This document shows positions 1 to 64,000 of a DNA stretch of 64,000 nucleotides, piece by piece. Location of the stretch: positions 20,096-84,095 of the forward strand of contig CALXXY010000003.1 in NCBI GenBank assembly GCA_944392815.1. The letters run 5' to 3'. The notes beneath the pieces are model-generated. The model had not been told where the DNA came from. It was given only the letters and a program-made list of their open reading frames with translations, and ran no database searches. The translations under genes were made by a program, and so were the position numbers. This stretch comes from an uncultured Alphaproteobacteria bacterium. GTDB taxonomy: Bacteria; Pseudomonadota; Alphaproteobacteria; Rs-D84. Each line of letters begins with the position of its first letter. Within the stretch, counting starts at the first letter, position 1.

Positions 1-918
1 GCGGTGTTAACCAAACGCCCGCACACACCACGCGCGATAAATGTCGCCACACCAACGACTGACAATAAAAAAGTTCGCGGCATGGGCGAAAATGATGCAT
101 ATGACAAAGTGCTGTTGGCGCGTAATGAAAACCGCCCGCATTTTCTGGATTACATTAACGGCATAGTTGATGATTGGACATATTTGGCCGGCGACCGCCT
201 GTTTGGCGAAGACCCCGCCATGTGTGGCGGTATTGGTTATTGGCGCGACATTCCGGCCGTCATAATCGGCCAGGAAAAGGGTCGCACAATTGAAACCCGC
301 CAATTTCATCGTTTCGGCATGCCCAACCCCGAGGGCTATCGCAAAGCCCAACGTCTGATGCGATTGGCTGAAAAATTCAAATTACCGTTGATATCGTTGT
401 TTGATACCGCGGGCGCATTCGCCGGCAGTGCCGCCGAAGAACGCGGTCAATCCCAGGCAATCGCCGAATCTATCGCAACGGGATTGTCCATAAAAACGCC
501 ATACGTCGCGGTTAATGTAGGCGAGGGCGGCAGTGGCGGTGCCATCGCCATCGGCACAGGCGACCGCGTATTAATGCTGGAAAACACGATTTATTCGGTG
601 ATTGCACCGGAATCCTGCGCCAGTATTTTATGGAAAGATAACAAATACAAGGCCACAGCCGCCGCCGCAATGAAATTGACTGCGCGCGACATGGCCGATT
701 TGAATGTTATCGATAAAATAGTGGACGAACCGTCCGGCGGCGCACACACAGATTGGCAAACAACCATGGAAATGTTGGCCACATCTGTGTCTGAACAAAT
801 CAGGGAATTACAGAAAATCCCAACCGACACATTGCCGGCACGCCGTGGCGAAAAATTTTTGGCCATGACGCGTGACGTGGAATTCTGTGCACCGGCACAT
901 GACGCCGACGATAAATAA
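1..918 (+). CDS. accA: Acetyl-CoA carboxylase carboxyltransferase alpha subunit, 5' end cut by the window edge
   Basis: Translation aligns with AccA from about residue 35 onward (GMPNPEGYRKAQRLMRLAEKF, VGEGGSGGA motifs). No upstream start within the window. Confidence 0.9.
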   Translation, partial: AVLTKRPHTPRAINVATPTTDNKKVRGMGENDAYDKVLLARNENRPHFLDYINGIVDDWTYLAGDRLFGEDPAMCGGIGYWRDIPAVIIGQEKGRTIETRQFHRFGMPNPEGYRKAQRLMRLAEKFKLPLISLFDTAGAFAGSAAEERGQSQAIAESIATGLSIKTPYVAVNVGEGGSGGAIAIGTGDRVLMLENTIYSVIAPESCASILWKDNKYKATAAAAMKLTARDMADLNVIDKIVDEPSGGAHTDWQTTMEMLATSVSEQIRELQKIPTDTLPARRGEKFLAMTRDVEFCAPAHDADDK

Positions 919-946
919 AAAACGGGGCAACGCCCCGTTTTTTTCT
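917..946 (+). terminator. Rho-independent terminator after accA
   Basis: GC stem ggggcaacgcccc followed by a T7 run. Confidence 0.7.
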
Positions 947-1019
947 GCGGTGTGCGAATAAAACAAATTTCGCCCTTGCATTTAATTTTTCATTTCTGTA
1001 TAATACCCCACGCAACCAC

Positions 1020-1109
1020 GCGGAGCGTTGGCAGAGTGGTAATGCAGCAGATTGCTAATCTGTGACCGTGTTTTAGCGGTCCATAGGTTCGAGTCCTATA
1101 CGCTCCGCC
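1020..1109 (+). tRNA. tRNA-Ser (anticodon GCU), type II with long variable arm
   Basis: Cloverleaf by eye: acceptor GCGGAGC/GCTCCGC; anticodon stem CAGA/TCTG with loop TTGCTAA giving GCU; long extra arm; T-loop GGTTCGAGTCC. Confidence 0.8.
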
Positions 1110-1249
1110 AGAAATTTTTTAAATGACTATTCGTATTATTAATTTTTACTGTTGTTGTCGATAAATTCGCCGTACTGCGAACATTTTTGTTTGCAATTAT
1201 TCACCCATTTCAATAACATTCTTTTATATTCAGCAAAGGAACACGCATA

Positions 1250-2677
1250 ATGACAATCAGATTATTTAACACCATGACCCGCAAAATCGAAGAATTCAAA
1301 CCATTAACCCCCGGCAAAATGGGATTTTATTCGTGCGGCCCGACTGTTTATCACTATGCGCACATCGGCAACCTGCGCACAATGATTCATAATGACATTT
1401 TAAAACGCATGTTTGTTGAAAACGGCTATGCCGTGCACCACGTCATGAACATCACAGACGTTGGCCATCTGACCAGCGACGACGCCGACAGTGGCGATGA
1501 CAAAATGGAACGTGGCGCGGCACGCGACCATAAATCCGTCTGGGAAATAGCAAAATTTTACACAGACGAATTTCTGCGCGATTTTGACGATTTGAACAAC
1601 ATTCGTCCAACCGACATGCCGCGCGCCACTGATTACATTGCTGAACAAATCGATTTGGTTAAAAAATTACAGGATTTGGGCTATACATACGAAATTCCGG
1701 GTGACGGCATTTATTACGACACCAGCAAATTCGCCGCATACGGTGCATTAACCGGCGGTTCAGTTGCGGGCAATCGCGCGGGTGCACGTGTTGAATATAA
1801 CAACGAAAAACACAACCCAACTGATTTCGCATTATGGAAATTTTCCCCAACCGACCAAAAACGTCAAATGGAATGGGACAGCCCCTGGGGCATCGGGTTC
1901 CCCGGCTGGCACGCAGAATGCAGCGCGATGAGCATGAAATTATTGGGCAACCATTTTGACATTCATACCGGCGGCGAAGATTTATCCCGCATTCATCACA
2001 CCAACGAAATCGCCCAAAGTGAACCTATTACCGGCGCCCCGTGGGTCAGTTATTGGGTGCATTTCAGTTTTCTGGTTGATAAATCCGGCGAAAAAATGAG
2101 TAAATCAAACGGCGAATTCCTGGGGCTGGACGTCATTCGCAAACGCGGATATGACACAATGGTATACCGCTATTTGATTTTGCTGGGGCACTATCAAACG
2201 CAACTGGCATTTTCATGGGACGCCATGGACGCGGCCGCGAACGGATATAAAAACATTGTTCGGCGCGTGGCTGAAATTCTGGCGGACACAGACCCGGGCG
2301 CACTGGTTGAATCCACATTCAACGAATGGCACGACCGCATTTTGAATCCCGTATCAGACAACATGAAAACAGCGGAATCATTGGTCCAGGTCCAAGAATT
2401 ACTGCGTGACAAATCAATAAACGCATCGACCAAAATCGCACTGTTTGAATTTATCGACCGCCTGTTGGGATTACAATTCATCGACCGCGCGAAAAAATTA
2501 AACGACACAGAATCCGAAACCGCCCCGGCGGAAATCATCGCAATGGCCGACGCCCGCGCCGCCGCCAAATCCGCACGTGATTGGGCACGCGCAGACGAAT
2601 TGCGTGCACAAATCGACGCGGCCGGCTGGACTGTGATTGACACCCGCGACGGCACAAAAATTGTGAAAAAAGTGTAA
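1250..2677 (+). CDS. cysS: Cysteinyl-tRNA synthetase
   Basis: HIGH-type motif HIGN near the N-terminus, KMSKS motif, and overall class I CysRS architecture. Confidence 0.95.
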   Translation: MTIRLFNTMTRKIEEFKPLTPGKMGFYSCGPTVYHYAHIGNLRTMIHNDILKRMFVENGYAVHHVMNITDVGHLTSDDADSGDDKMERGAARDHKSVWEIAKFYTDEFLRDFDDLNNIRPTDMPRATDYIAEQIDLVKKLQDLGYTYEIPGDGIYYDTSKFAAYGALTGGSVAGNRAGARVEYNNEKHNPTDFALWKFSPTDQKRQMEWDSPWGIGFPGWHAECSAMSMKLLGNHFDIHTGGEDLSRIHHTNEIAQSEPITGAPWVSYWVHFSFLVDKSGEKMSKSNGEFLGLDVIRKRGYDTMVYRYLILLGHYQTQLAFSWDAMDAAANGYKNIVRRVAEILADTDPGALVESTFNEWHDRILNPVSDNMKTAESLVQVQELLRDKSINASTKIALFEFIDRLLGLQFIDRAKKLNDTESETAPAEIIAMADARAAAKSARDWARADELRAQIDAAGWTVIDTRDGTKIVKKV

Positions 2678-2800
2678 ATTTTCACAATTTTGCCAATTTA
2701 CGCCAAAAAATTCATTTTATGGCGTAATTTTGTGCAAAAAGGGCTTGAATTCAGGGGCATTTTGGTATATATTACCCCCAGCAAACAAGAGGAACGTTCT

Positions 2801-3331
2801 ATGAATTACCCATATATGCCAAAATCCACCGCGTTGTGGTTGATTGAAAACACGTCATTGACGTTTGAACAAATCGCTGATTTCTGCGGCCTGCATGAAC
2901 TGGAGGTTAAAAGTATCGCTGATGCCGAAACGACCAAGGTCCAGGGATTGAATCCGATTTTAAACGGTCAATTAACACGCGAAGACATCGAACGTTGCGA
3001 ATCCGATCCGTCGGCACGCCTGCAACTGCGCCAGGAAATTATCAACGCGCAACAGGCCCAAAACAAACGTGGTGTTGGCTATACACCAAAATTGCACCGT
3101 CAAAATCGTTTGGGTGGCATATTATGGATTTTGAAAAACTATCCTGAATTATCAGACGGCCAGGTCGCACGCCTGATGCGCAGCACAAATCCGACTGTGG
3201 CGTCTGTACGCAACAAAACACACAAATCGTATTCCATTATTCAAATTCAAAGTCCGATTGTGTTGGGGCTGGTGTCCGAATCCGCGCTGCATGACGCGGT
3301 TGCCAAGGCCAGAAAACAATCCAACAAATAA
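2801..3331 (+). CDS. Conserved alphaproteobacterial protein, DUF1013-like
   Basis: Probable start at the ATG with AGAGGAA RBS, giving MNYPYMPKSTALWLIENTSLTFEQIADFCGLHELEVK. The N-terminal motif resembles the DUF1013 family. The longer ORF from 2690 is probably a non-coding extension. Confidence 0.55.
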   Translation: MNYPYMPKSTALWLIENTSLTFEQIADFCGLHELEVKSIADAETTKVQGLNPILNGQLTREDIERCESDPSARLQLRQEIINAQQAQNKRGVGYTPKLHRQNRLGGILWILKNYPELSDGQVARLMRSTNPTVASVRNKTHKSYSIIQIQSPIVLGLVSESALHDAVAKARKQSNK

Positions 3332-3367
3332 TAAACACATTTGACACAGGCGAAGAAGGGCGCGTTC

Positions 3368-5455
3368 ATGGCAAAAAAATTGGACCAAGCAACCAAATTA
3401 CTGATTGATTCATTACCGGAAAATCTGCAAAAATTGGCCACAACCGCGGTCGAGATTGGCTATTTATCCAAAATGGATTTTGATGCCGCCACCGAAGCGG
3501 ACGAAGTCCCATCGGACGAACAGGACGAAGTTCTGGATTTTTTTCAACAGGATTTAGGCCTGGAAATTTTGGAAACAGATAATTTTGCCCAAAATATTAA
3601 CAAATACTATGACGACGATTCCGACGAACAGCAATTGGACAAAACCCGCAATCTGTTAAATGCGGACGCCGAACAGGTCGACGTCAACGATGACGATTAC
3701 GAACACTATGCCAAACAATTGGAACGCAGCCAAACGGGCAATCTGGTTCTGGGGGTCCAGGATTCAGTTCAATCATATTTGAAACAAATCGGCACAGTGC
3801 AATTATTAACCGCCGCAGGCGAGGTTGCCATCGCCCAACGTATCGAGGCCGCGTCCCGCCTGATGGTATACGGTCTGTGCGAAAGCCCGATGACTATCCA
3901 GGCCATGTTGGATTGGTATCAACAATTATTAAATGACGACATTCGTCTGCGCTATATCGTAAATTTGGAAGTAATGTATTCCAGCGACGCGGAACAAAAA
4001 TCTTTGGCCGCGATTTCTGAAACATTAAAATCCAAGGGCGTCGAACACGTCGACGAATTGGACGATGACGACCTGGACGATCTGGAAGAATCCACCATGT
4101 CCGACGATGACGACGACGAAGAAGATGACGACGATGAAGAAGATGGTATCAAAAAAGAAGATACCCCGCGTGGTACATCTGGCGTTCCAATCCCAGTAAT
4201 GGAAGAAGCGTTAATGCCGATGATGATGGAATTATTCGGCAAAATTAAGCGAATATTCAACAACATGCAAAAATTACAGGCCAAACGTCTGGAAAATCTG
4301 GAAACATCGTCAAAACCAGACGACGCACTGGAAAAGAAATATAACAAAATGCGCCTGGAATTGTTTGAACACGTCAGCAAAATCCGCCTGAACGACGATC
4401 GTATCGCTGAAATTTTGGAACAATTAACCAAACGCGACCAGTTGTTAATGGGGCTCGAGGGTAAATTACTGCGCCTGGCCATGGCCAACAAAATCAAGCG
4501 CGAAGATTTCCTGGCCGAATACACCGGCAACGAAATCAATCGCAATTGGGTCAAAAAATTAATGCGCAGCAAAAACCCAACCTGGGCAAATTTTGCAAAA
4601 AAACATGAAAAAGATATTCTGAAAATCCAACAGGATATCACCGCCATTGCAATCGAAACAGGCCAGCCAACCGCCGAATATAAAAAGGTCGTCGAATTGG
4701 TTCGTCGTGGCCAGGCCGAAGCCGCCCGTGCAAAACGCGAAATGATCGAGGCCAACCTGCGTCTGGTTATCAAATTCGCAAAAAAATCCAGCAACCGCGG
4801 ATTGGGACTGGACTTTTCCGATTTGGTCCAGGACGGCAATATTGGTCTGATGAAGGCCGTTGATAAATTCGATTATCGTCTGGGCAATAAATTTTCAACA
4901 TACGCCACCAACTGGATTCAACAGGGCATTTCCCGCAGCATAGCGGACCAGGCCCGCACAATCCGCATTCCTGTGCATATGATTGATAATATCCACAAAA
5001 TCCAGCGCGCCACACGCCAATTCATGCACAAATATGGCCGCCAGCCCACACCCGAAGAATTATCAAAAATCATCTATCTGCCGGTGGACAAAATCCACAA
5101 AGCATTAAAAGTTAACCTGAAACCAATATCACTCGAGGCCCCCGTCGGAACCGAGGACGACAGCAGCCGCATTGAAATCATCGCGGACGAAACGGCCAAA
5201 AATCCGTTTGTGTCGGCCGCCCAGAAAAACCTGCGCAAAATCGTCACGCAGATTCTGTCGGAACTGGACCCCAAGGAAGAAACTGTTCTGCGTCAGCGTT
5301 TCGGTATGAGCACCAACAAAACCAGCACCCTGGAAGAGGTTGGCGAATACATCGGCGTCACCCGTGAACGCATTCGCCAAATTGAACAAAAGGCGTTGCA
5401 GAAACTGAAACACCCGACACGCGCACGCAAACTGCGCAGCTTTCTGGAAGATTAA
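3368..5455 (+). CDS. rpoD: RNA polymerase sigma-70 factor RpoD with acidic D/E-rich insertion
   Basis: Regions 2-4 are conserved (DLVQDGNIGLMKAVDKFDYRLGNKFSTYATNWIQQ; region 4 HTH at the C-terminus). ATG at 3368 has an AAGAAGGG RBS. Confidence 0.95.
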   Translation: MAKKLDQATKLLIDSLPENLQKLATTAVEIGYLSKMDFDAATEADEVPSDEQDEVLDFFQQDLGLEILETDNFAQNINKYYDDDSDEQQLDKTRNLLNADAEQVDVNDDDYEHYAKQLERSQTGNLVLGVQDSVQSYLKQIGTVQLLTAAGEVAIAQRIEAASRLMVYGLCESPMTIQAMLDWYQQLLNDDIRLRYIVNLEVMYSSDAEQKSLAAISETLKSKGVEHVDELDDDDLDDLEESTMSDDDDDEEDDDDEEDGIKKEDTPRGTSGVPIPVMEEALMPMMMELFGKIKRIFNNMQKLQAKRLENLETSSKPDDALEKKYNKMRLELFEHVSKIRLNDDRIAEILEQLTKRDQLLMGLEGKLLRLAMANKIKREDFLAEYTGNEINRNWVKKLMRSKNPTWANFAKKHEKDILKIQQDITAIAIETGQPTAEYKKVVELVRRGQAEAARAKREMIEANLRLVIKFAKKSSNRGLGLDFSDLVQDGNIGLMKAVDKFDYRLGNKFSTYATNWIQQGISRSIADQARTIRIPVHMIDNIHKIQRATRQFMHKYGRQPTPEELSKIIYLPVDKIHKALKVNLKPISLEAPVGTEDDSSRIEIIADETAKNPFVSAAQKNLRKIVTQILSELDPKEETVLRQRFGMSTNKTSTLEEVGEYIGVTRERIRQIEQKALQKLKHPTRARKLRSFLED

Positions 5456-5463
5456 CAACCACA

Positions 5464-5494
5464 AATCCCGCCACCTTTGCGGGATTTTATTTTA
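5464..5494 (+). terminator. Rho-independent terminator after rpoD
   Basis: Stem atcccgcc/ggcgggat followed by a T run. Confidence 0.7.
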
Positions 5495-5510
5495 ACCAAA
5501 TGGACACAAA

Positions 5511-6206
5511 ATGAACAATGGACATATGATAGCAATCGAAGGCACCGACAAAGCAGGCAAACACACCCAGGTTATGAAAATTCTGGAATATCTGCGCGCG
5601 CATGGCATCGCGGCCGAAACACTGGATTTTCCGCAATACAATGCGTTTTTTGGCCGCATGGTGCGTGATTATCTGAACGGCAAATTCGGCGCCACGCGTG
5701 ATTTACCGGCCGAATACACTATGTTGCCATACGCCCTGGACCGGTTGCAGCACCAGCCCAAAATCGCCACATGGTTGCGCGACGGCAAATGGGTAATTTT
5801 GGACAGATACACATACAGCAATTCTTTTTCTGTTGCGAAATACCCACGCGAACAATGGCCAGACAAAATAAAATTTATGGAAGATTTAGAATTCAACCAA
5901 CTGGGCATAATCAAACCCGATTACAATATATATTTATACCTGGATCCGCGCATATCATACAACATGCGCCACACAGGATTAAAACAATATCAAAACGGCC
6001 GCCCAGACATTCACGAAAGCGATTTTAAATTGCTGTACGATGTATCAAACGTATACAAACAAATCGCGACATCAAACCCAACAACATGGACAGTTGTGGA
6101 CGAAATGCGTCCCGACGGCACCCGCATGGGCATTGACGAAGTATTTTCGCACCTGACCCCGGTGATTGATAAATTAATCACCACCCACAACACAAAAATA
6201 CGTTGA
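5511..6206 (+). CDS. Thymidylate kinase-like P-loop nucleotide kinase (divergent)
   Basis: P-loop IAIEGTDKAGKHTQ and a DRY motif (ILDRYTYS) typical of the dTMP kinase family. Otherwise divergent. Confidence 0.55.
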   Translation: MNNGHMIAIEGTDKAGKHTQVMKILEYLRAHGIAAETLDFPQYNAFFGRMVRDYLNGKFGATRDLPAEYTMLPYALDRLQHQPKIATWLRDGKWVILDRYTYSNSFSVAKYPREQWPDKIKFMEDLEFNQLGIIKPDYNIYLYLDPRISYNMRHTGLKQYQNGRPDIHESDFKLLYDVSNVYKQIATSNPTTWTVVDEMRPDGTRMGIDEVFSHLTPVIDKLITTHNTKIR

Positions 6207-6210
6207 TTAT

Positions 6211-6236
6211 AAAAACGCCCCGATGGGGCGTTTTTG
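6211..6236. terminator. Bidirectional terminator between convergent genes
   Basis: aaaaacgccccgatggggcgttttt is a perfect hairpin with A/T runs on both sides. Confidence 0.75.
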
Positions 6237-6237
6237 A

Positions 6238-8178
6238 TTACACATGTCCCTTTAATGCGATGTAAATTTGCCCCAAATCTGTTTTGGCCAACGTCCCGGC
6301 CAATTTATCTGTACCATCGGCCGCACGCGCCGCATTCAGCACTTTATCAAAACTGCGCACAAATTGCGTTGCCTGTGACCGGAACACCGAATCAGATTTC
6401 AACATTTCGCGCACCTGCTTTTTATCCGCCGCAGACATTATTTTCGCAAACCATTTGGAAAATATTGTTTTATCCCCCGCATGATATTTTTTCCACACCA
6501 CGTCCGGAATTTCCACGCCCGCCGCCCGGGTTAAATCCAACGTCTGCTCATGCAGTTTTTCCAACATTTTATCACTTTGTTTCAGAAAATCGGACGCACT
6601 GACCCGCCCATATGTCGCGGCCGACGGCGTGGCACTTATCGCGTCCATCGGCGCAGTGGCGCGTGCAACCATCATTTGTTTATTCAACGTCTGCATGGTA
6701 TTAACGGCCTTGGTATAATCAGACATCAAATCAATCATTTGTTGACGTGAAGTGCCGGCCAAATCCTCCAGTTTCACGGCAGATTCAGCAATAGTTTCAG
6801 TGGATTCCGTCACCGTCTGTTTCATCAGCGCAATTTTTTCATTCAGATTTTCAACAATTTTCTGCAAATTATCGCCAGTATTCACAGAATCACGCGCCAA
6901 ATCGGGCAGGGCCGAATAATATTTTTCAATCAATTCAGACAGCGGCTGCAATTGCGCCGTGGTTTCGGCCGACATTTTTATCAAATTTTCCGACTGTCCC
7001 GACAACTGTGTATGCGCCGTATTCATTTCCATCAATGTTTCGCGCACCCCGGTTGCCATTGCGCGCACAGATTCCGAAAACGCGCCCGCCGCGGTTTTTG
7101 TATTTTCCAGCGTGGAATTCGCCACCCCAGACACAGTTTTCAATTCGCCAACAATATCATTTGTGAAACCGGTAATATCTTTGTTGAAATGATTGCACAG
7201 TTCGGTCAATTCCTTGGACACATTACGCACAGACGATTCCGTCGTGGTGGCGGACGCCATCAGGCCCTCGACCGCGTCAGTCAATTTGCGCACCTGGGAT
7301 TCGATGGACGTTTCGGACAAACGCACCTGGCCGGCGACAACATTCGCGGTATTTGTTAAATTATTCACCTGGCTGGTCAATTGTTTTTTTGCCTGTTTCC
7401 CAAACGTATCCAATTTGTTCAGATGCCCGTCCAGGGCTTTGTTATTATTTTCCATAATTTCGGCATAATCAGCCGCCGCAGTTTTCACATTTTCAAACCC
7501 CGCCGCGGTATTTTGTGTTAACTCGCCCAATTTTTGCTGCATGGCATCATATTCAGCATTTAAATTTTTCATCTGTTCGGTATTGGATTCGAATTCAGAT
7601 TTCAAATTATCAGACAATTCCGCACCCGACGAAATCCAGTTATCTATATTCGATTGAATTTGTGCAACGTGCGTTGCAACATCTTGATTTGTCATATCAA
7701 TTTGCGACAATAATTCATTGACTGTGGCGCGGAATTTTTCAGTTGACAATTCCACATCATGCCACCCATTTGAATCCACAACACCACGTAAATCTGACAC
7801 AGTATTTTCCAACCGCTGGGACATAACCGCTATTTTTTTTGTCGCATCATCAGTCGACGCAACCAGCAGACCATTTTGTGTATCCAAATCATTTTTTAAT
7901 TCAGTGGCGGCCGCAATTTGCGCCCCCAGCGCGTCACGAATTTTTTGGAAATTCGATTCCATTTTAATCATTTCATCAGCCAGGATATTATTCAACACCC
8001 GCACAGCGTCCTGAACCCGGGCACGTTCCGGTTGGGTCATAATTTTTAACAGTGAATTCATAACCTTTTGTGATTTTCGCGACACAAAAAACAACACAAC
8101 CAGCGCGCACAGCAACAATCCGCCCAAAATTGCGCCACCAATCAAATACATTTGCACAAATTCCATCAATCCCCCCAT
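6238..8178 (-). CDS. Membrane-anchored long coiled-coil protein (unknown function)
   Basis: N-terminal TM helix (LIGGAILGGLLLCALVVLFFV) followed by about 550 aa of heptad-like Q/E/L/T-rich sequence. No catalytic motif recognised. Confidence 0.5.
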   Translation of the reverse strand: MGGLMEFVQMYLIGGAILGGLLLCALVVLFFVSRKSQKVMNSLLKIMTQPERARVQDAVRVLNNILADEMIKMESNFQKIRDALGAQIAAATELKNDLDTQNGLLVASTDDATKKIAVMSQRLENTVSDLRGVVDSNGWHDVELSTEKFRATVNELLSQIDMTNQDVATHVAQIQSNIDNWISSGAELSDNLKSEFESNTEQMKNLNAEYDAMQQKLGELTQNTAAGFENVKTAAADYAEIMENNNKALDGHLNKLDTFGKQAKKQLTSQVNNLTNTANVVAGQVRLSETSIESQVRKLTDAVEGLMASATTTESSVRNVSKELTELCNHFNKDITGFTNDIVGELKTVSGVANSTLENTKTAAGAFSESVRAMATGVRETLMEMNTAHTQLSGQSENLIKMSAETTAQLQPLSELIEKYYSALPDLARDSVNTGDNLQKIVENLNEKIALMKQTVTESTETIAESAVKLEDLAGTSRQQMIDLMSDYTKAVNTMQTLNKQMMVARATAPMDAISATPSAATYGRVSASDFLKQSDKMLEKLHEQTLDLTRAAGVEIPDVVWKKYHAGDKTIFSKWFAKIMSAADKKQVREMLKSDSVFRSQATQFVRSFDKVLNAARAADGTDKLAGTLAKTDLGQIYIALKGHV

Positions 8179-8307
8179 TGGTTAACTTTGACAATTATCA
8201 CACACAGCGCCCCAAATCACAATCATAAAACGCCGCGCCAAACCATATATATACCTTGCAGTTCTATGAAATATATACTAGAATCCCAAAAATAAAGCAA
8301 GGGCATA

Positions 8308-10962
8308 ATGGCTAAAAAATTCACACTTTCACCGGCCCAGGATACCGCCGCAAATCCCGCGGAAAACGTATGGGTCCAGGCAAACGCCGGCACAGGAAAA
8401 ACCAGCGTTCTGGTTCAACGACTGTTGCGTATTTTGTTTCGCACCGACCAAATTGATGATTGTGGCATATTATGCCTGACGTATACCAAGGCCGCGGCCG
8501 GCGAAATGCGCAACCGTATTTTGCGCGAATTACAAAATTGGGCCATGGCGTCCGACGATGAATTAATTGAATTATTGGACAACGTGTCCGAACGCAAACC
8601 CGCGACACTGGACGACATCGCCCACGCCCGCATGGTGTTTTTTAAATACATCGATGACCCAGAATTGTTAAAAATCAAAACAATCCACGGTTTTTGCGAA
8701 GAAATCCTGCGCCAATTTCCTATCGAGGCCGGCATATCCCCATCATGGACATTGGTATCAGACGACACACAACGCGTACTATTACAGGACGCATTTTCAC
8801 ACCTGGTCAATTCCACGAATAACGCAACTGTGTCGGACGCATTTTCATATTTGGTGGAACGAATTGATGAAAATCGCATCGGTGATTTAATGACATTGTT
8901 GGGCGAACATTATCGTACATTTTTTCAGATAAACGATATTATTAATTATCGCAAATATTTCATTGATACGATTACAGAATTTTTAAAATTAAACGACCCG
9001 ATTCAGACCGAAATTTCACCCGAAAAACTGCAAAAGATCATCGATTTGGCCACAATCGATATAAATGCATCAAAAAAGCCGGCACAATACTTGATAGACA
9101 TTGTTAATATTACAAAACAATACATTAACAAAACGGCAGATTTTGAAAAATATAAATCTGCGTATTTAACGCAAAGCGGTACACCCATCAAGAATGTTTC
9201 GCGCAAAGATTATCTGACGACCGAACAACAACGCGTATATGACGTAAATCAGTACAATTTATCAAAACAAATCTTTGACGACACAATGGCTATATTCGAA
9301 TTGTCGGCCGAATTTGCAAAAATTTACGGCAAATTAAAATCCGAACGCAATCTGTTGGACTTCGACGATTTGATTTTATACACAAAAAAATTGTTTTCAT
9401 CACCGGACACCATGGGTTGGGTTTTGTCGCAATTAAATGTGCACCTGGCGCACATTCTGGTGGACGAAGCCCAAGACACCAGCCCACTGCAATGGGATAT
9501 TTTACGCATGTTGTCGGGCGATTTCTTTACAGACGGCGACACAAAAAACAACCACCATTCATTATTCGTCGTCGGTGACACAAAACAATCAATATATGGA
9601 TTCCAGGGCGCGGATCCGCGCGCATTCGCCGCCAGTCGCGACGAAATTTCGAACCAAATTCAACAAAATATGCGTACACTGCAAAATATTCCATTGGTGC
9701 AAAGTTTTCGTTCTATGCCGCAAATTTTGTACGCTGTTGACGCATTTTTTAACAACCCAGACGTTCGCGAGCAAACGGGATTTATAAACAATTCGCACAA
9801 ATGGGCAAAAACGGATCCGAACGCATTTGTGGAATTACACAAACTGGTCGATGCGAACACAACGGACACAAACATAAACGAATACCTGGGACAAATCGCG
9901 GACAAAATCCAATCGGTTATAACCGATGACAAATTCAGCCCAAACGACATCATGGTGCTGGTACAAAATCGTGAACCAATGACGCCATTGCTTGTTCGCG
10001 AATTAAAACGTCGAAATATCCCCGTCGCAGGCAGCGACCGCATTATTTTGCCAAAATTTCCGGCTATTCGCGACCTGTTAAACCTGACACGTTTTTGTAT
10101 TAACCCCGACGACGATTTCAGTTTATGTTGTACTTTAAAAAGTCCAATTTTCAGATTGTCCGAACGTGATATTTTTAATATTTGCAAAATTAAAAATGAC
10201 GAAAATAATACGCGCAAAAACGCATGCAGCGATTACAAACCAACCACTGTTTTTGATGTTTTGTTAAACACCCACCCGGACATTCATGCCCAATTGTCAA
10301 AAATGATAAATTGGTCAGCAACAGTGGCCCCATATTCATTTTACACGAACGTATTGGACACAAACAATATTCGCAGCAGCATGATTGCAGCGCTGGGGAA
10401 CCAGATTGTTGACCCATTGGAAGAATTCCTGACCATATGCCTGGCATATGAACGCACACAATGCGGGACACTGCGGCACTTTTTAAAATGGTTCATCACC
10501 GGCGGCAGCACCATCAAACGCGATATGGACACGGCCCCCGGCGTACGCATAGTGACAGTCCACAGCAGCAAGGGCCTAGAGGCCCCCGTAATATTCCTAA
10601 TCGACACAGTACGCACACCTAAACAGGAACATGTTTTTCCAATAGCCCCGGAAATGCAGTCCGCCACATTACGCGCCCGTGGCGCAAATTTACCATCACC
10701 ATGGCTATGGTCACCACGAGCAAACAATTCCACCGCCCGCGATCGCGCAGTCGCGTCCACATCAAAAACAAAAATCGCCGAATACTATCGGTTATTGTAC
10801 GTCGCCATGACGCGCGCGATAAAACGATTGTACATATATGGATTTGCACCAAAAACCAAACCTGCCGCAGAATTGTCATGGCACACCCAACTGTGGCGCG
10901 TATTGTCCACAAACGAAAAATCAACCGTCACCGACGAAATCATCAGGATAAACGATGTCTGA
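8308..10962 (+). CDS. addA: Double-strand break repair helicase AddA, helicase portion (UvrD/Rep superfamily 1)
   Basis: Walker A ANAGTGKTSVLVQR near the N-terminus, ILCLTYTKAAAGEM, motif II VDEAQDTSPLQW, and C-terminal helicase motifs (VTVHSSKGLEAPVIFL, LLYVAMTRA). Confidence 0.85.
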   Translation: MAKKFTLSPAQDTAANPAENVWVQANAGTGKTSVLVQRLLRILFRTDQIDDCGILCLTYTKAAAGEMRNRILRELQNWAMASDDELIELLDNVSERKPATLDDIAHARMVFFKYIDDPELLKIKTIHGFCEEILRQFPIEAGISPSWTLVSDDTQRVLLQDAFSHLVNSTNNATVSDAFSYLVERIDENRIGDLMTLLGEHYRTFFQINDIINYRKYFIDTITEFLKLNDPIQTEISPEKLQKIIDLATIDINASKKPAQYLIDIVNITKQYINKTADFEKYKSAYLTQSGTPIKNVSRKDYLTTEQQRVYDVNQYNLSKQIFDDTMAIFELSAEFAKIYGKLKSERNLLDFDDLILYTKKLFSSPDTMGWVLSQLNVHLAHILVDEAQDTSPLQWDILRMLSGDFFTDGDTKNNHHSLFVVGDTKQSIYGFQGADPRAFAASRDEISNQIQQNMRTLQNIPLVQSFRSMPQILYAVDAFFNNPDVREQTGFINNSHKWAKTDPNAFVELHKLVDANTTDTNINEYLGQIADKIQSVITDDKFSPNDIMVLVQNREPMTPLLVRELKRRNIPVAGSDRIILPKFPAIRDLLNLTRFCINPDDDFSLCCTLKSPIFRLSERDIFNICKIKNDENNTRKNACSDYKPTTVFDVLLNTHPDIHAQLSKMINWSATVAPYSFYTNVLDTNNIRSSMIAALGNQIVDPLEEFLTICLAYERTQCGTLRHFLKWFITGGSTIKRDMDTAPGVRIVTVHSSKGLEAPVIFLIDTVRTPKQEHVFPIAPEMQSATLRARGANLPSPWLWSPRANNSTARDRAVASTSKTKIAEYYRLLYVAMTRAIKRLYIYGFAPKTKPAAELSWHTQLWRVLSTNEKSTVTDEIIRINDV

Positions 10963-11404
10963 CACAAAACTGCGCGATATCATATCGCAAATGAAACACA
11001 CAAAAATCGCAACCGACACAGGTAAAAAAATGCACACGAAAATGCAGGGCATCATCATTTCCGACACCGCCCCACACGGCGACGCTGAAATACGCGCAAA
11101 AATCGCACAACGCCCTGAATTGACGCATTTTTTTGCGACAAATTCTAAAACTGAGGTTCCCATCGCAGGTCACATAAACGGCAAATTCATCAGTCGCCGC
11201 ATCGACAGATTAATCATCGACGACACAAACAAAACAATAGACATTCTGGATTACAAAACAGACACGAACAAGACCGCATTTATTGATAAATACACCGCAC
11301 AAATCAACGAATACGCCACGTTATTGCGCGACATATATCCGAATTACACAATTCGCGGCTATATTTTATGGCTGCATGATTTTGAATTGACCAAAATCAT
11401 ATAA
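10955..11404 (+). CDS. addA: AddA C-terminal PD-(D/E)XK nuclease domain, encoded as a separate ORF overlapping the helicase ORF by 8 nt
   Basis: RecB-family nuclease signature GHINGKFISRRIDRLIIDD ... ILDYKTD (D..D/EYK). Begins ATGTCTGA, overlapping the upstream stop TGA, in a different frame. Confidence 0.65.
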   Translation: MSDTKLRDIISQMKHTKIATDTGKKMHTKMQGIIISDTAPHGDAEIRAKIAQRPELTHFFATNSKTEVPIAGHINGKFISRRIDRLIIDDTNKTIDILDYKTDTNKTAFIDKYTAQINEYATLLRDIYPNYTIRGYILWLHDFELTKII

Positions 11405-11409
11405 AAACC

Positions 11410-13098
11410 TTGAAAAACATCACACAGTACGACTATAATTCAGGCATGTTAACACGGCTGTATATATCTAATATAGTTTTAATAGAAAAACTGAACCTGG
11501 AATTCGGTGCGGGATTAAACATTTTGACCGGCGAAACAGGGGCGGGCAAAAGTATTCTGTTGGACGCCCTGGCACTGGCGCTGGGCGCGCGTTCCGACAC
11601 GGGCCTGGTGCGTCACGGTTGCGACAGCGCAAATGTAATCGCAGAATTCGACACCATTCCCACCACACTGAAAAATATATTGGACGAAAACGGCATTGAA
11701 TTTGACGACGCATTAATATTGCGCCGTACATTGACATCAGACGGCAAATCACGCGCATGGGTAAACGATATTCCTGTATCGATAAAAACGCTGAAACAAA
11801 TCGGTGACGAATTGGTGGAAATTCACGGTCAATTTGCAAACCATACACTGCTGAACCCGACAACGCACCGCAATTCATTGGATATATTCGGGACAAAAAA
11901 CAACCCTGAATACAACGCGTTATTGGAAACAGTTCGCGCAAATTATAACGAATATCACACCGCGCAAAATAAATTGACCGAACTGCAACAAATGTTGGAA
12001 AAATCGGCCACAGAACGTGAATTTTTGGAACACAATGTCCGCGAATTGGAATCTTTGAACGTTCAACCGGGCGAAGAAAACGAATTGGCCACCAAACGCG
12101 CCACCATGATGAACGCGGAAAAAGACGCGGCAATTTTATCCGACGCCATTGCGGCATTAAACCCACACGGACAATCGCTGTCCGAACACATTTTTGCAGC
12201 CGCGAACACATTATTGCATATAAAAACAGACCCAAATCCATACGCTGAACAAATCGACAATTTATACGGCGTGGCCAACGCATTATCTGAAATAGAAGAA
12301 AAATTGGCACCCAACGAAATAGACACAGCCGACCTGGATTCAATCGAAGAACGTCTGTTTGCCATTCGTGCCGCCGCCCGCAAATATCGCGTTTCGGCCG
12401 ACGAACTGCCGCAAACACTGACAAAAATGGCCGCGGAATTAAACACGATTGAAAATTCAGACGCAGAATTAAAAAAATTAACTTCCTGCGTCACCCAGAA
12501 AAAAACCGAATTTGATAAATCGGCCACAAAATTAACCGTCGCCCGCACAGCGGCCGCCGAACAATTGCGCGCACAAATATTGGCCGAATTGCCGGATTTA
12601 AAACTGGGCACCGCGGATTTCATGGTGGAAATCACGCCATGCGCGCCATCTGCAAACGGGATTGATAATATCACGTTTATGATAAAAACGAACCCGGGCA
12701 TGCCATTTGCGCCATTGCACCGTGCGGCGTCTGGTGGCGAATTGGCACGCCTAATGTTGGCATTGCGCGTGGTGCTGGCGGATACAAACACTGCGCACAC
12801 ATTCATATTCGACGAAATCGACACAGGCATCAGCGGCGCCACGGCGTCCGCCGTGGGCAACCGGTTAAATCGCCTGGCTGCCACGTCCCAGGCGTTGGTA
12901 ATCACCCATTCGGCCCAGGTTGCCGGCTATGCCGACAAACATTTCAAAATTGCGAAATCTGTGGAAAATGATGTCACAAAAACAACAGTGACCGAAATCA
13001 TCGGTGACGCGCGCATAAATGAAATCGCCCGCATAATCAGTGGCGCCGAAATCACCCCAGAATCACTGGCCACCGCAAAAACATTGATAAAAAATTAA
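11410..13098 (+). CDS. recN: DNA repair protein RecN
   Basis: N-terminal Walker A LTGETGAGKSILLDAL, long coiled-coil middle, C-terminal signature/Walker B (FIFDEIDTGISG). The true start may be the internal MLTRLYISN around 11446. Confidence 0.9.
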   Translation: MKNITQYDYNSGMLTRLYISNIVLIEKLNLEFGAGLNILTGETGAGKSILLDALALALGARSDTGLVRHGCDSANVIAEFDTIPTTLKNILDENGIEFDDALILRRTLTSDGKSRAWVNDIPVSIKTLKQIGDELVEIHGQFANHTLLNPTTHRNSLDIFGTKNNPEYNALLETVRANYNEYHTAQNKLTELQQMLEKSATEREFLEHNVRELESLNVQPGEENELATKRATMMNAEKDAAILSDAIAALNPHGQSLSEHIFAAANTLLHIKTDPNPYAEQIDNLYGVANALSEIEEKLAPNEIDTADLDSIEERLFAIRAAARKYRVSADELPQTLTKMAAELNTIENSDAELKKLTSCVTQKKTEFDKSATKLTVARTAAAEQLRAQILAELPDLKLGTADFMVEITPCAPSANGIDNITFMIKTNPGMPFAPLHRAASGGELARLMLALRVVLADTNTAHTFIFDEIDTGISGATASAVGNRLNRLAATSQALVITHSAQVAGYADKHFKIAKSVENDVTKTTVTEIIGDARINEIARIISGAEITPESLATAKTLIKN

Positions 13099-14330
13099 AC
13101 TTTCACAACGCCATCGGCGAATTCAATCGACGCAGGACGTGCACCGTCCGCCCGACTGATTATTTGATTTTTTTCATCACGCACAATTGCATATCCGCGC
13201 GATAAAACGCTTTTATAACTTAACGAATTCAACATTTGCCCTAAATGATTCAATCCCTGGGTCATGACCATCATTTTATTTTGCAATATGTTCGGAAACG
13301 CAGCCACGGCGTCCATACGCCCACGCGCAGCAACAATTTTCCCGTTAATTATCACATTCAAAGTACGCGAAATATCGTCCAAACGCTGTTGCTGTTCCAT
13401 CACCAATTGTTTTGGATTTTTTACAACAATGGATTCCACGCGCGCCCGGGCATTGGTCAAACGCGTAGTAAAATTATTCGACAACCTGTGCCACAAATTA
13501 TCCAATTCCTGAATCAACGACAACTTGGTCGGCACAACCATTTCGGCCGCCCCAGTCGGCGTCGGCGCGCGCACATCGGCCGCATAGTCAATCAGCATCC
13601 AATCCGGTTCGTGTCCGACACCGGAAATCAACGGAATTTCACTGGCCGCAGCGGCACGAACAACAATCTCTTCGGAAAAAGGCAACAAATCTTCCAACGC
13701 ACCGCCACCACGTGCAACAATAATCACATCAACATTTTTTGCACGATTAAAATATTCGATACCGGCGGCAACCTCGGCCGCGGCAGTTGTGCCCTGAACA
13801 GTCGCAGGATACAACACAACCGTCACCGGAAAACGTTCACGCAATCTGTTTTGAATATCCTGAAACGCGGCACCGGTCGGACTTGTCACCACGCCAATTC
13901 GCTGAGGCAGTCGGGGCAGCGGCTTTTTACGTGCCTGGTCAAACAGTCCCTCGGCGGCCAGTTTACGTTTGCGTTCCTCCAACATTTTCAGGATTGCGCC
14001 CACACCCGCCATTTCTATTTCAGACACAATAATTTGATAATTGCTGCGCGCGGGATACGTTGTAAAACGCCCGGTAATAATAACCTCCAACCCGTCTTCT
14101 AATTTAAACGGAACGGGCGTACCGCGCCAAATAATCACAGATATGGCCGCCCCAGCATCCTTTATCGTCATATACATATGCCCGGACGTGGCGCGCGTAA
14201 TCTGCGACAATTCACCACGCACACGAATGCGCGGGAACGCCGTTTCCACGACGTTTTTCAATAACGCAGACGCATCAGTCACGCTAAACACTGTATCCGG
14301 CTGGACAAAAGGTTGTGGTTTTTCCAACAT
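13095..14330 (-). CDS. xseA: Exodeoxyribonuclease VII large subunit
   Basis: N-terminal OB fold (VRGELSQITRATSGHMYMTIKD) and an XseA-type catalytic core. Overlaps recN convergently by 4 nt. Confidence 0.9.
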   Translation of the reverse strand: MLEKPQPFVQPDTVFSVTDASALLKNVVETAFPRIRVRGELSQITRATSGHMYMTIKDAGAAISVIIWRGTPVPFKLEDGLEVIITGRFTTYPARSNYQIIVSEIEMAGVGAILKMLEERKRKLAAEGLFDQARKKPLPRLPQRIGVVTSPTGAAFQDIQNRLRERFPVTVVLYPATVQGTTAAAEVAAGIEYFNRAKNVDVIIVARGGGALEDLLPFSEEIVVRAAAASEIPLISGVGHEPDWMLIDYAADVRAPTPTGAAEMVVPTKLSLIQELDNLWHRLSNNFTTRLTNARARVESIVVKNPKQLVMEQQQRLDDISRTLNVIINGKIVAARGRMDAVAAFPNILQNKMMVMTQGLNHLGQMLNSLSYKSVLSRGYAIVRDEKNQIISRADGARPASIEFADGVVKV

Positions 14331-14332
14331 AA

Positions 14333-14824
14333 TTAACGCCTATCAAGTTCTTTTTTAATTTCCGCAATAAATTTTTCTTTATTGGGTGTTTTCATATCAC
14401 CCATACGGCGATTAATCGGCGTTCCCAATTCATACGGCACGCGCAGCGGCGCAAACTGATCCCCGGTGGTATCAAACGGAATATCCAATTCACGATTGTG
14501 CAAAAACACCACAGGCGCATGTTCCCACGCCCCCAACTTTATCGCAGACGGTTGCCACACGGTATCCCCACCATACAAATTATAAATGCAAATCGTGGAC
14601 AGGGCACAAAAACCCTTGGGATACGGGACGAACCCCATAAACGGCATATTGCCAACATATTTTTTGCGAAACGCTGCGTCTTTGAATTTATTGCGCAACA
14701 CGTACGAAATATCATACAATGTATATTCAGCGTCGAATTTATCCAGCATTACGCTGTCAATTCGCTGTGCTGTTTCCAAAACTTTGCGGGTTGCCGCATC
14801 ATATTTTTCCAAATAATCATTCAT
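14333..14824 (-). CDS. Hypothetical protein with a GFC...W.H...N motif; paralog of the next gene
   Basis: Intact ORF. Shares GFCxxS, VW, WxHxxxL.N, DQF and PY(E/D) blocks with the ORF at 14864-15412. Confidence 0.5.
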   Translation of the reverse strand: MNDYLEKYDAATRKVLETAQRIDSVMLDKFDAEYTLYDISYVLRNKFKDAAFRKKYVGNMPFMGFVPYPKGFCALSTICIYNLYGGDTVWQPSAIKLGAWEHAPVVFLHNRELDIPFDTTGDQFAPLRVPYELGTPINRRMGDMKTPNKEKFIAEIKKELDRR

Positions 14825-14863
14825 AATGCGTTAATTATAGCACATCTGGCATTAAAAACAAGT

Positions 14864-15412
14864 TTATCTGCTGCCGCGTCCCAACGCCCGCAACGAATTA
14901 ACAAAAACCACATAGCCCAAATCAATACCCAACCGTCGCGCAAAAGTATACGCACGTTTAAATTCGAAATCGCTGCTGTTATAATCGCCCACTTTGTCAT
15001 ACGGAATTTTTAAATATTCCCCATCATCACCCACAAATTGGTCAAAGGTCAAATCCAGTGGTTCGCCCGTAAATTTATTTTCCAACCACACATGATCCCA
15101 CTTGTCCCCGACTATCAGTTTTAATCGCCAAACTTCGTCCCCATCTGGCATACGAAATAAATGATTCCACGTATAACTGGCAATACCACAAAAACCAGCA
15201 GAATACGCCCCATGCGCAACACGGGCCTGTTCATATTTTTGTTGTAAAACCCGCCTGCGCAAACGCGTGTCACAAAACGCCCTGCGGAAATCGCGCACCA
15301 TACACGACATATCATATTTCGGATTAAAATCGGACGGCAAATTTAACCATTGTGATTGTACCTGGTGCACCAATGATTCAGTGGCCTCATTATACCGCAT
15401 CATATCAACCAT
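14864..15412 (-). CDS. Hypothetical protein; paralog of the 14333-14824 product (Cys/His motif)
   Basis: Aligns block by block with the neighbouring ORF (GFCGIAS, WDHVWLEN, FDQF, IPYD). Confidence 0.5.
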   Translation of the reverse strand: MVDMMRYNEATESLVHQVQSQWLNLPSDFNPKYDMSCMVRDFRRAFCDTRLRRRVLQQKYEQARVAHGAYSAGFCGIASYTWNHLFRMPDGDEVWRLKLIVGDKWDHVWLENKFTGEPLDLTFDQFVGDDGEYLKIPYDKVGDYNSSDFEFKRAYTFARRLGIDLGYVVFVNSLRALGRGSR

Positions 15413-15413
15413 A

Positions 15414-16544
15414 TTATAACTCCGTCAACGGCCAACGGGGGCGGGGCGCCACAGGCGACGTGACAACGCGTCCCAACCTGTAATTTTCCAACCCGGCCCA
15501 CGCAATCATGGCACCATTATCCGTGCACAAATTCATCGGTGGCGCAGCAAACACCACACCATGCGCCGCCGCCAAACGTTCCATCGCACTGCGCACAGCA
15601 CTGTTTTTCGCAACACCGCCCGCCACCACCAAAGTTTTTGGCGCGGCCGCAATCACCCGCGAATCAGCATACGCGTTTTCCAACCGATTAATAATGCAAT
15701 CAACCACAGCCGCCTGGAACGACGCACAAAAATCGTTTATATATTCATCACTGTACGGCGGTGTTTGCCGCGACAAAAACGTACGCGCAGCCGTTTTAAT
15801 TCCACTGAACGAAAAATCACACCCAGGCCGGTCGCACAACGGACGCGGGAAATGAAACGCACGCGGATTCCCGGCCGCAGCACGTTTATCAACAACCGGC
15901 CCACCGGGATACCCCAATCCCAACATTTTTGCAACTTTATCAAATGCCTCGCCAGCACTGTCGTCCAGCGTTTGACCAATCATTTCATACTGGCCAACAC
16001 CGCGCACCAATAAAATCTGGCAATGCCCGCCCGACGCCAGCATCAACAAATACGGAAAATCAACATTGGTCGCGCCGTCCGCACCATTTGCCGCCGCTGC
16101 ATGTAAACGCGGAACCAGGGCGTGACCCTCCAGATGATTAACGGCAACCAACGGTTTGCCTGTTGATTGCGCAATACCTGTTGCGGCCAACCAACCAACC
16201 AACACGCCACCTATTAACCCAGGCCCGGCCGTCGCAGCAACAACATCGATATCATCAATCGATTTGCCAGCCGCGTCCAAAGTTCTGTGAATAACGTCAT
16301 CAATCGCCAAAATATGCGCACGCGCCGCCAATTCAGGCACCACCCCGCCATACTTTTGGTGTTCAGGAATTTGCGAATAAATAATATGTGCCAAAATATT
16401 ACGGTCAGAATCCACCACAGCCGCCGACGTTTCATCACACGATGATTCTATGCCCAAACACAATGTCGCGCGTGGCGTGGCACCATCATGCTCGTCACCA
16501 TGCAAAGTGCCCATATCCATCTGAATAATTTTATCCGTATTCAT
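15414..16544 (-). CDS. tsaD: tRNA N6-adenosine threonylcarbamoyltransferase (Kae1/Gcp family)
   Basis: LGIESSCDETSAAVV N-terminal motif and HxxGH metal-binding region (AVNHLEGHAL). Confidence 0.9.
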   Translation of the reverse strand: MNTDKIIQMDMGTLHGDEHDGATPRATLCLGIESSCDETSAAVVDSDRNILAHIIYSQIPEHQKYGGVVPELAARAHILAIDDVIHRTLDAAGKSIDDIDVVAATAGPGLIGGVLVGWLAATGIAQSTGKPLVAVNHLEGHALVPRLHAAAANGADGATNVDFPYLLMLASGGHCQILLVRGVGQYEMIGQTLDDSAGEAFDKVAKMLGLGYPGGPVVDKRAAAGNPRAFHFPRPLCDRPGCDFSFSGIKTAARTFLSRQTPPYSDEYINDFCASFQAAVVDCIINRLENAYADSRVIAAAPKTLVVAGGVAKNSAVRSAMERLAAAHGVVFAAPPMNLCTDNGAMIAWAGLENYRLGRVVTSPVAPRPRWPLTEL

Positions 16545-17227
16545 TTTACTTCCACCAACATAATTCCCAAATTATTTTTATTTTCTGCGCGCGCACGGGC
16601 ATATTGATAAAAATCCACGTCCATCACACGCCCATATTGCGACGACGCATGCCGCAATACACCGCCCGGCAATAAAAATCCCATATGCCGCACGGCTAAA
16701 TCAGTACCTATTTTACCACTTTTTTCAAATTGTCCAGAAATAAATAACACTATCATGGGTTTTGTCACATTTATCCCAGCCACTTGTTCATACGGGATAT
16801 AATTCAAATCAACCGCCACAGGCGCAAAATCTGAATCAATTCCATGCACGGCACGCAACCAACTTTGTTTATCAATCACCACATGACGCACAGACACATC
16901 ACCATATTGTTCTGTCACATCAGTCACCAAATCTGCATTGTTTGCCAACCAATCAGTTTCAATAAAATGATTACGATTTACAAAATCAACAACGCCGCCT
17001 TTGTACCTGATTTTATTTAATTTTTGTACATCACCGCCCGCCAACGACGTTTCCACAAACGTCACACAATCAAACGCATCATCGCGAACAAGTGGATCAG
17101 AATCAGGCGCAACACCTTCGCCCAATGGATCGGCCACATATGCCGCCCCCAAATATTCACGCCCAGGGTCATCAATGTCGCACACCGCGCACCCAACCAA
17201 CGCGAATAAAAACATCAGCCATTTCAT
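16541..17227 (-). CDS. Secreted DUF1460-like (amidase-like) protein
   Basis: Signal peptide MKWLMFLFALVGCAVC. FDCVTFVETSLA resembles the DUF1460 catalytic Cys block. 4-nt overlap with tsaD. Confidence 0.4.
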   Translation of the reverse strand: MKWLMFLFALVGCAVCDIDDPGREYLGAAYVADPLGEGVAPDSDPLVRDDAFDCVTFVETSLAGGDVQKLNKIRYKGGVVDFVNRNHFIETDWLANNADLVTDVTEQYGDVSVRHVVIDKQSWLRAVHGIDSDFAPVAVDLNYIPYEQVAGINVTKPMIVLFISGQFEKSGKIGTDLAVRHMGFLLPGGVLRHASSQYGRVMDVDFYQYARARAENKNNLGIMLVEVK

Positions 17228-17229
17228 GA

Positions 17230-17535
17230 TTAATTATTTTGATTCACCAAAATCCCAGTATTGCACAACGACACAGCGTCCCGCACAGCCATCTCGCCAC
17301 TTCCCGGCAGGGTTGCAACCTTGTCCACACATTGAACCAATAATTCCAAATTATCTGTACTGGCAATAATAATCTGGGCGGCGGTTGTGCGTCGCGCCAC
17401 ATCAGCGGCACGCCATTGCCGCAAATTTCCATTTTCCAAATCACTGGATTTCATGGCAAAGAAAAACACCACAACCACAAAAATCAAAACAGCAATTCCG
17501 ATAACAATTTTTAAAATTTTTTTAAACGAATTCAT
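17230..17535 (-). CDS. Small single-pass membrane protein (unknown)
   Basis: Likely start MNSFKKILKIVIGIAVLIFVVVVFFFA. One TM helix. Confidence 0.35.
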   Translation of the reverse strand: MNSFKKILKIVIGIAVLIFVVVVFFFAMKSSDLENGNLRQWRAADVARRTTAAQIIIASTDNLELLVQCVDKVATLPGSGEMAVRDAVSLCNTGILVNQNN

Positions 17536-17553
17536 ATGCGCCACCACAATCTG

Positions 17554-17907
17554 CTATTCACAACGGACCAACCACAAATCATAATCCGCATTTTGCACAG
17601 GATTATCACCGGGTTCATTCGCGCTGGTCCAACCGCTGTAAATTTTCCCCTCGTCCGATTTGTTAATTTCGATAAACATGTAAAAATCCTGGGCATCAAA
17701 AGGATCCGTTTGCTTGCACGAACGCACCACCATGTCCAATTTTTCAAACTGCGTCGGCACGCCAACGGGCAGGGCAACCGTCTGCACTTTACCGGCGGCC
17801 TTGTTCATAATGCGCACAACGGCGGTTTGTCTGTCAACATATGCGTCCGCCGGACGCGCCGCCCCAAACACAGCCAAAATCAAACCAAACAAAAATAATT
17901 TTTTCAT
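17554..17907 (-). CDS. Periplasmic DUF2155-like protein
   Basis: Start at MKKLFLFGLILAVFGAARPADA (signal peptide). Small conserved alphaproteobacterial periplasmic protein. Confidence 0.5.
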   Translation of the reverse strand: MKKLFLFGLILAVFGAARPADAYVDRQTAVVRIMNKAAGKVQTVALPVGVPTQFEKLDMVVRSCKQTDPFDAQDFYMFIEINKSDEGKIYSGWTSANEPGDNPVQNADYDLWLVRCE

Positions 17908-18020
17908 AACAAATATTTTACAGACACACGCCCCCAAAGTCAAATCGTTAATCGCCCAGCGCCCCAAAACAAAAATCCCGCACACAGCGGGATTTTTGTT
18001 TACAATAATTTCGCACAAAA

Positions 18021-18422
18021 TTATTTGTCTTCTGCTTTGGCCGCTTTTTCAGCAGACGCCGCGGACAAATCTTCGACAATACGTGCCTTTTTACCGGACA
18101 ATCCACGCAAAAAGAACAATTTTGCACGACGAACTTTACCTGTGCGAACCTTTTCAATTTTTTCAATCGCAGGGCTGTACAGCGGGAATTTACGTTCCAC
18201 ACCAACACCATACGATTCACGGCGCACTGTAAAGGACGCATTATTCCCGGCACCACCATCGCGCGCGATTACGACACCTTCGAAAACCTGGATACGGAAT
18301 TTATCGCCATCTTTGATTTTCACGTGTACTTTTACTGTATCACCGGCCTTGAAATCCGGGATTTTTTTATCGCCACGCAGTTTTTCAATTTGTGCCTGTT
18401 CAATTTTTTTAATAATGCTCAT
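18021..18422 (-). CDS. rplS: 50S ribosomal protein L19
   Basis: Typical L19 sequence ([19 protein letters not shown]...[10 protein letters not shown]). Confidence 0.95.
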
Positions 18423-19105
18423 TTTTCATTTTCCTTTATTAAATCCGGACGACGTGATTTTGTTATTTCGTCCGATTGTTGTTTCCGCCATCTTTCTATA
18501 TTGCCGTGATGGCCAGACAGCAGGACTTCTGGGACATTACGTCCACGCCATGCCGACGGGCGGGTATATAACGGCCATTCCAACCCCCCGATTTCAAAAC
18601 TTTCATTGCGTGTGGCCTCGGCGCCACCGCCCAGGACATTATCCATCACACGAACCACGCTGTCAATAAAAACTTGCGCGGCAATTTCGCCACCCGACAG
18701 TATATAATCGCCAATGGACAATTCCATTATGTTATACTCGTCTATGACCCGTTGATCAATGCCTTCGTATCGGCCACACAACAGGGTATAATTCGCATCA
18801 CGTACCGCGGCAAATTCGCGCACCATTTTTTGCGTCAATTGCGGTCCACGCGGCGAAAAGTATATGATTTTACCGCGATTTTTAATCGAATCAATTGCGT
18901 CACCCAAAACATCTGCACGCATAACCTGGCCAACGCCACCGCCGAATTGTTCGTCATCGACACTGCCATAGTTGTCATGTGCAAAATCGCGAATGTTTAT
19001 GGCATCATACGACCAAACCCCATTGGACAGCGCACGCCCAACAACCCCGCCACCCACAGTGCCGGGAAACATTTCCGGAAAAATGGTCAGTATATTGAAA
19101 TGCAT
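18419..19105 (-). CDS. trmD: tRNA (guanine37-N1)-methyltransferase
   Basis: [14 protein letters not shown]-terminus, SPOUT fold motifs (GGGAGMV-like, [13 protein letters not shown]). Confidence 0.9.
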
Positions 19106-19107
19106 GT

Positions 19108-19380
19108 TTAACGCTGTTTGCCCCCACAGTTTTTACACAAATAATCCGCCAACTTTATCACGATATCGGTCATATGTTCGTCGGGCAACGCCGCCGAACG
19201 AATAACCTTGATACGACCTGGAACCTCGCGCAATACAGAATGTTCCAATTCCAGCCCGTCCAGATATTTCAACACATGGCACGACGCCATATCAGCGTCA
19301 CATCTGTTGAAAACACTTTTACGCCCCATTGAATCAAAACGAAAGACAACCTGTATAGATTTTTTATTAATATTCGGCAT
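19108..19380 (-). CDS. Small hypothetical protein inserted between rimM and trmD
   Basis: Start MPNINKK preceded by AGGTGGA RBS. About 90 aa with no recognisable family. Confidence 0.4.
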   Translation of the reverse strand: MPNINKKSIQVVFRFDSMGRKSVFNRCDADMASCHVLKYLDGLELEHSVLREVPGRIKVIRSAALPDEHMTDIVIKLADYLCKNCGGKQR

Positions 19381-19414
19381 TAACTTTCCACCTTTGTATA
19401 TTGATATAACAAAA

Positions 19415-19708
19415 TTATTTTGATTTTTGCCACACACGTTTATAAACATGCACCAAACCGCCATCAAAATAAAATTTACCGTCCATAAACAAACGCTGAC
19501 CATTGCAATCCGGCAAATTACCATACTGATTTACAATATACGGACATTTTGCCCCAGACGGAATAATTCTGTATCCATCATCAGTGTATTTATAATTGGC
19601 AAATACAGGACACACATGCACACACGGACAACGCCCAGCACGAATAACCCCACGTGGCACATAAACACGGTCTTTGACATCTTCTAAGACAAATGGTTTT
19701 GGCATCAT
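19415..19708 (-). CDS. Small Cys-rich hypothetical protein (7 Cys)
   Basis: 97-aa ORF (RCPCVHVCPV ... KCPY ... DCNGQ) directly downstream of rimM. Confidence 0.4.
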   Translation of the reverse strand: MMPKPFVLEDVKDRVYVPRGVIRAGRCPCVHVCPVFANYKYTDDGYRIIPSGAKCPYIVNQYGNLPDCNGQRLFMDGKFYFDGGLVHVYKRVWQKSK

Positions 19709-19720
19709 ATTGTTTTCACC

Positions 19721-20185
19721 CTATAATTTTACAATTTTATTATCAAAATCCACATTTGCACCAACAAACGAAACAAAATCGCCGTTATCCAGTTCGATAA
19801 TATCGCCGGCCCCAAAATTTTGAAATCCGGCAATGCGCCCGATTTCCACACCATAGCGCAGCACACGCATACCAATTAAATCGGCCTGATAATATTCCCC
19901 AGCACCCGGCGCCGGCAAATCATCACGATTGATAAACAATTCAACACCACGCAACATTTCAGCCGCATTGCGGTCATTCACACCATCAATCCGGGCGATA
20001 ATAACAGACGACGACGGCACCACGCGCACGAAATGAAACGCCCCATCTGGAACATGCGTCCCATGCACCCGCAAATCTTTCATATCAACGGGTGTGGCGG
20101 TATATGTTTGGACACGAACCTCGCCCCGGACGCCCTGGGGTGCGACAATTTTCCCGACCAAGATTTGTTTACCGTTATCGTGCAT
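19721..20185 (-). CDS. rimM: 16S rRNA processing protein RimM
   Basis: KQILVGKIVAPQGVRGEVRVQ N-terminal RimM motif and C-terminal PRC barrel. Start set at MHDNGKQ. Confidence 0.8.
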   Translation of the reverse strand: MHDNGKQILVGKIVAPQGVRGEVRVQTYTATPVDMKDLRVHGTHVPDGAFHFVRVVPSSSVIIARIDGVNDRNAAEMLRGVELFINRDDLPAPGAGEYYQADLIGMRVLRYGVEIGRIAGFQNFGAGDIIELDNGDFVSFVGANVDFDNKIVKL

Positions 20186-20420
20186 TTTCTTGTTTTTTGT
20201 CCGCCAATTTTTTCCGCAGCAATTCAAAGAACGCAAACGGATTTTCATGTTTTTGATCCGCCAGATATCTGCAATACACCGGCATAGCAGGGCAATCGCC
20301 ATACTGATAAACGTAAATTTTACTGTTTTTATACGCAGATATTTTCAATTGACGTTGAAATTCAGCATTTTGTTGCGAATAAGTGCATTCAATATCTGGA
20401 TTAATTGGACATTTTGGCAT
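20175..20420 (-). CDS. Small Cys-containing hypothetical protein between rpsP and rimM
   Basis: 81-aa ORF (MPKCPINPDIECT ... YGDCPAMPVYC). Overlaps the rimM start by about 11 nt. Confidence 0.35.
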   Translation of the reverse strand: MPKCPINPDIECTYSQQNAEFQRQLKISAYKNSKIYVYQYGDCPAMPVYCRYLADQKHENPFAFFELLRKKLADKKQENAR

Positions 20421-20477
20421 TTATCAACCCCATACATTCGAAAACTATGCCCGGGAAATCCCGGGCATATTGCAAAA

Positions 20478-20945
20478 TTATTCGGCAACAGGTGCAGTTT
20501 CTTCTGCAGCAGGCGCTTCCTCGGCCGGGGCACTTTCTTCGGCTGGCGCTTCGGCGGCCGCCTTGGCAGCGGCCTCGGCTGCGGCTTGTTCTTCGGCTAT
20601 TTTGGCCAATTTTTCCTGTTTATCTTTGATTTTCATCAAAGTTTTTTCTGACTGTTGATTTTTCTTGGTCTGATTTGGCACCACACGTGCAGCCACCAAC
20701 CCAGCATTCGCCAGAAAACGATACACACGGTCAGATGGTTTTGCACCCTTGGCCAACCAATCTTTGATTTCATCAATTTTTAAAATAACGCGTTTTTCGC
20801 TGTCGCGCGGCAACATCGGGTCATATTTACCCACAGTCGCCAAAATATTGCCAGAATTACGCGCATTGCGTGAATCCGTGACAACAACATGATAATACGG
20901 GCGTTTTTTTGCACCGAAACGCGCCAATCTGATAACAGTTGCCAT
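20478..20945 (-). CDS. rpsP: 30S ribosomal protein S16 with Ala/Glu-rich C-terminal extension
   Basis: [31 protein letters not shown] core followed by an [21 protein letters not shown] tail. Confidence 0.9.
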   Translation of the reverse strand: [155 protein letters not shown]

Positions 20946-21198
20946 AATTTTGCTCCTTTTTTCATTAACTGTTTAACCCCATACAGAAAACCACACACCA
21001 AAGACGAACACTCGTCAGATGATGTACCAAGTGCATACCGCACACTGGGATAACTGTGATGGCAATCTTTGGGATTTGCGTTGGCTATTTTGTACTAAAA
21101 AACCGAAAAAGTCAAATATTTTATGTATTTTTATAATGCAAACAAAAATATTCTTTTGTATACTTACATTCGCGAAACAACAATCAAAAGGAGAAAAC

Positions 21199-21612
21199 AT
21201 GAAAAAATTATCCGCATTGGCATTGGCCACCATCGCATTGACCGCATGCGGCGACAACGCGCCAACACCGGCCGATTTCGCCACAATTGAAACAGAAATT
21301 CAAAATTCTGCCACCGCCGACACACCAATTTCCATTGTTGCCCTGGGCGCAAATGGCGACTATGTAATCGCTTTGCCGGCGAACGAAACAGTGACGGCCA
21401 TTGCCGCGAAAAAGAAATCCGTCGCATTCCTGTCCGTTGAAAATCCGGCGCAATACGTGACCGAGGGCAAATGTTTACTGAACATCATTCCACAAAACAC
21501 AATGATGGCAATGAACACCCCAGAAAACAAATGTAATTTCCGTTTGTTCTGTGGCACAGCCGACGACATCAACAACAACGAATTCTATGCAGTTGAACTG
21601 TGTTCGGAATAA
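21199..21612 (+). CDS. Small lipoprotein (unknown)
   Basis: AAAGGAGAAAAC RBS and lipobox LALATIALTAC. Confidence 0.5.
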   Translation: MKKLSALALATIALTACGDNAPTPADFATIETEIQNSATADTPISIVALGANGDYVIALPANETVTAIAAKKKSVAFLSVENPAQYVTEGKCLLNIIPQNTMMAMNTPENKCNFRLFCGTADDINNNEFYAVELCSE

Positions 21613-21626
21613 TAAAAACACAAAAA

Positions 21627-21657
21627 TAAAAAATCCCGCAAATGCGGGATTTTTTAT
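21627..21657. terminator. Bidirectional terminator (lipoprotein gene / gdh)
   Basis: aaaaaatcccgcaaatgcgggatttttt. Confidence 0.75.
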
Positions 21658-22910
21658 TAATACCAACCGCGCAATTTCATAGCGGCCGCCACACGTTTGA
21701 TTGAATGCATGTATGCGGCTTCGCGCATAGACACATTGTATTCTTCTTTGATTTTATAAATCGCATCAAACGCAGATTTCATCGCGGCGATTTCTTTTTG
21801 TTCCACTTCGGATTCAGGCCAATAATACCCATACCGGTTTTGCACCCATTCGAAATATGACACAGTCACACCGCCGGCGTTTGCCAAAATATCCGGAACA
21901 ACCGTCACACCGTTTTTCAGCAAAATTTCTTCGCCGTCCAGTGTTGTCGGGCCGTTGGCGCCTTCGACCACCAGTTTTGTTTTAATCAATGGCGCAGTAT
22001 CATCATTGATTGTATTTTCCATCGCACACGGCGACAACACATCAACGTCCAGCCCCCAGAATTCTTCGGCACTGATTTCTGTCGCACCTGGGAATCCCTG
22101 GATATTGCCTTTGTGTTGCGCCTTGTATTCCATTAACGCATCGATATCCAACCCGCCTTCGTTATACAGCGTCACATTCCATTCGGCAATCGCAACAATT
22201 TTTGCGCCCATATCATGCGCACATTTCGCGGTAAAACTGCCGACATTGCCAAATCCCTGAACAGCAATACGCGCACCACGAATGTCTTTGCCTTGCTTTT
22301 TCAACGCTTCGCCCATGATAATGGAAATCCCCAGGCCTGTTGCCTTGCCACGACCCAAAGATCCCGCTAATTCAACGGGTTTGCCTGTAAATGTACCAAA
22401 CGCAGATTCACCAGATAATTTGATATATTCGTCCGTCATCCACGCCATAATCTGGGCGTTGGTATTAACATCAGGGGCGGGCACATCGCGCTTTTCACCC
22501 AAAATAGGATAGATCGCATCAACATATCCACGACACAAACGTTCCAATTCACCGGCGGACAATTCTTTTGGATTAACGATAACGCCACCTTTGCCGCCGC
22601 CATACGGAATGCCGGTCACAGAACATTTAAATGTCATCCAAATGGACAGGGCAGCAACCTCGTCCCGGGTCACATTTTGATGGAATCGAATTCCACCCTT
22701 GGACGGGCCCACAGCGGTATTATGCTGGGCACGGAACCCAGTAAACACGCGCACAGAACCATCGTCCATTTTAACAGGAATCGACACTTCGACCATACGT
22801 TGCGGATATTTTAAAATTTCATAAACGTCCGCCGGCATGCCCAATTTTTCACACGCGACACGCACACGCTGCTGTGCAGCAATTAACGGATTTAAATTTT
22901 CATTTGCCAT
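21657..22910 (-). CDS. gdhA: Glutamate dehydrogenase (Glu/Leu/Phe/Val dehydrogenase family, about 417 aa)
   Basis: GPSKGGIRFH catalytic lysine motif and Rossmann GFGNVG. Confidence 0.9.
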   Translation of the reverse strand: MANENLNPLIAAQQRVRVACEKLGMPADVYEILKYPQRMVEVSIPVKMDDGSVRVFTGFRAQHNTAVGPSKGGIRFHQNVTRDEVAALSIWMTFKCSVTGIPYGGGKGGVIVNPKELSAGELERLCRGYVDAIYPILGEKRDVPAPDVNTNAQIMAWMTDEYIKLSGESAFGTFTGKPVELAGSLGRGKATGLGISIIMGEALKKQGKDIRGARIAVQGFGNVGSFTAKCAHDMGAKIVAIAEWNVTLYNEGGLDIDALMEYKAQHKGNIQGFPGATEISAEEFWGLDVDVLSPCAMENTINDDTAPLIKTKLVVEGANGPTTLDGEEILLKNGVTVVPDILANAGGVTVSYFEWVQNRYGYYWPESEVEQKEIAAMKSAFDAIYKIKEEYNVSMREAAYMHSIKRVAAAMKLRGWY

Positions 22911-22989
22911 AACTTTTCCCCTTTATTGGTTTGCATACAGCAATGAAAAATCCTAGAACCATAGTATAAAAAAATCAATCACAAAATCA

Positions 22990-24204
22990 TTACCGCCGGT
23001 TTACAGCACGCAAAATTGGATTCAGCATTACAACCAATACAAATGCCAACGCAAAAAACAAAATAATTGTTGGAACGATACCGAAACTATCCAGTATTGG
23101 CTTTAACAAAATCATTATTACGCCAGACACCCCACTTTTTATCATAGAACCAATTGAAATAACCGTGCCACGTTCATGCGATTCCGTGCGTTCATGAATA
23201 AAACCATTAAACACTAATTTTACCAACGCCTGGACGGCCGGCACAATCGCCATAATCACACACAACACATAAACAATTGGCATATTACCCGCGGCCCAAA
23301 TTGCGCCCAACGCTGCCCCAAAACCAGCAAAAATCCATATTACTGACAACCACAGGGTTTTATTATTGCCCAACCGTTCAATTGATTTATACGCAAATTT
23401 ATAACACAACATGCGCGCCACATTGTTTATCCCCAGAATCACACCAAACAACGCCACCGGCACCAACGCCGCAACCATAACGGGCTGCATCAACCACAGC
23501 ACAATTGTAGCAAATGTCCCATACAATGCCGAATACAGCATCAGTTTTGGCAACTCTGGGTGCCGGGCCGTCATACTAACAATTTTCAAACAATCCCGCA
23601 GCGGGCTGGATTCTGGGGCAACCTTGCGTTTTACTTCTGTTATTTCTGGGATAAAGAACAGTATTAAAAACATAATCAATGCCGCCATAGCATTTACCGC
23701 CAAAACTAAATTTTGACTGATTGCGAATAACGCGCCACCAATCAAAGTTCCAACCATTGTCCCAGCTGTGCCAATCGTATTAACTGAACCATTTTCGCGC
23801 AAATACGTCTTTTCTGCACCATCGCGTTTCAGCAAATCATATATGTATGCTTCTTTGGTTCCGCTGAACAGCGCAGTTGCCACCCCCAATCCGGACTCGC
23901 ACAACAGCACCGCCCAAAAACCAGTTCCAAACAATAATATTGAAAAAGACAAAAACGTCGCAAGCGCGCCCAAAATCAATATTTTCCGCCGCGAAAAAAC
24001 ATCTGCCAAATACCCACTGGGGATTTCAAACAAAAACGCGACAATGCGAAATATTCCCTGAATCATAAAAAAATCGCCCAATCCGACCCCTTTGTTTTGA
24101 TAAATCAAAACGATAACAGGCAATATTGGAACAAACAGATGGAAAAATTCGGCAACCTTCAAAATCCATAACGCGGTTTTCGTTTCCCGCGACAACATAG
24201 ACAT
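22990..24204 (-). CDS. MFS-type transporter
   Basis: 12 predicted TM helices and an MFS-like loop motif (DVFSRRKILILG). Confidence 0.75.
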   Translation of the reverse strand: MSMLSRETKTALWILKVAEFFHLFVPILPVIVLIYQNKGVGLGDFFMIQGIFRIVAFLFEIPSGYLADVFSRRKILILGALATFLSFSILLFGTGFWAVLLCESGLGVATALFSGTKEAYIYDLLKRDGAEKTYLRENGSVNTIGTAGTMVGTLIGGALFAISQNLVLAVNAMAALIMFLILFFIPEITEVKRKVAPESSPLRDCLKIVSMTARHPELPKLMLYSALYGTFATIVLWLMQPVMVAALVPVALFGVILGINNVARMLCYKFAYKSIERLGNNKTLWLSVIWIFAGFGAALGAIWAAGNMPIVYVLCVIMAIVPAVQALVKLVFNGFIHERTESHERGTVISIGSMIKSGVSGVIMILLKPILDSFGIVPTIILFFALAFVLVVMLNPILRAVNRR

Positions 24205-24225
24205 TTTGTGGTCTTTTTATTTTTA

Positions 24226-24410
24226 TTGGTGCGCGACGCGAGGATACCCGACTCACACCAACCCAAACGTATTTCTGGTGCGGGCGAAGGGAATCCGAAC
24301 GATTAAGCACCCGACGCGCGCCGTTATTAGGCGCAAGTCGTTGGTGCGCGACGCGAGGATACCCGACTCACATCAGCCCAAATAAATCTCTGGTGCGGGC
24401 GAAGGGAATC
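24226..24410. repeat. Imperfect tandem duplication (about 115-bp period) carrying a 20-nt copy of the tRNA-Gly 3' end
   Basis: ttggtgcgcgacgcgaggatacccgactcaca (32/32 identical) ... tggtgcgggcgaagggaatc (20/20) occurs at 24226-24295 and again at 24341-24410. The second copy runs into the real tRNA. Confidence 0.8.
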
Positions 24411-24464
24411 GAACCCTCGTCTTCAGCTTGGGAAGCTGACGTGCTACCATTATACCACGCCCGC
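24391..24464 (-). tRNA. tRNA-Gly (anticodon CCC)
   Basis: Reverse complement GCGGGCGTGGTATAATGGTAGCACGTCAGCTTCCCAAGCTGAAGACGAGGGTTCGATTCCCTTCGCCCGCACCA, 74 nt with a clean cloverleaf. Confidence 0.85.
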
Positions 24465-24514
24465 GCACTGCGTGATTCTATACCACGCACAAAAAAATGT
24501 CCAGTTTTTATTTT

Positions 24515-25153
24515 TTATCTGCTTTGCGAATATACATTTATTGGACGCCTGTCCCAACTCGCATTTTCTTTGACAACACGTGCAGGGTTCCCAGCAATAA
24601 CACAATTTGGTTTGTCAAATGTTCCGCTTACCACCGCACCAGTGCCAATAATGCACCCATCTGCAATTTTTGTATTTTTGCATATTGTGGCACCATAACC
24701 AACCCAGACATGATTTCCAATTGTCACATATTTGCCAAAATTTGTCACATTACCCTGCATATCTGTAATCGTATGCGTATCACTGGCCCAAATAATAATT
24801 TTTTCTGAAAACTGACAATCTTCGCCTATGGATATATTGACATTATCTTCGCGCACACGAATATCAGCAGAAACAAACGTAGTTCCAGCCCCAACAGATA
24901 AAGAACAATTATTGCAATCGCCAGCCCCAAACCCCAGGTGTACCGCCAATCCCCCACCCACAGAATCGATACGTACACGGTTATTATCACCATAAATGCT
25001 CAATTTTGGTACAGAATGTTTCCCAACCACAACATCGTTGCCAACACCATGAATTCCGCGATAATTTTTAATACTATAACTGATAATCTTTATGCCGAAC
25101 ACATATATATGAACACGTCCAGAATCACTAATCGTCTTTTTTATAATGCGCAT
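24515..25153 (-). CDS. Hexapeptide-repeat (left-handed beta-helix) acetyltransferase
   Basis: Repeated [LIV]G.N..[IV] hexapeptides (IGNHVWVGYGATICKNTKIADGCIIGTGAVV). Confidence 0.75.
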   Translation of the reverse strand: MRIIKKTISDSGRVHIYVFGIKIISYSIKNYRGIHGVGNDVVVGKHSVPKLSIYGDNNRVRIDSVGGGLAVHLGFGAGDCNNCSLSVGAGTTFVSADIRVREDNVNISIGEDCQFSEKIIIWASDTHTITDMQGNVTNFGKYVTIGNHVWVGYGATICKNTKIADGCIIGTGAVVSGTFDKPNCVIAGNPARVVKENASWDRRPINVYSQSR

Positions 25154-25165
25154 ATCCCCCCCCCA

Positions 25166-25381
25166 TTATCGTTGCTTTGCATTTAATTCGCGCTGTAATT
25201 TTTCAAATTGTGCAGGTGCGGCCCGCAACAGTTTTCTGTTTGGATTGCTGCGCGCCATAGATTTACGCAATGCCGCCAATTTTCCCAAAATCGTAAACGC
25301 CCCGCATGATTTCGCACAATTTTCCGCCGATGAAATCATCGCCAACAATTGATTCCAATCTAATTCGCGTTTTGCGTCCAT
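25166..25381 (-). CDS. Small hypothetical protein
   Basis: 71-aa ORF between the acetyltransferase and the LysM protein. Coding status uncertain. Confidence 0.25.
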   Translation of the reverse strand: MDAKRELDWNQLLAMISSAENCAKSCGAFTILGKLAALRKSMARSNPNRKLLRAAPAQFEKLQRELNAKQR

Positions 25382-26535
25382 TATTTTCCTGTACCACCAG
25401 TTGGAATTTGTAAATTTTGATTTGGGAAAATCAAATTTGGATTTTCGATATTATTACGTTCGGCGATTATACTGAACAACACGCCACGACGCAGGAAATT
25501 GCGCGCAATAATCCACAAACAATCACCACGACGCACAGTATAATACGTATCGTCATCACCGGTCATTTCCGGCATAGTAAATTTATGATTTACTTCGGCA
25601 ATAGTGCGCCCATCGCCATCATGCAAACGCACAGTCAATTTATATTCCTGGCCAGATTTTAAATCGCCAACGTCCGCACCCAATCCAAAATGTTTGTAAT
25701 CAGAAACGCGTGCAAACCCCAGATATTTATCGTCCAACGACAACGACACACGCAACCGTGGCAATGAATCACCCGTCACCACAATACGCCCAGTATCCAG
25801 ATAGTCAATTTTGGACACAACCAAATCGCCATCAACCAACATAGTTGGTGCCTGCAACAAAGTGCTGCCATCATCTGTCATCAATAACGATACAGAATTT
25901 TGATATCCACGTTCAGAAATATACACAAACACATTTTCATCAGATTTCACATTTCCACGAATGCCAATCAATGAAATTGTATAGTTTCCTGCCTCAAACG
26001 CACGGGCGGGCGAATACACAAACTCGCCATTTTTGTCTGTGCGTTCTGTTGCAACAATTTCGCCATTTATAACAATGGAAACACTGTCATCTGCGACCCA
26101 ACGTCCCGCGACAACAACTGTACCCTGGGGTTCAATACGCACAATATCAAACGTCGGCACGCTGACCTGTTCAAACGTTTCGGCCACAATACGTGTTGTT
26201 GGTTCTGCGACCGGTGGCACAACGACGACAGTATCACTTGGGCGATGAAAAAACGCCACCCATACCGCCACCAACACAACAAACACAGCACACAGAATAG
26301 GGAACCAATACGCAGCCACCCCACCACGACGCGTTTCTTTTTTCTGACCCGTCGGATTTTTATCTGCATCATGTGTCGGATTTGGACGGGCAAAAATATT
26401 CAGCGTTTTCAAAAAACGCCGCGCAAAAGTACGTCTGTTTTCCATCCAATCATTTTGCTGCGCAATTGCACTGTCAATCAAATCGTCCGTTGAACGTTTT
26501 GTTTTTCCCATACTAGATTTATTGCTGGCGACCAT
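25381..26535 (-). CDS. Membrane-anchored protein with C-terminal LysM domain
   Basis: TM helix (WFPILCAVFVVLVAVWVAFF). C-terminal YTVRRGDCLWIIARNFL...NIENPNLIFPNQNLQIP matches the LysM consensus. Confidence 0.7.
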   Translation of the reverse strand: MVASNKSSMGKTKRSTDDLIDSAIAQQNDWMENRRTFARRFLKTLNIFARPNPTHDADKNPTGQKKETRRGGVAAYWFPILCAVFVVLVAVWVAFFHRPSDTVVVVPPVAEPTTRIVAETFEQVSVPTFDIVRIEPQGTVVVAGRWVADDSVSIVINGEIVATERTDKNGEFVYSPARAFEAGNYTISLIGIRGNVKSDENVFVYISERGYQNSVSLLMTDDGSTLLQAPTMLVDGDLVVSKIDYLDTGRIVVTGDSLPRLRVSLSLDDKYLGFARVSDYKHFGLGADVGDLKSGQEYKLTVRLHDGDGRTIAEVNHKFTMPEMTGDDDTYYTVRRGDCLWIIARNFLRRGVLFSIIAERNNIENPNLIFPNQNLQIPTGGTGK

Positions 26536-26649
26536 ACTGAAATCTCCTGATAAATTATTAAATTTAATCTTTGGACAAATTATTGCAAATATAATTTCTT
26601 TGTCAACTTATTTATGATATAATAGGGTGTTAATAAAACGGGGAAATTC

Positions 26650-27729
26650 ATGAAAAGAATAGGCATCATGACAACCGGCGGCGATTGTTCCGGTTTGAAT
26701 ACAGTAATCCAGCGTTTATACCGTGGCGCAACATTGCGTGGTTGGCGCACCATCGGAATTCTGGACGGCACAGACGGCCTGTGCACAACGCCACCAATGG
26801 TTCTGGAATTTGACAACGACACTTTACCGATTGAATCGGCACGCCTGGCGGGCAGTTTTCTGCACAACGGTCGCGCGGGCGCATTAAATTTTGAAACCGC
26901 GGCCGAAACGGGAAAATTGTCACAATTTAATAAACAATTACGCAAATCATTAACAGATTTAAAACTGGACGCGTTAATTTTAATCGGCGGCAATGGCAGT
27001 TTATCACTCGCATGGCGCAATCGCGACATATATTCAGATCTGCAACTGATATGCATTCCAAAAACAATTGATATGGATATCCCGCTGACCGATAAAACAA
27101 TCGGATTCAACACTGCGGTTCAACAATTAACATCTTTCTGTGATCAATTAATGTTAACCGCCCGCAGTCATCACCGCTGGTTTGTGGTGCAAACAATGGG
27201 GCGCGACTGCGGCCAGTTGGCTTTAAATGCAGGCATTGCAATCGGCGCAACCGCGATATTAATTCCAGAAATAAAATTCGACGTAAATTCATTAATCGAA
27301 CACATAAAAAATTTCCCACGCGATTATGGAATAATCCTTGTATCCGAAGGCATATCCCTGCGGGGACATTCTGGCCGCCCGGCGGATATGATATCCCGCA
27401 AATTAACCGCGGCAAAAATATGCAATCGCACCGCATACCCCGAACACACCCAGCGTGTTGGCGACACCACCGCAGCGGACAGAATCCTGGCCGCCCGCAT
27501 GGCGGATTGTGCACTGCGTGCAATTGAAAATAATGAAACATATGTAATGACGGCGATCAAGGATTGCAAATGCGAAACGGTCAGTTTGGCGGACTTTTTC
27601 GCGGCGGGCGACGTGACGGCCGACCCCAATATTCCAGATTTACAAACGTCCGACGCATATGTATCACCGGACGACCCATTACTGGACATCGCAACCAGCA
27701 TGGGCATATACCTGGGCGAAATAAAATAA
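26650..27729 (+). CDS. pfk: 6-phosphofructokinase family protein
   Basis: IGIMTTGGDCSGLN N-terminal motif, LILIGGNGS, and MGR...G active-site region. Confidence 0.85.
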   Translation: MKRIGIMTTGGDCSGLNTVIQRLYRGATLRGWRTIGILDGTDGLCTTPPMVLEFDNDTLPIESARLAGSFLHNGRAGALNFETAAETGKLSQFNKQLRKSLTDLKLDALILIGGNGSLSLAWRNRDIYSDLQLICIPKTIDMDIPLTDKTIGFNTAVQQLTSFCDQLMLTARSHHRWFVVQTMGRDCGQLALNAGIAIGATAILIPEIKFDVNSLIEHIKNFPRDYGIILVSEGISLRGHSGRPADMISRKLTAAKICNRTAYPEHTQRVGDTTAADRILAARMADCALRAIENNETYVMTAIKDCKCETVSLADFFAAGDVTADPNIPDLQTSDAYVSPDDPLLDIATSMGIYLGEIK

Positions 27730-27755
27730 TCCCACACCACGTGGGATTTTTATAT
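27728..27755 (+). terminator. Terminator after pfk
   Basis: cccacaccacgtgggattttta. Confidence 0.7.
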
Positions 27756-27846
27756 TTCTTGTTTTTATTGAAGTCAATGGGGACATTGTTTTCGGGACCT
27801 AGAAAATCCTGTAAGTATACACCCTGGAAGAAAACAAACACTGCTA

Positions 27847-28032
27847 TTGTCGTATGATTATATTACTATCGCACAGGATGCCTGTTCAGATGGCTATATA
27901 TCCGCCGGTACAGCCACCAGTTGCCTGGCACCCAATCCGGGCGGTTCGTGCATAATGTACGCCCCGGTGGGCGTATCGTATACAGACGCCACCGGCACAT
28001 ATGAATTCGAACAACCCTGCGCCATGGAATAA
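27847..28032 (+). CDS. Small Cys/Gly/Thr-rich hypothetical protein (61 aa); homolog of the 47922-48272 product
   Basis: C-terminal TGTYEFEQPC matches SGTFVYDQDC in the second ORF, with third-codon-position differences. Weak RBS. Confidence 0.4.
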   Translation: MSYDYITIAQDACSDGYISAGTATSCLAPNPGGSCIMYAPVGVSYTDATGTYEFEQPCAME

Positions 28033-28042
28033 AATACAAACC

Positions 28043-28303
28043 GTCGCGTTCTAAAATGCCCACCGCCACCGGGTCCCGCGCAAACATAGTTTGCGTGGGT
28101 GGTTCCAGGGCGGGGGGGGGGGTGACGGTCGTCAGACCGTCGGGGGGTGGAGCACAATGACCACCCCATCGCAGAACAAAGTTCCCCTCTACGGAGGGGT
28201 GGCACGTAGTGCCGGGGTGGTATCCCGCGCCATTGGCGCGGACAACATCTACACTCTACACTCTAAACTCTATTATTCCCGCGCCGATGGCGCGGGAATA
28301 ATA
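28043..28303 (+). repeat. Repeat element copy A: 114-nt structured G-rich core plus hairpin module(s)
   Basis: About 97% identity with 48328-48441 over the core (28055-28167). Followed by several small hairpins and one 14-bp-stem hairpin (tattattcccgcgcc gatg gcgcgggaataata) that abuts the tolA stop codon. Confidence 0.85.
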
Positions 28304-29083
28304 CTACATAACCTTGCCCTGGGTGGGGTAAAACGTCAATTGGATTTTTTCCCATTTTTCAAATTCATTGGTGGGCAACATTTTAAATGGCTGACAAACA
28401 TTTATCGCACTGCGAATAGTATCCAACACATACGCAAACGCAGGATCCGTTTCTGCACGCGCGGCTGATTCAAACCACACGTCACGCACGGTACCATTCC
28501 GCCGCATCGTCAAATGTGCCACTGCACGAATATCGCCAATGTCATCGCGCGTTGTGTCAATTGTCCAACACCGCGTCATCGCCACACGCAACGCGTCAAC
28601 CACAGATACCGTCAATGTTCTGTCTAATGACACAACCTCGCGATTAACACGGATAACCGTTTTTTTCTTTTTCGGTTTTTCAACCGTTTCGTCGGATTTA
28701 ACAGTATTCACCACGGGTTCCGGTATTTCGGGCGCATCCGGCGCACTGTCCACCAAACTGGGCGCAACAATTGGTTCGGGCTCGCTATCTGCGGGCTGCG
28801 CCTCGGGCTCAGGCGCCTTGACCGGTGCGGGCGGGGTGGGGGTGGCGGCATCGCTGTCATCGTCCATTTCCGCATCAGCATTCACATTATGCAAAATTGT
28901 TTCATCGCCACTGACCCGCACAGAGCCCAAATCAATTTCCAAAATTTCAATCCTGTCCGGGGCAACCAATCCGGCGCGTTCAACCACCACGGCAAACGAC
29001 GTCAGCATTATCGCCAACAATGCCAAATGTCCGCACACAGACATCAAAAAATTTTCCGATGAAAATCTGTCGCCAAATTTCAT
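28304..29083 (-). CDS. tolA: TolA-like protein (TM anchor, Pro/Glu/Ala-rich linker, TonB/TolA-type C-terminal domain)
   Basis: Sits after tolQ-tolR. N-terminal TM helix, PEPEAQPADSEPEP linker, and basic KPKKKK segment. Confidence 0.6.
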   Translation of the reverse strand: MKFGDRFSSENFLMSVCGHLALLAIMLTSFAVVVERAGLVAPDRIEILEIDLGSVRVSGDETILHNVNADAEMDDDSDAATPTPPAPVKAPEPEAQPADSEPEPIVAPSLVDSAPDAPEIPEPVVNTVKSDETVEKPKKKKTVIRVNREVVSLDRTLTVSVVDALRVAMTRCWTIDTTRDDIGDIRAVAHLTMRRNGTVRDVWFESAARAETDPAFAYVLDTIRSAINVCQPFKMLPTNEFEKWEKIQLTFYPTQGKVM

Positions 29084-29095
29084 GTTTTATATCAA

Positions 29096-29509
29096 TTATT
29101 CCGCATCTATTTCTGTGCGCAGTCCAACACGTTGAAAACCCGCATCCTTTAATTTCCCCATAACAGCCATCACCGCGCCATAATCAGCCGCCGCGTCGCC
29201 ATTTATCATTATGGTCAAATCAGGATTTTCCCCGCGCATCGCAACCACACGTTTAACAACATCGTCACGCGTCAATTCAGTCGTTCCCACATAATAACGC
29301 CCGGCCGCATCAACGCTGATTTGAATGGCGTGATCATTACCGGTCAAAGCAGAATTTCCCGCCCGTGGCAAATTTAAATCTATCCCTGTGGTCAACATAG
29401 GTGTTGTCACCATAAACACCGCCAACAACACCGTCATAATATCAATCATCGGCGTCAGCGAAATATTGACATCAGTATTTCTGTATCTTCTGCGTGTCAT
29501 GGGGTACAC
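29096..29509 (-). CDS. tolR: TolR/ExbD family protein
   Basis: INLTPMIDIMTVLLAVFMV TM helix and an ExbD fold. Confidence 0.8.
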   Translation of the reverse strand: MYPMTRRRYRNTDVNISLTPMIDIMTVLLAVFMVTTPMLTTGIDLNLPRAGNSALTGNDHAIQISVDAAGRYYVGTTELTRDDVVKRVVAMRGENPDLTIMINGDAAADYGAVMAVMGKLKDAGFQRVGLRTEIDAE

Positions 29510-30013
29510 CTATTTATGTTTAAAACTTTTGGCCTTTAATTCTTTGACATGTTCGGTCAAAACATCATACAGGTCATCTGATTTTTTACTGAAATATTGA
29601 TACGCAATCGCCGCAGGCACCGCCGCAATCAACCCCAACGCGGTCGTCCCCAGCGCAGTCGCCAACCCCGGTGCAATAACACCAATTGACACAGATTGAT
29701 TTACACCAATCGACGCAAACGAATCCATCACGCCCCAAATCGTACCGAACAAACCGATAAAAGGCGCGACATACGACACCATGGATAAAAACCACAAATT
29801 TTTATCAAACGGCCGAATTAATTTATCCGCGATAATGGATAAATTATCATTGGCCCTGACCTGGACAGGGTGCTTTTTCTGTCCGTGCCACATACGAATT
29901 TTTTCAATAATCACAGCCCATGAAATAACACTGCCCAACACCAAAACGATTGATATAAACAGCGTCATCAAATCGCCTGTAAATAACGTAGTCAAAGAAA
30001 AAGTATTCGTCAT
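29510..30013 (-). CDS. tolQ: TolQ/ExbB family proton channel
   Basis: Three TM helices and a MotA/TolQ/ExbB signature (APFIGLFGTIWGVM). Confidence 0.85.
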   Translation of the reverse strand: MTNTFSLTTLFTGDLMTLFISIVLVLGSVISWAVIIEKIRMWHGQKKHPVQVRANDNLSIIADKLIRPFDKNLWFLSMVSYVAPFIGLFGTIWGVMDSFASIGVNQSVSIGVIAPGLATALGTTALGLIAAVPAAIAYQYFSKKSDDLYDVLTEHVKELKAKSFKHK

Positions 30014-30035
30014 TATTTATTCCCCCATATTAAAA

Positions 30036-30413
30036 TTATTCCCGAAACGGCGCGGCCACACTTTCTGGAATCCGCTTTGGTTGCATATCGGCCCCTATAT
30101 ACGCCGCTGTCCCAGACAGTATAGCACAAATTTCACCATCTTTCACGAATTTTTGTTCAACCGACATAGACGCCGCGCCAAATTTAGTCACAGTTGTTTC
30201 AACAACAAACTCGTCGCCCAAAAACAACGGCCGCACATAACGAATGCTTAAATCGCGGATAACAAACCCCACATCGCCATCTGGGAATTTTATACCACGT
30301 AAAATATTCATACGTGCGCGTTCTGCGATTTCGATATATCGTCCATGATACGCGATACCACCCGCATCAGTATCTGCATACGCAATCGCAAAAGGAAAAG
30401 TATACGTTTTCAT
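30036..30413 (-). CDS. ybgC: Tol-Pal associated acyl-CoA thioesterase (4HBT fold)
   Basis: YADTDAGGIAYHGRYIEIAERAR hot-dog thioesterase motif. Position is upstream of tolQ. Confidence 0.75.
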   Translation of the reverse strand: MKTYTFPFAIAYADTDAGGIAYHGRYIEIAERARMNILRGIKFPDGDVGFVIRDLSIRYVRPLFLGDEFVVETTVTKFGAASMSVEQKFVKDGEICAILSGTAAYIGADMQPKRIPESVAAPFRE

Positions 30414-30446
30414 TTTTTATTTCCCCACAATTAAAAAAACATGAAA

Positions 30447-31445
30447 TTATTTGACCAAACCCAAATGTGCATAGCCCGCATCAGTCACTACGCGTCCACG
30501 CGGTGTACGCTGGATAAATCCCAATTGCATTAAATATGGTTCGATAACGTCCTCGATAGTATCGGCGGGCTCGGACAATGCCGCCGCCAGATTTTCAATC
30601 CCAACCGGTCCACCGGCATAGTGCCGCACAATCGCATTCATGTATTCACGGTCCATTTCGTCCAAACCACTGGCGTCAATATGCAATTGCACCAACGTTG
30701 TATTAATCGTATCGGCGGAAATCACATCACGCCCCAGGGCGGTGGCGAAATCACGTGCACGCTTTAATAATCTATTGGCAATACGTGGCGTGCCACGCGC
30801 ACTGCGTGCCAGCATATTGGCGCCATCTGCATCAATTGGCGTTCCCAAAATATTCGCACTGCGCATGATAATTTTTGCCAAATCATCGGGCGAATAAAAC
30901 GACAAACGTAAATCTATGCCAAATCGGTCGCGCAACGGATTAGATAATAACCCAGTCCGCGTGGTTGCCCCCACCAACGTAAACGGGGGCAGGTCAATCC
31001 GCACACTTTTGGCAGACGGCCCTTCGCCCAGCATGATATCCAGTTTAAAATCTTCCATCGCGGAATACAAAACTTCTTCGATTGCAGTTGGCAAACGGTG
31101 AATTTCATCGATAAACAACACGTCCATCGGTTCCAGCGACGTCAGTATCGCCGCCAAATCACCCTGTTTGGTTAACATAGGCGCGGCAGTCGCCCTGAAA
31201 TTGGTTCCCAATTCATTCGCGACAATATGCGCCAACGTTGTTTTTCCCAACCCCGGCGGCCCATACAGCAAAACATGATCCATGGCCTCGCCCCGGGATT
31301 TCGCGCCCGAAATGAACACAGACAAATTCTGTTTCAACGCATCATGCCCGATAAAATCAGACAACGTACGTGGCCGAATTGTTGCAGCCATATCGTCCGG
31401 GATATTTGGATCCAAAAAACGTTCAGTATTATTTTGCATATCCAT
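30447..31445 (-). CDS. ruvB: Holliday junction branch migration helicase RuvB
   Basis: Walker [12 protein letters not shown], Walker [10 protein letters not shown], and the RuvB-type sensor region. Confidence 0.95.
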
Positions 31446-31452
31446 TTATTAA

Positions 31453-32199
31453 TTATAACAATTTGTCATCTGCATTTTCACGCCCGACATACGCCTTTAA
31501 ATCATTATACATCTGGCGCAGGTCAGCAGGTTGCGCATAATGTTCATCTGCATTTTTAACCCGAATAGTTTCCAAATCAATTTGCGCCTGTTTTTTCAAA
31601 ACCTGGGTCAGATGCGTTGCAAACGCTTTTGCTTCATCAGATTCATTTGCGCCCTGCAACAACAACCCACGATTTGGACGTGGCGATAAAAATGCAAAAT
31701 CGGCAATCGTCGGATCAGGCGACACCAACGCAAACCCAGAAACCTCGGGCCGGCGCATCATCGCCTGCAACACGTACCACGCCCCCAATTGATTCCCAGC
31801 CAACCATATACGATCGCTGTCTTCATTTTTATTTTGAATCCAATCAATTACCGTCGCGATATCCAGCATATTTTCAGCCGTGGTTCCGATTGCGCCCTCG
31901 GAATTATTCACACCCCGATAATTAAAACGAACAACAGAAAACCCGATGTCCATAAACGCACGAAACATCGCATACGACACGCGGTCATTCATATGACACT
32001 TTTGCCGCGGATTCCCAGCCAGCACCACCGCCAACGGGGCGGCCGGCGTATCAGATTTATGATACACCGCGTGTAATTTGCCGGCTTCGCCTGAAATCAT
32101 TAAATCAACCATAATTACGCCTTTCTTGGAATTTATATTCTGATAATACTTATAGAACAATCCAAACACAATTTTCAACAGAAATTTTTGCTTTGACAC
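31453..32199 (-). CDS. Alpha/beta-hydrolase fold protein
   Basis: Nucleophile elbow-like AGNQLGAW and overall length. Start probably at the internal MVDLMISGE. Confidence 0.55.
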   Translation of the reverse strand: MSKQKFLLKIVFGLFYKYYQNINSKKGVIMVDLMISGEAGKLHAVYHKSDTPAAPLAVVLAGNPRQKCHMNDRVSYAMFRAFMDIGFSVVRFNYRGVNNSEGAIGTTAENMLDIATVIDWIQNKNEDSDRIWLAGNQLGAWYVLQAMMRRPEVSGFALVSPDPTIADFAFLSPRPNRGLLLQGANESDEAKAFATHLTQVLKKQAQIDLETIRVKNADEHYAQPADLRQMYNDLKAYVGRENADDKLL

Positions 32200-32249
32200 A
32201 ATGCCTGCGAATGTTTTAAGATTTATCAGAGAGAAAAAAGGCGTTGACT

Positions 32250-33173
32250 ATGGCAAGATTTATTTTAACAACGGTTTTTGCCGGACTGGTTGCGTTTTCG
32301 GCGTACGCCGCAACCCAGGATATTGTTTACGATAATTTCCAAACAATATATACGGAAACACCTGTTCAATCGTATTACGCGTATCCAGACGATCCGAATT
32401 TTATTCCGGAAACTGAATTCATGAACCGCGCCGACAGTTTGGATTACGATTTGAATATAGAGGCCGCCCGCCAAAGCGAATCCATGGCACACCCGGGTGT
32501 TATGTTTGCCGATCGTCCGATGGTTATATGCCGCAATTTTGGTTGTACACGCCTGAACGACCGCATAACGCGCACATTTTTATTCAACAGTTTGGCAAAT
32601 ATGTTCATGATGAACACGCATTCGCGCCTGTATATATGCGAGGCCGACCCGTTTTCACGTGACTGCCTGCAATCCGGCATTTCATTCCCAGTTCGCAGTG
32701 GTATTGCCAACGCATTGGTCAAAATACCCAAGGCCACAATTTCCCAGGTCAACATTTCAACCGGCCTGTCACGCGCCACGGTCAGCATGACATACGAATT
32801 TCTGGTCAACGGCATTGCCCGCACATGCGAACCAACCATTATGGACATCGTAATCCCCGTCAATTCCCAGGCCACATTATCCAATCGCGAATTCGCATGC
32901 AATATGACCAGTGACGGATTAAGCAACGTATCACTGCTGGTAAATATCGATTACATAGATTTGGATTACGGCATTTTGGGCGGTTATTATTCATTGGGCA
33001 TGCAGGGTCCAACCACGGGCGGCGGCACAGGTTATGCACTGTTCAAAACAGAATTCACCACTGGCGGCATGCAATTCCGCGCAGCCGTCACAGGCGAAGA
33101 AGACATTGCCGGCACAAATTCTGCCATGACTATCCAGCCCGGCGAATATGCAGTGGAACCATTGAAAAAATAA
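32250..33173 (+). CDS. Secreted hypothetical protein
   Basis: Signal peptide MARFILTTVFAGLVAFSAYA. No recognisable domain. Confidence 0.45.
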   Translation: MARFILTTVFAGLVAFSAYAATQDIVYDNFQTIYTETPVQSYYAYPDDPNFIPETEFMNRADSLDYDLNIEAARQSESMAHPGVMFADRPMVICRNFGCTRLNDRITRTFLFNSLANMFMMNTHSRLYICEADPFSRDCLQSGISFPVRSGIANALVKIPKATISQVNISTGLSRATVSMTYEFLVNGIARTCEPTIMDIVIPVNSQATLSNREFACNMTSDGLSNVSLLVNIDYIDLDYGILGGYYSLGMQGPTTGGGTGYALFKTEFTTGGMQFRAAVTGEEDIAGTNSAMTIQPGEYAVEPLKK

Positions 33174-33198
33174 ATTTGTGTTCCATATTAGTTCTGTA

Positions 33199-33867
33199 AT
33201 GAATAAAACAGTTTTAATTATTGACGACGATGATATGTTGCGCAAAACGCTGGCCAGTGGTTTGCGCGACAATTCTTTTGACGTATTAACCGCCAACAGC
33301 GCGGAAACAGGCGCAGAAATTTTGTCACGTGTATCCGTGGACGCCATTATATTGGACAGAATGCTGGGCGGTACAGACGGATTGACCATGTTGCACGAAA
33401 TGCGCGCACGCGGCGTCACAATTCCTGTTATAATGCTGACGGCCATGGGCGGGGCGGAAAATACAATCGACGGCCTGGCGGGCGGGGCAAATGACTATCT
33501 GGCAAAACCGTTTCAATTGCGCGAATTGGTGCTGCGACTGAACAATATTATTCGCGCCACCCCAACGGGCACAGCCACCAAATTACCAGACGGCCTGGTA
33601 TTTACAGACGACGAGTTTTTTATCACAGACGCACATAATCCGGGCACCGCGCCACGAATATTGCCATTATCGGGCGAAGAAAAAAAATTATTGCGTAATT
33701 TAATCACGCCCATCGGAAATGTGGTACCCGCGTCACCAATGGTTGCAAAACGCTTGCGCAGCAAATTAAATGTAGTATTATCTGATACAGATATCGTCAC
33801 AATCCGCGGCCGTGGGTATAAATTAATACACATGGCGACGGGCAAAAACAACGGTGAACAGGAATGA
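33199..33867 (+). CDS. OmpR-family two-component response regulator
   Basis: Receiver domain (LIIDDDDMLRK ... DAIILDRMLGGTDG ... LTAMG ... KPF) and a winged-helix C-terminus (TIRGRGYKL). Confidence 0.85.
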   Translation: MNKTVLIIDDDDMLRKTLASGLRDNSFDVLTANSAETGAEILSRVSVDAIILDRMLGGTDGLTMLHEMRARGVTIPVIMLTAMGGAENTIDGLAGGANDYLAKPFQLRELVLRLNNIIRATPTGTATKLPDGLVFTDDEFFITDAHNPGTAPRILPLSGEEKKLLRNLITPIGNVVPASPMVAKRLRSKLNVVLSDTDIVTIRGRGYKLIHMATGKNNGEQE

Positions 33868-35144
33868 GATTAATACCACGCAGCTTTTTATGGCGCACCA
33901 TTTTGATGATTTTAATACCCCTGATTATCGCCCAGGTTATCATTGCCAACGTATTTTTCGGCAATCACTGGACGCGCGTGCATGCAACATTGGCACGCAG
34001 TTTGGCGGTCGATATCGTCACAATGATGAATTTTATGGACGACGGCAACGCTGACGCCGCCCGCACCATGGCACGTGATACGGGGATAAACGTTTCAATT
34101 AATACAAAATTAAATCGCCCCAGTCATAACGACAACACCTCGCGCGAGGCAGGCCTGTTGGCCAGCGAACTGTCCACACGCCTGAAACGCCCGGCACAAA
34201 TTTATATTGATAAAGCCAAACGTTTGGTATTCATTGACGTACCAACAAACGATGGAAAAATCGCCACGTTTGGAACATCGCTGTACCGGATATATTCCAC
34301 CAGTACCGAAGTATTTATAATCTGGCTGATTGGGTCGATATTAATTGTATCAATATTAATAACGCCATTTATTATCATGCACACGCGGTCTATCCGCCGC
34401 ATAGCGCGCGCCGCCGGCCGTTTTGGTCGTGGATTGGACGCGCCTGGTTTCCAACCAACTGGTTCCAAAGAAATCCGCGAGGCCGCCGCCGCAATGATTA
34501 CAATGAAAGAACGTCTGAACAGATACAATCGCACCCGCAGCGACATGTTAAACGCGGTCAGCCACGATTTAAAAACCCCGCTGGCACGCATGCGCCTGGC
34601 GGTGGAAACAGATTCGGCATCAAAAGAAAATCTGTTGCAGGACATTGACCGCATGACCGAAATGGTTAACGGATATCTGGCGTTTGCGCGCGGCGAAATG
34701 CCGGAAATCGAACAAACAACGGAATTGCCGGCTATGTTGCTGCGCACTGCGCGCGACGCGGCCCCGGATAAAAATATTCAAACGGATTTCCCGGACGAAC
34801 CGGCACAATTCTATGCACGCCCAATGGCACTGGCACGCGCATTCAGCAACATTATTGAAAACGCGGCCAGATATGCAAAAAAAACGATTCGCATCACAGA
34901 ACACGATTCCGCGGATCAAATAGAAATTATTATCGAAGATGACGGTCCCGGTATCCCAGACGACAAAAAACGTGACGCTTTGCGCCCATTTGTGCGCCTG
35001 GACGAATCGCGCAGTGATAAAACTGGCGGCACAGGGTTGGGGCTGTCTATTGCCCAAACAGCCATTGAAAATCATGGCGGGCAAATGTTTTTGGAAAACA
35101 GCGATTTGGGCGGTCTGCGCGTGCGCGTTGTATTACCAATATAA
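33864..35144 (+). CDS. Sensor histidine kinase (2 TM, HisKA + HATPase_c)
   Basis: H-box SHDLKTPLARMRL; N, G1 and G2 boxes (DDGPGIPDD, GGTGLGLSI). Overlaps the regulator gene by 4 nt. Confidence 0.85.
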   Translation: MRLIPRSFLWRTILMILIPLIIAQVIIANVFFGNHWTRVHATLARSLAVDIVTMMNFMDDGNADAARTMARDTGINVSINTKLNRPSHNDNTSREAGLLASELSTRLKRPAQIYIDKAKRLVFIDVPTNDGKIATFGTSLYRIYSTSTEVFIIWLIGSILIVSILITPFIIMHTRSIRRIARAAGRFGRGLDAPGFQPTGSKEIREAAAAMITMKERLNRYNRTRSDMLNAVSHDLKTPLARMRLAVETDSASKENLLQDIDRMTEMVNGYLAFARGEMPEIEQTTELPAMLLRTARDAAPDKNIQTDFPDEPAQFYARPMALARAFSNIIENAARYAKKTIRITEHDSADQIEIIIEDDGPGIPDDKKRDALRPFVRLDESRSDKTGGTGLGLSIAQTAIENHGGQMFLENSDLGGLRVRVVLPI

Positions 35145-35163
35145 AATCATACGGATATAAAAA

Positions 35164-36873
35164 ATGAACTTGTATAAATACGTATCAGAATCAATAAACG
35201 ATAAATTGGGATTCCCCGCCAATTTGGAAACGCCACGCAATCGTGACTTTGGCGATTTTGCAACGAATGCCGCGATGGTCATGGCGAAAACTGCGGGCAA
35301 AAATCCGCGGGAATTGGCAAATGAAATTTTGCCAAAACTGCGTGAATTGGATTTTGTGGCGGACGTATCGGTCGCCGGCCCCGGGTTCATTAACATTAAA
35401 CTGCGTGACGATTTCATATGGCGCGCCGCAGCCGAACCACACAATATACAAACTGACAAGCCATTAGTAATTGATATGGATTATGGGTCATATAACGTTG
35501 CAAAATCATTACATATTGGTCATTTGCGCACATCCATTGTTGGCGACACACTAAACAGAATTGCAAAATACATTGGCCATAAAACAATATCTTATAATCA
35601 CATGGGCGATTGGGGGCGTTCAATGGGATTGGTCATTGCGTGGATAAAGCGTAATCACCCCGATTGGCCATTCTTTCAGCCCAATTTTGACCCAGACGCA
35701 GATTACAGTAAATACGCCATGTCCGCCGAAGAACTTGACACATATTATCCAGCCGCCGCTGCATTGGCCAAATCTGATGATGCATTTATGGAAGATGCGC
35801 GTCAAATTACCGCGGAATTACAACGCGGTCATCCTGGATATAACACATTGTATAATGTATTTTTACCCATAGCGACCAATTCCATGATGGAAACAGTAAA
35901 AAAATTAAATATCATGCCATTTGACCGAAATCTTGGCGAACGCAATGCGGCCAAATATATTGAACCGGTTGAAAAAATGCTGCGTGAAAAAAATTTATTG
36001 GTCAAATCGGACGGGGCTGAGGTAATTATTGTCAAAAAAGACACTGATACCGCCCCAATGCCGCCAATGATGTTTTATAACTCGCGCGGGGCTGTGCCAT
36101 ATGACGCCACAGATATTATGGCATTGTACTATCGTAAAATAACTGATAACCCGAACAAGATTATATATCTGACTGATGTGCGCCAAAAATTACATTTTGA
36201 ACAACTGTTTCGTGTTGCAGAATTAACAGGTTTGTTCCCAGCCGCCGATTTAGAACATATTGGCTATGGCACAATTAACGGCGCAGATGGGAAACCATTT
36301 AAAACCCGCGATGGCAATGCGGCTGGATTAAACGACATAATCGAAATGATAACCAATGCTGTCCAAAAACGTGTAAGTGACAGCGGAAAAAAACTGCCGC
36401 CCGAAACTGTGGACGAAATTGCACTGGCGGCATTAAAATTTAATGATTTGATGCACGATTTACGTTCTGACTATGTTTTCGAACCGGAATCGGTCACCAG
36501 TTTCGAGGGTCGTACCGGCCCATATATTCTGTACACGGCGGTGCGTCTGAACAGCGTTTTAAAACGGGCAGGGGAATTCCCAGCCGCACCGGCCACAGAT
36601 TTAACAACCGATGAACGTAATTTGTTAATCGAAACGCTGGATTTTGAACGCACGGTACAAAGCGCATTTGACAATCGCGCGACCGACATGATTGCAAATT
36701 ACGCGTACGATTTATGTCAATTGGCGAACGCATTTTACCACAATTGCCCAATTTTACGCGACGACGTGGACGCACGCACCCGCGCACGCCGCCTGGGGAT
36801 TACAAAAATTGCACGCGACACATTGGCCACCGCAATAGATTTGATGGGATTAAAAATCCCGAATGAAATGTAA
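35164..36873 (+). CDS. argS: Arginyl-tRNA synthetase
   Basis: HIGH motif (HIGHLRTSIVGD) and class I ArgRS domain order. Confidence 0.95.
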   Translation: MNLYKYVSESINDKLGFPANLETPRNRDFGDFATNAAMVMAKTAGKNPRELANEILPKLRELDFVADVSVAGPGFINIKLRDDFIWRAAAEPHNIQTDKPLVIDMDYGSYNVAKSLHIGHLRTSIVGDTLNRIAKYIGHKTISYNHMGDWGRSMGLVIAWIKRNHPDWPFFQPNFDPDADYSKYAMSAEELDTYYPAAAALAKSDDAFMEDARQITAELQRGHPGYNTLYNVFLPIATNSMMETVKKLNIMPFDRNLGERNAAKYIEPVEKMLREKNLLVKSDGAEVIIVKKDTDTAPMPPMMFYNSRGAVPYDATDIMALYYRKITDNPNKIIYLTDVRQKLHFEQLFRVAELTGLFPAADLEHIGYGTINGADGKPFKTRDGNAAGLNDIIEMITNAVQKRVSDSGKKLPPETVDEIALAALKFNDLMHDLRSDYVFEPESVTSFEGRTGPYILYTAVRLNSVLKRAGEFPAAPATDLTTDERNLLIETLDFERTVQSAFDNRATDMIANYAYDLCQLANAFYHNCPILRDDVDARTRARRLGITKIARDTLATAIDLMGLKIPNEM

Positions 36874-36964
36874 ATGTGAAAAACAACTATTGCATAATAT
36901 TGTAATTTCAGGTATAATTGCACAGACAAGATCGTAACAAGTCAATTGCCACAGGGGGGACGGA

Positions 36965-37189
36965 ATGTCGCATTGGGTAAAAACAATTGTTGCCACATTC
37001 GCTATTTTTCAACTGACGCCATTATTTGCGGCAGAAACGCAGCAAATTGCATCGGTTTCATATGTTAACAAAATAACAGATGAATTGGATACCAAGGTTG
37101 ATATGGGATCAGCCCAAACAATATCCGGGGAAAAAACTTTTTCAGCCAGTCCGTTGGTTCCAACTCCACCATTACCACAGGATTTATAG
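36965..37189 (+). CDS. Small secreted hypothetical protein
   Basis: Signal-like N-terminus MSHWVKTIVATFAIFQLTPLFAA. Stop abuts the next gene start. Confidence 0.35.
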   Translation: MSHWVKTIVATFAIFQLTPLFAAETQQIASVSYVNKITDELDTKVDMGSAQTISGEKTFSASPLVPTPPLPQDL

Positions 37190-38994
37190 TGTTCAAAAAA
37201 ATCTGTGCCGCCATACTTGCAATATTTTTAATACTGCCAAATGTTGCAATCTCGGCGGAAATGGTAAATGTTGAATACGTTCACAATATCCTGCGTTGGC
37301 GCTGGGGAATTGATTTACCATATAATACAAACCTGACAAATCCTCATGTCGCTGCAAATATGAAATATTTGTTAACGGTTGTTGATATTGCAAACAAGCG
37401 ACTGAATGGTAAACAAACAACAGATTATGGCAACAGCGACTACGCCACACTGGCGGCGGCGGACACAGTTGCCACGAACACAGCGATTGACACATTGGTT
37501 CGTGGGCCTGGATTTTATTTGACGACCACTCCAGATACGACGAATTTTTCAATTACTATTACCGCCGCTGGAACTTTTGCAATTGATTGGGGTGACGGGG
37601 AACGCGAATCCATTGTCGATAAACCAGTTGCCGCAACAACATACTCTCACACATTTAAAACCCCGCAATCACACACAATTCGCATAACTGGCACCGCCAC
37701 AGATTACAGCGATGCCAACAACGTCAAAACATTATCTTTTAATAACAACACTGCTATTGCCAGAATTAATGGCAACCTGGGTTCTATATTTCCAACACTA
37801 TCGGACGGGACAAATCCGCGTTTTACCGAATTGTTTAACGACGCGACCAATTTGACGGGCGAAATTCCATCAGATTTATTCGACGGCATTACCGGTGCAG
37901 CAACGACATATATGTTCGGCAGCTTGTTTCGCAATTGCTCGAAATTAACGGGCGAAATTCCCGCCGATTTGTTTGCGGGCATCACAGGCCCATTGGCCCA
38001 AGGTACATTCGAAGCATCTTTTTATAGTTGCAGTGGACTGTCCGGCAGTATTCCTGGCGAATTATTTTCACGCATAACCAGCGACACACATGAAGTTTTA
38101 TTTAATCAAACCTTTCGCGGTTGCACTGGATTATCTGGTTCAATTCCCGGTGATTTATTCCAGGGTATCCGTGGCACGCCACGACGTGCAATGTTTTTTG
38201 CCGCATTCCGTAACTGCAGCAACATAACGGGTTCAATCCCAGGCGAATTATTTGCCGGCATCCAGGGCGCGCCAGCAACTTCTGTATTTGCCGAAACATT
38301 TGCATACACGGGACTAACTGGTTCTATTCCCGGCGAACTGTTCTCGGGCATCCAGGGAGCACCAGCCCATCAATTATTCAGCTATACATTTGCTGGTAAT
38401 CGCAGATTAACCGGTCAAATTCCAGGTGAATTATTTGCAGGCCTCCAGGGTGCACCAGCCCCATATGTATTCTCGAATACTTTTGTTCAATGCAGCGGCC
38501 TTGATAATCATATCCCAGCCGACCTGTTTGCGGGCATTCGTGGACAACCAGCCGAAGGAATGTTTGAGAGAACATTCAATGATGCCGGTGTAAGTTCAAT
38601 ACCCGATGGCTTGTTTGCTGACATCCAGGGTGAACCCGCGAACTTTATGTTTGAATCAACTTTTAACTGGAACCCAAGGTTAAACACAATTCCAGATGGT
38701 TTATTTGCTGGAATTTCTGGATCTCCGGCAACAAACATGTTTAGCAATACGTTTAATTATACGAGTATAACAAATATCCCAGACAATTTGTTCGGCACAT
38801 TCACAGATAACCCAGCGAATGGTATGTTTACCAGCACATTCGCCAATTGTCAAAACCTGACGGGACCATCTGCCAAAAATGGCGACGGCCGCTATCTGTA
38901 CGAGGTATTCACAAACATCACATCTGATATGAACACATACGCAAATTCACCAAATTTGTCGGATTACGACCAAATTCCAAACAACTGGAAATAA
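37189..38994 (+). CDS. Secreted protein with about 13 tandem 31-aa LRR-like repeats (C.SxLTGxIPxxLFxGIxGxPA)
   Basis: Signal peptide MFKKICAAILAIFLILPNVAISA. Repeats are evident at both protein and DNA level (they produce spurious minus-strand ORFs). Confidence 0.6.
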   Translation: MFKKICAAILAIFLILPNVAISAEMVNVEYVHNILRWRWGIDLPYNTNLTNPHVAANMKYLLTVVDIANKRLNGKQTTDYGNSDYATLAAADTVATNTAIDTLVRGPGFYLTTTPDTTNFSITITAAGTFAIDWGDGERESIVDKPVAATTYSHTFKTPQSHTIRITGTATDYSDANNVKTLSFNNNTAIARINGNLGSIFPTLSDGTNPRFTELFNDATNLTGEIPSDLFDGITGAATTYMFGSLFRNCSKLTGEIPADLFAGITGPLAQGTFEASFYSCSGLSGSIPGELFSRITSDTHEVLFNQTFRGCTGLSGSIPGDLFQGIRGTPRRAMFFAAFRNCSNITGSIPGELFAGIQGAPATSVFAETFAYTGLTGSIPGELFSGIQGAPAHQLFSYTFAGNRRLTGQIPGELFAGLQGAPAPYVFSNTFVQCSGLDNHIPADLFAGIRGQPAEGMFERTFNDAGVSSIPDGLFADIQGEPANFMFESTFNWNPRLNTIPDGLFAGISGSPATNMFSNTFNYTSITNIPDNLFGTFTDNPANGMFTSTFANCQNLTGPSAKNGDGRYLYEVFTNITSDMNTYANSPNLSDYDQIPNNWK

Positions 38995-39088
38995 TTACGG
39001 TATAATTATACCACACACATTTTACTTGACTTTTCTGGTGGGTTGGGGCATAATAGCCCCGCTAAATTCAATAAAAAGGTAAAAAACT

Positions 39089-39562
39089 ATGGCAGCAACA
39101 AAATCGTTAAAACGTTGTGAATTGGACGCCAAATGGTATCTGATTGACGCAACCGATTGCACGCTGGGGCGTTTGGCGGCATACACCGCGAACATTCTGC
39201 GTGGTAAAACCAAGCCGACATGGACACCCAACATGGATTGTGGCGATCATGTTATCATTATCAATGCGGACAAAGTTGCCCTGTCTGGGAAAAAGGCCGA
39301 AAAAACAAAATTCTTTTGGCATTCCCTGTGGACCGGCAGCACCAAGGAACGCACCCTGGGCCAGATGCGCAGCGAAAAACCAGAAAAATTGGTATACAAC
39401 GCTGTAAAGCGCATGATGGGCCGTCGCACAGCCGTTGCATTGGCGAACAAACGTTTGACCAAACTGCACGTATATGCTGGTGCGGAACACAAACATGCCG
39501 CGCAAAACCCAATTGTTATCAATTTTGCCGAATTGAATCGTAAAAATAAAAGGGGCGAATAA
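39089..39562 (+). CDS. rplM: 50S ribosomal protein L13
   Basis: Typical L13 sequence (WYLIDA...LGRLA...ILRGK). Confidence 0.95.
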
Positions 39563-40062
39563 TGACAGAAGCAAAAAAAACTGCGACCAAGGCAGCAACA
39601 AAAACTACCAAGAAAGCCGCCCCGGTCAAAGCGACAGCCGCCGCAAAAAAAACAGCCGTGGCCGACGTTAAATTAACAAACGCGACATACGCCACCGGCA
39701 AACGCAAGGATTCTGTCGCACGTGTATACCTGATTCCGGGCAAGGGTCAGATTATCGTCAACAACATTCCGATGACAGAATATTTCCGTCGTCCTGTGTT
39801 GCAAATGATTATCGCCCAGCCATTCGGCATCACAAAACGCGAAACGGCATACGACGTACACGCCATTGTTATGGGTGGCGGTCTGTCGGGCCAGGCGGGC
39901 GCCGTTAAACACGGTATTTCCAAAGCATTGGAAAAAATCGAACCAGATTTGCGTAAAACACTGAAATCCGCAGGTTTCCTGACCCGCGACAGCCGTGTTG
40001 TTGAACGTAAACACTTTGGTCGTCACAAAGCGCGTCGTTCCACACAGTTCAGCAAACGTTAA
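39562..40062 (+). CDS. rpsI: 30S ribosomal protein S9 with Lys/Ala-rich N-terminal extension
   Basis: C-terminal RRSTQFSKR and [10 protein letters not shown] core. Confidence 0.9.
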
Positions 40063-40079
40063 TCTGTGTATTTATACAA

Positions 40080-40107
40080 AATCCGCCGTTTGGCGGATTT
40101 TTTTGTT
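40080..40107 (+). terminator. Terminator after rpsI
   Basis: aatccgccgtttggcggatttttttg. Confidence 0.7.
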
Positions 40108-40186
40108 ATATTAAAAAAGTGTATTGCGTTTATAAAAAAACTGTGTATAATCATTCGGCAATTCATTATTTAATGGGGAAAATACT

Positions 40187-41482
40187 ATGTTCAAGAAAGA
40201 AAAAATCAAAGATTTACACTATTCTGTAAATGGCGTCATCACCGCAGATGAACTGCAAAACGCGGCCGACGAAATTTTAACCGAATACGGGAAAAAGGCA
40301 AAAATGCCGGGATTCCGTCCGGGTCACATTCCATTATCCATTTTACGCCAAAAATACAATGCCTCTGCCATGTCCGAGGCCATCGACAAATTAATGAACC
40401 GTGATTTAAACGAATACGTCGCAGACAAAAAAATCCGTTTGGCGGGTTCACCACGTGCCGATTTGGCAAAATGGGAAATGGGCCAGGACGCAGAATACAC
40501 ATTGGAATTCGACATTCTGCCGACTTTGCCGGCGATTGATTTGGAAAAATTCACAGTGACGAAAAAAACGACCACCCTGGACGAGGCCGAAGTTGAAAAA
40601 TCACTGGAAAATATCCGCAAATCCCGCAGCATCGCAGAAAAACAACCGGACGATTATGTCGCGCAAAACGGTGACACAGCCGTCATCGATTTTCGTGGGT
40701 TCATCGACAACGAAGAATTCGCCGGTGGCGCCGCAGAAAAGCATCACCTGGTGTTGGGTTCTGGCGCATTTATCCCTGGATTCGAAGATCAGGTTATCGG
40801 CCACAAATCCGGCGATGAATTTGATGTAAATGTCAAATTCCCGTCCGATTATCACGCAGAAAACCTGGCCGGCAAAGACGCACGTTTCGCGGTCAAGGTT
40901 CACGAAGTTCGCAAACACCAATTGCCTGAATTAAATGACGAATTGGCAAAATCCGTTGGCCATGAATCTGTGGACAAATTGCGCGAACACATTCGCACCA
41001 TTTTAACCGAACAATATGACGAGGCCGCCAAACGCGACATGCGCAACGAATTGTTGGACATTTTGGCCGACAAAGTAAAACTGGATTTACCAGAAAACTT
41101 GGTTGACCAGGAATACAACATGGCTAAACAGGAATACGAACGCGCGGCCAAAAACGGCAGCACCGAAAAATGGGACGAAAAACAGGAACGCCGTGACGCC
41201 GAACGCCGTGTGAAATTGGGGCTGATTTTGGCGGAATGGGGCACCCAGAACAAAGTAGAGGTCACCCGTGACGATTTGCAACAGGCCGTCTGGGCCGAAG
41301 CCGCCCGTTATCCTGATCCGAAACAGGTATTTGAATTTTACAACAAAAATCAAAACGCTTTGGCAATGCTGCGCGGCATGATTTTTGAACGCAAGGCATT
41401 GGACGCAATGTTAACCCATGTCAAGACCAAGGAAAAATCCGTGAAACCATCGGAATTGTTCCAACAGTCCGACGTTCGTTAA
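40187..41482 (+). CDS. tig: Trigger factor
   Basis: N-terminal ribosome-binding domain (GFRPGHIP) and central FKBP-type PPIase (DFRGFIDNEEFAGG ... IPGFEDQVIG). Confidence 0.9.
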   Translation: MFKKEKIKDLHYSVNGVITADELQNAADEILTEYGKKAKMPGFRPGHIPLSILRQKYNASAMSEAIDKLMNRDLNEYVADKKIRLAGSPRADLAKWEMGQDAEYTLEFDILPTLPAIDLEKFTVTKKTTTLDEAEVEKSLENIRKSRSIAEKQPDDYVAQNGDTAVIDFRGFIDNEEFAGGAAEKHHLVLGSGAFIPGFEDQVIGHKSGDEFDVNVKFPSDYHAENLAGKDARFAVKVHEVRKHQLPELNDELAKSVGHESVDKLREHIRTILTEQYDEAAKRDMRNELLDILADKVKLDLPENLVDQEYNMAKQEYERAAKNGSTEKWDEKQERRDAERRVKLGLILAEWGTQNKVEVTRDDLQQAVWAEAARYPDPKQVFEFYNKNQNALAMLRGMIFERKALDAMLTHVKTKEKSVKPSELFQQSDVR

Positions 41483-41490
41483 TTAACCGT

Positions 41491-41520
41491 AAAAACGCGT
41501 GCTGTTGCGCGCGTTTTTTA
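41491..41520 (+). terminator. Terminator after tig
   Basis: aaaaacgcgtgctgttgcgcgcgttttttaa. Confidence 0.7.
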
Positions 41521-41539
41521 ATACCACAGGACGATTTAC

Positions 41540-42496
41540 ATGAAAGCATATTTGGATATTTTGGACAACATCATGACCAACGGCCATGATTTACGCATGA
41601 ACAGAACAGGCATTCCAGATATTGGACTGTCTGCGGGCGCAGTATTTGAACACGACATGTCAACAGGGTTCCCATTGGTGACAACCAAAAAAATGGGATT
41701 AAAAAACATCGCCACCGAATTGGAATTTTTCCTGCGCGGAATCACCGACAAAAAATGGTTGCAGGACAGAAAATGCCACATCTGGGACGAATGGGCAAAC
41801 CCGGTCAAGGTCGAGCAAACATACAACATCGCCACCAGTCACCACCCAGAATTATCCGACACAGAACGCACACAACTGCGTAATTCTATTATGGACATGG
41901 AACGCGATTTGGGGCCAATTTACGGATTCCAGTGGCGTCATTTTGGCGGCGAATACCAATGGAACGCAAACCGCATAAACGCAAATCCTATGGACAATTT
42001 TGACCCGAAAAACCCAGGCATAGACCAGGTACAAAATGCCATCGACAAATTGAAAAATAATCCAAATGACCGCAGAATTTTGGTCAGCGCATGGAATCCT
42101 GTTGCCATTCCGCAAATGGCACTGCCGCCATGCCACGTCATGCACCAACTGGTCGTGCGCGATGGAAAATTATCCCTGATATGGACCCAGCGTTCATGCG
42201 ATATGTTCCTGGGGGTGCCGTATAACATCGCCAGTTATGCGTTGTTGTTATTGCTGTACGCCAAAGAATCGGGGCTGACCCCTGGCACGTTAAAGGGCGA
42301 ATTACACGACGCGCACATATACAAAAATCATATTCCCCAGGTTCGTGAACAATTAAAGCGCACCCCATACCCGTTGCCGACGGTTGAAATTCCAAATGAA
42401 AATTGGCGCGGAATGTTGAATTGGTCGGCAAACGGCGGATTCACGTTAAAAGATTACATTTGTCACGAAAAATTACGTGGCGACGTTGCGCGATAA
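41540..42496 (+). CDS. thyA: Thymidylate synthase (long form with insertion)
   Basis: GPIYGFQWRHFG, catalytic PPCH, DMFLGVPYNIASYALL. Confidence 0.9.
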   Translation: MKAYLDILDNIMTNGHDLRMNRTGIPDIGLSAGAVFEHDMSTGFPLVTTKKMGLKNIATELEFFLRGITDKKWLQDRKCHIWDEWANPVKVEQTYNIATSHHPELSDTERTQLRNSIMDMERDLGPIYGFQWRHFGGEYQWNANRINANPMDNFDPKNPGIDQVQNAIDKLKNNPNDRRILVSAWNPVAIPQMALPPCHVMHQLVVRDGKLSLIWTQRSCDMFLGVPYNIASYALLLLLYAKESGLTPGTLKGELHDAHIYKNHIPQVREQLKRTPYPLPTVEIPNENWRGMLNWSANGGFTLKDYICHEKLRGDVAR

Positions 42497-42571
42497 AAAA
42501 CATTGACATATGTCCCCACAGTGCTATAAAAATATGCGGTAAAAATTTTATTAACACTGGGGGTGACATAT

Positions 42572-43057
42572 ATGGAAACCAAATTAATGCCTATATTCGC
42601 ATTGCGTGCCATGTTGCTGCAACAGGTCAGCCCACAATGTTTTGCGCGCAATCACGATTTAATCACACGCACATCTCTGGCGGCCCAGGACTATGTTCGT
42701 TCGGGTAAATTTTACGAATACGATCGTCGCACAGGCCACGCATTCAAACAATTACCGGGCTATATTGCCGTACATAAACGTTATAACATACCATATAATC
42801 CAACGTCGTCCCAATTGGGGCTGTCCACTGTTAACCCAGGCCTGGTTATGGATTTGGCATGGGCATTGAATTCAGACATGTTGGCAAACATAGTTGACCA
42901 CAACGGCAACATAATTGCCCCCGACCGCCTGTTTTCATCAGAAGTCCTGCGTGTATATCACAATTCAAACGCATATGGCGTGCCAATTGACGCATTCAAC
43001 GCGATTCAGCGTCCCCAACGCACCGCCATGTTGTCGAAATTGCAACGCACAAAATAA
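42572..43057 (+). CDS. Hypothetical protein
   Basis: ORF with a terminator immediately downstream. No family recognised. Confidence 0.35.
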   Translation: METKLMPIFALRAMLLQQVSPQCFARNHDLITRTSLAAQDYVRSGKFYEYDRRTGHAFKQLPGYIAVHKRYNIPYNPTSSQLGLSTVNPGLVMDLAWALNSDMLANIVDHNGNIIAPDRLFSSEVLRVYHNSNAYGVPIDAFNAIQRPQRTAMLSKLQRTK

Positions 43058-43087
43058 AAAAATCCGGCCCCGCCGGATTTTTTTATT
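43058..43087 (+). terminator. Rho-independent terminator
   Basis: aaaaaaatccggccccgccggatttttttatt. Confidence 0.75.
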
Positions 43088-43144
43088 CACCTGTTGAAAA
43101 ATTCACCAAAACACGATACAGTACTCTCGCAAGGGGGCAAACAC

Positions 43145-43603
43145 ATGAAAAAATTTTTATTTGTATGCCTGGCGGCGGTGGTATTGACCGCATGCGGGGC
43201 AAATTTAAACAACGACAGATACGAAACATCTGGCACGGGTCACGTTAACACCGTGTCCCAGGGCGTAATCATAAACGCCCGCCCGGTCACCATCGCCACC
43301 GAAAATGGCGAAGTGGGACAACTGGCCGGTGGCATAGTCGGCGGCGTTGCCGGCAGTATGGTCAGCGACAACACCCTGGCACAAACAATCGGCGCGGTTG
43401 GCGGGGCTGTTTTGGGCGGATACCTGGGCGGCAAAGCGCAACAGGGTCTGTCCACCCAGGGCGGCATGGAATACATAGTCAAACTGGATTCCGGCAAATC
43501 CATCACATTAACCCAGGGTGACGACGAAATATTTTCGGTCGGTCAACATGTATACGTTTTGGACGCGGACTATGACGAACGCGCCCGCATAATTGCACAG
43601 TAA
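43145..43603 (+). CDS. Outer-membrane lipoprotein, glycine-zipper (SlyB/Pcp, 17-kDa antigen-like) family
   Basis: Lipobox LAAVVLTAC. Gly-zipper GGIVGGVAGSMVSD ... GAVGGAVLGGYLGG. Confidence 0.6.
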   Translation: MKKFLFVCLAAVVLTACGANLNNDRYETSGTGHVNTVSQGVIINARPVTIATENGEVGQLAGGIVGGVAGSMVSDNTLAQTIGAVGGAVLGGYLGGKAQQGLSTQGGMEYIVKLDSGKSITLTQGDDEIFSVGQHVYVLDADYDERARIIAQ

Positions 43604-43631
43604 AAAATGGTGCCACGGCACCATTTTTTAT
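43603..43631 (+). terminator. Rho-independent terminator
   Basis: aaaaaatggtgccacggcaccatttttta. Confidence 0.75.
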
Positions 43632-43758
43632 AATTGCTTGCTTTTTCTAAATTTTTCATCTATAATGGCCGCAGTTTCGCGGGTGGGCGCGGAACTGGTC
43701 CGATTAACCCCACAAGTCCTCGCATTTTTTCTATAACACATGCGACGGCCAACTTTGT

Positions 43759-45459
43759 ATGAACTTTTTTATGAAAGATTTATCCAAAGATTTATTTAAT
43801 CCATTATCCGGCGAAGATTTCGTCCAAATGTTTGATAAAAACTATGGTTCCCAGGAGACTTTGCAGGGTTATGCAACCAAGGGCACAGTCAAAGACATTC
43901 GCGGTGATTTCGCGATGGTTGACGTTGGCCTGAAATCCGAGGGCCGCGTTCCATTAAAAGAATTCGGCGCATCTGTACCATCTGTGGGCGACATCATTGA
44001 CGTTTTTGTTGAACGCTATGAATCGCGCGAGGGGACTGCCGTTCTGTCCTATACCAAGGCCCGTGCAGAAAAAGCATGGAAAGAATTGGAAAAAACAGTC
44101 GCCGAAGGTATCGATCCCGAGGGCACAATCATCGACGTTGTTCGTGGCGGCTATACCGTCGACATCAACGGCGTATTTGCATTTATGCCATCGTCCCAGG
44201 TTGATCACAAACCTGTACGCGATCCGAAATCTTTGATTGGATTAAAAGATAAATTCCGCGTATTGAAAATGGACGCGCTGCGCACGAACGCGATTGTTTC
44301 CCGCCGCGCTATCCAGGCCGACACGATTGCCGCCGCCCAACGCGAAGCGATGAAAAACATTTCATTGGGCGCCGTTATCGAAGGCACAGTCAAAAACATC
44401 ACCGACTATGGTGTGTTTGTTGATTTGGGCGGAATTGATGGTTTATTGCACGTCACAGATTTGTCGTGGAAACGTGTTAATCACCCACGCGAATTGGTGC
44501 ACGTCGGCCAGAAAATCAAAGTCAAAGTTATCCAATTCGATCCTGAATCCCATCGTATTTCGTTGGGTGCCAAACAATTGGAAGAAGACCCATGGGAAAA
44601 TGCGTCCCGTGCATTTAATGTCGGCGACACAGTTTCCGGCAAAGTGTCATCTTTGACTGATTATGGTGCATTCATTGATCTGGGCAATAATATCGAAGGC
44701 CTGGTTCATATGTCCGAGTTATCATGGACAAACAAAAACATTCACCCCAGCAAAGTTTTGCAAGTGGGCCAGGAAATCAATGTTGTTGTTTTGGGCATTG
44801 ACCAGGAAAAACGCCGTATTTCGTTGGGTTATAAACAACTGCAACCAAATCCATGGAAACAGTTTGCAGAAACACACAACGTTGGCGACGTTGTCACCGG
44901 TCCGATTAAAAACACAACTGAATTCGGTTTGTTTGTGGCGTTAACGCCTGAATTGGACGGTATGGTTCACATTTCCGATTTGTCGTGGAACAAACTGGAC
45001 GAAGAAGAATTGAAAAAATTCGTCCGTGGCCAGGAAGTGACCGCGAAAATCTTGGACATCAACCCAGAAAAAGAACGTATCACATTGGGTATCAAACAGT
45101 TGACGGAAAGCGCAGAAAACAACAGTGCTTCGTTGAAAAAGGGCGCCGTTGTTTCCGGTACTGTATCGGAAATCACACCAGACGAATTGATTTTGGCATT
45201 GCCGAATGATATCCGCGGTGTTATTCGCCGCACAGACCTGTCGCGCGAAAAATCCGAACAGGATACCAATAAATTCAAGGTTGGTGACACAGTCGAGGCA
45301 TCAGTCGTATCCGTCGACAACAATGTTGTCAAACTGTCTATCCGCGCATTACAAGTGACGCTGGAAAAACAGGCGGTCAAAGAATACGCTAACCAGGCCG
45401 ACAGCGGTTCTGTGCTGGGCGATATTCTGGGTGCAGCGATTGAAAACAGCAAAAAATAA
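43759..45459 (+). CDS. rpsA: 30S ribosomal protein S1 (six S1 domains)
   Basis: Repeated S1 domain pattern (G.V.G.V..I...G.FV.L...GL.H.S). Confidence 0.95.
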   Translation: MNFFMKDLSKDLFNPLSGEDFVQMFDKNYGSQETLQGYATKGTVKDIRGDFAMVDVGLKSEGRVPLKEFGASVPSVGDIIDVFVERYESREGTAVLSYTKARAEKAWKELEKTVAEGIDPEGTIIDVVRGGYTVDINGVFAFMPSSQVDHKPVRDPKSLIGLKDKFRVLKMDALRTNAIVSRRAIQADTIAAAQREAMKNISLGAVIEGTVKNITDYGVFVDLGGIDGLLHVTDLSWKRVNHPRELVHVGQKIKVKVIQFDPESHRISLGAKQLEEDPWENASRAFNVGDTVSGKVSSLTDYGAFIDLGNNIEGLVHMSELSWTNKNIHPSKVLQVGQEINVVVLGIDQEKRRISLGYKQLQPNPWKQFAETHNVGDVVTGPIKNTTEFGLFVALTPELDGMVHISDLSWNKLDEEELKKFVRGQEVTAKILDINPEKERITLGIKQLTESAENNSASLKKGAVVSGTVSEITPDELILALPNDIRGVIRRTDLSREKSEQDTNKFKVGDTVEASVVSVDNNVVKLSIRALQVTLEKQAVKEYANQADSGSVLGDILGAAIENSKK

Positions 45460-45536
45460 TCTGAGATATTTTTTCAGATTATTAAAACGGAATCCGGCAC
45501 TTGCCGGGTTCTGTTTTTTATGGTATAATCCCCAAC

Positions 45537-46091
45537 ATGAAACAGATGATTATCCTGATGGGCGGTCAGGGCGTAGGCAAGGGCACATTTGCACGCATGC
45601 TGCGCGAACGCCACAATTATGCATACATAGAAACGGGCAAAATGCTGCGCGACGCGGCGGCAACCGACAAAACAATCGGCGACATTATGGCACGCGGTGA
45701 ACTGTTGCCATTTGAAATGCTGGCAAAACTGGTTGCGGATAATATCCCCACCGACACAGACGTGTTAATGGACGGTTTTCCCCGCACATTGCCCCAGGCC
45801 CAATGGTTGGTTGAAAACTATGCCGATAAATTTGACGTCCGCGTGATATACCTGAATGTCCCCGAAGAAATCATGATTGCGCGCATTCAAAAACGCATAC
45901 GCGAGGGGGGCGGTCGTGCCGACGACGCTGACGCAGCCGCCGTGCGCAAACGTCTGGACATTTTTCAGTCGGAAACAATGCCGGCAATTGATTGGCTGCG
46001 CACAGTTCCCAACATATGTTTCGCAGATGTTGATGTATCGGGCGCGGTTGATGATAATTTCAAAAACATATTAACTGCATTGGAAAAATAA
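45537..46091 (+). CDS. adk: Adenylate kinase-family nucleoside monophosphate kinase (short form)
   Basis: P-loop GGQGVGKGT and the LMDGFPRT motif. Start at MKQMIILMGG. Confidence 0.65.
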   Translation: MKQMIILMGGQGVGKGTFARMLRERHNYAYIETGKMLRDAAATDKTIGDIMARGELLPFEMLAKLVADNIPTDTDVLMDGFPRTLPQAQWLVENYADKFDVRVIYLNVPEEIMIARIQKRIREGGGRADDADAAAVRKRLDIFQSETMPAIDWLRTVPNICFADVDVSGAVDDNFKNILTALEK

Positions 46092-46118
46092 AAAAATCGC
46101 CATTTGGCGATTTTTTTA
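46090..46118. terminator. Bidirectional terminator (adk-like / corA)
   Basis: aaaaaaatcgccatttggcgattttttta. Confidence 0.75.
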
Positions 46119-47001
46119 TACCACGCGCTGGCGTATAACACTGAACAGCGCAAATCCAATTAACAATATCATAATTAAAACAAATATCACCATGGACGTT
46201 TGTTCACTGTCTGCAAATGGCAAAGCCATATTCATGCCGTAATATCCAACTATCACGGTCGGCACCACCAAAATAATATTCCACATAGTCAGCCGATTAA
46301 TATACATATTTGAATCCATGTTAATAACGCTTTCGAACGTTTCTTTGATGGATTTCAACATTTTGCTGTACGACGTGACAACTTCTATACCCTGGGATAA
46401 TTCGATACGTGCGTCTTCGGTTAATTCGCGCGCTTCTTCTGTTTTAACGAATCCGCGAACCTTTTCCAATTTATCCAACACAGCAACATTTCCCTTCAGC
46501 CCGGCCATATACAGGGTATAACTGTTTTCAACCTCTAACAGTGCCATCAGTTCGTTTTTACGCACCCGTTCCTGCAAAACCCGTTTGGACGCCAACACGC
46601 GCTTGTTTAATTCCTTTAAAAACCGCAGGTACGATTCGGCGATATAGTAAATAATGTTCAAAACAAATTCTTCGCGCGACGTTTTTTCGTCCCGTTTGAT
46701 TCTGTCCAGCAAATCACAACGCTTGCGACACACAGTAATAACACGATTTGCCGAATAAATTATAGACAGCGGTTCAGTATGCCACAACGTATCAGTTTCG
46801 CGATTTATAATTGGGAAACGCACGATGATAACCTTGTAATCATCTTCGACTTCGAATCGTGGCTGTTCATCAGGATCCAAAATATCTGAAATAGTATCCT
46901 GGTCAATTTTATATTCACTTTGCAGACGTTCAAAATCTTCGTGATCGGGATTTCCAACATTCACCCATGAAAAACTTTTTAATTTTTCAGTCACAAACAT
47001 T
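46116..47001 (-). CDS. corA: Magnesium/cobalt transporter CorA
   Basis: YGMNM signature in the penultimate TM and two C-terminal TM helices. Start probably at MFVTEKLK. Confidence 0.85.
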
Positions 47002-47122
47002 GCGCACCCCCAACGAATAAAAAAATTCAACTCGCCACACTACGTTAAAACTTCGTGTGGCACTCCTTTGCGTTAAACGTTCCGCTTCGGCTTGCCACCC
47101 GAAGCGTCACGGACGCAAAGGG

Positions 47123-47142
47123 TGGTCGGGGCGACAGGAATC
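47123..47142. repeat. 20-nt duplicate of the tRNA-Pro 3' end (tggtcggggcgacaggaatc), about 200 bp downstream of the gene
   Basis: Identical to 47320-47339. Homology stops exactly where the T-loop sequence begins. Confidence 0.8.
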
Positions 47143-47319
47143 CCTCGCACGGTGCCTGGGCACCGGCTGCGGGGCATTCGTGACGATTTGGCCACACTAC
47201 GTTTGCCAAATCTACTCATTGTCGAACCACGGCATGCATTGCATGCAACGCCGATTTCGTTATACCCACAAACATGAATAAAAATAACATCTCTCTGCGA
47301 TTGATATTATTTTTATTCA

Positions 47320-47396
47320 TGGTCGGGGCGACAGGAATCGAACCTGCGACCCCTTGCACCCCATGCAAGTACTCTACCAGGCTGAGCTACGCCCCG
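47320..47396 (-). tRNA. tRNA-Pro (anticodon GGG)
   Basis: Reverse complement CGGGGCGTAGCTCAGCCTGGTAGAGTACTTGCATGGGGTGCAAGGGGTCGCAGGTTCGATTCCTGTCGCCCCGACCA, 77 nt. Confidence 0.85.
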
Positions 47397-47517
47397 ACGT
47401 ACGCATATTTATACAATTCCCACGCAGTAAAAGCAAGTATATTTTATGCTTGCACGAATCGGAAAAAAGTTATTAGTATTCGGCATATCAATATTAATAA
47501 CACCAGGGAGTAAATCC

Positions 47518-47895
47518 GTGATAGCAGGTATTGGAATTGATTTGGTCGAATGCGACAGATTTCTGGATTGGTCTGCATTCAAAAAACAGCGTATATTTAC
47601 AAAAAAAGAATTGGAATATGCCGACAATGACAATGCCAATTCTGAAAAACATCTGGCAAATTTCTGGGCCGCGCGCGAGGCATGCTTAAAAGCACTCGGC
47701 ACAGGTTTCGGTGACGACATCGGATTTTCAGACGTATCGGTCACCCACAACGACGCGGGTCGGCCAGAATTATTAATAACCGGCGGGGCCAAGGCCGCGT
47801 TAAAGGAATTAGCCGGCCCCAACGCGTCAGTATTTTTGTCCATCACTGACCAGGAGGATTATTCCGCCGCGATGGTTGTAATTGAACGCCAATAA
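47518..47895 (+). CDS. acpS: Holo-ACP synthase (4'-phosphopantetheinyl transferase)
   Basis: GTG start VIAGIGIDLVE. AcpS motifs (GIDL, W..KEA..KA.G). Confidence 0.8.
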   Translation: MIAGIGIDLVECDRFLDWSAFKKQRIFTKKELEYADNDNANSEKHLANFWAAREACLKALGTGFGDDIGFSDVSVTHNDAGRPELLITGGAKAALKELAGPNASVFLSITDQEDYSAAMVVIERQ

Positions 47896-47923
47896 AAAAT
47901 CCGCCACCCGGCGGATTTTTATT
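47895..47923 (+). terminator. Terminator after acpS
   Basis: aaaaaatccgccacccggcggattttta. Confidence 0.75.
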
Positions 47924-48272
47924 ATGGCTGATATCTGCAATCCTGATCATATACAAACGTGCCACTGGGTTCAATAAACGGGTCATTGGATTGCGCATAG
48001 CAGGCGGCAATGCCGTTTATGCCCGTTCTGGAATGAACCACAACAAATGGATTCCCAACAATCACAGGCACAGTCCCCGGAATTTCGAATCCGATCTCGC
48101 CATTAACCCCGGCACCCAGGCAACAACTGATTGTCGTGCCTTCGTGCCCAACCCTCACACTATATCCGGCATATCCGGACGTGTTGGGTATTGCGGCAAC
48201 AGTTTCTGTAAAGTTTCCATTTGTACCGCATTTATATATTGTGCCACACGGTTCGGGGAATGGGATCGCCAC
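47922..48272 (-). CDS. Small Cys/Gly/Thr-rich hypothetical protein (116 aa, GTG start); homolog of the 27847-28032 product
   Basis: C-terminal SGTFVYDQDCRYQP vs TGTYEFEQPCAME in the other ORF. Cys spacing is conserved. Confidence 0.4.
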   Translation of the reverse strand: MAIPFPEPCGTIYKCGTNGNFTETVAAIPNTSGYAGYSVRVGHEGTTISCCLGAGVNGEIGFEIPGTVPVIVGNPFVVVHSRTGINGIAACYAQSNDPFIEPSGTFVYDQDCRYQP

Positions 48273-48287
48273 CGCCCCATGTGATAT

Positions 48288-48706
48288 GTCGCGTTGGGGC
48301 AGTGGTATACGAACGGTGAAATATCAGAATGCCCACCGCCGACCGGGCCCCGCGCAAACATAGTTTGCGTGGGTGGTTCCAGGGCGGGGGGGGGGGTGAC
48401 GGTCGTCAGACCGTCGGGGGGTGGGGCACAATGACCACCCCGTCGCGCAAAGCGTGGCGATCCAGTAAATAAAAAAGTACTGCGGGCGAACGCCCGCAGA
48501 CATATTGCACTGGATTGCCACAGTCGTACGCCAACGTTTTCAACGTTGATCGTACTCCTTCGCAATGACAGGAGCAGAGTGGACATTATCTACACTCTAT
48601 ACTCTACACTCTTCACTCTATTATTCCCGCACCAGCGGGAATAATATAACTCTCCACTCTATTATTGTCACGCTGTGCGTGACAATAATATCACTCTGCG
48701 CGGGAA
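48288..48706 (+). repeat. Repeat element copy B: 114-nt structured core plus longer array of hairpin modules
   Basis: Core at 48328-48441. Hairpins include ctgcgggcg aa cgcccgcag, tattattcccgc acca gcgggaataata and tattattgtcacgc tgtg cgtgacaataata, with ACTCT-type short repeats between. Ends at the stop codon of the 788-aa gene. Confidence 0.85.
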
Positions 48707-48708
48707 AT

Positions 48709-51075
48709 TTATATCAATGGCGGGAAACAATCGCCCCCTGATTGTGGGCAACAATTAAATCCCATGTCGCCCATATCTGTATAAATCTCGCCTGGGCAAC
48801 AGCCATTCACATCGGGCGCACTGCCGTCTGGACACGCCGGCAAATTTGATGGAACTTCTTCCTGCCACACAACGGACGTCACCGATTGCGGCACGTATTC
48901 ATCATTGGTCGCAACTGCGCCACCGCCAACATTCGTGGTCGCACCCGCCGTCACCACAGACGGCCCAGTCGTATCCACAGCCACCATATTTTCATTACGC
49001 AACGTTTCCGTATCGTAATTCGAATCGGCAACGAACATATTTTCATTCTGTGATACGTTGTACGCGGGCTTGCTGGCCAAAATATCCTCTTCGGATTCCA
49101 CAACAACTGATTCGGGTTCGCTGACCGGCACAGGCGGTGTCACATTCACCGATTCGATAACAACATCAGCGTCCTGGACAGGTTGCGGTTCCAACACAAC
49201 CGTTTCCGGTTCGGGCTGCGCCACAGGTTCCGGTTCACTGACCGGCACAGGCACAGGTTCTGGTTCGGGCTGTGCCACAGGTTCCGGCTCGTCTACAACG
49301 GGCGCCGGCACTTCGACAACAGCGGGCTCGACCACCGGGGCGGGCGTTTCAATTTCAGGTATAAACGGACTGTCGGCCGCATCACCGCTTTCATCAGTCG
49401 CGACATCAGCCACCTGGGCTGTTGGCACCGTTGTGGTTAAATCGGGCACCTGGTCATTGGTATTACGCTGATACAGCCACAATGTAAATATCGACAACCC
49501 GATCAATAATATCAACAACAGATAATACACAAACGTCGGCTTGCGCGGGGCAGGATTTGTCGGCGCAGCGGTCCCCGTTATTGGCGACACAGGGCGGGGT
49601 GCATTCGCACCGGCGGGTGCATTTACCGCCGGTGACACCGGTCGCGCCGCGGCACTGGCCGCTGGGGCGGGTGTCGGCATCGGATTTTGCATTCCCGCAT
49701 TATTCCCGGGCGCCGCCACACTATCGTCCGCAACCGGCGGCACCGGGGCGGGACGTACAGGTTGTGCGGGTTGAACTGGCTGTACAGGTTCAGTCGTATT
49801 CGCCCCCATTAATTCAGAATCCAATTGAACATTTGAATCCACATCATTCGGCTGGGGAATATCAACCGACGTAATCGTATCCAACACAGGCGCAGATTGT
49901 GGCACAGTGGGCGCAACATCGTCGTTCGTCACAGGCGTCACATTTATTGGTGCACTATCCCCAACCGGGGCGGGCGCCGCCGCGGGTTCAGATTGCGTTG
50001 GTGGCGTAAACGACAACGGTTTTTCATCAATCACACTGTCATACAAATCATCAGTCGACTGACCAGAATTTTCCACAGGACTGGACACACCGAATTCAAT
50101 CGGTTTAAACGCGATATCTTCGTCCATTATATCTGGATTTTTGTCGAACAAAGGTTGTACTTCGTCATTTTTCATTGTTTCGTCGGCCATATTTTCCGCC
50201 TTTGGTTCTGCTGTATTAAATTCAATTTCTTTGTCATATGTTATATCAGCGACGTCATTGTCATCATCAACATCGTCCACGTCATCATCATACGAAATAT
50301 TATACGACGTCACCACAGGTGCGTCCACAGATTCCGCCGGCATAACAACATTTTTCGCCGGCGCCACATTTGCGACCATGGTCGCGTCACTGGTTGCGGG
50401 GCGGGCCAAAATCTCGCGCGCGGCGGCGGCATCTTCATCAGCCACTATCAAACGCCGTTGTGCATTGGATAAACGTTTTTTCGCGCGACGCAATTTTTCA
50501 TTTGTCGCATCAATTTGTGCATCTGTCCGTAAAATTTTCGACGCAGATTGTTTTGTCGGCTCGCGCCCAACTTTCTTTTTTTGCTGTGATAACTGTGCCC
50601 GCAAAGAACGCAATTTGACCTGTAATTCATCGATAGTTTCACGCGCACGGGTAATGGTTTCGCGCGCCCGGTCAGCATTCGATTCCGCCATAGCCAACCG
50701 TTCAGCCGCAGCGCGCCGGACTGAATCCTCGCGAAAATGGGTTAATGCAACCAGCGCATCGGACAAATCAGCCCCATTTTCATACGCACGAATTAAATCG
50801 TCGTATTCCGACAGCCCGCTGTATTCAATATCCAACTTTTGATATTTATTATTTTTCTTTGGCCGCACAGTTTCCAAATCAACCCCATAATCATTGGCCA
50901 AAATATCGTCCCATTTGCGATCACCCACGGGATTAATCACCAACAACGCGTTAGGTTTGCGATTATCAACGGTATTATCCAACACGAACACCAATTTACC
51001 GTCCGCGTCATAATACGCCCGCAGCGCATTTCCGCCGATATTATATTCCCTGAATGTTAAAACAGAATTATCCAT
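48709..51075 (-). CDS. Large Pro/Glu/Val-rich membrane protein (unknown function)
   Basis: 788 aa: N-terminal globular and coiled-coil region, acidic stretch, one TM helix (FVYYLLLILLIGLSIFTLWLY), PEPV-type repeats, and a C-terminal Cys cluster (NGCCPGEIY...FNCCPQSGGDC). Confidence 0.5.
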   Translation of the reverse strand: MDNSVLTFREYNIGGNALRAYYDADGKLVFVLDNTVDNRKPNALLVINPVGDRKWDDILANDYGVDLETVRPKKNNKYQKLDIEYSGLSEYDDLIRAYENGADLSDALVALTHFREDSVRRAAAERLAMAESNADRARETITRARETIDELQVKLRSLRAQLSQQKKKVGREPTKQSASKILRTDAQIDATNEKLRRAKKRLSNAQRRLIVADEDAAAAREILARPATSDATMVANVAPAKNVVMPAESVDAPVVTSYNISYDDDVDDVDDDNDVADITYDKEIEFNTAEPKAENMADETMKNDEVQPLFDKNPDIMDEDIAFKPIEFGVSSPVENSGQSTDDLYDSVIDEKPLSFTPPTQSEPAAAPAPVGDSAPINVTPVTNDDVAPTVPQSAPVLDTITSVDIPQPNDVDSNVQLDSELMGANTTEPVQPVQPAQPVRPAPVPPVADDSVAAPGNNAGMQNPMPTPAPAASAAARPVSPAVNAPAGANAPRPVSPITGTAAPTNPAPRKPTFVYYLLLILLIGLSIFTLWLYQRNTNDQVPDLTTTVPTAQVADVATDESGDAADSPFIPEIETPAPVVEPAVVEVPAPVVDEPEPVAQPEPEPVPVPVSEPEPVAQPEPETVVLEPQPVQDADVVIESVNVTPPVPVSEPESVVVESEEDILASKPAYNVSQNENMFVADSNYDTETLRNENMVAVDTTGPSVVTAGATTNVGGGAVATNDEYVPQSVTSVVWQEEVPSNLPACPDGSAPDVNGCCPGEIYTDMGDMGFNCCPQSGGDCFPPLI

Positions 51076-51105
51076 TTTTCCCTCTCGCTTTGCGTGCGCC
51101 CAATT

Positions 51106-51657
51106 CTATTTTTTCTTTGGCGGTGTAAATTGATATGCCTGCTTGCAGTGCTCATAACAATACGGTTTGCCAACAAACACAGGTGCGCCACAGAAATGGA
51201 ACCCCTCGGAATCAGGGTCACCAATTGGCCACCGGCATTGATTTGGTTTCAAATTCGCCAATTCCAACGCATGCTGTACAATACGCTGATGCATGGCCAA
51301 ATTTTTATTCAAAGATTTCCCACCACGTGCGGTCGTCGTGGTCGTGGTTGCCTTTTTTGCGCCACCAGCCACAGTTTTCCCGCCGCGGGTCGCTGTACGT
51401 GTCGCAGTGGCACGCCTGGCCGTGGTGGTTGATTTTTTCACAGTCACCTTGGGCGCAGTTTTTTTTGCGGGTTCCTTTTTCTTGGCCGTGGCACCGGCAA
51501 CCCCGCCGGCCTTGGAATTCCAGCCCAGTCGATTTAATTTGCCAACAACGGCGTTTTTACTCATGCCCAAACGTTTGCCGATTTCGGCGGTGGACAAACC
51601 CTTGCCCGTCAGGGCTTTTAATTTTTTCAGTGTGGCGTTATCCCAACCTTTACTCAT
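51106..51657 (-). CDS. gcrA: Cell-cycle transcriptional regulator GcrA
   Basis: N-terminal W..[ED]....L..L...G.S...I...LG domain. C-terminal CRWPIGDP ... FCGA ... YC..H motif characteristic of GcrA. Confidence 0.8.
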   Translation of the reverse strand: MSKGWDNATLKKLKALTGKGLSTAEIGKRLGMSKNAVVGKLNRLGWNSKAGGVAGATAKKKEPAKKTAPKVTVKKSTTTARRATATRTATRGGKTVAGGAKKATTTTTTARGGKSLNKNLAMHQRIVQHALELANLKPNQCRWPIGDPDSEGFHFCGAPVFVGKPYCYEHCKQAYQFTPPKKK

Positions 51658-51730
51658 TTTAAAAAATCCTTGTTATACATATCGGTATAATTGTAGCATA
51701 GTTTCGAATCGAAAGGCAAGGGGGAAAAAT

Positions 51731-52189
51731 ATGTTTTATTATATCTTTTTTATTATTTTGTTGGCGGGTGCCGCCGCATGTGCATGGGGTATTTCGCGCG
51801 CAGATTTCCGTCGGCGTATTATCCCGGACGCATACCTGTTTCCACTGTTGCTGATTGGATTGGTCGTCACCCAGTTTTTCCCATGGCCCGTCACCCCATC
51901 AGACGGCGCAATTGCGGCCGTGGCCGGATATACATTAACATCATTAATCGGATTAATATTTGAAAAATTCCAACCCAGCCAAACACCCCCCATCGGCATG
52001 GGCGATATAAAATTGATTTCAGTGGCCGGCATTTGGCTGGGGTCAGTTGGATTGGCGGGCGCATTGGCATTGGCGTGCATATCGGGCATGATTTGGGGCG
52101 CAACAAAAAAACAAAAATACATTCCATTTGGACCGTTTCTGATAATCGGTGGAATTTTATCTTTAATTACAATAACGTTTTTGATATAA
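51731..52189 (+). CDS. Type IV prepilin peptidase family protein (A24, short CpaA-like)
   Basis: Two catalytic Asp motifs (RRIIPD and GMGDIKL), 4-5 TM helices. The longer annotated ORF from 51293 is antisense to gcrA and rejected. Confidence 0.65.
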   Translation: MFYYIFFIILLAGAAACAWGISRADFRRRIIPDAYLFPLLLIGLVVTQFFPWPVTPSDGAIAAVAGYTLTSLIGLIFEKFQPSQTPPIGMGDIKLISVAGIWLGSVGLAGALALACISGMIWGATKKQKYIPFGPFLIIGGILSLITITFLI

Positions 52190-52215
52190 TATAAAAATAA
52201 ACGGGAACCCGAGAG

Positions 52216-53097
52216 ATGAAATCATACACTATATCAGCACTGTCAGCATTTTTGTTGCTGTTGACCACACCGGCCATGGCGACAACTTTTCCAACGCCCA
52301 CAACGCCATTTTCGCAATACGGTCAAATTCAAAATGTGCAAAATTATTCGTCCAATCCATTTTGGGACCCCAGTTCACCGTATAATCAACGCATGCCTGT
52401 GCCGGTATACGTGACGGGCACAGACGTTGACACAGCCGATTGTACCACGGTGGTTGGCGCACTGGTTGCATCATTTTGCGCAACACGTAATAATTGCGTG
52501 GGAATGGATGTAAACGACGCCCGCCCAACAATCACTGTCCAATTGGCCAGTTTGCCCAACCACAACTATGTGACGCCGTGCGCGGGCTATATCGACAGCG
52601 AATTTGATAAATACGTATCACAAAACGCGGTTGCCGCCCCAACGGGGAAAACAGTGGCATTTCCAACCGCAACCACGGCAAACCCGACGGTAAATCAGCA
52701 AAACTATCAATTTACAAATCCATATGATCCAAAACCCGCCGATTGGCAAATTGACATGATGGAACGCAAAAACGAATTGCAGAATTTGCAATCGGCAAAT
52801 ACAGCGGGTACATCGCAATTGGCACGCGCCAGTTTCCCAACCACCGCGGCCGATTTATCGTTTACCGAACGCATTCAAAATGATGCGGCTGGATACGCCC
52901 CATACGCCGGCAAATCTGCATACGAACCATTAAACATAGAAAGCGAGGAAAAATATCGCCAACGCACGAACGCATATTGCAATTCCAAAATGGCGACATT
53001 ACGCACAATCGACGCAGATTTACAAACCATATCAGATTGCAGAACGTCCGGCACACCATTCAACGATTGTGTTAAAAAATTACAGGGGATATATTAA
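52216..53097 (+). CDS. Secreted hypothetical protein
   Basis: Signal peptide MKSYTISALSAFLLLLTTPAMA. Thr/Pro/Asn-rich with several Cys. Confidence 0.45.
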   Translation: MKSYTISALSAFLLLLTTPAMATTFPTPTTPFSQYGQIQNVQNYSSNPFWDPSSPYNQRMPVPVYVTGTDVDTADCTTVVGALVASFCATRNNCVGMDVNDARPTITVQLASLPNHNYVTPCAGYIDSEFDKYVSQNAVAAPTGKTVAFPTATTANPTVNQQNYQFTNPYDPKPADWQIDMMERKNELQNLQSANTAGTSQLARASFPTTAADLSFTERIQNDAAGYAPYAGKSAYEPLNIESEEKYRQRTNAYCNSKMATLRTIDADLQTISDCRTSGTPFNDCVKKLQGIY

Positions 53098-53100
53098 AAC

Positions 53101-54267
53101 ATGTTTTTACGACCAATCGTATTTTCTGTATTGTGCACATTCATCGGCATACACGGTGCGAATGCCCTGATGTGGAATGATCCGAATGTAAACCTTGTCC
53201 AAAGCGTATCTGATCACCGTTATCGTGACGCCAACACGGGTCGATATGTAAGTACCGCCGGAATGCCAGCGGTACCGCCAGTGGTCGGCAGCCCAACTGG
53301 TACTGGTACAGGCACCGGAACCGGTACTGGTACAGGAACTGGAACAGGTACGGGAACCGGTACTGGTACAGGCGCTGGAACAGGTACGGGAACTGGAACC
53401 GGTACTGGTACAGGCGCTGGGGCTGGTGGCGGTGGCACCGCCGGCAGAATTCGCACCAATTGGTCAAATATGTCACGTGGCGCACGTATCGGCACTGGGA
53501 TTGGTATCGTCGCTGGTACAGCGGGTGTTGTGACATCTGGCCTGGGGAACCAGGAACACGGTGCCGGCAACGTGGTTGGTGGCGCATTAAGTGGTGCCGC
53601 AGCGGGCGCCTCTGTTGGCAGTTTAATCGCCCCAGGTCTGGGTACTGCTATCGGTGCAGGTGTTGGCGCATTGGCCGGTGCATTGTACCCTGCGGCAAAG
53701 GTATTTTCCGAAACAGATTGCCTGCGCGATCCTGTCACCGGGGCATACACATGTTGCAATACCGCATTTAACAAAGGCGACCGCGTCGTTCCAATTGGCG
53801 GATTCATGTTCTGTGGCGCCGAAGATGGCTCGCAAAACACACCGTTCCAGGTACGTCAATGTCTGCAGGGCAAACCAAAGGACGAATCAACCTGGACCGA
53901 CCAGGGTAAAAAATGGTACGAAGGCGGCATGTGGGTTGATGATTTTTGGGCACCTGAATGCACGGTCAGATTTTGCAACACCGCCCCAACCCAGGGCATA
54001 GAAAATTATATTATACCGGTCCAGGACACAACAAATTTCTGTTGGGATTGGAAATGTATTGATGGATACGAACGTTCCGGGGACACATGTGTCATCGCGG
54101 GCGGTGGCGGCAACGGAACGACGGGTGGCGCACCGGTCACACCATATACAAATCCGACAAACCCGACCGCCGATCAATACGATGAATTAATCAAACGACT
54201 GCAATTGCAACGCCAATTAATATTGCAGGAATGCGGTTATATGGTGAACACACAAAACCAAAATTAA
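53101..54267 (+). CDS. Secreted protein with (Thr-Gly)n dipeptide repeat, glycine-zipper segment and Cys-rich C-terminal domain
   Basis: Signal peptide. About 22 TG/AG dipeptides encoded by an imperfect GGTACN 6-bp tandem repeat (53299-53435). Confidence 0.45.
   Translation: MFLRPIVFSVLCTFIGIHGANALMWNDPNVNLVQSVSDHRYRDANTGRYVSTAGMPAVPPVVGSPTGTGTGTGTGTGTGTGTGTGTGTGTGAGTGTGTGTGTGTGAGAGGGGTAGRIRTNWSNMSRGARIGTGIGIVAGTAGVVTSGLGNQEHGAGNVVGGALSGAAAGASVGSLIAPGLGTAIGAGVGALAGALYPAAKVFSETDCLRDPVTGAYTCCNTAFNKGDRVVPIGGFMFCGAEDGSQNTPFQVRQCLQGKPKDESTWTDQGKKWYEGGMWVDDFWAPECTVRFCNTAPTQGIENYIIPVQDTTNFCWDWKCIDGYERSGDTCVIAGGGGNGTTGGAPVTPYTNPTNPTADQYDELIKRLQLQRQLILQECGYMVNTQNQN
53299..53435 (+). repeat. Imperfect hexanucleotide tandem repeat (GGTACN, about 22 units) inside a CDS
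   Basis: ggtactggtacaggcaccggaaccggtactggtacaggaactggaacaggtacg... read directly from the sequence. Confidence 0.85.
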
Positions 54268-56036
54268 TGCGGCGGATATTTATATCTTGGCTGATTGCAC
54301 TTTGCGCCACAAATGTGGCGCTTTGTGCGAATGTGACACAAACAACCGCACCAATATCACTGGTCGGGGGTGGGGCGGGTGACATAACCGTCCCGACAAC
54401 GTCGCCAGATTTTGTCCCAATTTCTGATATAAACCAAATCACACCGAACGATACAGAATGCGCCACTGCCGTATTTGCGGACGCGCTGGCCAACAATTCT
54501 GCGGCTGTATCGGAAACGGACGAAGATATTGTCATACGTCAATGGATTTATCAAACTTTTGCAAATCCTGACGTTCTGCGCGCGGTTATGAAATGTCCCG
54601 AATTCGCAAACGCTGCCGATGACGAAACGATTACACTGCAACCAATAAAATACGTTTTTCCGGGCGGGCGCGAAATAGTCATCAATTACGAAACCCAACC
54701 AAAAATTTTGGCCCAACGAATAACATTGGGCGAAAAAAATGAATTGGCTGATTTGAATCCGAATCCGCGTATTGACCCGACCGACGGCACGGTTTGGACA
54801 AACACAGATCCTGCATGGTATGCAATCATGGTTGTTGAATCGGGCACGCTGGATGAATTCGTGGGTCCTGGGAAAAATAAGACGGTATCCATGCGATATA
54901 TTAATGACAACATAGACAGGTTATTTCCACATGGCAACCAGTGCACCAGCAAATCCGCACTGGCCGGGGACAGAAGAATGATAAACGTTGCCACCCGCGA
55001 AACAGTTGGCATTGATAACGATACAAATGATTACTATGTGGCGGGCGACGTAAGTTTGCAATGGATATCTTATCTGGAAATCGGTCTGGACGTGGCAATA
55101 ACAGTTTTAACGATGGGCGGCGGCACAGTTATTTTGGGCGCAACAAAATCCGCCCGCGCGTCCCGTGCATTGCACGGATTAACAAACACAATCAAAACAT
55201 TGCGCACGACAGATTCCGTACGCGATTACGTGCGCATATCGCAACAATATACGCGCGTGGCCGAACAATTGCGCAACATTGACCGCGTCGCCGACGCCGC
55301 GCAATACGAACGCCTCGCCGCCCAGGCCGATGATTTGGCGCGCACTATGCGCACACTGGAACAAACAGACGACAACGTTCGGCAATATCGCAATGCCACA
55401 AACGCATTCACATCACTGAATCAATACCGCCGCACTTTGCGCAGTTTACGCACCCCACAACGTGGCAATATCATCGCACGCGCATGGCGCGCAATCCGCG
55501 CGGCAAACACAGGCGGGAAAACCATTCGCAACGCGGAAAAAATCGCCCGCAGCAGCACACTGTCCGGCCAAATTCGCGATTGGTTGTTTCAATCAACATT
55601 AACAAATGCCGGGGCATTGGCGCGCCTGGAACGCACGGGCGGATACATATACGGCGCATTGCGTTTTTTCGGTGGCATGTATGATTGGACGGAAACCAGC
55701 ACCGGCGAATTCACCAGTGGCATTGATTTCAAACCATTGACACTGCTGTCGGCCGACGATTTACAGGGCCAGGAAAATGTCATAAATCACGGCATGTGGC
55801 TGATGTGGGCGGGCAATGCATATTCCGCCGCAGACGATGACGCCGCATATCTGCAGGCCATGGATTTTGCCAACAAATTCCATTTCAACCTGGACAAAAT
55901 TCAAACGGAACAAAACAATCACGCGTGCAATGTGGATATTTTCGTCGTGCGTCCAATAATCCATAACCCCGGCACAGATAACGCAGAATTATATTACCTG
56001 ATAATGAATGACACCCCGTGGACAACGCGCGAATAA
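54267..56036 (+). CDS. Large secreted hypothetical protein
   Basis: Start at MRRIFISWLIALCATNVALCA (signal peptide). C-terminal half rich in R/A/T heptad-like repeats. No known domain. Confidence 0.45.
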   Translation: MRRIFISWLIALCATNVALCANVTQTTAPISLVGGGAGDITVPTTSPDFVPISDINQITPNDTECATAVFADALANNSAAVSETDEDIVIRQWIYQTFANPDVLRAVMKCPEFANAADDETITLQPIKYVFPGGREIVINYETQPKILAQRITLGEKNELADLNPNPRIDPTDGTVWTNTDPAWYAIMVVESGTLDEFVGPGKNKTVSMRYINDNIDRLFPHGNQCTSKSALAGDRRMINVATRETVGIDNDTNDYYVAGDVSLQWISYLEIGLDVAITVLTMGGGTVILGATKSARASRALHGLTNTIKTLRTTDSVRDYVRISQQYTRVAEQLRNIDRVADAAQYERLAAQADDLARTMRTLEQTDDNVRQYRNATNAFTSLNQYRRTLRSLRTPQRGNIIARAWRAIRAANTGGKTIRNAEKIARSSTLSGQIRDWLFQSTLTNAGALARLERTGGYIYGALRFFGGMYDWTETSTGEFTSGIDFKPLTLLSADDLQGQENVINHGMWLMWAGNAYSAADDDAAYLQAMDFANKFHFNLDKIQTEQNNHACNVDIFVVRPIIHNPGTDNAELYYLIMNDTPWTTRE

Positions 56037-56088
56037 TTCCCATTGTATTTTTTATCACAACCACATATAATAACTATACAGGGGGTGC

Positions 56089-56415
56089 ATGAATATGATT
56101 AAAAAAATATTTATGGCATTGTGTATAACCGCAATATCCGTCACCGGCGCAAACGCGTATCAATTATTATCGTCCAAAGAAATGGGAAAAAACGACGCCA
56201 AAAATCAAACTGTCGTTGTAAAATGCACAACCGACACAGGCAAAGTTTCTGCCCAAACATGCACATTGCGCAGATATGCAAAATGCAGCGGCACTGGCAC
56301 AAAAAAAACATGCAACGGCTGGCAACCATGGCAGGATTTACGCACCCCGGGCAAAAAATATTCTGATTGGCGCAGTGCTGCGTCCGCATGCTGTCGTGCC
56401 AAAGGATTACGATAG
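56089..56415 (+). CDS. Small secreted Cys-rich protein (8 Cys)
   Basis: Signal peptide MIKKIFMALCITAISVTGANA. Terminator immediately downstream. Confidence 0.4.
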   Translation: MNMIKKIFMALCITAISVTGANAYQLLSSKEMGKNDAKNQTVVVKCTTDTGKVSAQTCTLRRYAKCSGTGTKKTCNGWQPWQDLRTPGKKYSDWRSAASACCRAKGLR

Positions 56416-56427
56416 ATAATACCATAA

Positions 56428-56458
56428 AACAAAAATCCGCCACCTGGCGGATTTTTTA
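56428..56458. terminator. Rho-independent terminator
   Basis: aaaaatccgccacctggcggattttttatt. Confidence 0.75.
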
Positions 56459-56461
56459 TTC

Positions 56462-56538
56462 TGGTGGATGAGATTGGACTCGAACCAACGACCCCCACGA
56501 TGTGAACGTGATGCTCTAACCAACTGAGCTACTCATCC
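56462..56538 (-). tRNA. tRNA-Val (anticodon CAC)
   Basis: Reverse complement GGATGAGTAGCTCAGTTGGTTAGAGCATCACGTTCACATCGTGGGGGTCGTTGGTTCGAGTCCAATCTCATCCACCA, 77 nt. Confidence 0.8.
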
Positions 56539-56679
56539 AAAACACATATTTTCAATTGCGGACTGTATTCTATCACCACCCTAAAATCAGCGCAAGCAAA
56601 AAATTTATACAAAAACTTGATTTTTGTCATTATTTTTCTATCATGAATTCAGAATATTCAAACCAAAGGGGTTCAGTGT

Positions 56680-57570
56680 ATGAAAGGCATAATTTTAGCG
56701 GGCGGCAGTGGCACACGCCTGTACCCATTGACCAAAACCACATCTAAACAGTTATTGCCGGTATACGACAAACCGATGATTTATTATCCGATGTCAACGC
56801 TGATGCAATTTGACATACGCGATGTTCTGATTATTTCCACGCCCCAGGACACGCCAAACATCGAACGTCTGTTCGAAAATGGCAGCACATTGGGCATGCA
56901 CATTCAATACGCAATCCAGGAAAAACCCCAGGGCATCGCCCAGGCATTCACCATCGGTGAACAGTTTATTAATAACCAGGACGTATGCCTGATTTTGGGC
57001 GACAATATATTCCACATGGGCGGACAATTGCCATGGTTCCGTAAAAAAGTCGCAAAAAACCAGGGCAAGCGCGCAACAATTTTTGCATACCATGTATCCG
57101 ACCCAGAAAGATTTGGCGTCGTTGAATTTGATGATAAATTAAACGCTGTATCAATCGAAGAAAAACCCAAAAATCCGAAATCAAATTTCGCATCAGTGGG
57201 GCTGTATTTTTACCCCAGCGACGTCGTGGACAAAGCCAAATCTTTGACCCCATCGGCGCGTGGCGAATACGAAATTACCGATTTGAACAACATGTATTTA
57301 TCAGAACACAGAATGTCCGTTGTACCAATGCTGCGCGGGAACGCATGGTTGGACGCAGGCACCCCAAAAAGTTTGTTGGATTCCAGCAACTTTGTTCAAA
57401 TTATCGAAGAACGCCAGGGCCTGAAAATCGCCTGTATCGAAGAAATCGCATACAGACGCGGGTTCATTAACAAAAACCAATTAAAAGATATCATCAATAA
57501 ATTAAAAGACAGTGACTATAAAAAATATTTAATGAAAGTATCAATGGAAACAAAACACAAATTGTATTAA
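56680..57570 (+). CDS. rmlA: Glucose-1-phosphate thymidylyltransferase
   Basis: MKGIILAGGSGTRLYPLT N-terminus and RmlA core. Confidence 0.9.
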   Translation: MKGIILAGGSGTRLYPLTKTTSKQLLPVYDKPMIYYPMSTLMQFDIRDVLIISTPQDTPNIERLFENGSTLGMHIQYAIQEKPQGIAQAFTIGEQFINNQDVCLILGDNIFHMGGQLPWFRKKVAKNQGKRATIFAYHVSDPERFGVVEFDDKLNAVSIEEKPKNPKSNFASVGLYFYPSDVVDKAKSLTPSARGEYEITDLNNMYLSEHRMSVVPMLRGNAWLDAGTPKSLLDSSNFVQIIEERQGLKIACIEEIAYRRGFINKNQLKDIINKLKDSDYKKYLMKVSMETKHKLY

Positions 57571-57571
57571 A

Positions 57572-57605
57572 AACAGGGGCGAAATATTTCGCCCCTGTTT
57601 TTTTA
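57572..57605. terminator. Rho-independent terminator
   Basis: aaaaacaggggcgaaatatttcgcccctgttttttt. Confidence 0.75.
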
Positions 57606-57613
57606 TAACCGTT

Positions 57614-57700
57614 TGGTGGGGATAGTGGGACTCGAACCCACACGGTCGCAATGACCAAAGGATTTTAAGTCCTCAGCGTCTACCATTCCGCCATATCCCC
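57614..57700 (-). tRNA. tRNA-Leu (anticodon UAA), type II
   Basis: Reverse complement GGGGATATGGCGGAATGGTAGACGCTGAGGACTTAAAATCCTT...GGTTCGAGTCCCACTATCCCCACCA with a long variable arm. Confidence 0.8.
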
Positions 57701-57728
57701 CATTGCAATTTGAATCGATAAAAAATTT

Positions 57729-57804
57729 TGGTGGAGCTGATGGGACTCAAACCCACGACCTCTACGATGCGAACGTAGCGCTCTATCAACTGAGCTACAA
57801 CCCC
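57729..57804 (-). tRNA. tRNA-Ala (anticodon CGC)
   Basis: G3:U70 pair in the acceptor stem and anticodon loop TTCGCAT. Confidence 0.8.
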
Positions 57805-57811
57805 AGAACTT

Positions 57812-57898
57812 TGGTGCGGATAAGAGGACTTGAACCTCCAAGGCATTGCTGCCACTAGTACCTGAAACTAGCGCGTCTACCAATTCCGCCATATCCGC
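57812..57898 (-). tRNA. tRNA-Leu (anticodon CAG), type II
   Basis: Reverse complement GCGGATATGGCGGAATTGGTAGACGCGCTAGTTTCAGGTACTAGT...GGTTCAAGTCCTCTTATCCGCACCA. Confidence 0.8.
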
Positions 57899-58024
57899 AA
57901 TTGCCCCATTATCTTATATTAACTTTACCAATTTTGCAACAGAAAAATCAAATAAACCAAACACATTAAAAAACATAAAAACACTTGCCCTGAAAATCGC
58001 AATTTTGCTAACATTTAATTCAGA

Positions 58025-60742
58025 ATGAGAAGGATTCTGTATTTTATCACTACTTTTGCCCTGTGCATTGGCATTGCCAACGCGGCTGTGCGTGATGAAA
58101 ATGCAACGAATCGCAATACGAATAATGCCAATCAAACAGTTTCGCGCACGGCGTCCACACGCGCCGTCGCTGGGCGCAGTGCAACTGTGCGCACGGCCAC
58201 GCCAACTGTATCGCGCACAGCATCACAAAATAACGCCACGCGAACCACCGCCGCGCGCCCATCGTCATCGTCAAATCGCCCAAATGCCACGCGCACGTCG
58301 GTGGCCCGCACGGGCAACAACACGACCCGCGCGGCAACTGCGCGCGCCGCAGCGCCGGTTGTATCACGCGCCGCCACAAACACCAGTGCAATGTCCGAAA
58401 CACGCACCGGCGCAGAATACGAGCAATGCAAAAGTGCATATTTTACATGCATGGATCAATTTTGCGAATTAAAAAACGACGACTATCGTCGCTGTTCTTG
58501 CAGTAATCGCGTGTTTGATTTAACCGAAATCCGCGACACCATGCAGGACGCCAGCGACCAATTAACCGTATTCAATGAAAATCTGAACGTTGTCGGCATG
58601 ACCGCGGCCCAGGCAACCGCCATGAAAACCGCGACCGAGGGCGAAAATGCCCTGACGTCGGACACATCTGCGTCAAAACAATTATTACAGGCCATCATGA
58701 ATTCAATACGCGGTGGCGACACGTCTGTTGGTGGCAAATATTCCGATTTGAACAGCATAACATTATCGTTTGACACAGTAAACGCGTTTGGCACTGCGGA
58801 CGCGGGTCAAATCATCGCGTCATACAACGGCCAAAATCTGTACGACGCCGTATACCCCCAATGTCGCGAGGCCGTACGCGCCGACTGTACCGACGCACAA
58901 TTACAGCGCGCAATCACCGCATATTTAATGGCAATTGAACAGGACTGCAACAGTGTCGAAACAGCAATAGAAAACAAGCAAAAGGAAATAAAATCTGCTA
59001 TCCGCGAAAGCAGCGCTATGTTGGATTTGGCCCGCGTAGAAAATCGCCAGGCGCACAATTCCAGCGACATGGCAACATGCCTGACCAATGTTGAAAACGC
59101 CATTTTAAGCGAGGAAGTTTGTGGTTCCAATTACCACAAATGCCTGGACAATGGCGAATTTATCGATGTTTCCACAGGCGCCCCAATCGCAGGCGTGGAA
59201 AATTTTTACGAATTGGGAAATCTGCTGAAATTTGCAGACGGTGTTGACGCCGCCGATCAAAAATTATCGCAAATCACATACAACAGGACTTTCGTTAAAA
59301 ATTTTGAAAATCGCGTTAAAAAATTCGCGGAACCAGAATTGGACAAATGTACGGAAATTGCCGACGTTGTTTGGTCGGAATACCTGGACAAAGCCATGCT
59401 GGACATATACTATGCCCAACAATCCAAAGTATCCGAAATCAAACAGGGTTGCTTTGATTTTGTATCTGCCTGCTATATGAACAGCGAGGCCGCCATCACA
59501 GACGCCATGGCATCACTGACCGGCGACGACACGGTTATTTTACAACCGGACAGCGTCACATTAACAACAGAAATGTGCCGTGATTATATTAATTCGTGCA
59601 ACATGATGTTCTATGACCAAACTGGCGGCCAAAACATCGTGACGGACTATATCAACAACCGCCAGGAAACAGACACATTGACCGCATGTCGCGCAGTTGT
59701 AAAACAGTGCTTTGATAACTTTGGCGGATCCGGATATGAAAACTTCTATTATCCATACAGCGGCCTGTTCAAAACGGGCGAGGCCCTGGACTGGTTCACC
59801 CTGTATGAATATGACGAAAATGGCAACCCCAACACGGACAAACCGGTATCAAAATGCGCCCAGCAATTACAGGAAATCGCGTCATGCAATACCCCCGAAA
59901 TGATGGAGAACGCCTTTGGTGGATTCGACCGCATAATCGCCGGCCGCGGGACATTCGGCGACGAAACTGTATTCTATTTTGATAAAAACGGCCAATATAA
60001 TGGCGAACCACTCGAAGATCATGCCAACATAACATACAACCATAAAAAATATGGACTGCTGGACGATGTGGCAACAGAAAACATAACCCCGATAGATATC
60101 GCAACAAACCAGGCCAGCGGTAATAAAATCAATGCGCGCGTGCTGTCGCACCACGAACCACGCCCAACTGGGGTTGCCACCGAAATTTATAACCAGATTG
60201 TCGACACACTGGCCACCCAGTGCACCAACCTGCAGGGCCGTTTTGTTGAACTGCAATTCATCAAACAAGGTTTGTACCAGGAATCCAATCTGTGCCTGTC
60301 CAACTTTGAAGGTTCAATTGAATACGGTGGTAGTGGTGGTAATGGGGCCGGAACAGCCGAAACCCCGAACCTGGTCTATTTGTACGGCATTGGCCAAGGC
60401 GAAGATATGTGCCCGCGGCAATATAATCTGGACGTGGATACCCAATCATGGGGCGCGTGCCTGTGCTGGGAAAATGGCGGTCGACGCAGCAAATGGGGCA
60501 AAAGCCCGAAATGCATCGCCGGTGTTCCGACCAGCACTGCAATGAACGATGCGAAATGCACGTCGTCCACCGTCCCCACATCAACCAGCGCCACCGCGCC
60601 AGAAAACTGGTGCACACTGGATTTAAACTCGTCCCGCCAGGTATGCCCATATGATTCTACCGAAGAAGAGGGCATGTGCAAAACACCTGAAACATCTGCT
60701 GGGGAACTGCTGCTGCATAATCTGCCCGACGCGGTCATATAA
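58025..60742 (+). CDS. Large secreted Cys-rich protein (905 aa) with low-complexity N-terminal region
   Basis: Signal peptide MRRILYFITTFALCIGIANA. About 100 aa of (S/T/A)R-rich low complexity, then a Cys-rich globular region with many N-x-S/T sites. Confidence 0.5.
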   Translation: MRRILYFITTFALCIGIANAAVRDENATNRNTNNANQTVSRTASTRAVAGRSATVRTATPTVSRTASQNNATRTTAARPSSSSNRPNATRTSVARTGNNTTRAATARAAAPVVSRAATNTSAMSETRTGAEYEQCKSAYFTCMDQFCELKNDDYRRCSCSNRVFDLTEIRDTMQDASDQLTVFNENLNVVGMTAAQATAMKTATEGENALTSDTSASKQLLQAIMNSIRGGDTSVGGKYSDLNSITLSFDTVNAFGTADAGQIIASYNGQNLYDAVYPQCREAVRADCTDAQLQRAITAYLMAIEQDCNSVETAIENKQKEIKSAIRESSAMLDLARVENRQAHNSSDMATCLTNVENAILSEEVCGSNYHKCLDNGEFIDVSTGAPIAGVENFYELGNLLKFADGVDAADQKLSQITYNRTFVKNFENRVKKFAEPELDKCTEIADVVWSEYLDKAMLDIYYAQQSKVSEIKQGCFDFVSACYMNSEAAITDAMASLTGDDTVILQPDSVTLTTEMCRDYINSCNMMFYDQTGGQNIVTDYINNRQETDTLTACRAVVKQCFDNFGGSGYENFYYPYSGLFKTGEALDWFTLYEYDENGNPNTDKPVSKCAQQLQEIASCNTPEMMENAFGGFDRIIAGRGTFGDETVFYFDKNGQYNGEPLEDHANITYNHKKYGLLDDVATENITPIDIATNQASGNKINARVLSHHEPRPTGVATEIYNQIVDTLATQCTNLQGRFVELQFIKQGLYQESNLCLSNFEGSIEYGGSGGNGAGTAETPNLVYLYGIGQGEDMCPRQYNLDVDTQSWGACLCWENGGRRSKWGKSPKCIAGVPTSTAMNDAKCTSSTVPTSTSATAPENWCTLDLNSSRQVCPYDSTEEEGMCKTPETSAGELLLHNLPDAVI

Positions 60743-60788
60743 CACGCCCGGCGGCCGCGCGCATGGGGCGGGGCACAACAAAATAAAA

Positions 60789-60820
60789 ATGCGTCACGAA
60801 TTTTCGTGACGCATTTTTTA
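60789..60820. terminator. Bidirectional terminator (905-aa gene / lpxB)
   Basis: aaaatgcgtcacgaattttcgtgacgcatttttt. Confidence 0.75.
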
Positions 60821-60836
60821 CGTTCATACACAAAAA

Positions 60837-62003
60837 CTATTTACCGCGCACAGCCGCCCGAACAGATTTCGCAATCAACGCCGCGGGCGCGCCATCAGGT
60901 CTGCGCCATAAATCATCGGCCGACGCCAACGCGTCCGTCATTTTATCGCGCACCGATGGTATTGTTAACTGTTGTACATCGTCCAAAACATTTTCTGTTG
61001 TCGCGGCGGGACCCAAAAATTCCGGATACACACCACGATTCAGCAAAATATTAACCAACGACACCCAATTAACGCGAATGACCTGGCGCACCAGCCACGT
61101 TGTTATCGGATTCATTTTATAAATAATAATCGCCGGCACATGCAACATCGCCAATTCGGCCGACACAGTACCACTGGCCGCAATCGCAATATACGTTTTT
61201 TCATACACATCATATCGCATATCCGCCGTCACCAATTCAGGTTTCACGTCCCAATGTTTAATTTGCTGACGAATGTATGCGTCCGTCGTTTCAACGGTTG
61301 GGATAACAAATTTATACCCAACATAGCCGTCCGCAACCAACTGATGCGCGACATCGCGAAAAATCGGGAACAGACGTTTGACCTCGGACATGCGGCTGCC
61401 GGGAATTAAAGTGATAATTTTTTCGTCCGTGTGCGATTTTCTTTTACGCCCCAGCAATCCATCTGCTATGGGGTGACCAACCGCAACTGTGTCCAACCCA
61501 TATTTAGTAAAATACGGTACCTCGAAATCAAAAAACGCGTATAATTTATCAAATGTCTGGGCATATTTTTTTGCGCGCCCAGCACGCCAGGCCCAAACCT
61601 GGGGCGCAACAACATGATGGAATTTCAACCCATCGGCAATCAGCGCACGCCCAGCTGGCATTTTACGCAATTTTTTTATCACGCTGCGCGCGAACCCGGG
61701 CGAATCAATCGTCAAAACTATATCGGGCCGCATTTCGACAATGGCGTCAACCGTCTGATTAATACGCCGCGTTAATGTACGCGCATGGGCCGCGACCTCT
61801 ATCACCCCCATAACGGATAAATCAGACATCGGGAACAGCGATTTCAATCCCGCCCCAATCATATTTTCACCACCAATACCAACGAACGCGGCATCGTCCA
61901 TTTCGCGCATAATACGCGCGCCCAAAACGTCACCAGACACTTCGCCGGCAATAATAAAAACTTTGATTTTTTTATTCTGCATTTTTAGAAGTACCAATTC
62001 CAC
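60837..62003 (-). CDS. lpxB: Lipid-A-disaccharide synthase
   Basis: N-terminal KVFIIAGEVSGDVLGARIM motif and GT-B fold length. Confidence 0.85.
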   Translation of the reverse strand: MELVLLKMQNKKIKVFIIAGEVSGDVLGARIMREMDDAAFVGIGGENMIGAGLKSLFPMSDLSVMGVIEVAAHARTLTRRINQTVDAIVEMRPDIVLTIDSPGFARSVIKKLRKMPAGRALIADGLKFHHVVAPQVWAWRAGRAKKYAQTFDKLYAFFDFEVPYFTKYGLDTVAVGHPIADGLLGRKRKSHTDEKIITLIPGSRMSEVKRLFPIFRDVAHQLVADGYVGYKFVIPTVETTDAYIRQQIKHWDVKPELVTADMRYDVYEKTYIAIAASGTVSAELAMLHVPAIIIYKMNPITTWLVRQVIRVNWVSLVNILLNRGVYPEFLGPAATTENVLDDVQQLTIPSVRDKMTDALASADDLWRRPDGAPAALIAKSVRAAVRGK

Positions 62004-62769
62004 GTTTCGAACGATTTTCTATGAAATCAATCGCGTCCATGGCGTATTTGTTGTTTTTTACATCTTTACGGACGCGGGCCAAACGTTCAGAAACAGTTCC
62101 ATCAGTACTGCGGAAAACAGCCGAATATACACTGTGGATTGCGTGCATATCTTCGTTTGTAAAACCATGACGCATTAATCCAACACGATTAATCGTGCGA
62201 TACACAGCACGCGGCGTCCCGTCATAAATGGCATACGGCAAAACATCGTTTCCAACGCCGGACATTCCGCCAATAAACGCATTACGCCCAATACGCGCGA
62301 ATTGCAACACCATAACGCCACCGGACAAAATCGCGTAATCTTCGACCTCTACGTGACCAGCAACCTGAACCAGATTGGACATAACAACACTGTTGCCAAT
62401 CTTGCAATCGTGCCCCACATGGGCATTCACCATAATTTGACAATCGTCACCGATAACGGTCCCGTCCGACGCAGGCGTCCCAGAATGAATGGTCACATAT
62501 TCGCGAATTTTGCACCGTTTACCGATACGCAACCCGGTCATAGCGGATTCGTCCTGCCATTTTAAATCCTGGCTCATCACGCCCAAAACGGCGAACGGAT
62601 AAACAATAGAATCATCGCCTATGGACGTTTTTCCATCAATAACGACATTTGATACCAATTCCACACGGTCACCCAAAACCACATTTGGGCCAACGATACA
62701 GAACGGTCCTATTTTGCAATCGGCGCCCAAAACGGCGCCATCATGAATAATTGCTGTTGGGTGTATCAT
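61972..62769 (-). CDS. lpxA: UDP-N-acetylglucosamine O-acyltransferase
   Basis: MIHPTAIIHDGAVLGADCKIGPFCIVGPNVVLGD hexapeptide-repeat N-terminus typical of LpxA. Overlaps lpxB by 32 nt. Confidence 0.9.
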   Translation of the reverse strand: MIHPTAIIHDGAVLGADCKIGPFCIVGPNVVLGDRVELVSNVVIDGKTSIGDDSIVYPFAVLGVMSQDLKWQDESAMTGLRIGKRCKIREYVTIHSGTPASDGTVIGDDCQIMVNAHVGHDCKIGNSVVMSNLVQVAGHVEVEDYAILSGGVMVLQFARIGRNAFIGGMSGVGNDVLPYAIYDGTPRAVYRTINRVGLMRHGFTNEDMHAIHSVYSAVFRSTDGTVSERLARVRKDVKNNKYAMDAIDFIENRSKRGIGTSKNAE

Positions 62770-62853
62770 AATATTCAGGCCTATATTTTTTTACTTTTCG
62801 CCTGGAATAATACATTATCCGCGCATAAATTGGTATTCAATAAATATAACGAA

Positions 62854-63861
62854 TTATAACAGGAATTTCATCTGGCCCCACGCATTGCCACGTGGCAAAG
62901 TTATCCAGTACAAAATCCCCAAACCGCTGACCGCGGGCATAACTGTGATTATCCCGAACAGCCCCAGCATTATCGCAAACATACGTTCACCAACATGTTC
63001 AGGCAACTTTTCCGCATGCCATATGGACATAGCAAACAATATGAAAAACACAAACGTCATGCCCAGGAAAATCACCACGGATTCAGTCAAAACAAACAAC
63101 GCCATACACAGCACTGCTATAAATCGTACCAGCCATTTTAATTTCACATACGCACTGTGCCGAATTGCACCATGTGGCCGCAGATTACGCAACGCAATCG
63201 TCGCCGCAACCGCCGCCGCCATTAAAATCAAAAACAACAAATGCACCGGCGTCAATGCCCCCAATTGACCAAACCGGAAAAATTCCGGCTGCATTAACAT
63301 GGCGACAGTCGTCACCCCCATAACCAGCGCAGTTCCCGCTATGGGTCGCATTTCGCACCGCGCCATACGCCCAACCAGTCCACCAAACAAAAACGCACCG
63401 ATTTGCAACAGTGGTCCCCACCACGCATGAATATCAGACAACCCAATCGCGGCCAAAATCATCACCCAACAAACAACAATTCCCCATTTTTGTCGGCCAC
63501 TGGCACCACGAAACTTTGGCAAATTAAACCCACGCGAATACGACCCGACAAACACAGACGCCACAAAAACTATGGCCGCGATTAAAAACGGCAACACAGT
63601 TGCATTATCACGCAACACGGCATAATTGCCGCCAAACAACACAACCCACGCCAACGTCAGAATCACCGCAGCCAGCGACGTGCGCGACATAATATTTTCT
63701 GAATTCCAGCCAATGCGCTGCAAAAACGCATGCCCACAAAAATACACCATCATAAACACAGGCACCGCCAAAATCGCCCACCACAAAAACGCAGGCGCCG
63801 CCAACGCGGCATTATTAAACGCGCTTATTGCACTTTGCACAATCATACTGCTTTCAAACAT
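62854..63861 (-). CDS. Polytopic inner-membrane protein (unknown), upstream of lpxA
   Basis: About 9 predicted TM helices. No catalytic motif recognised. Confidence 0.4.
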   Translation of the reverse strand: MFESSMIVQSAISAFNNAALAAPAFLWWAILAVPVFMMVYFCGHAFLQRIGWNSENIMSRTSLAAVILTLAWVVLFGGNYAVLRDNATVLPFLIAAIVFVASVFVGSYSRGFNLPKFRGASGRQKWGIVVCWVMILAAIGLSDIHAWWGPLLQIGAFLFGGLVGRMARCEMRPIAGTALVMGVTTVAMLMQPEFFRFGQLGALTPVHLLFLILMAAAVAATIALRNLRPHGAIRHSAYVKLKWLVRFIAVLCMALFVLTESVVIFLGMTFVFFILFAMSIWHAEKLPEHVGERMFAIMLGLFGIITVMPAVSGLGILYWITLPRGNAWGQMKFLL

Positions 63862-63900
63862 AAACTTGCCTTTTTACTTTGTTGGATTATTATACAGACA

Positions 63901-64000
63901 TGGCGCAAAAACAAGAAATTTTTACCCTGATGGGCGGTCGTGTCCGCATAAGTCGCGGTCGATACAACCCCACGTCCGACGCAGTTTGGCTGGCGGCATT
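63901..64000 (+). CDS. 5' fragment of a probable SAM-dependent methyltransferase (truncated by the window)
   Basis: MAQKQEIFTLMGGRVRISRGRYNPTSDAVWLAA resembles the N-terminus of the small-domain methyltransferase family. Confidence 0.25.

Follow-up and report, generated by a model that had tools for sequence, protein, structure and literature searches.

The locus described here raises the question of what an addA gene broken into two reading frames represents: a dying gene, an artefact, or two functional genes. It lies in a 64-kb stretch of DNA (hereafter the window). The initial annotation had reported a helicase ORF (ORF1) and an overlapping, differently framed nuclease ORF (ORF2), and had left three readings: a recent frameshift producing an incipient pseudogene, a sequencing or assembly error, or a two-gene arrangement with translational coupling. 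The evidence supports the third, and our best explanation is one ancient addA gene fission whose products would be translationally coupled subunits (probability roughly 0.85). The features of the locus are as follows:

6238..8178, minus strand: divergent coiled-coil gene, not AddB; 646 aa, N-terminally membrane-anchored
8308..10962, plus strand: addA helicase gene (ORF1); 884 aa, UvrD-like SF1A motor lacking a nuclease domain
10945..10948, plus strand: putative Shine-Dalgarno core (AGGA) of the nuclease gene, lying within the I-R-I codons near the 3' end of ORF1
10955..10962, plus strand: start/stop overlap of 8 nt, ATGTCTGA; ORF2 ATG 10955-10957, ORF1 TGA 10960-10962
10955..11404, plus strand: addA nuclease gene (ORF2); 149 aa, minimal RecB-family PD-(D/E)XK nuclease
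11410..11439, plus strand: predicted recN promoter; -35 TTGAAA 11410-11415, 18-nt spacer, -10 TATAAT 11434-11439
11446..13098, plus strand: recN; 550 aa from ATG 11446
13095..14330, minus strand: xseA (exonuclease VII large subunit); TIGR00237, 408.8 bits

Two ORFs encode the halves of AddA

Coordinates and sequence both confirmed the division of addA into two ORFs. Read in translation, ORF1 is 884 aa long and ends ...RINDV before the TGA at 10960-10962, whilst ORF2, in the +1 frame relative to ORF1, begins at ATG 10955 and contains RIDRLIIDD...ILDYKTD, all as originally described.

ORF1 matches the UvrD-helicase (PF00580, E 6.8e-52) and UvrD_C (PF13361, E 6.7e-25) families. The alphaproteobacterial AddA profile (TIGR02784, addA_alphas) aligned to it over positions 2-902 of 1138 (E 3.5e-196), with a score of 654.9 bits that is below the curated equivalog cutoff of 860.75. 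As at the N-terminus of AddA, a SF1A (UvrD-like) helicase with motifs I-VI is present, and GTGKT, DEAQD, VGDxKQSIYGFQGA, TVHSSKGLE and LLYVAMTRA can all be read in the translation. The NCBI name for this half is only 'UvrD-helicase domain-containing protein'. Isolated AddA of B. subtilis is a 3'-to-5' helicase by itself (PMC3064778).

The same profile aligned to ORF2 at positions 1033-1136 (E 1.6e-16, 59.9 bits against the cutoff of 860.75). PF12705 matched ORF2 weakly (21.0 bits, gathering cutoff 22), and a precomputed match to this family is present on several ORF2 homologues. We found 408 such homologues, most of them unnamed in the sources searched; among the best 120, almost every one is a stand-alone protein of 145-152 aa (typically ~148 aa), with identity down to ~50%. 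Across 37 sequences H27, E67, D84, D99-Y100-K101, Q116 and Y120 are invariant, giving ORF2 motifs I (E67), II (D84) and III (D99/K101) together with the RecB-specific QxxxY (Q116/Y120). E67, D84, D99, K101, Q116 and Y120 follow the same order as their counterparts in B. subtilis AddA, E1129, D1159, D1172, K1174, Q1200 and Y1204 (PMC3321194). Searches of PDB sequences with ORF2 and with an ORF2 profile gave no match, and a fold search was therefore needed. The AlphaFold (AF2) model of ORF2 (pLDDT 92.4) had as its best Foldseek matches in the PDB the AddA chains 4CEH_A, 4CEI_A and 3U44_A (TMq 0.59-0.62), followed by Cas4-family proteins, RecE, AdnAB (6PPU_A) and RecB. The domain scan and the model revealed the catalytic core alone; no DNA-targeting domain of its own was recognised in ORF2.

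The split is conserved across a clade of gut Alphaproteobacteria

A one-base indel that artificially splits a continuous ORF, through sequencing or assembly error, would account for the bare frame change taken alone. However, eight independent assemblies, which come from different samples and projects and include one at 64.7x coverage, share an identical 70-nt junction, and the exact 149-aa and 884-aa products were called on 20 and 10 contigs, respectively. Inspection of the window junction revealed no homopolymer, and the junction differs between species, so a systematic homopolymer-type error is unlikely. Moreover, relatives differ in the length of the overlap, and in some the two genes are physically separated. 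We therefore reject an error, the probability of which is vanishingly small.

The clade carrying the split is Candidatus Enterousia / order Rs-D84, a group of gut Alphaproteobacteria, and a relative of ORF2 is encoded by 240 species-representative genomes. Comparison with these relatives showed the same pair, with the helicase stop overlapping the nuclease ATG, in 79 of the 80 evaluable species-level genomes. ORF1 orthologues are complete in 71 clade genomes (860-892 aa; median dN/dS = 0.15) and ORF2 is intact in 79 (143-153 aa; median dN/dS = 0.26), synonymous sites being close to saturation in these comparisons. Both ORFs are under purifying selection.

These data bear directly on the suggestion that addA suffered a recent inactivating frameshift and is an incipient pseudogene of a reduced genome. 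Reduced genomes do accumulate pseudogenes, and those of the Candidatus Enterousia-type clade are smaller than 1 Mb (PMC12306168); a sporadic addA frameshift of this kind was also seen in one environmental locus (L135). That frameshift, however, is a singleton within helicase domain 2A, away from the linker, whereas here 79/80 genomes are split, with ORFs intact, dN/dS well below 1, catalytic residues invariant and a putative Shine-Dalgarno (SD) sequence acquired. A decaying gene is accordingly rejected as barely credible. The clade-wide conservation of the split argues instead that addA underwent fission long ago and that the divided form has been kept by selection, and it speaks against both sequencing error and gene decay.

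In two metagenome-assembled genomes (MAGs) the genes lie apart. L040 has a 262-aa gene inserted between the helicase and nuclease genes, whilst in L029 the nuclease gene lies beside recN, with no helicase match in the whole 13.7-kb locus. Since no helicase gene lies near it, the L029 nuclease is possibly independent and may work alone or with a different partner. A further locus, L170, has low identity to the window; it was rejected as a variant, being a 100 N scaffold gap with duplicated sequence.

The junction is consistent with translational coupling

Nine overlap lengths were found across the 79 loci (4, 8, 11, 14, 17, 20, 32, 41 and 44 nt). A GGA core precedes the nuclease ATG in 78/79 loci, with a spacing of 6 nt in 68; in the window an AGGA core lies 6 nt upstream of the ORF2 ATG. 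The arginine codon bearing this core, hardly used elsewhere, is AGG (64 loci) or CGG (13 loci) in 77/78 loci. AGG is rare in the window, accounting for one of the 49 arginine codons of ORF1 and 2/323 in 12 window genes, and the fused sister L087 has CGT at the equivalent arginine. The putative Shine-Dalgarno core is thus created through codon choice at a conserved arginine, and the locus illustrates how a ribosome-binding site may be written into coding sequence. An overlapping stop and start together with an SD-like core inside the upstream gene, the hallmarks of a coupled pair, are both found at the window locus, from which we infer that ORF1 and ORF2 are translationally coupled. That the overlap and core are kept in 79/80 genomes despite saturated synonymous divergence argues for co-expression and matched stoichiometry.

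Could the ribosome instead pass from one frame to the other? Programmed +1 ribosomal frameshifting, or transcriptional slippage, would yield a fused AddA of ~1030 aa. ORF2 occupies the +1 frame in 72/79 loci, and the ORF2 ATG is preceded, at a distance of 8 nt, by a rare AGG codon; rare AGG codons can promote +1 shifts. However, the remaining seven loci have an ATGA overlap and therefore the other frame relation, and in L029 and L040 the genes are apart. An ORF2-frame stop just precedes the ATG in many loci, including the window, where TAA 10949-10951 lies one codon ahead of it and leaves at most ~9 nt for any shift. Neither a conserved slippery motif nor a single frame relation was found, junction sequences being variable, and no run of A or T that would favour slippage is present at the junction. 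Moreover, the ORF2 ATG is invariant in the aligned homologues and the GGA spacing fits a Shine-Dalgarno sequence. A frameshifted fusion is thus highly improbable, and separate initiation of a coupled nuclease gene is preferred.

The split probably arose by fission at the helicase-nuclease linker

In AddA the helicase and nuclease are normally joined through an extended linker (PMC3321194). The expectation that intact AddA is a single polypeptide held in 80 environmental alphaproteobacterial loci, each with one ORF of 1069-1326 aa. These environmental loci, whose AddA proteins were all about equally distant in the metagenome scan (31-34% identity), were used solely as controls and to build the AddB HMM.

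The nearest relatives of the split AddA are fused proteins of 989-1083 aa, within which the split clade nests, so that the pair descends from within the AddA family. The split clade was monophyletic in 100/100 neighbour-joining bootstraps; its sister is the group of fused proteins P0277-P0281, and the fused P0159 group branches next. In the fused relatives a variable linker of 35-100 aa lies exactly at the position of the window junction, and the synteny of the locus is common to the split clade and the fused outgroup. Literature searches turned up no earlier description of AddA or RecB as a split protein.

recN has its own predicted promoter

The initial annotation placed the start of recN 6 nt after ORF2, in a compact recombination-repair cluster. 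The close spacing did not hold: TTG 11410 is merely where the open frame first offers a start codon. TIGR00634 (478.6 bits) aligned from residue 13 of the long ORF, which is ATG 11446, and public gene calls give a recN of 550 aa in 7/8 assemblies. In addition, TTGAAA 11410-11415 forms the -35 box of a predicted promoter close to consensus, which is the best-scoring site of the region and matches 11/12 consensus positions. With the TTG lying in the -35 box and the start at ATG 11446, recN begins 41 nt after ORF2. The ATG is 6 nt downstream of the -10 box, and 68/77 related loci have an exact TATAAT at positions -12 to -7 relative to the recN ATG; the recN mRNA is probably leaderless, starting at 11446. 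xseA is convergent with recN and keeps this position in relatives and in the fused outgroup. What stands of the cluster, therefore, is the conserved synteny of helicase, nuclease, recN and xseA; recN itself is uncoupled from ORF2 and has its own conserved predicted promoter.

addB is absent from the neighbourhood

It had also been remarked that addB, normally directly upstream of addA in alphaproteobacteria, is not adjacent here. The general rule was borne out in 59 of the 62 control loci with enough upstream sequence, and the observation was correct: no addB was found in the window or within 10 kb of clade members. The gene upstream is, as stated, an unrelated coiled-coil gene on the other strand (6238-8178), with no similarity to AddB and only weak, sub-threshold family matches for its 646-aa product. 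Its position is conserved, with 690 aa in relatives and 645 aa in the fused outgroup.

No AddB-like sequence was detected in the 64-kb window by NCBIfam and Pfam scans of large ORFs, a motif scan, tblastn or HMM search. Nor did tblastn or the HMM find AddB in 87 clade loci (~1.5 Mb), the search reaching 10 kb either side of the locus in each genome; the HMM was built from 54 AddB sequences and gave 65 matches in the positive control. The four large unannotated ORFs of the window resemble secreted or surface proteins. Fused sister lineages are likewise without addB within 10 kb, and hence the absence of an adjacent addB predates the split.

In B. subtilis AddAB the linkers of AddA and AddB pack together as a six-helix domain (PMC3321194). 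As the linker is lost here, the geometry of the canonical AddAB complex cannot simply be assumed. A tentative proposal, which we consider rather less than an even bet, is that the whole Rs-D84 lineage has lost AddB and that end resection is carried out by a minimal, AddB-independent machine made up of the split helicase and the free nuclease, the latter held only non-covalently. If AddB was lost, the constraint on the AddA linker, which packs on that of AddB, would have been relaxed and fission thereby permitted. Such a machine would amount to a naturally 'untethered' RecB/AddA nuclease domain, and, if AddB is truly lacking, these bacteria with genomes below 1 Mb would resect double-strand breaks by a simpler system.

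A model for the split enzyme

We propose that addA underwent a single fission, at the flexible helicase-nuclease linker, and that the split reached fixation at the root of the Candidatus Enterousia-type clade (order Rs-D84). The halves are now separate genes under selection, one for the SF1A helicase (884 aa) and the other for the minimal RecB-family nuclease (149 aa). Ribosomes ending the helicase gene, or recruited by the SD sequence, would initiate the nuclease gene, and such coupled initiation would give roughly equimolar synthesis of both proteins. Through non-covalent association these may restore an AddA-like helicase-nuclease of 3'-to-5' polarity, which would resect broken DNA for RecA. 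The adjoining repair genes recN and xseA would be transcribed separately.

Alternatively, the halves may have subfunctionalised, the nuclease acting independently (e.g. with RecN) and the helicase becoming a nuclease-free UvrD/PcrA-like motor, with no joint machine. The nuclease gene of L029, beside recN without a helicase match, and the inserted gene of L040 are consistent with this, as are the loss of the linker, and thereby of AddAB-type linker packing, and the failure to find addB nearby. On the other hand, the overlap and putative SD sequence are maintained in 79/80 genomes over saturated synonymous divergence, and ORF2 is a catalytic core in which no DNA-targeting domain was recognised. 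We therefore regard fully independent roles as unlikely, and favour fission into subunits of a joint enzyme.

Taken together, what appeared to be a pseudogene or an assembly error becomes a documented clade-wide fission of a core recombination enzyme, and annotators and those counting pseudogenes should not score the locus as decayed. The covalent tether between motor and nuclease is central to models of nuclease control, and the split addA offers a natural experiment on this tether in AddA/RecB-type enzymes.

Comparison with known systems

The closest known system is the alphaproteobacterial AddA of AddAB, for which genetics come from Rhizobium etli and structures from B. subtilis AddAB (PDB 3U44/4CEH). 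The family profile (TIGR02784) covers the helicase half over its whole length, and the C-terminal 104 positions of the profile match the nuclease half; this second half has motifs I-III and QxxxY, and finds AddA chains as its top structural matches. The split clade also nests among fused alphaproteobacterial AddA proteins. In contrast to AddA, there are two polypeptides instead of a single chain throughout the clade, some 100-130 linker residues have been lost, the nuclease domain is cut to 149 aa and both halves score below the family cutoff. Moreover, no adjacent addB is present, whereas it lies directly upstream in 59/62 control loci.

RecB of RecBCD shares the same domain logic, a SF1A motor joined via a linker to a RecB-family nuclease, and RecB chains are among the structural matches of ORF2. 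The break falls at a position equivalent to the flexible tether of the 30-kDa RecB nuclease domain. However, RecB is always described as a single chain with its nuclease domain docked on RecC, whilst here the tether is wholly absent and no RecC/AddB-like partner was found nearby.

Cas4 and ACE1 are likewise small, independent PD-(D/E)XK proteins with QxxxY, and appear among the structural matches (9IAB, 4IC1). ORF2 differs in being AddA-derived by descent, in having conserved residues that include no cysteine cluster and in lying outside a CRISPR or Argonaute context.

Lastly, the junction resembles known coupled overlapping gene pairs (ATGA / ATGnnTGA) in its stop/start overlap and in the putative SD sequence within the upstream coding sequence. 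It differs from them in that the two cistrons are halves of what is one protein in the other lineages examined.

Two overlapping reading frames carry addA

The initial annotation had described addA as a helicase ORF overlapped by a nuclease ORF in another frame, and both the coordinates and the domain matches bear this out. The features of the locus are as follows.

Features of the addA region (window positions)
6238-8178, - strand: membrane-anchored coiled-coil protein, adjoining ORF1
8308-10962, + strand: ORF1, helicase; 884 aa, C-terminus ...IIRINDV, TGA at 10960-10962
10955-11404, + strand: ORF2, nuclease; 149 aa, start inside ORF1
11410-11439: near-consensus sigma-70 promoter of recN; -35 TTGAAA at 11410-11415, 18 nt, -10 TATAAT at 11434-11439
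3' of ORF2: recN, then xseA

The stretch common to both ORFs is ATGTCTGA, with ORF2 in the +1 frame with respect to ORF1. Both a UvrD-helicase and a UvrD_C domain lie in ORF1, which matches positions 2-902 (of 1138) of the alphaproteobacterial AddA model TIGR02784 (E 3.5e-196), scoring 654.9 bits against a cutoff of 860.75. ORF2 matches that model at positions 1033-1136 (E 1.6e-16) and has a weak match to PF12705. The upstream neighbour on the other strand is an unrelated coiled-coil protein, as annotated. Its 646 aa comprise a transmembrane helix at the N-terminus plus an extended coiled coil and match no curated family; the gene is kept at the same divergent position beside addA in both the split clade (690 aa in L001) and the fused outgroup (645 aa in L087).

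The split is genuine and conserved

Sequencing or assembly error, one of the explanations first offered for the split, is ruled out: the 70-nt junction is identical in 8 assemblies of separate samples and projects (one at 64.7x coverage), the exact ORF2 and ORF1 products are recorded on 20 and 10 contigs respectively, and no homopolymer lies within the junction. The 90% clusters hold 69 distinct sequences for ORF2 and 104 for ORF1, the members listed being all 149 or 884 aa. A search with ORF2 returned 408 homologues, of which the best 120, reaching down to ~50% identity, are nearly all free-standing proteins (145-152 aa). When 1.84 billion cluster representatives were searched with a profile, 44 clusters scored below 1e-30, nearly all ~148 aa; fusions of 1000-1200 aa rank only lower, with P0159 (1007 aa) the one nearer exception. 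Scanning one genome per species, we found 240 that encode an ORF2 relative. Those with a genus name are Candidatus Enterousia, and the rest are unclassified Alphaproteobacteria or Rickettsiales gut MAGs. Enterousia is assigned to order Rs-D84, whose genomes are mostly <1 Mb (PMC12306168).

The helicase stop overlaps the nuclease ATG in 79/80 evaluable loci, by 4 (7 loci), 8 (11), 11 (19), 14 (1), 17 (24), 20 (7), 32 (1), 41 (2) or 44 nt (7). The frame relation is one way in 72 loci and the other in 7 (ATGA type). Adjacency is broken in two MAGs: in L040 (termite-type MAG Lab288P3bin104, 1-2498) a 262-aa gene lies between the helicase and nuclease genes, whilst in L029 (Rickettsiales bacterium Pcl387_bin15, 1-6521) the nuclease gene is near recN and no helicase match was found anywhere within the 13.7-kb locus. 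Together, these observations exclude a shared recent lesion, and the suggestion of an incipient pseudogene falls with it. The varied overlaps, two frame relations and separated cases likewise exclude a conserved programmed frameshift. Any frameshift mechanism joining the two frames is unlikely, since an ORF2-frame stop also lies one codon 5' of the ATG in many loci, the window included (TAA 10949-10951), and there is no conserved slippery motif.

Complete copies of ORF2 (143-153 aa) occur in 79 genomes and of ORF1 (860-892 aa, plus one of 954 aa) in 71. Synonymous sites are near saturation (median pS ~0.75), and the median dN/dS, taken over measurable pairs only, is 0.26 for ORF2 and 0.15 for ORF1. 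The clade-wide split and selection on both ORFs therefore uphold a real two-gene arrangement. Across 37 aligned ORF2 sequences (mean column identity 56%), the start Met, H27, E67, D84, D99-Y100-K101, Q116 and Y120 are invariant. In B. subtilis AddA, the catalytic residues E1129, D1159, D1172/K1174 and Q1200/Y1204 (PMC3321194) are likewise ordered E, D, D-x-K, Q-xxx-Y. AlphaFold gave a confident model for ORF2 (pLDDT 92.4), and its top solved-structure matches are AddA chains of AddAB (4CEH_A, 4CEI_A, 3U44_A; TM ~0.6 over the query), followed by Cas4-family proteins, RecE, AdnAB (6PPU_A) and RecB.

Origin of the split

The nearest fused relatives fall into two groups, one of P0159 and its kin (989-1035 aa) and one of P0277-P0281 (1032-1083 aa). 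In both, the two domains are joined by a variable low-complexity linker (35-100 residues), bounded by the helicase end ...I-x-R-I... and the first nuclease helix ...L...ATxxGxxxHxxLQ. The window has no such linker, and the ORF1/ORF2 junction falls exactly in its place. In a neighbour-joining tree of 853 helicase columns, 71 split sequences form one clade (100/100 bootstraps), sister to P0277-P0281, with the P0159 group next and other alphaproteobacterial AddA outside. The fused sister L087 (GCA_009777955.1) has the same neighbourhood: rpoD, the coiled-coil gene on the other strand, addA, recN, xseA and tsaD. The most parsimonious scenario is that addA broke once, at the linker, in the forebear of the Enterousia-type clade.

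AddA is one ORF of 1069-1326 aa in 80 environmental alphaproteobacterial control loci. The sole frameshift among the controls is in L135, an environmental addBA locus (6013-9394). It maps to helicase domain 2A, near residues 824-845 of the Rhizobium AddA query, in contrast to the conserved linker fission, and reflects either sporadic pseudogenisation or faulty assembly.

Expression of the nuclease gene and recN

Conservation is strong over the 20 nt 5' of the ORF2 ATG (consensus atCAGGAttacaaaATG). Of 79 loci, 78 have a GGA core, which ends 6 nt before the ATG in 68 of those and falls within conserved Ile-Arg-Ile codons of the helicase gene. The Arg codon here is AGG in 64/78 loci and CGG in 13/78; its equivalent in the fused sister is CGT. 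AGG is otherwise almost unused, accounting for 1/49 Arg codons of ORF1 (the core one itself) and 2/323 over twelve window genes. The conserved core and rare codon are the signature of a Shine-Dalgarno site that came under nucleotide-level selection once the gene had split. This signature and the stop/start overlap point to the translational coupling originally proposed, which we infer from sequence.

recN does follow the nuclease gene, but the annotated start 6 nt beyond ORF2 did not hold: TTG 11410 is only the first in-frame start codon and is part of the -35 box. The RecN model alignment begins at residue 13 (ATG 11446), the start used in 7/8 public gene calls. This ATG lies 6 nt past the -10 box, and an exact TATAAT occupies -12 to -7 of the recN ATG in 68/77 related loci (among L001-L084). 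In 12 loci the promoter falls within the nuclease gene, at its 3' end. The arrangement points to a recN mRNA that is leaderless, a trait that appears conserved. Since recN has its own conserved promoter next to its ATG, its translation is not coupled to that of the nuclease gene.

Other features of the window

Four large ORFs (601-905 aa; 58025-60742 (+), 48709-51075 (-), 54231-56036 (+) and 37189-38994 (+)) have no Pfam or NCBIfam match. Most contain signal-peptide-like or membrane-spanning hydrophobic segments, with Cys-rich or Pro/Ala/Val-rich low-complexity regions, and tandem '...TGxIPxxLFxGIxG...' repeats occur in the one at 37189. The four probably encode secreted or surface proteins of this gut symbiont. 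A tRNA cluster (Leu-taa, Ala-cgc, Leu-cag; 57614-57898 (-)) lies just upstream of the 905-aa ORF; the window holds seven tRNAs and no rRNA.

Predicted function and the lack of an adjacent addB

By homology, the pair would make up an AddAB-type enzyme for break resection, with ORF1 as the 3'-to-5' SF1A motor and ORF2 as the 3'-strand nuclease, the two subunits presumably reassembling non-covalently. B. subtilis AddA alone is a 3'-to-5' translocase and helicase, with AddB required for targeting to DNA ends (PMC3064778). As first noted, no addB is adjacent: no AddB-like sequence was found in the 64-kb window, nor any AddB within 10 kb of the locus in 87 clade loci (~1.5 Mb in total) by tblastn and an HMM built from 54 AddB sequences, which gave 65 matches in control loci. 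Neither is addB adjacent in the fused sisters, and its non-adjacency therefore predates the fission. The claim that addB normally lies directly upstream of addA in alphaproteobacteria was confirmed in 59/62 control loci. A rare exception to this order is the environmental locus L110 (87-2042, 6010-8832), where addB is ~4 kb upstream on the opposite strand. In B. subtilis AddAB the AddA and AddB linkers pack jointly as a helical domain (PMC3321194). We speculate that the decay, and later the disappearance, of the AddA linker within Rs-D84 would accord with AddB loss or replacement.

Comparison with known systems

Searches of the accessible literature turned up no description of a split AddA or RecB. 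The locus descends from AddA and, by homology, works like AddA. However, it differs from the curated family in having two polypeptides rather than one and a score under the cutoff, and from usual AddA loci in having no adjacent addB. It would be a natural untethered helicase-nuclease, the more notable if AddB proves absent from the lineage.

Follow-up and report, generated by a model that had tools for sequence, protein, structure and literature searches.

The tRNA-Gly(CCC) gene of this alphaproteobacterium is followed by a partial second copy of its own 3′ end, and we put the chances at about even that this distal sequence is what remains of another tRNA-Gly copy and its trailer, reshaped by unequal recombination and gene conversion. 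In the 64,000-nucleotide stretch of DNA analyzed here (the window), the intact gene, with its CCA encoded, lies on the minus strand at 24391 to 24464 (ARAGORN; Rfam RF00005, 67.6 bits). A repeat search detected a 70-nt direct repeat 3′ of the gene, with 64 of 70 positions identical (91%) and a period of 115 nt. The proximal copy (24341 to 24410) is composed of tRNA positions 57 to 76 (24391 to 24410), an 18-nt linker of type a (24373 to 24390), and a 32-nt block (24341 to 24372). The distal copy (24226 to 24295) has the same layout, with a 20-nt partial copy of the tRNA 3′ end (24276 to 24295), an 18-nt linker of type b (24258 to 24275), and the 32-nt block (24226 to 24257). Separating the two is a unique 45-nt spacer, designated S, that forms a GC-rich hairpin (24296 to 24340; all of these features are on the minus strand). 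One repeat unit therefore consists of tRNA positions 57 to 76, the 18-nt linker, the 32-nt block, and the 45-nt spacer, and the trailer is a head-to-tail array of 1.6 units in which the repeat runs 50 nt past the CCA. The 32-nt block is GC-rich and ends in CGCACCAA, reading 3′-ward on the minus strand to 24341. Tandem Repeats Finder gave no report for the trailer, given the unique spacer (24296 to 24340) and an array of just 1.6 units.

The initial annotation, made from the sequence alone, had noted that the tRNA 3′ end and the 32-nt block occur twice, 115 bp apart. This observation was borne out: both elements belong to the 70-nt repeat, and the two-copy structure was recovered in at least 13 independent assemblies, one of them an NCBI MAG. 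A search for additional copies found exactly two exact matches in the window for the 20-nt tRNA end and exactly two for the 32-nt block, and for neither element did any of 100 shuffles contain two matches. However, the T-loop is not the exact limit of identity that had been stated. Past one extra G (24296), homology resumes for GTTC (24297 to 24300 versus 24411 to 24414 of the gene), and the distal copy thereby reaches tRNA position 53. Spacer S thus reads GTTC plus G at its 3′ end, which extends the tRNA T-loop sequence apart from the single additional G. Resemblance of the 32-nt block to a degenerate tRNA 3′ end, as had been suggested, was not upheld by alignment (gapped, P = 0.24; ungapped without the terminal CACCA, P = 0.17), nor was a T-arm-like stem in register (P = 0.06, i.e., 6% of shuffles); the terminal CGCACCA is all that the sequences have in common.

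We searched more widely for the parts of the repeat. Spacer S had no second copy in the window or in related loci and was absent from viral contigs. Its resemblance to the 5′ part of tRNA-Gly was not significant (P = 0.18; only GTTC matches). The 23-nt core of the block matched exactly in only one of 185,579 species genomes (JADINE010000039.1, "Candidatus Enterousia excrementavium"), which places the window in the chromosome of this uncultured gut bacterium, and was likewise absent from viral contigs. The 32-nt block was not found 3′ of any other tRNA or gene in the window, the related loci, or the species genomes. A dispersed repeat family was discarded, as neither the block core nor the spacer had further copies in the window or related loci, and a plain tandem duplication cannot yield a repeat-spacer-repeat arrangement with a unique spacer. 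Because the spacer lacks significant similarity to the tRNA 5′ part and to the other sequences compared, descent from a full second gene copy rests on analogy and on the 4-nt extension with its one indel. The T-loop breakpoint, which integrases also produce, counts against this reading.

To examine variation within the species, we compared 20 strain contigs retrieved by exact-protein look-ups. At least 13 of them have two copies of the repeat. In two contigs from metagenome assemblies (L008 and L014), a single copy is present and the intergenic region is exactly 115 nt shorter; the copy number of the repeat is therefore polymorphic within the species. The distance from gene to distal copy was 95 nt in every two-copy contig. 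Approximately 16 of approximately 26 variable columns in 1.5 kb sit in the two 18-nt linkers (24258 to 24275 and 24373 to 24390), each of which has eight variable positions, some with three alleles; no other spot is hypervariable. Neither the 32-nt block nor the partial tRNA end, which flank the linker, varied in any strain. Within the window itself, all six differences between the proximal and distal repeats are confined to the linker, for which the chance probability is (18/70)^6, or 3 × 10^-4. The linker variants mostly combine stretches of the two resident types, with a few point changes added, and some strains carry the identical linker type in both copies. Such mosaics and shared types are what gene conversion between the copies would give. 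The restriction of differences to the linker, a point against the second-copy reading, would call for the block to be under constraint or for the copies to descend from two diverged alleles. The same data bear on whether the repeat was made or collapsed by an assembler. Many contigs do break in or beside the repeat; however, the same two-copy structure was obtained across projects and assemblers and in the NCBI MAG, and the copies are told apart by six linker differences, so that exact repeats are at most ~32 nt, under the usual final k-mers. We regard an assembly artifact as extremely improbable.

The whole feature lies within a 2.7-kb tract (22800 to 25520) that was delineated by comparing two strain lineages. 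From ~25520 to ~22800, the lineages are mostly 94 to 100% identical per 100 nt, whereas outside the tract, in PFK/LysM, GDH, and beyond, they differ by 11 to 16%. The tract carries a 71-amino-acid open reading frame (ORF), an acetyltransferase gene, tRNA-Gly, the repeat, and an MFS transporter gene; between the lineages, MFS is 99.8% identical and the acetyltransferase 97.5%. Set against the diverged flanks, this identity indicates a recent interlineage transfer or a gene-specific sweep of 22800 to 25520, and suggests that the tRNA/MFS segment recently moved between lineages via recombination in the flanking core genes. The tract cargo resembles drug-efflux MFS and xenobiotic acetyltransferase families, but only weakly, its scores falling far under the family cutoffs. 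In one strain contig (L003, 2190 to 2681), a PEMT-family methyltransferase gene takes the place of the hexapeptide acetyltransferase gene, and PEMT is also found at the equivalent position in related species (L031 and L034).

The gene order across this region is PFK, LysM protein, 71-amino-acid ORF, hexapeptide acetyltransferase, tRNA-Gly, MFS, GDH, S16, and RimM; the neighbors of tRNA-Gly are thus housekeeping or small accessory genes. The hexapeptide acetyltransferase gene (24515 to 25153, minus strand; Pfam) lies 5′ of the tRNA gene. The MFS transporter gene lies 3′ of it (22990 to 24204, minus strand; Pfam MFS_1, 5e-21), with 21 A-rich nt between the distal repeat and its start codon (24204). 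A consensus scan identified a promoter-like site, TGGACA-17-TAGAAT (24475 to 24503, minus strand; 10 of 12 matches), and a similar TGGACA...TATAGAAT precedes the orthologous tRNA-Gly genes of relatives, making this site the probable promoter of a tRNA-Gly/trailer/MFS transcript. No terminator-like site was detected between tRNA-Gly and MFS (0 in 23900 to 24800), and no separate promoter was seen ahead of MFS. Canonical terminators follow the other tRNA genes of the window, except at the Gly and Pro loci and at genes abutting the next tRNA. Given a promoter-like site before the tRNA and no terminator before MFS, MFS is probably read from the tRNA-Gly promoter through the repeat.

This arrangement, with MFS lacking a preceding terminator or a promoter of its own, is one of the observations that would favor a selected RNA or DNA element, in which linker and block form a functional trailer module (for example, a processing or stabilizing hairpin, or a protein-binding site separating tRNA-Gly from the MFS mRNA) and the duplication is kept for a benefit to expression. 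The invariance of block and partial tRNA end around a variable linker points the same way. Folding gave mixed results. Compared with shuffles, the 186-nt trailer had a more stable predicted fold (z = −2.6; 3 of 200), and two fixed linker differences inside a predicted stem preserve pairing (C-G to U-G and A-U to G-U). However, a stable conserved hairpin was rejected, since single hairpins were no better than shuffles (z = −0.8 to −1.6), linker types a and b have different minimum-energy folds, and rare linker variants disrupt predicted pairs. One-copy alleles occur, the block lies downstream of no other tRNA or gene, and no Rfam family matched the trailer at an E value of ≤10, the tRNA itself being the only match. 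Taking these observations together, we judge selection for such an element to be quite improbable. No credible small ORF like the tpr repeats of Escherichia coli was found in the trailer.

We then compared the orthologous loci of related species, which were located via GDH homologues (83 to 90% identity); MFS orthologues were discarded as anchors, as their synteny is not conserved. The order PFK-LysM-[variable]-GDH-S16-RimM is kept in relatives. Both MFS and the repeat are absent at the orthologous locus in the six related species examined, and relative to all six, tRNA-Gly and its promoter are inverted in the window (24383 to 24504 versus 4779 to 4904 of L029). Owing to this inversion, the 3′ end of tRNA-Gly points toward the variable region in the relatives, where the gene is divergent from GDH and lies ~130 nt upstream of it. 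That region contains nothing, an 84-amino-acid ORF, a 91-amino-acid ORF with PEMT, or a radical-SAM gene, together with zero, one, or two copies of a ~300-nt GC-rich element. The element contains the last 19 nt of tRNA-Gly, and these partial copies lie 3′ of the orthologous tRNA. The tRNA-Gly locus is a gene-turnover hotspot across the genus, and the insertion polymorphism that comparison of related loci was proposed to reveal is real. However, what separates filled from empty forms in relatives is a segment whose boundary is marked by a 34-nt copy of the tRNA terminator, not by a tRNA fragment. In some relatives, an ORF of 81 to 90 amino acids encoding a GIY-YIG nuclease (Pfam, 6.6e-16; L030, 4231 to 4503, minus strand; also L031) sits directly 3′ of a partial tRNA-Gly copy. 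It is present or absent by strain, its unit is flanked by the 34-nt duplicated terminator, and it is placed much like a free-standing homing endonuclease gene.

A second tRNA gene of the window has a comparable appendage. Of the seven tRNA genes present, only Gly and Pro have extra 3′ copies, and both have the T-loop TTCGATT. The tRNA-Pro(GGG) gene (47320 to 47396, minus strand) is followed by an element at 47034 to 47319 (minus strand; identified by sequence comparison) that consists, in order, of a degenerate tRNA-Pro 5′ part ending in GGTTCGA, a 77-nt structured insert, an exact 20-nt copy of the tRNA-Pro 3′ end (47123 to 47142, minus strand), and an 89-nt module, termed Y (47034 to 47122, minus strand). 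The degenerate 5′ part preserves the anticodon-arm motif TTGCATG. Positions 47034 to 47141 are 74% identical to the part of the relatives' tRNA-Gly element that lies past the tRNA fragment (E = 4e-15). Filled and empty forms at this locus differ by 157 nt (47034 to 47190), bounded by a 13-nt repeat, and half of the strain contigs lack those 157 nt. The empty allele still has the upstream part of the element, and the filled form has a perfect 8-bp hairpin across the left junction; therefore, the empty allele is a deletion between the 13-nt repeats and not a site-specific excision.

Strain-specific microrearrangements were also observed at the tRNA-Pro 3′ end (L037, ~2165 to 2185; L041, ~2124 to 2200; L039; L045). 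They include a 10-nt tandem duplication (GCCCCGACCA) in one strain, a 38-nt tandem duplication covering the T-arm and the acceptor end in a strain, and, in other cases, a 4-nt deletion after CCA and a missing last A of CCA. The segment at ~47400 to 48700, between a 788-amino-acid ORF and the ACPS gene, varies in gene content by strain (L037 to L046, 1000 to 1800): variants 5′ of the ACPS/tRNA-Pro pair have a 207-amino-acid ORF, ORFs of 149 and 72 amino acids, a 117-amino-acid ORF, a 78-amino-acid ORF, or none. It is a second variable spot beside a tRNA gene. The 788-amino-acid ORF (48709 to 51075, minus strand) has no Pfam match, and its region is the sole part of the window with raised GC content (0.55).

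The initial annotation had interpreted the tRNA-Gly duplication as an att-like integrase scar. Under this reading, site-specific integration in the T-loop or at the 3′ end of tRNA-Gly restored an intact gene while pushing its former 3′ end aside, the inserted element later decayed until just the 45-nt spacer remained, in the manner of a CIME, and the one-copy alleles are empty or excised sites. Displaced tRNA fragments at tRNA islands start in the T-loop and have the orientation of the gene (Islander, PMC4383910), and the attP core of Ms6 lies in the T-loop (PMC1762012). The tRNA-Gly locus shares with Islander-type islands and CIME-like remnants a partial 3′ copy in direct orientation (20 of 20 nt at 24276 to 24295), a T-loop breakpoint, polymorphism, and accessory genes nearby. 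The existence of both one- and two-copy alleles, the genus-wide turnover with a tRNA gene inverted relative to all relatives, and the hypervariable linker between two invariant blocks, which could mark a crossover region, are further points in favor of integration. What survives of the earlier interpretation is a recombination footprint with polymorphic copies at a hotspot tRNA gene; an integrase and an island do not accompany it. A Pfam search of 37 ORFs in the 64-kb window detected no integrase, recombinase, resolvase, or transposase domain, and neither a tyrosine or serine integrase, a recombinase, or a transposase nor an island was found among the called genes of ~50 related loci. No compositional island was supported, there being no GC anomaly around the tRNA-Gly locus. 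Instead of kilobases between gene and fragment, no strain has more than 95 nt. Unlike at Islander-type islands, identity continues 50 nt beyond the tRNA, and the boundaries of presence/absence alleles lack a common core. In addition, the copies do not bracket the MFS gene, the block and spacer are missing from viral contigs, and in species genomes the block is confined to the tRNA-Gly locus. The one-copy alleles of L008 and L014 fit site-specific and homologous recombination alike. However, presence/absence alleles at the three loci compared are bounded by different, unrelated repeats of 70, 34, and 13 nt, the pattern expected of homologous deletion. We therefore consider an integrase scar unlikely.

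The partial copies in relatives and at tRNA-Pro favor descent from a second tRNA copy and also suggested another possible origin. Each of these partial 3′ copies is preceded by degenerate sequence from the 5′ part of its own tRNA, which ends in GGGTTCG or GGTTCGA; for Gly, this part aligns with the tRNA at P = 0.005. Each copy has a 5′ part, a structured insert of 77 to 95 nt, and then a 3′ part from A58; they are thus downstream copies of the neighboring tRNA, split in the T-loop. Split tRNA-Gly copies were found at loci L030 to L036 and L052. In four of these degenerate copies, an insert of 90 to 95 nt was mapped between T-loop positions 57 and 58 (L030, L031, and L034, 4608 to 4710; L036, 4605 to 4706). 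A metagenome scan with a 20-mer of this type 1 insert, which is invariant in all three sequences, recovered a 90-nt insert in a tRNA-His(GTG) gene (L048, ~228 to 398; JGI contig Ga0131853_10401257). There, the insert lies between G57 and A58 and the exons are otherwise perfect; ARAGORN misses the gene until the insert is removed and then calls tRNA-His. The type 1 insert forms two hairpins, in which compensatory changes occur, and the two tRNA-Gly species compared share an identical 26-nt core. A covariance model (R1) scored known insert copies at 115 to 125 bits and had no match in the window. No type 1 insert was found in public phage, plasmid, or viral sets, and it corresponds to no Rfam family. 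A second insert type, not detected by the type 1 model, is shared by the tRNA-Pro copy and the tRNA-Gly remnant of another species (73% over 62 nt, E = 3e-6). The conserved insert may be a novel intervening sequence of tRNA genes or a mobile element that targets them; the tRNA-His case would then represent either a bacterial tRNA intron of a new kind or a new mobile element of this sort.

The distal tRNA-Gly copy in the window resembles the split elements in being a downstream partial 3′ copy that starts at the T-loop, and it has its extra G exactly where they have the insert. It could, then, be the footprint of an undescribed class of structured, ~77- to 95-nt T-loop intervening elements in alphaproteobacterial tRNA genes. 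However, the copy has neither an insert of ~77 to 95 nt nor a Y module, the extra G alone occupying the insert position, and we consider this derivation doubtful.

The closest known structure to the tRNA-Gly repeat is the tyrT/tyrV-rttR trailer of E. coli. Classically, the tyrT-tyrV array is attributed to unequal recombination between tandemly arranged tRNA genes, with subsequent decay. In the E. coli K-12 genome (NC_000913), we found the final 19 nt of tRNA-Tyr six times: twice within the tRNA genes and four times outside them, once in the spacer and three times at the head of 178-nt tandem units. The 203-nt stretches at 178-nt spacing are 95% identical, and the partial tRNA-Tyr copies all begin at A58 of the T-loop. 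The tyrT-tyrV trailer (rttR/RtT RNA, tpr) and the tRNA-Gly trailer both consist of head-to-tail units directly after the tRNA gene. In both, units open with the last 19 to 20 nt of the tRNA, from T-loop to CCA (starting at A58 in E. coli and at G57/A58 here), the copy in the first unit is the tRNA's own end, the array ends truncated, and no integrase is present. The two differ in unit length (115 nt at tRNA-Gly versus 178 nt in E. coli) and in number of units (1.6 versus 3.1), and they have no sequence similarity. Unlike tyrT-tyrV, the tRNA-Gly trailer has no tpr-like small ORF, has an apparently cotranscribed MFS gene downstream, and is polymorphic in copy number within the species. By this comparison, the tRNA-Gly trailer appears to be an analogue of the tyrT/rttR repeats and, judged against Rfam, not a member of a described RNA family.

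These comparisons are compatible with the following scheme for descent from a second tRNA-Gly copy. The distal 70 nt would be a 5′-truncated pseudocopy of the 3′ part of the tRNA and its trailer, in which duplication or recombination joined the T-loop breakpoint to foreign or decayed sequence, the present spacer. Homologous recombination between the two 70-nt copies would drive current evolution, with unequal exchange or slipped deletion generating one-copy alleles and gene conversion shuffling the two linker types. Recombination in the core genes on either side may carry the whole tRNA/MFS segment from one lineage to another. Transcription of the array would probably start at the tRNA promoter, with the array separating tRNA-Gly from the MFS mRNA, and no integrase would be acting on it now.

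Taken alone, the tRNA-Gly repeat is a small, noncoding by-product of recombination at a tRNA gene, and it serves as a caution that a partial tRNA 3′ copy is insufficient proof of an integrase-borne island. The locus marks the exchange of accessory genes, an efflux-like MFS transporter and an acetyltransferase, between diverged lineages of a gut alphaproteobacterium with a reduced genome. The T-loop-split copies and the interrupted tRNA-His gene may matter more than the repeat itself. The partial tRNA copies of this genus start at the same T-loop position as the E. coli tyrT repeats; if confirmed, the split copies could explain the origin of trailer repeats, and the conserved inserts might reveal a new kind of bacterial tRNA gene interruption.

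Follow-up and report, generated by a model that had tools for sequence, protein, structure and literature searches.

Among described systems, those closest to the DNA analysed here comprise palindromic repeats as well as families of variable proteins. REP/BIME sequences of enterobacteria and pseudomonads are extragenic, often occupy the gap between convergent genes or the 3' flank of a gene, and consist of short GC-rich imperfect palindromes assembled into variable mosaics with conserved linkers, all of which is seen here as well. The palindromic elements of Rickettsia, the Correia elements of Neisseria and MITEs offer a further parallel, i.e. palindromic units of 100-200 nt in small host-associated genomes. 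As for the proteins, comparable systems are msp2/p44 of Anaplasma, pilE/pilS of Neisseria and the variable lipoproteins of Mycoplasma, the shared features being many paralogues and a genome below 1 Mb.

The window, i.e. the whole 64-kb stretch of DNA that was analysed, derives from Candidatus Enterousia, an uncultured gut alphaproteobacterium of the order Rs-D84, for which a genome size of about 0.75-1.0 Mb is reported (PMC12306168). A first-pass annotation had pointed out two homologous small ORFs (ORF-A and ORF-B), each next to one copy of a repeat element, and had suggested a functional association between ORFs and element. According to the present analysis, it is probable (roughly 78%) that both ORFs are relics in decayed hypervariable islands, in which REP/BIME-like repeats travel with gene cassettes and probably mediate their loss; the remnants would adjoin the repeat because the unstable islands that house genes for secreted proteins also house mosaic palindromic repeats. 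The family membership and truncation of both ORFs, the neutral evolution of ORF-B, the enrichment of repeat modules beside the genes, the co-duplication of one gene (p92) with the array 3' of it and the structural differences from near-identical strains are direct observations.

Remnant genes at the two loci

Both ORFs are present as drawn, ORF-A with a TTG start and 61 aa and ORF-B with a GTG start and 116 aa; coordinates, strands and lengths were given correctly by the first-pass annotation. The features at the locus of ORF-A (locus A) are as follows (handles beginning with L denote loci of relatives):

27817..27860, + strand: p148 remnant of 44 nt, from the first gene of the cassette, with YTLEENKHCYCRMI in the p148 frame
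27847..28032, + strand: ORF-A, a putative chimeric pseudogene, from its profile match and the comparison with L001
28033..28054, + strand: conserved 3' flank of the p92 subfamily of ORF-A, AAATACAAACCGTCGCGTTCTA, the same in L001, L002, L003 and L092
28055..28176, + strand: element copy A, with the linker AATGCCCACCGCC, HP1, G11, HP2, GGGGGGTGG and CACAATGACCACCCC
28075-28099, + strand: HP1 of copy A
28112-28122, + strand: G11 run of copy A
28124-28141, + strand: HP2 of copy A, GACGGTC/GACCGTC
28177..28221, + strand: right half of module M1 (GTTCCCCTCTACGGAGGGG, GGCACGTAGTGCC, GGGGTGGT), the same after p92 in relatives
28222..28303, no strand assigned: palindrome CCCGCGCCATTGGCGCGG, ACTCT-type repeats and hairpin TATTATTCCCGCGCC/GGCGCGGGAATAATA, common to L001, L002 and L092

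The family p92, to which most of ORF-A corresponds, comprises Cys-rich proteins of 92-96 aa with the leader MKRIIxLxLAIAPxxAFAA, a first motif PSTSCPSGY and repeated CPSGY motifs. It was found in 76 loci of Ca. Enterousia and related Alphaproteobacteria MAGs, with ~7-13 copies per MAG, and the homologues of ORF-A fall into 117 clusters, nearly all of 92-96 aa. In almost every locus p92 is preceded by p148, which encodes a protein of ~148 aa with its own signal peptide and ends 13-15 nt before p92. This two-gene cassette, p148 then p92, is general in relatives, and the window keeps 44 nt from the middle of its p148; the cassettes look like self-contained transcription units dispersed round the chromosome. 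Intact p92 genes are under purifying selection (dN/dS 0.17-0.31), and the cassette alleles found at locus B of near-identical strains show a dS of 0.63 for p92 and a dN/dS of 1.9 for p148. Searches of Pfam and NCBIfam with ORF-A, ORF-B, p92, p148 and the p200 family described below returned nothing above threshold. Furthermore, no counterpart of p92 was found among the viral contigs of IMG/VR, the phages of GenBank or the plasmids of PLSDB, and an origin of p92 from phages or plasmids is therefore unsupported; its AlphaFold2 model was unusable (mean pLDDT 47.6). The intact p92, p148 and p200 proteins are probably exported, disulfide-bonded and under diversifying pressure. As a side observation, at least one p148 gene had been called on the wrong strand.

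ORF-A matches the p92 profile (alignment A3) with 103 bits and an E-value of 2.5e-33, over profile positions 35-92 only (hmmsearch). From 27856 onward it corresponds to p92 codons 35-92, i.e. the last 58 codons, while its first 3-4 codons, including the TTG, are p148 debris read out of frame. The stretch 27817..27860 is 97.7% identical to L001 5798-5841 (blastn) and agrees with p148 in 13 of 14 residues (tblastn). The flanks of the corresponding loci L001 and L002, namely pfk and a tonB-like gene, are 97-98% identical to those of the window, and both loci carry an intact p148+p92 cassette between these two genes. Compared with L001, the window lacks positions 5322-5797 and 5842-6102, two deletions whose junctions show AT/TAT and GATTA microhomology. 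The upstream region, RBS, ATG and signal peptide of the cassette are all missing at locus A of the window, and neither the p92 signal peptide nor the first PSTSCPSGY motif occurs in any of the three frames upstream of ORF-A. A pfk terminator lies ~100 nt upstream of ORF-A, and a promoter scan between the two returned no promoter-like site. ORF-A is thus without promoter, RBS, start codon of a cassette gene, signal peptide and first Cys motif. Since signal peptide and first motif are lacking and the region is deleted relative to L001, ORF-A is to be regarded as a truncated pseudogene rather than an intact p92 member.

In terms of mechanism, two microhomology deletions at locus A would have reduced p148 to a short piece and cost p92 its 5' third, leaving ORF-A behind as an accidental open frame; the direction of change, here as at locus B, is judged against relatives and not on a rooted phylogeny. 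Relative to L001, ORF-A has 3 nonsynonymous and 7 synonymous changes (dN/dS 0.12), which is not a neutral pattern, though 10 changes are too few; most of them may predate the deletion or fall on the functional lineage.

The features at the second locus (locus B) are as follows:

47896..47921, no strand assigned: terminator-type hairpin, flanked by an A-run and, on the opposite side, a T-run, in the space separating the convergent acpS and ORF-B
47922..48272, - strand: ORF-B, a 5'-truncated p200 remnant (C-terminal half), from family alignments and neutral evolution
48269..48327, + strand: module hpB, i.e. hairpin CCACCGCCCC..GGGGCAGTGG plus spacer, >90% conserved in L070, L083, L085 and L088
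48328..48446, + strand: element copy B, built like copy A
48443..48572, no strand assigned: module M2, a long nested palindrome GCGATCCAGT..ACTGGATTGCC..CGCAATGACAGG, which recurs in relatives
48590..48702, no strand assigned: ACTCT repeats, hairpin TATTATTCCCGCACC/GCGGGAATAATA (48619-48646) and one 61-nt unit, from comparison with relatives
about 48646-48702, no strand assigned: the single 61-nt unit, with hairpin TATTATTGTCACGC/GCGTGACAATAATA, found as direct repeats flanking the cassette in L088, L089 and L090

A word search returned only four close homologues of ORF-B, and the family to which it belongs, p200, was found by exhaustive HMMER searches together with a search seeded from a weak tblastn match (L025). 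The p200 proteins are 200-260 aa long, with an N-terminal hydrophobic leader (MxKxxxxxYMIAA) and a C-terminal CY..D.[ST]G.[FW].Y..C, and include a group of 202-246 aa, P0122-P0128 (the p240 branch, A5), which ORF-B matches with an hhalign probability of 86% (E 5e-6). The best match of ORF-B in the exhaustive HMMER search is P0129 (E 1.6e-16), followed by seven further matches at 1e-10 or better, of which the best is P0001, its own 97%-identical homologue. The alignment of ORF-B is always with the C-terminal half of proteins of 171-260 aa and, in P0129, begins near residue 97; ORF-B has substitutions at two conserved Cys positions and lacks leader and promoter. The structural model of p200 reached a mean pLDDT of 61.6 and a pTM of 0.51, and a Foldseek search of the PDB with this model found nothing at E <1.

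In L004, ORF-B is preceded by a good RBS and an ATG encoding MNKINKLLYMIAG, a p200-type leader which is, however, out of frame with ORF-B, about 78 codons being missing; in the window, the element stands in place of this leader. The breakpoint of ORF-B is the 11-mer CCACCGCCCCA, a microhomology common to the p200 remnant (TCGCCACCGCCCCAcc in L004) and the element (AATGCCCACCGCCCCATGTG in L070 and L088). These same 11 nt are the first of hpB, forming its junction with the p200 remnant and overlapping the GTG of ORF-B.

Between the window and L085, ORF-B shows 13 nonsynonymous and 4 synonymous changes (dN/dS 1.03), as against a dN/dS of 0-0.23 for the neighbouring acpS, corA, adk and a 788-aa gene. 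The difference is significant when ORF-B is compared with all these neighbours (Fisher p = 0.0015) and when it is compared with the three housekeeping genes alone (5.6e-5). ORF-B evolves neutrally, and a p200 remnant at a third locus (L083 vs L086) has a dN/dS of about 0.96, from four substitutions only. An interpretation of ORF-B as an intact short gene, based on its 97% conservation in another assembly, was considered and rejected, since a full-length family exists, the leader in L004 lies out of frame and dN/dS is ~1. Remnants of the ORF-B type are called as genes in public assemblies.

The ORFs had been described as members of one small gene family, a view that does not survive the profile comparisons. 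Sequence comparison places them as truncated members of two different families, ORF-A of p92 (103 bits) and ORF-B of p200 (hhalign 86%). The reported alignment of their C-termini has a real basis in a motif that profiles support, whereas the direct match between the ORFs is weak (BLASTP E = 0.033, with 4 of 17 residues identical), and the p92 profile scores ORF-B at 9 bits. With hhalign, p200 or ORF-B aligns with p92 over 12-23 columns (P 0.002-0.008), and p200 against p92 gives a probability of 5-14%. The motif common to p92 and p200 spans about 25 residues and can be written C-[YI]-x(8-12)-[ST]-D-x-[ST]-G-x-[FYW]-x-[FY]-x(2-4)-C-x(3,4)-end. A p200 C-terminal profile built without ORF-B gives p92 members a median of 10.6 bits, as against 5.4 bits for the 99th percentile of shuffles, of which only 0.04% reach the real median; among all ORFs examined, 70 of 96 matches to the motif regex lie at the extreme C-terminus. 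The motif also occurs in a 214-aa ORF (L038) and in a 251-aa protein (L063) that carries Ephrin_rec_like repeats (E 2e-12). It is therefore genuinely common to p92 and p200, above what composition yields; common descent of the whole proteins is unproven, since the motif is too short. The further argument for protein-level conservation, that differences concentrate at third codon positions, fails because the differences in the 10-codon motif number 1, 5 and 6 at positions 1, 2 and 3, with only two synonymous pairs. The statement that the ORFs have no signal peptide holds for both as drawn, but full-length relatives of both have N-terminal leaders; the absence is due to the 5' truncation of both.

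It is scarcely credible, in the light of these results, that ORF-A and ORF-B are functional paralogous small proteins whose expression the element controls or supports. Both frames are open, in the case of ORF-B in three strains, and the C-terminal motif is shared. Nevertheless, the start of ORF-A is debris, and, compared with a strain 97-98% identical, it has lost promoter, RBS and signal peptide by deletion; ORF-B combines a dN/dS of 1.03 with the loss of two Cys and of the leader and has a terminator-like hairpin upstream; the ORFs come from different families; promoter-like sites are not above chance; and the close strains L089 and L090 have a different remnant at the ORF-B site.

The palindromic element and its modules

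The two copies of the repeat, both on the + strand at 28055-28172 and 48328-48446, were rightly recognised at the outset; they are 96.6% identical over 119 nt and share a 38-nt core, which occurs twice in the window as against 0 expected in shuffles. Both ORFs do lie less than 60 bp from a copy. The distances, however, had been put at 10 and 15 nt, whereas the gap is 22 nt after the stop of ORF-A and 55 nt for ORF-B, where hpB (from 48269) overlaps the start codon. The surroundings of copy A fold far better than shuffles on the two strands (z = -7.1 and -6.8), as palindromes would be expected to.

The element combines modules of a REP/BIME-like mosaic of nested GC-rich hairpins in one particular arrangement. 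These modules, namely the linker AATGCCCACCGCC, hpB, HP1, a G-run, HP2, M1, M2, ACTCT repeats and AT-clamped palindromes, reappear in varying combinations beside the p92, p148 and p200 genes. Both window copies and L088 contain HP1, which L070 and L085 lack. The HP2 position is occupied by any of three hairpins (GACGGTC/GACCGTC, TCGTGC/GCACGA and TCGCAC/GTGCGA), the latter two of which differ by compensating changes, and G11 runs are found only in the two element copies. A close variant of the p92 3' flank AAATACAAACCGTCGCGTTCTA occurs in L070. Module M1 follows p92 genes in L007, L010, L012, L032, L042 and L088, while M2 follows p92 in L004 and L088 and the core in L088. Further 3', both loci have ACTCT-type repeats and an AT-clamped GC palindrome in common; at locus A, the perfect hairpin TATTATTCCCGCGCC/GGCGCGGGAATAATA (28271-28303) abuts the convergent tonB-like gene.

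The element had also been proposed to carry regulatory signals. No promoter or regulatory signal above chance was detected in it, and promoter and terminator scans gave nothing above shuffles except the pfk terminator and one minus-strand hairpin of M2, which is terminator-like and lies at 48480-48499. In Rfam 15, the window yielded only tRNAs at the gathering threshold, with nothing credible at either locus at E up to 1.

The presence of the element differs among near-identical strains at three loci (window vs L001/L002, L083 vs L086, and window/L085 vs L004). At locus A, copy A is missing from L001, which keeps AATGCCCA, the first 8 nt of the linker, so that the element may be ancestral there and lost in L001. 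These polymorphisms would also be expected of an actively transposing, non-autonomous, MITE-like element that prefers AATGCCCACCGCC-like sites and whose insertions caused the truncations. The 59-nt hpB lies between two 13-nt copies of AATGCCCACCGCC in L070 and L088, resembling a target duplication, the core is bounded by AATGCCCACCGCC and AATGACCACCCC, and at two p200 remnants, P0002 and P0133, element sequence forms the N-termini of called ORFs. Active transposition is nevertheless rather unlikely, as neither terminal inverted repeats nor a transposase could be identified, and the copies vary in entire modules, with HP1 in some only and three kinds of HP2 hairpin, which looks more like mosaic reassortment than copy-and-paste. 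The core 24-mer had no match in GTDB representative genomes, and the hpB 19-mer produced one chance match in JGI metagenomes, on an unrelated high-GC contig.

Co-localisation and strain-level change

Within the 64-kb window, there are exactly two remnants of the p92/p200 families and exactly two element copies, pairwise adjacent, and the modules occur only at the two remnant loci; this is the sole unbiased test of association, and a small one, as all other loci were picked via their proteins. Module positions were counted in ~608 kb of these related, protein-ascertained loci, where the interval 0-400 nt after the p92 stop holds 17/17 ACTCT-repeats, 33/48 M2a and 9/12 M1 modules; a second cluster of modules lies just upstream of cassettes. 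The co-localisation of ORFs and repeats is non-random, and to this extent the first-pass annotation is upheld, but neither ORF looks functional, one being a deletion chimera and the other having a dN/dS of 1.03. The flipped gene orientation relative to the repeat is likewise real, and its cause is structural: the element stands 3' of p92 at locus A, yet at locus B it is joined through the 11-nt microhomology to the truncated 5' end of a p200 remnant of opposite orientation.

The alternative suggestion of the first-pass annotation, namely that ORF and repeat are cargo of the same mobile unit, is directly supported. A block consisting of p92 and ~170 nt of the array 3' of it is common to two unrelated loci, L002 (pfk/tonB-like gene) and L092 (ABC transporter/ClpB), and at locus B of close relatives a cassette lies between 61-nt direct repeats. 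At this locus, L004, L088, L089 and L090 have a cassette where the window has the element. In L088, L089 and L090, the 61-nt direct repeats are 97-98% identical, are spaced 1154-1157 nt and flank the 1.15-kb cassette; L088, the locus B of the closest relative, has the order full-length p200, element, M2, cassette and second partial M2. The layout of the window could be derived from an L088-like arrangement in two steps. In the window, the p200 gene next to the element is reduced to its C-terminal half, which leaves ORF-B. In one of the two steps, a microhomology deletion would have taken the full-length p200; in the other, the cassette would have been lost by recombination between the 61-nt direct repeats, which fits the window since it keeps one 61-nt copy and lacks the whole cassette. 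Direct repeats of at least 20 nt flank 8/67 cassettes (6 loci) as against 0/67 controls, and as long flanking repeats are limited to these 8 cassettes, repeat-mediated excision is not general. The repeats themselves plausibly promote deletions and allele replacements.

Replacement of alleles is evident around ORF-B. Over the ORF-B block (48253-47854), the window and L004 share 98-100% identity, whereas the adjoining acpS is 64-82% identical (dS 1.1) and corA and adk have a dS of 0.55-0.95. L089 and L090 show the converse pattern: acpS and corA have 98% identity with the window, while the place of ORF-B is taken by another p200-type C-terminal remnant. This mismatch of identity patches and flanks among strains marks the ORF-B site as a hotspot of allele replacement.

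Such patches could also arise if the remnants were silent donor cassettes, situated beside G-rich DNA, for gene conversion into expressed p92 and p200 genes. In favour of this can be cited the near-identity of the ORF-B block between the window and L004 despite a dS of 0.55-1.1 in acpS, corA and adk, the different remnant within 98% identical flanks in L089/L090, the divergence of the locus B cassette alleles in near-identical strains (p92 dS 0.63, p148 dN/dS 1.9), the restriction of G11 runs to the two element copies, and the retention of the conserved C-terminal motif in the remnants. However, ORF-A is a recent, untidy double deletion whose cassette is intact in sister strains, and the remnants are subject to neutral drift. 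The identity patch is explained equally well by ordinary homologous recombination from strain to strain, which is sufficient for it, and a role as silent donors is very unlikely.

A bolder extension of the preferred reading, that of relics in decayed islands, is that the cassette and its 3' array form a discrete movable unit in a recombination-based reshuffling of secreted Cys-rich proteins. In relatives, direct repeats of 61-135 nt made up of palindromic modules enclose the p148+p92 unit; the 5'-truncated remnants and the G-rich structured element would be further parts of such a system. This extension is unlikely; if true, it would represent a mechanism of cassette exchange or antigenic variation undescribed for the lineage, in a genome below 1 Mb.

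Under the preferred reading, the supposed pair of small genes dissolves, ORF-A and ORF-B being probable pseudogene fragments. What takes its place is a set of ~7-13 cassettes per MAG for small secreted Cys-rich proteins without known relatives, in Ca. Enterousia, a widespread and uncultured organism. The islands that carry them, undescribed for Ca. Enterousia, differ among strains of 97-98% identity and have nested palindromic repeats on their flanks. In an organism that itself probably depends on other cells, the p92, p148 and p200 families are candidates for interaction with a host or with phages, and the repeats are candidate drivers of rapid cassette gain and loss. Caution is also advisable in annotation, given the remnants called as genes and the p148 gene on the wrong strand.

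Comparison with known systems

With regard to protein domains, the 251-aa protein of L063 contains Ephrin_rec_like repeats, and the CPSGY motifs of p92 have a flavour similar to Ephrin-receptor-like/GCC2_GCC3 and TNFR-type repeats; p92, p148, p200 and ORF-B, however, match no Pfam or NCBIfam model.

The present islands differ from the Anaplasma, Neisseria and Mycoplasma systems in that the protein families are unrelated and neither an expression locus nor gene conversion has been demonstrated here. The resemblance extends, beyond paralogue number and genome size, to copies lacking the 5' part, allele replacement between close strains, adjoining repeats and signs of diversifying change. Were the remnants silent donors, the arrangement would resemble pilS of Neisseria with its G4 element, or the msp2 pseudogenes of Anaplasma.

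For the repeats described here, in contrast to Rickettsia palindromic elements, Correia elements and MITEs, neither terminal inverted repeats nor consistent target duplications could be established; the copies are modular variants rather than near-identical full-length units, and nothing indicates that functional genes tolerate them as in-frame insertions. Indels between strains, reading of the element into ORFs (the N-termini of P0002 and P0133) and the 13-nt duplication flanking hpB are nevertheless features in common.

With REP/BIME sequences there is no relationship at the level of sequence and no Rfam match, and the modules here are nested in each other's loops and, in the available data, tied to the flanks of certain gene families. 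In both cases, however, the repeats vary from strain to strain and could plausibly serve as substrates for deletion and recombination.

Cassette alleles and the adjoining element

At locus B, where several related strains carry a two-gene cassette for secreted Cys-rich proteins (p148 first, p92 second), two strains with ~97% identical flanks (L088 and L089) harbour distinctly different alleles. Nonsynonymous differences between their p148 genes (L088 2552-2989; L089 2549-2989) number 29 and synonymous ones 5 (dN/dS of 1.9), and dS for p92 (L088 vs L089 3001-3279) is 0.63. Such values between nearly identical flanks suggest that the cassette is under diversifying selection or that its alleles have been swapped. 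In L004, another strain with the cassette, the public gene call (5333..5782, plus strand) lies on the wrong strand; the real gene is directly upstream of p92:

L004 5218-5682, minus strand: p148-type gene, signal peptide MKISKQFLLAGAVLCAITTTGAHA

One more decayed cassette is found in Ca. E. excrementavium (L070 1709-1972), where an in-frame fusion links the C-terminal part of p148 with the 3' half of p92; linker, hpB, linker and the element, a GC-rich palindromic repeat, come next on the 3' side. A broken cassette adjoining the element is thus a recurrent arrangement. The two window copies of the element each contain one G11 tract:

28112-28122: G11 tract, element copy A
48386-48396: G11 tract, element copy B

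No other G-run in the window exceeds 6 nt, and the same position holds G6-G8 in other strains. Counted with the adjoining G-tracts, the G11-bearing strand is, on sequence grounds, of G-quadruplex-type composition, and it could be prone to slippage.

Possible scars at tRNA genes

Two tRNA genes of the window are associated with duplications of their 3' ends:

47123-47143 and 47320-47396: 20-nt copy of the tRNA-Pro 3' end, sequence TGGTCGGGGCGACAGGAATC, and the tRNA-Pro gene
24226-24410: tandem duplication including the tRNA-Gly(CCC) 3' end (repeat family D9)

The extra 20-nt copy of the tRNA-Pro 3' end lies ~180 nt away from the gene, and the 177 nt separating the two copies (47143-47319) are exactly what strain L090 lacks; together, duplicate and gap resemble the scar that a small integrated element targeting the tRNA would leave. 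Window positions 47034-47383 are 96-100% identical to L004, although this strain has diverged elsewhere. The tRNA-Gly(CCC) duplication (91% identity, spacing of 115 nt) may represent another att-like scar.

The gene next to gcrA and coding repeats

48709-51075, minus strand: gene for a 788-aa Pro/Ala/Val-rich protein
49106-49287: GGTTC/GGCAC repeats opposite this gene (families D1 and D12)
53271-53432: related GGTAC(T/A)GG-type tandem repeats, 12-nt period, within a 388-aa ORF (53101..54267; D1 and D12)
37849-38450: ~93-nt repeats within ORF 37189..38994 (D4 and D6)

The 788-aa gene is kept beside gcrA in all relatives, with a dN/dS of 0.15-0.23. In its product, a hydrophobic segment lies at the centre and the C-terminus is Cys-rich (ACPDGSAPDVNGCCPGEIYTDMGDMGFNCCPQSGGDCFPPLI); a Pfam search returned zero domains above threshold. 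Both D1/D12 tracts are low-complexity Thr/Gly-type coding repeats. The ~93-nt repeats encode LTGEIPxxLFxGI-type units, and the predicted 601-aa product of their ORF is classed from these as a leucine-rich-repeat-like protein.

Follow-up and report, generated by a model that had tools for sequence, protein, structure and literature searches.

Strongly folding, modular intergenic repeats of 100–200 nt are represented by BOX in Streptococcus pneumoniae, RIME in Rhizobium, and RPE in Rickettsia. RIME and RPE provide alphaproteobacterial precedents for such sequences, including in reduced genomes, and RPEs are often inserted in frame into genes. The pilE G-quadruplex (G4) of Neisseria gonorrhoeae is found at one locus, ahead of the expressed gene, and depends on an internal promoter. 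REPs bearing a GTAG or CGTC tag have been surveyed by Di Nocera et al. (2013, PMC3733652), and the tag criteria applied here are taken from that work. In the NIME arrays of Neisseria, RS elements are separated by dRS3 repeats (ATTCCC-N8-GGGAAT), and Sma/Cla sequences are also mentioned (PMC1797815).

We focus here on a composite palindromic repeat that occurs twice, as copies A and B, in a 64-kb stretch of DNA (the window, meaning the whole of the sequence analyzed). Both copies are probably members of a family of composite extragenic palindromic repeats specific to the lineage of Candidatus Enterousia-like alphaproteobacteria (Rs-D84), and the best reading of the repeat is a DNA-level, REP/BIME- or NIME-like mosaic that constitutes a previously undescribed family. 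The window is a housekeeping chromosomal stretch (~46% GC) with seven tRNAs, rpsA, L13/S9, L19, S16, trmD, ruvB, exbBD, thyA, lpxAB, and other genes. The presence of GcrA and TrcR among its proteins indicates an alphaproteobacterium, and its S1 protein falls into the same 90%-identity cluster as that of Candidatus Enterousia excrementavium. Candidatus Enterousia, like the rest of its order, Rs-D84, is an uncultured gut lineage whose genomes measure ~1 Mb or less and are ~90% coding (PMC12306168).

Alignment, BLASTN, and a repeat search (family D5) delimit copy A to 28055-28172 (118 nt) and copy B to 48328-48446 (119 nt). The two are 96.6% identical and differ by three substitutions (T/C at 28074, A/G at 28151, and A/G at 28168) and a 1-nt indel, copy B having one additional G following the site defined below. 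An earlier sequence-only reading had described a near-identical intergenic core present twice, and both statements are borne out, each copy lying within a convergent intergenic region. The place it gave was also right, yet its span (28055-28167) stops at the end of hairpin 3, whereas identity continues for another 5 nt. D5 is the sole long dispersed repeat within the 64-kb window, where neither a covariance model of the element nor the repeat search found a third copy. Core sub-patterns of 18 and 23 nt occur exactly twice versus 0.00-0.01 times expected from shuffles, which excludes chance as the source of the repeat. Locus A was independently assembled in other samples (L034, L047-L050, and L054, where L0xx designates a locus on a metagenome contig), as was locus B (L036 and L037); the duplication is therefore not an assembly artifact. 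The flanks had been called unrelated, which holds on the left, where the sequences flanking copies A and B also have no similarity at the protein level, and over the first 75-150 nt on the right, but not farther out. There, a second block (D14; 28248-28285 versus 48596-48633) composed of heptad repeats and the ATTATTCCCGC hairpin is common to both loci at 89% identity. The features of the two loci are as follows.

26650-27729, plus strand: PFK gene and terminator, upstream of copy A
27847-28032, plus strand: remnant of a two-gene cassette for small cysteine-rich secreted proteins, between the PFK terminator and copy A
28055-28172, plus strand: copy A of the composite palindromic repeat (core), right-truncated, without the inverted second U
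28055-28067, plus strand: the site, AATGCCCACCGCC, 5′ arm of a basal stem pairing with the G run
28068-28104, plus strand: REP-like unit U (ACCGGGTCCCGCG..CGTGGGTGGTT), containing hairpin 1
28075-28099, plus strand: hairpin 1, CCCGCGCAAAC-ATA-GTTTGCGTGGG, with loop ATA and one G·T pair
28108-28122, plus strand: GGGC and G11 (28112-28122), 3′ arm of the basal stem
28124-28141, plus strand: hairpin 2, GACGGTC-GTCA-GACCGTC
28142-28167, plus strand: second G run (G6) and hairpin 3, GGGGTGG-N10-CCACCCC (28144-28167)
28173-28220: module right of copy A, hairpins CCCCTC-TACG-GAGGGG and GGCAC-GTA-GTGCC, with GGGGTGG at its end
28225-28302: block at the right of locus A, with hairpin CCGCGCC-ATT-GGCGCGG, a heptad array, and terminal hairpin ATTATTCCCGCGCC-GAT-GGCGCGGGAATAAT
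downstream of copy A, minus strand: stop of a 259-aa gene, itself after exbD
47446-47895, plus strand: ACPS gene and terminator, upstream of copy B
47922-48279, minus strand: 5′-truncated cysteine-rich secreted-protein gene, between the ACPS terminator and copy B
48269-48327, plus strand: module M1, a hairpin whose 5′ arm is the site-like CCACCGCC
48328-48446, plus strand: copy B, with site 48328-48340, U 48342-48378, and G11 48386-48396
48398-48415 and 48418-48441, plus strand: hairpins 2 and 3 of copy B
48447-48580: module M3c, a long hairpin, with a minus-strand terminator-like stem at 48480-48499
48589-48692: heptad array and two ACTCT-tagged hairpins with ATTATT stems, beside the stop of a 788-aa gene
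downstream of copy B, minus strand: stop of the 788-aa gene

All three hairpins recognized by the sequence-only reading exist, with the correction that hairpin 1 had been transcribed with one g too many (its loop is ATA), and the G11 tract that it noted is present in both copies. As RNA, the core region folds far below shuffled sequences on one strand (z = -7.1) and on the other (z = -6.8), and the DNA fold of the core is likewise lower (z = -5.2). The surrounding modules recur as well. The heptad array at locus A (28248-28268) consists of TCTACAC-like units in variable number, and the terminal hairpin of the block at 28225-28302, which is common to locus B, abuts the stop of the convergent 259-aa gene. 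Module M1 is also found ahead of the array at locus A in L055, L058, L061, and L062, while M3c reappears, in either orientation, in other strains at locus A as well as at two additional loci.

The first relatives were recovered via contigs encoding the flanking proteins. In addition, the core was translated in all frames and protein collections were searched for the resulting spurious ORFs. An exhaustive phmmer search of 1.84 billion representative proteins retrieved 67 clusters of spurious ORFs from repeat modules, and a word-indexed search with concatenated core translations, saturated by low-complexity words, gave three matches leading to L065 and L066. The loci reached through spurious ORFs comprise L065 (tlyA-ftsJ/mscL), L066 and L068 (enolase/OmpA), L067, and L069. 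In total, 24 copies were examined (window and L034-L069). At least 22 of the family lie outside the window, on metagenome contigs of its own and related lineages, and the copies occupy four chromosomal contexts: PFK/259-aa gene, ACPS/788-aa gene, tlyA-ftsJ/mscL, and enolase/OmpA. Searches by nucleotide pattern were unproductive: the hairpin 2 pattern gave 33 chance matches in high-GC genomes of the genome collection, none with the other hairpin; exact core patterns gave 0 matches in metagenome and viral contigs; and copy A with its 3′ flank matched none of 72,556 plasmids and 50,697 phages.

In all 24 copies the parts come in one order: the site, an optional U nested within the basal stem, the G run, hairpin 2, G6-TGG, and finally either hairpin 3 or inserted sequence. 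The site, AATGCCCACCGC(C), has its first 12 nt identical in 24/24 copies. As the 13-14-nt sequence (G)AATGCCCACCGCC, it stands at the left junction of every module, each of which begins directly after it, and L055 and L058 contain three sites each, at spacings of 62 and 254 nt. Unit U (consensus CGGGYCCCGCG..CGTGGGTGG, 33-37 nt) occurs 17 times on both strands of the loci scanned, with an inner stem found in three compensated versions (CAAAC/GTTTG, GAC/GTC, and AAAAT/ATTTT). Full-length copies end in an inverted second U (L055 5105-5134, L065 6171-6203, and L068 5631-5660), and the full-length element folds into one long imperfect palindrome. Its inverted ends measure 14 to ~35 nt (L055 4991-5137 and L065 6053-6212) and are absent from the window copies, which are the left four-fifths of this longer palindromic element, truncated on the right. 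The suggestion that the core is the conserved end of a miniature mobile element came close, in that the window copies are the left part of an element whose full-length copies elsewhere end in an inverted U. In the inverted right-hand copy of U, the G·T wobble is on the opposite strand, which points to an inverted DNA repeat and not to an RNA selected on one strand.

Hairpin 2 is the part with the clearest record of compensated change. At least seven sequence versions of it exist across the copies, all of which pair. A model-based alignment of 15 copies shows changes on both sides at three of the seven hairpin 2 pairs (22 cells), a level of covariation reached by 0/500 shuffles, and pairing collapses with slid partners. 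Hairpin 2 supplies three of the four covarying pairs; the fourth, in a short stem at the base of U, is a single cell. The other 34 pairs in this alignment are unchanged or changed on one side only; the helices besides hairpin 2, being invariant, carry no covariation information. Sequence identity also speaks of constraint. Two lineages share ~80% identity in the core at their orthologous enolase locus, where the enolase region is 82% identical, and a core copy is 94% identical between L055 and L065, versus 79% for gene b of the neighboring two-gene cassette. As judged by sequence comparison, ~80% retention at an orthologous position together with an invariant 12-13-nt site suggests a sequence-specific function, which the label "selfish repeat" would leave unexplained.

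Remnants of small cysteine-rich secreted-protein genes adjoin the element at both loci. At locus A, two deletions have left 44 nt of gene a fused with the 3′ portion of gene b (27847-28032); the two-gene cassette a+b is intact in L055, L057, L058, and L062. The truncated gene at locus B (47922-48279) has a full 179-aa form with a signal peptide in L041. Pfam scans of the cysteine-rich proteins gave no match above threshold. Clustering at 90% identity divides the gene b family into 227 clusters, all drawn from metagenomes of this kind, and one MAG has at least three paralogues. The protein of gene b is most conserved at its C-terminus, the part adjoining the element. The association between element and gene family is incomplete, as L068 carries the element without cysteine-rich genes and L070 the genes without the element.

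Both loci are hypervariable between strains. At locus A, PFK and the 259-aa gene lie as little as 278 nt apart in L056 and as much as 1.7 kb apart in L055, where genes a and b are intact and a longer array of modules comes after them. Locus B varies between conserved boundaries at 47924 and 48649: L036 and L037 carry the core, which is missing from L038, L043, L045, and L046, and L039-L041 possess full-length cysteine-rich genes with a strong promoter module. This promoter module is bounded by inverted CCACCGTTT/AAACGGTGG, which have CCACCG in common with the site. At the tlyA-mscL locus, the element is absent in the window's own species (L070-L075) and present in two copies in L065. Where strains diverge, the breakpoints coincide with the site and with the CCACCCC/GGGGTGG arms. 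The segment 28173-28220 is inverted relative to L059, L060, and L070 between these arms, the loop and 3′ arm of hairpin 3 are a point of insertion and inversion in other copies, and ~260 nt are inserted in the hairpin 3 loop of L068. The core of L066 is oriented opposite to gene b. From strain to strain, a module is present or absent, or inverted between palindrome arms; modules also sit inside hairpin loops and are shuffled among loci. The arrays lie past one gene's terminator and before the convergent gene's stop, beside multicopy cysteine-rich genes that are gained, truncated, or lost.

The first G run also varies, with lengths of G5, G6, G7, G8, G10, and G11 across copies and G6 in the majority of them. 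Seven assemblies, the window among them, have G10 or G11 at locus A; at locus B the run is G5, G6, or G11. The earlier suggestion of a potential slipped-strand (phase-variable) tract is supported at the population level by this length range of 5-11, but no gene is visibly switched by the G run. One filled/empty pair was found: L058 reads ..CCCACCGCC|CACCCCTCC.. where L055 holds the element between CGCC and CGCC, so that this single pair differs by exactly the element. Since both full-length copies with readable flanks (L055 and L065) share those flanks, block copying fits as well as transposition.

Like the REP, BIME, and REPIN sequences of enterobacteria and pseudomonads, unit U is a 30-40-nt imperfect palindrome whose outer stem is conserved while its inner stem and loop vary with compensated changes, and it is repeated in both orientations. 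Further likenesses are the inverted unit pairs of full copies, the location downstream of genes between convergent ORFs, and the organization in mosaic clusters together with other motifs. The inverted doublet typical of REPINs is present in L055, L065, and L068, whereas the window copies have a single U. The differences begin with the tag: U and hairpin 2 have neither GTAG nor CGTC and no CCA tail, and in place of REP tags they are flanked by ACCGGG and GGTGGTT (U) and by G runs (hairpin 2). Only the terminal hairpins at 28272-28302 and 48617-48692, with an ACTCT tag and stems starting with AT, resemble the alphaproteobacterial CGTC type. Unlike REPs, U occurs at much lower density and forms part of a larger arrangement of fixed order (site, G runs, and hairpins 2 and 3), and in contrast to REP-RAYT systems, a scan of 40 window proteins showed no RAYT gene. 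Two observations sit less comfortably with a REP-like family, namely, the low observed copy number (2 per 64 kb) and the position of most copies beside one gene family instead of scattered through the genome as for classical REPs.

The closest functional analogy is the neisserial NIME array, in which, as here, a short invariant repeat marks the junctions of diverse 50-250-nt modules. Array length and content vary by strain in both cases (three sites in L055 and L058, with variation at both loci), genes for variable surface or secreted proteins lie alongside the arrays together with truncated, silent-like copies, and GC-rich units stand out against AT-richer surroundings. The junction repeat is nevertheless AATGCCCACCGCC and not dRS3; it is one hairpin arm instead of a self-contained 20-bp palindrome, the lineage differs at the phylum level, the sequences differ, and no integrating phage or IS110-type enzyme is known for it. 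Only the terminal hairpin ATTCCCGCGCC-GAT-GGCGCGGGAAT (28275-28299, 13-nt center) loosely resembles dRS3. BOX, RIME, and RPE have no sequence similarity to the repeat, and the in-frame gene insertion known from RPE is not seen here. To our knowledge, the site/G-run pairing and the G4 motif have no counterpart in BOX, RIME, or RPE. Like the pilE G4 and Sma/Cla, the repeat combines a G4-capable sequence with a conserved noncoding block beside variable gene copies; unlike the pilE G4, it exists in many copies downstream of genes, and G4 formation and gene conversion are at most predicted. The sequence-only reading had recognized no standard RNA family and no described REP/RPE repeat, and this stands, with the addition that the element is of the same general kind as REP/RPE.

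Several other assignments were rejected. The ends are without the AAC/GTT core sites (RYYYAAC..GTTRRRY) of an integron attC. A DGR target/IMH does not fit copies that differ at T/C and A/G with most adenines kept and a core lying past a stop codon; the gene b C-terminus is moreover the most conserved part, and no RT was found in window scans. A tRNA 3′-end remnant at the site fails the T-loop and C61 rules as judged by eye. Coding sequence was dismissed because the minus-strand ORFs at 27894-28205 and 48155-48586 differ in frame between copies, with a frame shift at the G run. A genomic island with attL/attR direct repeats is contradicted by the genes in the 20 kb separating the copies, namely, rpsA, L13/S9, ruvB, exbBD, and thyA.

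Three further explanations merit weighing against the DNA-level repeat family. That only two copies lie in the 64-kb window would agree with a one-off segmental duplication or assembly artifact and no family, an extremely improbable reading that is refuted by the independent contigs reproducing both loci in other samples, by the more than 20 additional copies with diverged hairpin 2 in other contexts and lineages, and by the 67 ORF clusters bearing the repeat's modules. A cis-acting structured RNA, be it a read-through 3′ UTR element stabilizing or terminating mRNA or a small RNA with two paralogous genes, is a fairly unlikely alternative. It would account for the strong predicted fold (z = -7.1), the covarying hairpin 2, the G·U pairs of hairpin 1 and the basal stem, which suit the plus strand, the placement of the core mostly on the same strand as, and just 3′ of, the upstream gene (locus A of the window, L055, L065, L067, and L068), and the ~80% identity of the core at the orthologous enolase locus. 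However, compensated stems are also seen in palindromic DNA repeats such as REPs, and the inverted U has its wobble on the other strand, as in a DNA inverted repeat. The core had no Rfam match even at E ≤ 10 in the scan that had been called for, and matches at the gathering score in the window are tRNAs only. At relaxed cutoffs (E ≤ 10 or E ≤ 1), the matches were of a chance miRNA type and fell on neighboring hairpins only. No promoter or intrinsic terminator bracketing the core was found, nor any conserved sequence upstream of the site, which differs in every copy. The element is dispensable at every locus examined, the L066 core opposes gene b, and copy B follows the ACPS terminator and a 5′-truncated antisense gene fragment. 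The small structured RNA gene family suggested by the sequence-only reading is therefore not supported, given the Rfam result, the missing promoter and terminator, the presence/absence polymorphism, the occurrence in both orientations, and the strand of the U wobble.

The element might instead be a programmed recombination signal, in which the invariant site or the G4 GGG-C-GGG..[hairpin 2]..GGG-T-GGG would start cassette exchange, inversion, or gene conversion; by analogy with dRS3/NIME arrays and the Neisseria pilE G4, the outcome would be variation of the neighboring cysteine-rich secreted proteins. We regard this as unlikely. In its favor, none of the 24 copies deviates from the site, which stands precisely where modules meet and occurs as many as three times in one array, strain breakpoints coincide with it and with the CCACCCC/GGGGTGG arms, and GGGCGGGGGGGGGGG in the two window cores accounts for the only two canonical G4 motifs on the plus strand of the window. 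Other copies keep G3-N1-G3..hairpin..G3-N1-G3, and four G3 tracts with 1-nt outer loops and a hairpin as central loop are present in every copy except copy A, in which TGGAG interrupts the last tract. The neighbors are multicopy, secreted, variably truncated, and silent-cassette-like, the promoter module of other strains at locus B lies between inverted repeats sharing CCACCG with the site, and NIME arrays have been described in like terms (PMC1797815). On the other side, no recombinase gene was found among the window proteins scanned, the G runs are equally explicable as 3′ stem arms to the C-rich site and CCACCCC, G4 formation is predicted from the motif, the part of gene b adjoining the element is its conserved C-terminus and not its variable part, and L068 and L070 break the link to the gene family. 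A more specific version, about as unlikely, is a hairpin/G-quadruplex switch or recombinase binding/cleavage site that would drive exchange, inversion, and silencing of cysteine-rich secreted-protein cassettes in reduced-genome gut symbionts. If true, the recombination signal would amount to an antigenic/phase-variation system like pilE-G4 and NIME in Alphaproteobacteria. The invariant site and the conserved G3-C-G3..hairpin..G3-T-G3 layout do exceed the needs of a selfish repeat.

The DNA-level reading of the REP/BIME/REPIN or NIME type is preferred on account of the stacked palindromic units, the inverted doublets, the location in convergent spacers after genes, the nesting and inversion between palindrome arms, the presence/absence polymorphism, and the lack of transcription signals. 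The repeat is filed as a new family because it fails the sequence criteria of the described ones, having no GTAG/CGTC tag and no dRS3. Under this preferred reading, the element would act as hairpin- or cruciform-prone and slippage-prone DNA. Recombination may copy and homogenize it between loci by gene conversion, and short-homology deletion and inversion may take place at the site and at the CCACCCC/GGGGTGG arms. Transposition could contribute, as the filled/empty pair has terminal inverted repeats and a 4-bp CGCC direct repeat. We infer these means of spread alongside an enzyme search that covered the 40 window proteins, among which scans against Pfam found no transposase, RAYT, or recombinase. 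An RNA effect, such as REP-like 3′-end protection of read-through transcripts, would be secondary.

Repeated noncoding DNA retained in ~1-Mb, ~90%-coding genomes is unlikely to be neutral filler. The arrays mark the most divergent places between strains, where small secreted cysteine-rich genes are gained, truncated, swapped, and lost; the encoded proteins probably face the host or other microbes, and the repeat family is a practical marker of such hot spots. It also explains metagenome assembly breaks and the dozens of spurious Pro/Gly/Arg-rich "proteins" called at these positions. Should the invariant site turn out to serve as a recombination signal, it would give new access to surface variation in minimal symbionts.

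At locus B, the intergenic region between the ACPS gene and the gene for the 788-aa protein, three metagenome contigs from other strains (L039, positions 940-1130; L040, 1105-1266; L041, 1122-1197) carry a near-consensus promoter, TTGACA-17-TAAAAT, with an adjoining terminator-like module. Inverted CCACCGTTT/AAACGGTGG sites flank each module separately, and these sites share CCACCG with the invariant site of the palindromic intergenic repeat (the C-rich 5′ arm of its basal stem). The relative order and orientation of the two modules differ among the three contigs, with the promoter directed toward a 179-aa cysteine-rich gene in one contig and a divergent 255-aa gene in another. The arrangement looks like an invertible promoter or a shufflon-type switch. 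Both modules are absent from the window.

Intrinsic terminators of a common design lie at seven positions in the window:
17963-18000, intrinsic terminator
21621-21658, intrinsic terminator
40078-40103, intrinsic terminator
43050-43087, intrinsic terminator
46083-46120, intrinsic terminator
47887-47924, intrinsic terminator
56423-56460, intrinsic terminator
All seven are built on one template, AAAAATCCGCC..GGCGGATTTTT, and correspond to families D2 and D3 from a repeat search of the window; given their symmetry, they are able to act in both directions.

The two-gene cassette encoding small cysteine-rich secreted proteins (genes a and b) displays noncoding features of its own:
L055 3694-3913, leader of ~220 nt upstream of gene a
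L065 5080-5290, the same leader
L070 3700-3990, tandem repeats of ~90 nt
L065 7540-7730, tandem repeats of ~90 nt
Folded by eye, the leader forms several hairpins, and its 3′ end is a terminator-like stem with a T run immediately before the ribosome-binding site. It has no Rfam match and may constitute an attenuator or riboswitch; in the window it is deleted, at ~27818. The ~90-nt repeats lie within a 1.7-kb AT-rich, A-skewed noncoding spacer between the cassette and mscL, a length unusual for a genome of ~1 Mb.

Additional repeats in the window and at other loci are as follows:
24226-24295 and 24341-24410, 70-nt direct repeat, 91% identical
28248-28268 and 48589-48616, tandem heptads
L046, L059, L061, L065 6560-6590 and L068 5410-5445, tandem heptads
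37849-38450, reiterated segments of families D4 and D6 inside ORF 37189-38994
53271-53432, 12-nt periodic GGTACNGGNACN array encoding a Gly-Thr repeat in ORF 53101-54267
49100-49290, Pro-rich repeat in the 788-aa protein (ORF 48709-51075)

The 70-nt repeat takes in the 3′ end of tRNA-Gly(CCC) and yields a second, orphan tRNA 3′ end; one unit is absent from L048, and the repeat may be an integrated-element scar or att-site duplication. The heptads (TCTACAC, TCTAAAC or TCTCCAC; TTACTCG in other lineages) number three to five units depending on the strain, adjoin hairpins with stems starting ATTATT in every case, and look like the reiterated 5′ tag of a CGTC-type REP.

Among the repeat-containing ORFs, the D4/D6 segments, spaced by 93 nt or multiples of ~90-93 nt, encode an N(L/I)TGxIPxxLFxGI-like motif that looks leucine-rich-repeat-like, and the 601-aa product has no Pfam match. 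Neither the 788-aa protein nor the product of ORF 53101-54267 has a firm Pfam family, the latter giving only weak glycine-zipper matches; a prepilin-peptidase-like gene (51293-52189) adjoins both ORFs.

Gene callers have generated dozens of spurious "proteins" (P0061-P0130) from the GC-rich arrays of the palindromic intergenic repeat, with Pro-, Gly- and Arg-rich sequences such as ..NAHRHRVPRKHSLRGWFQGGG.. These entries pollute protein databases and are usable as a handle for locating the element.
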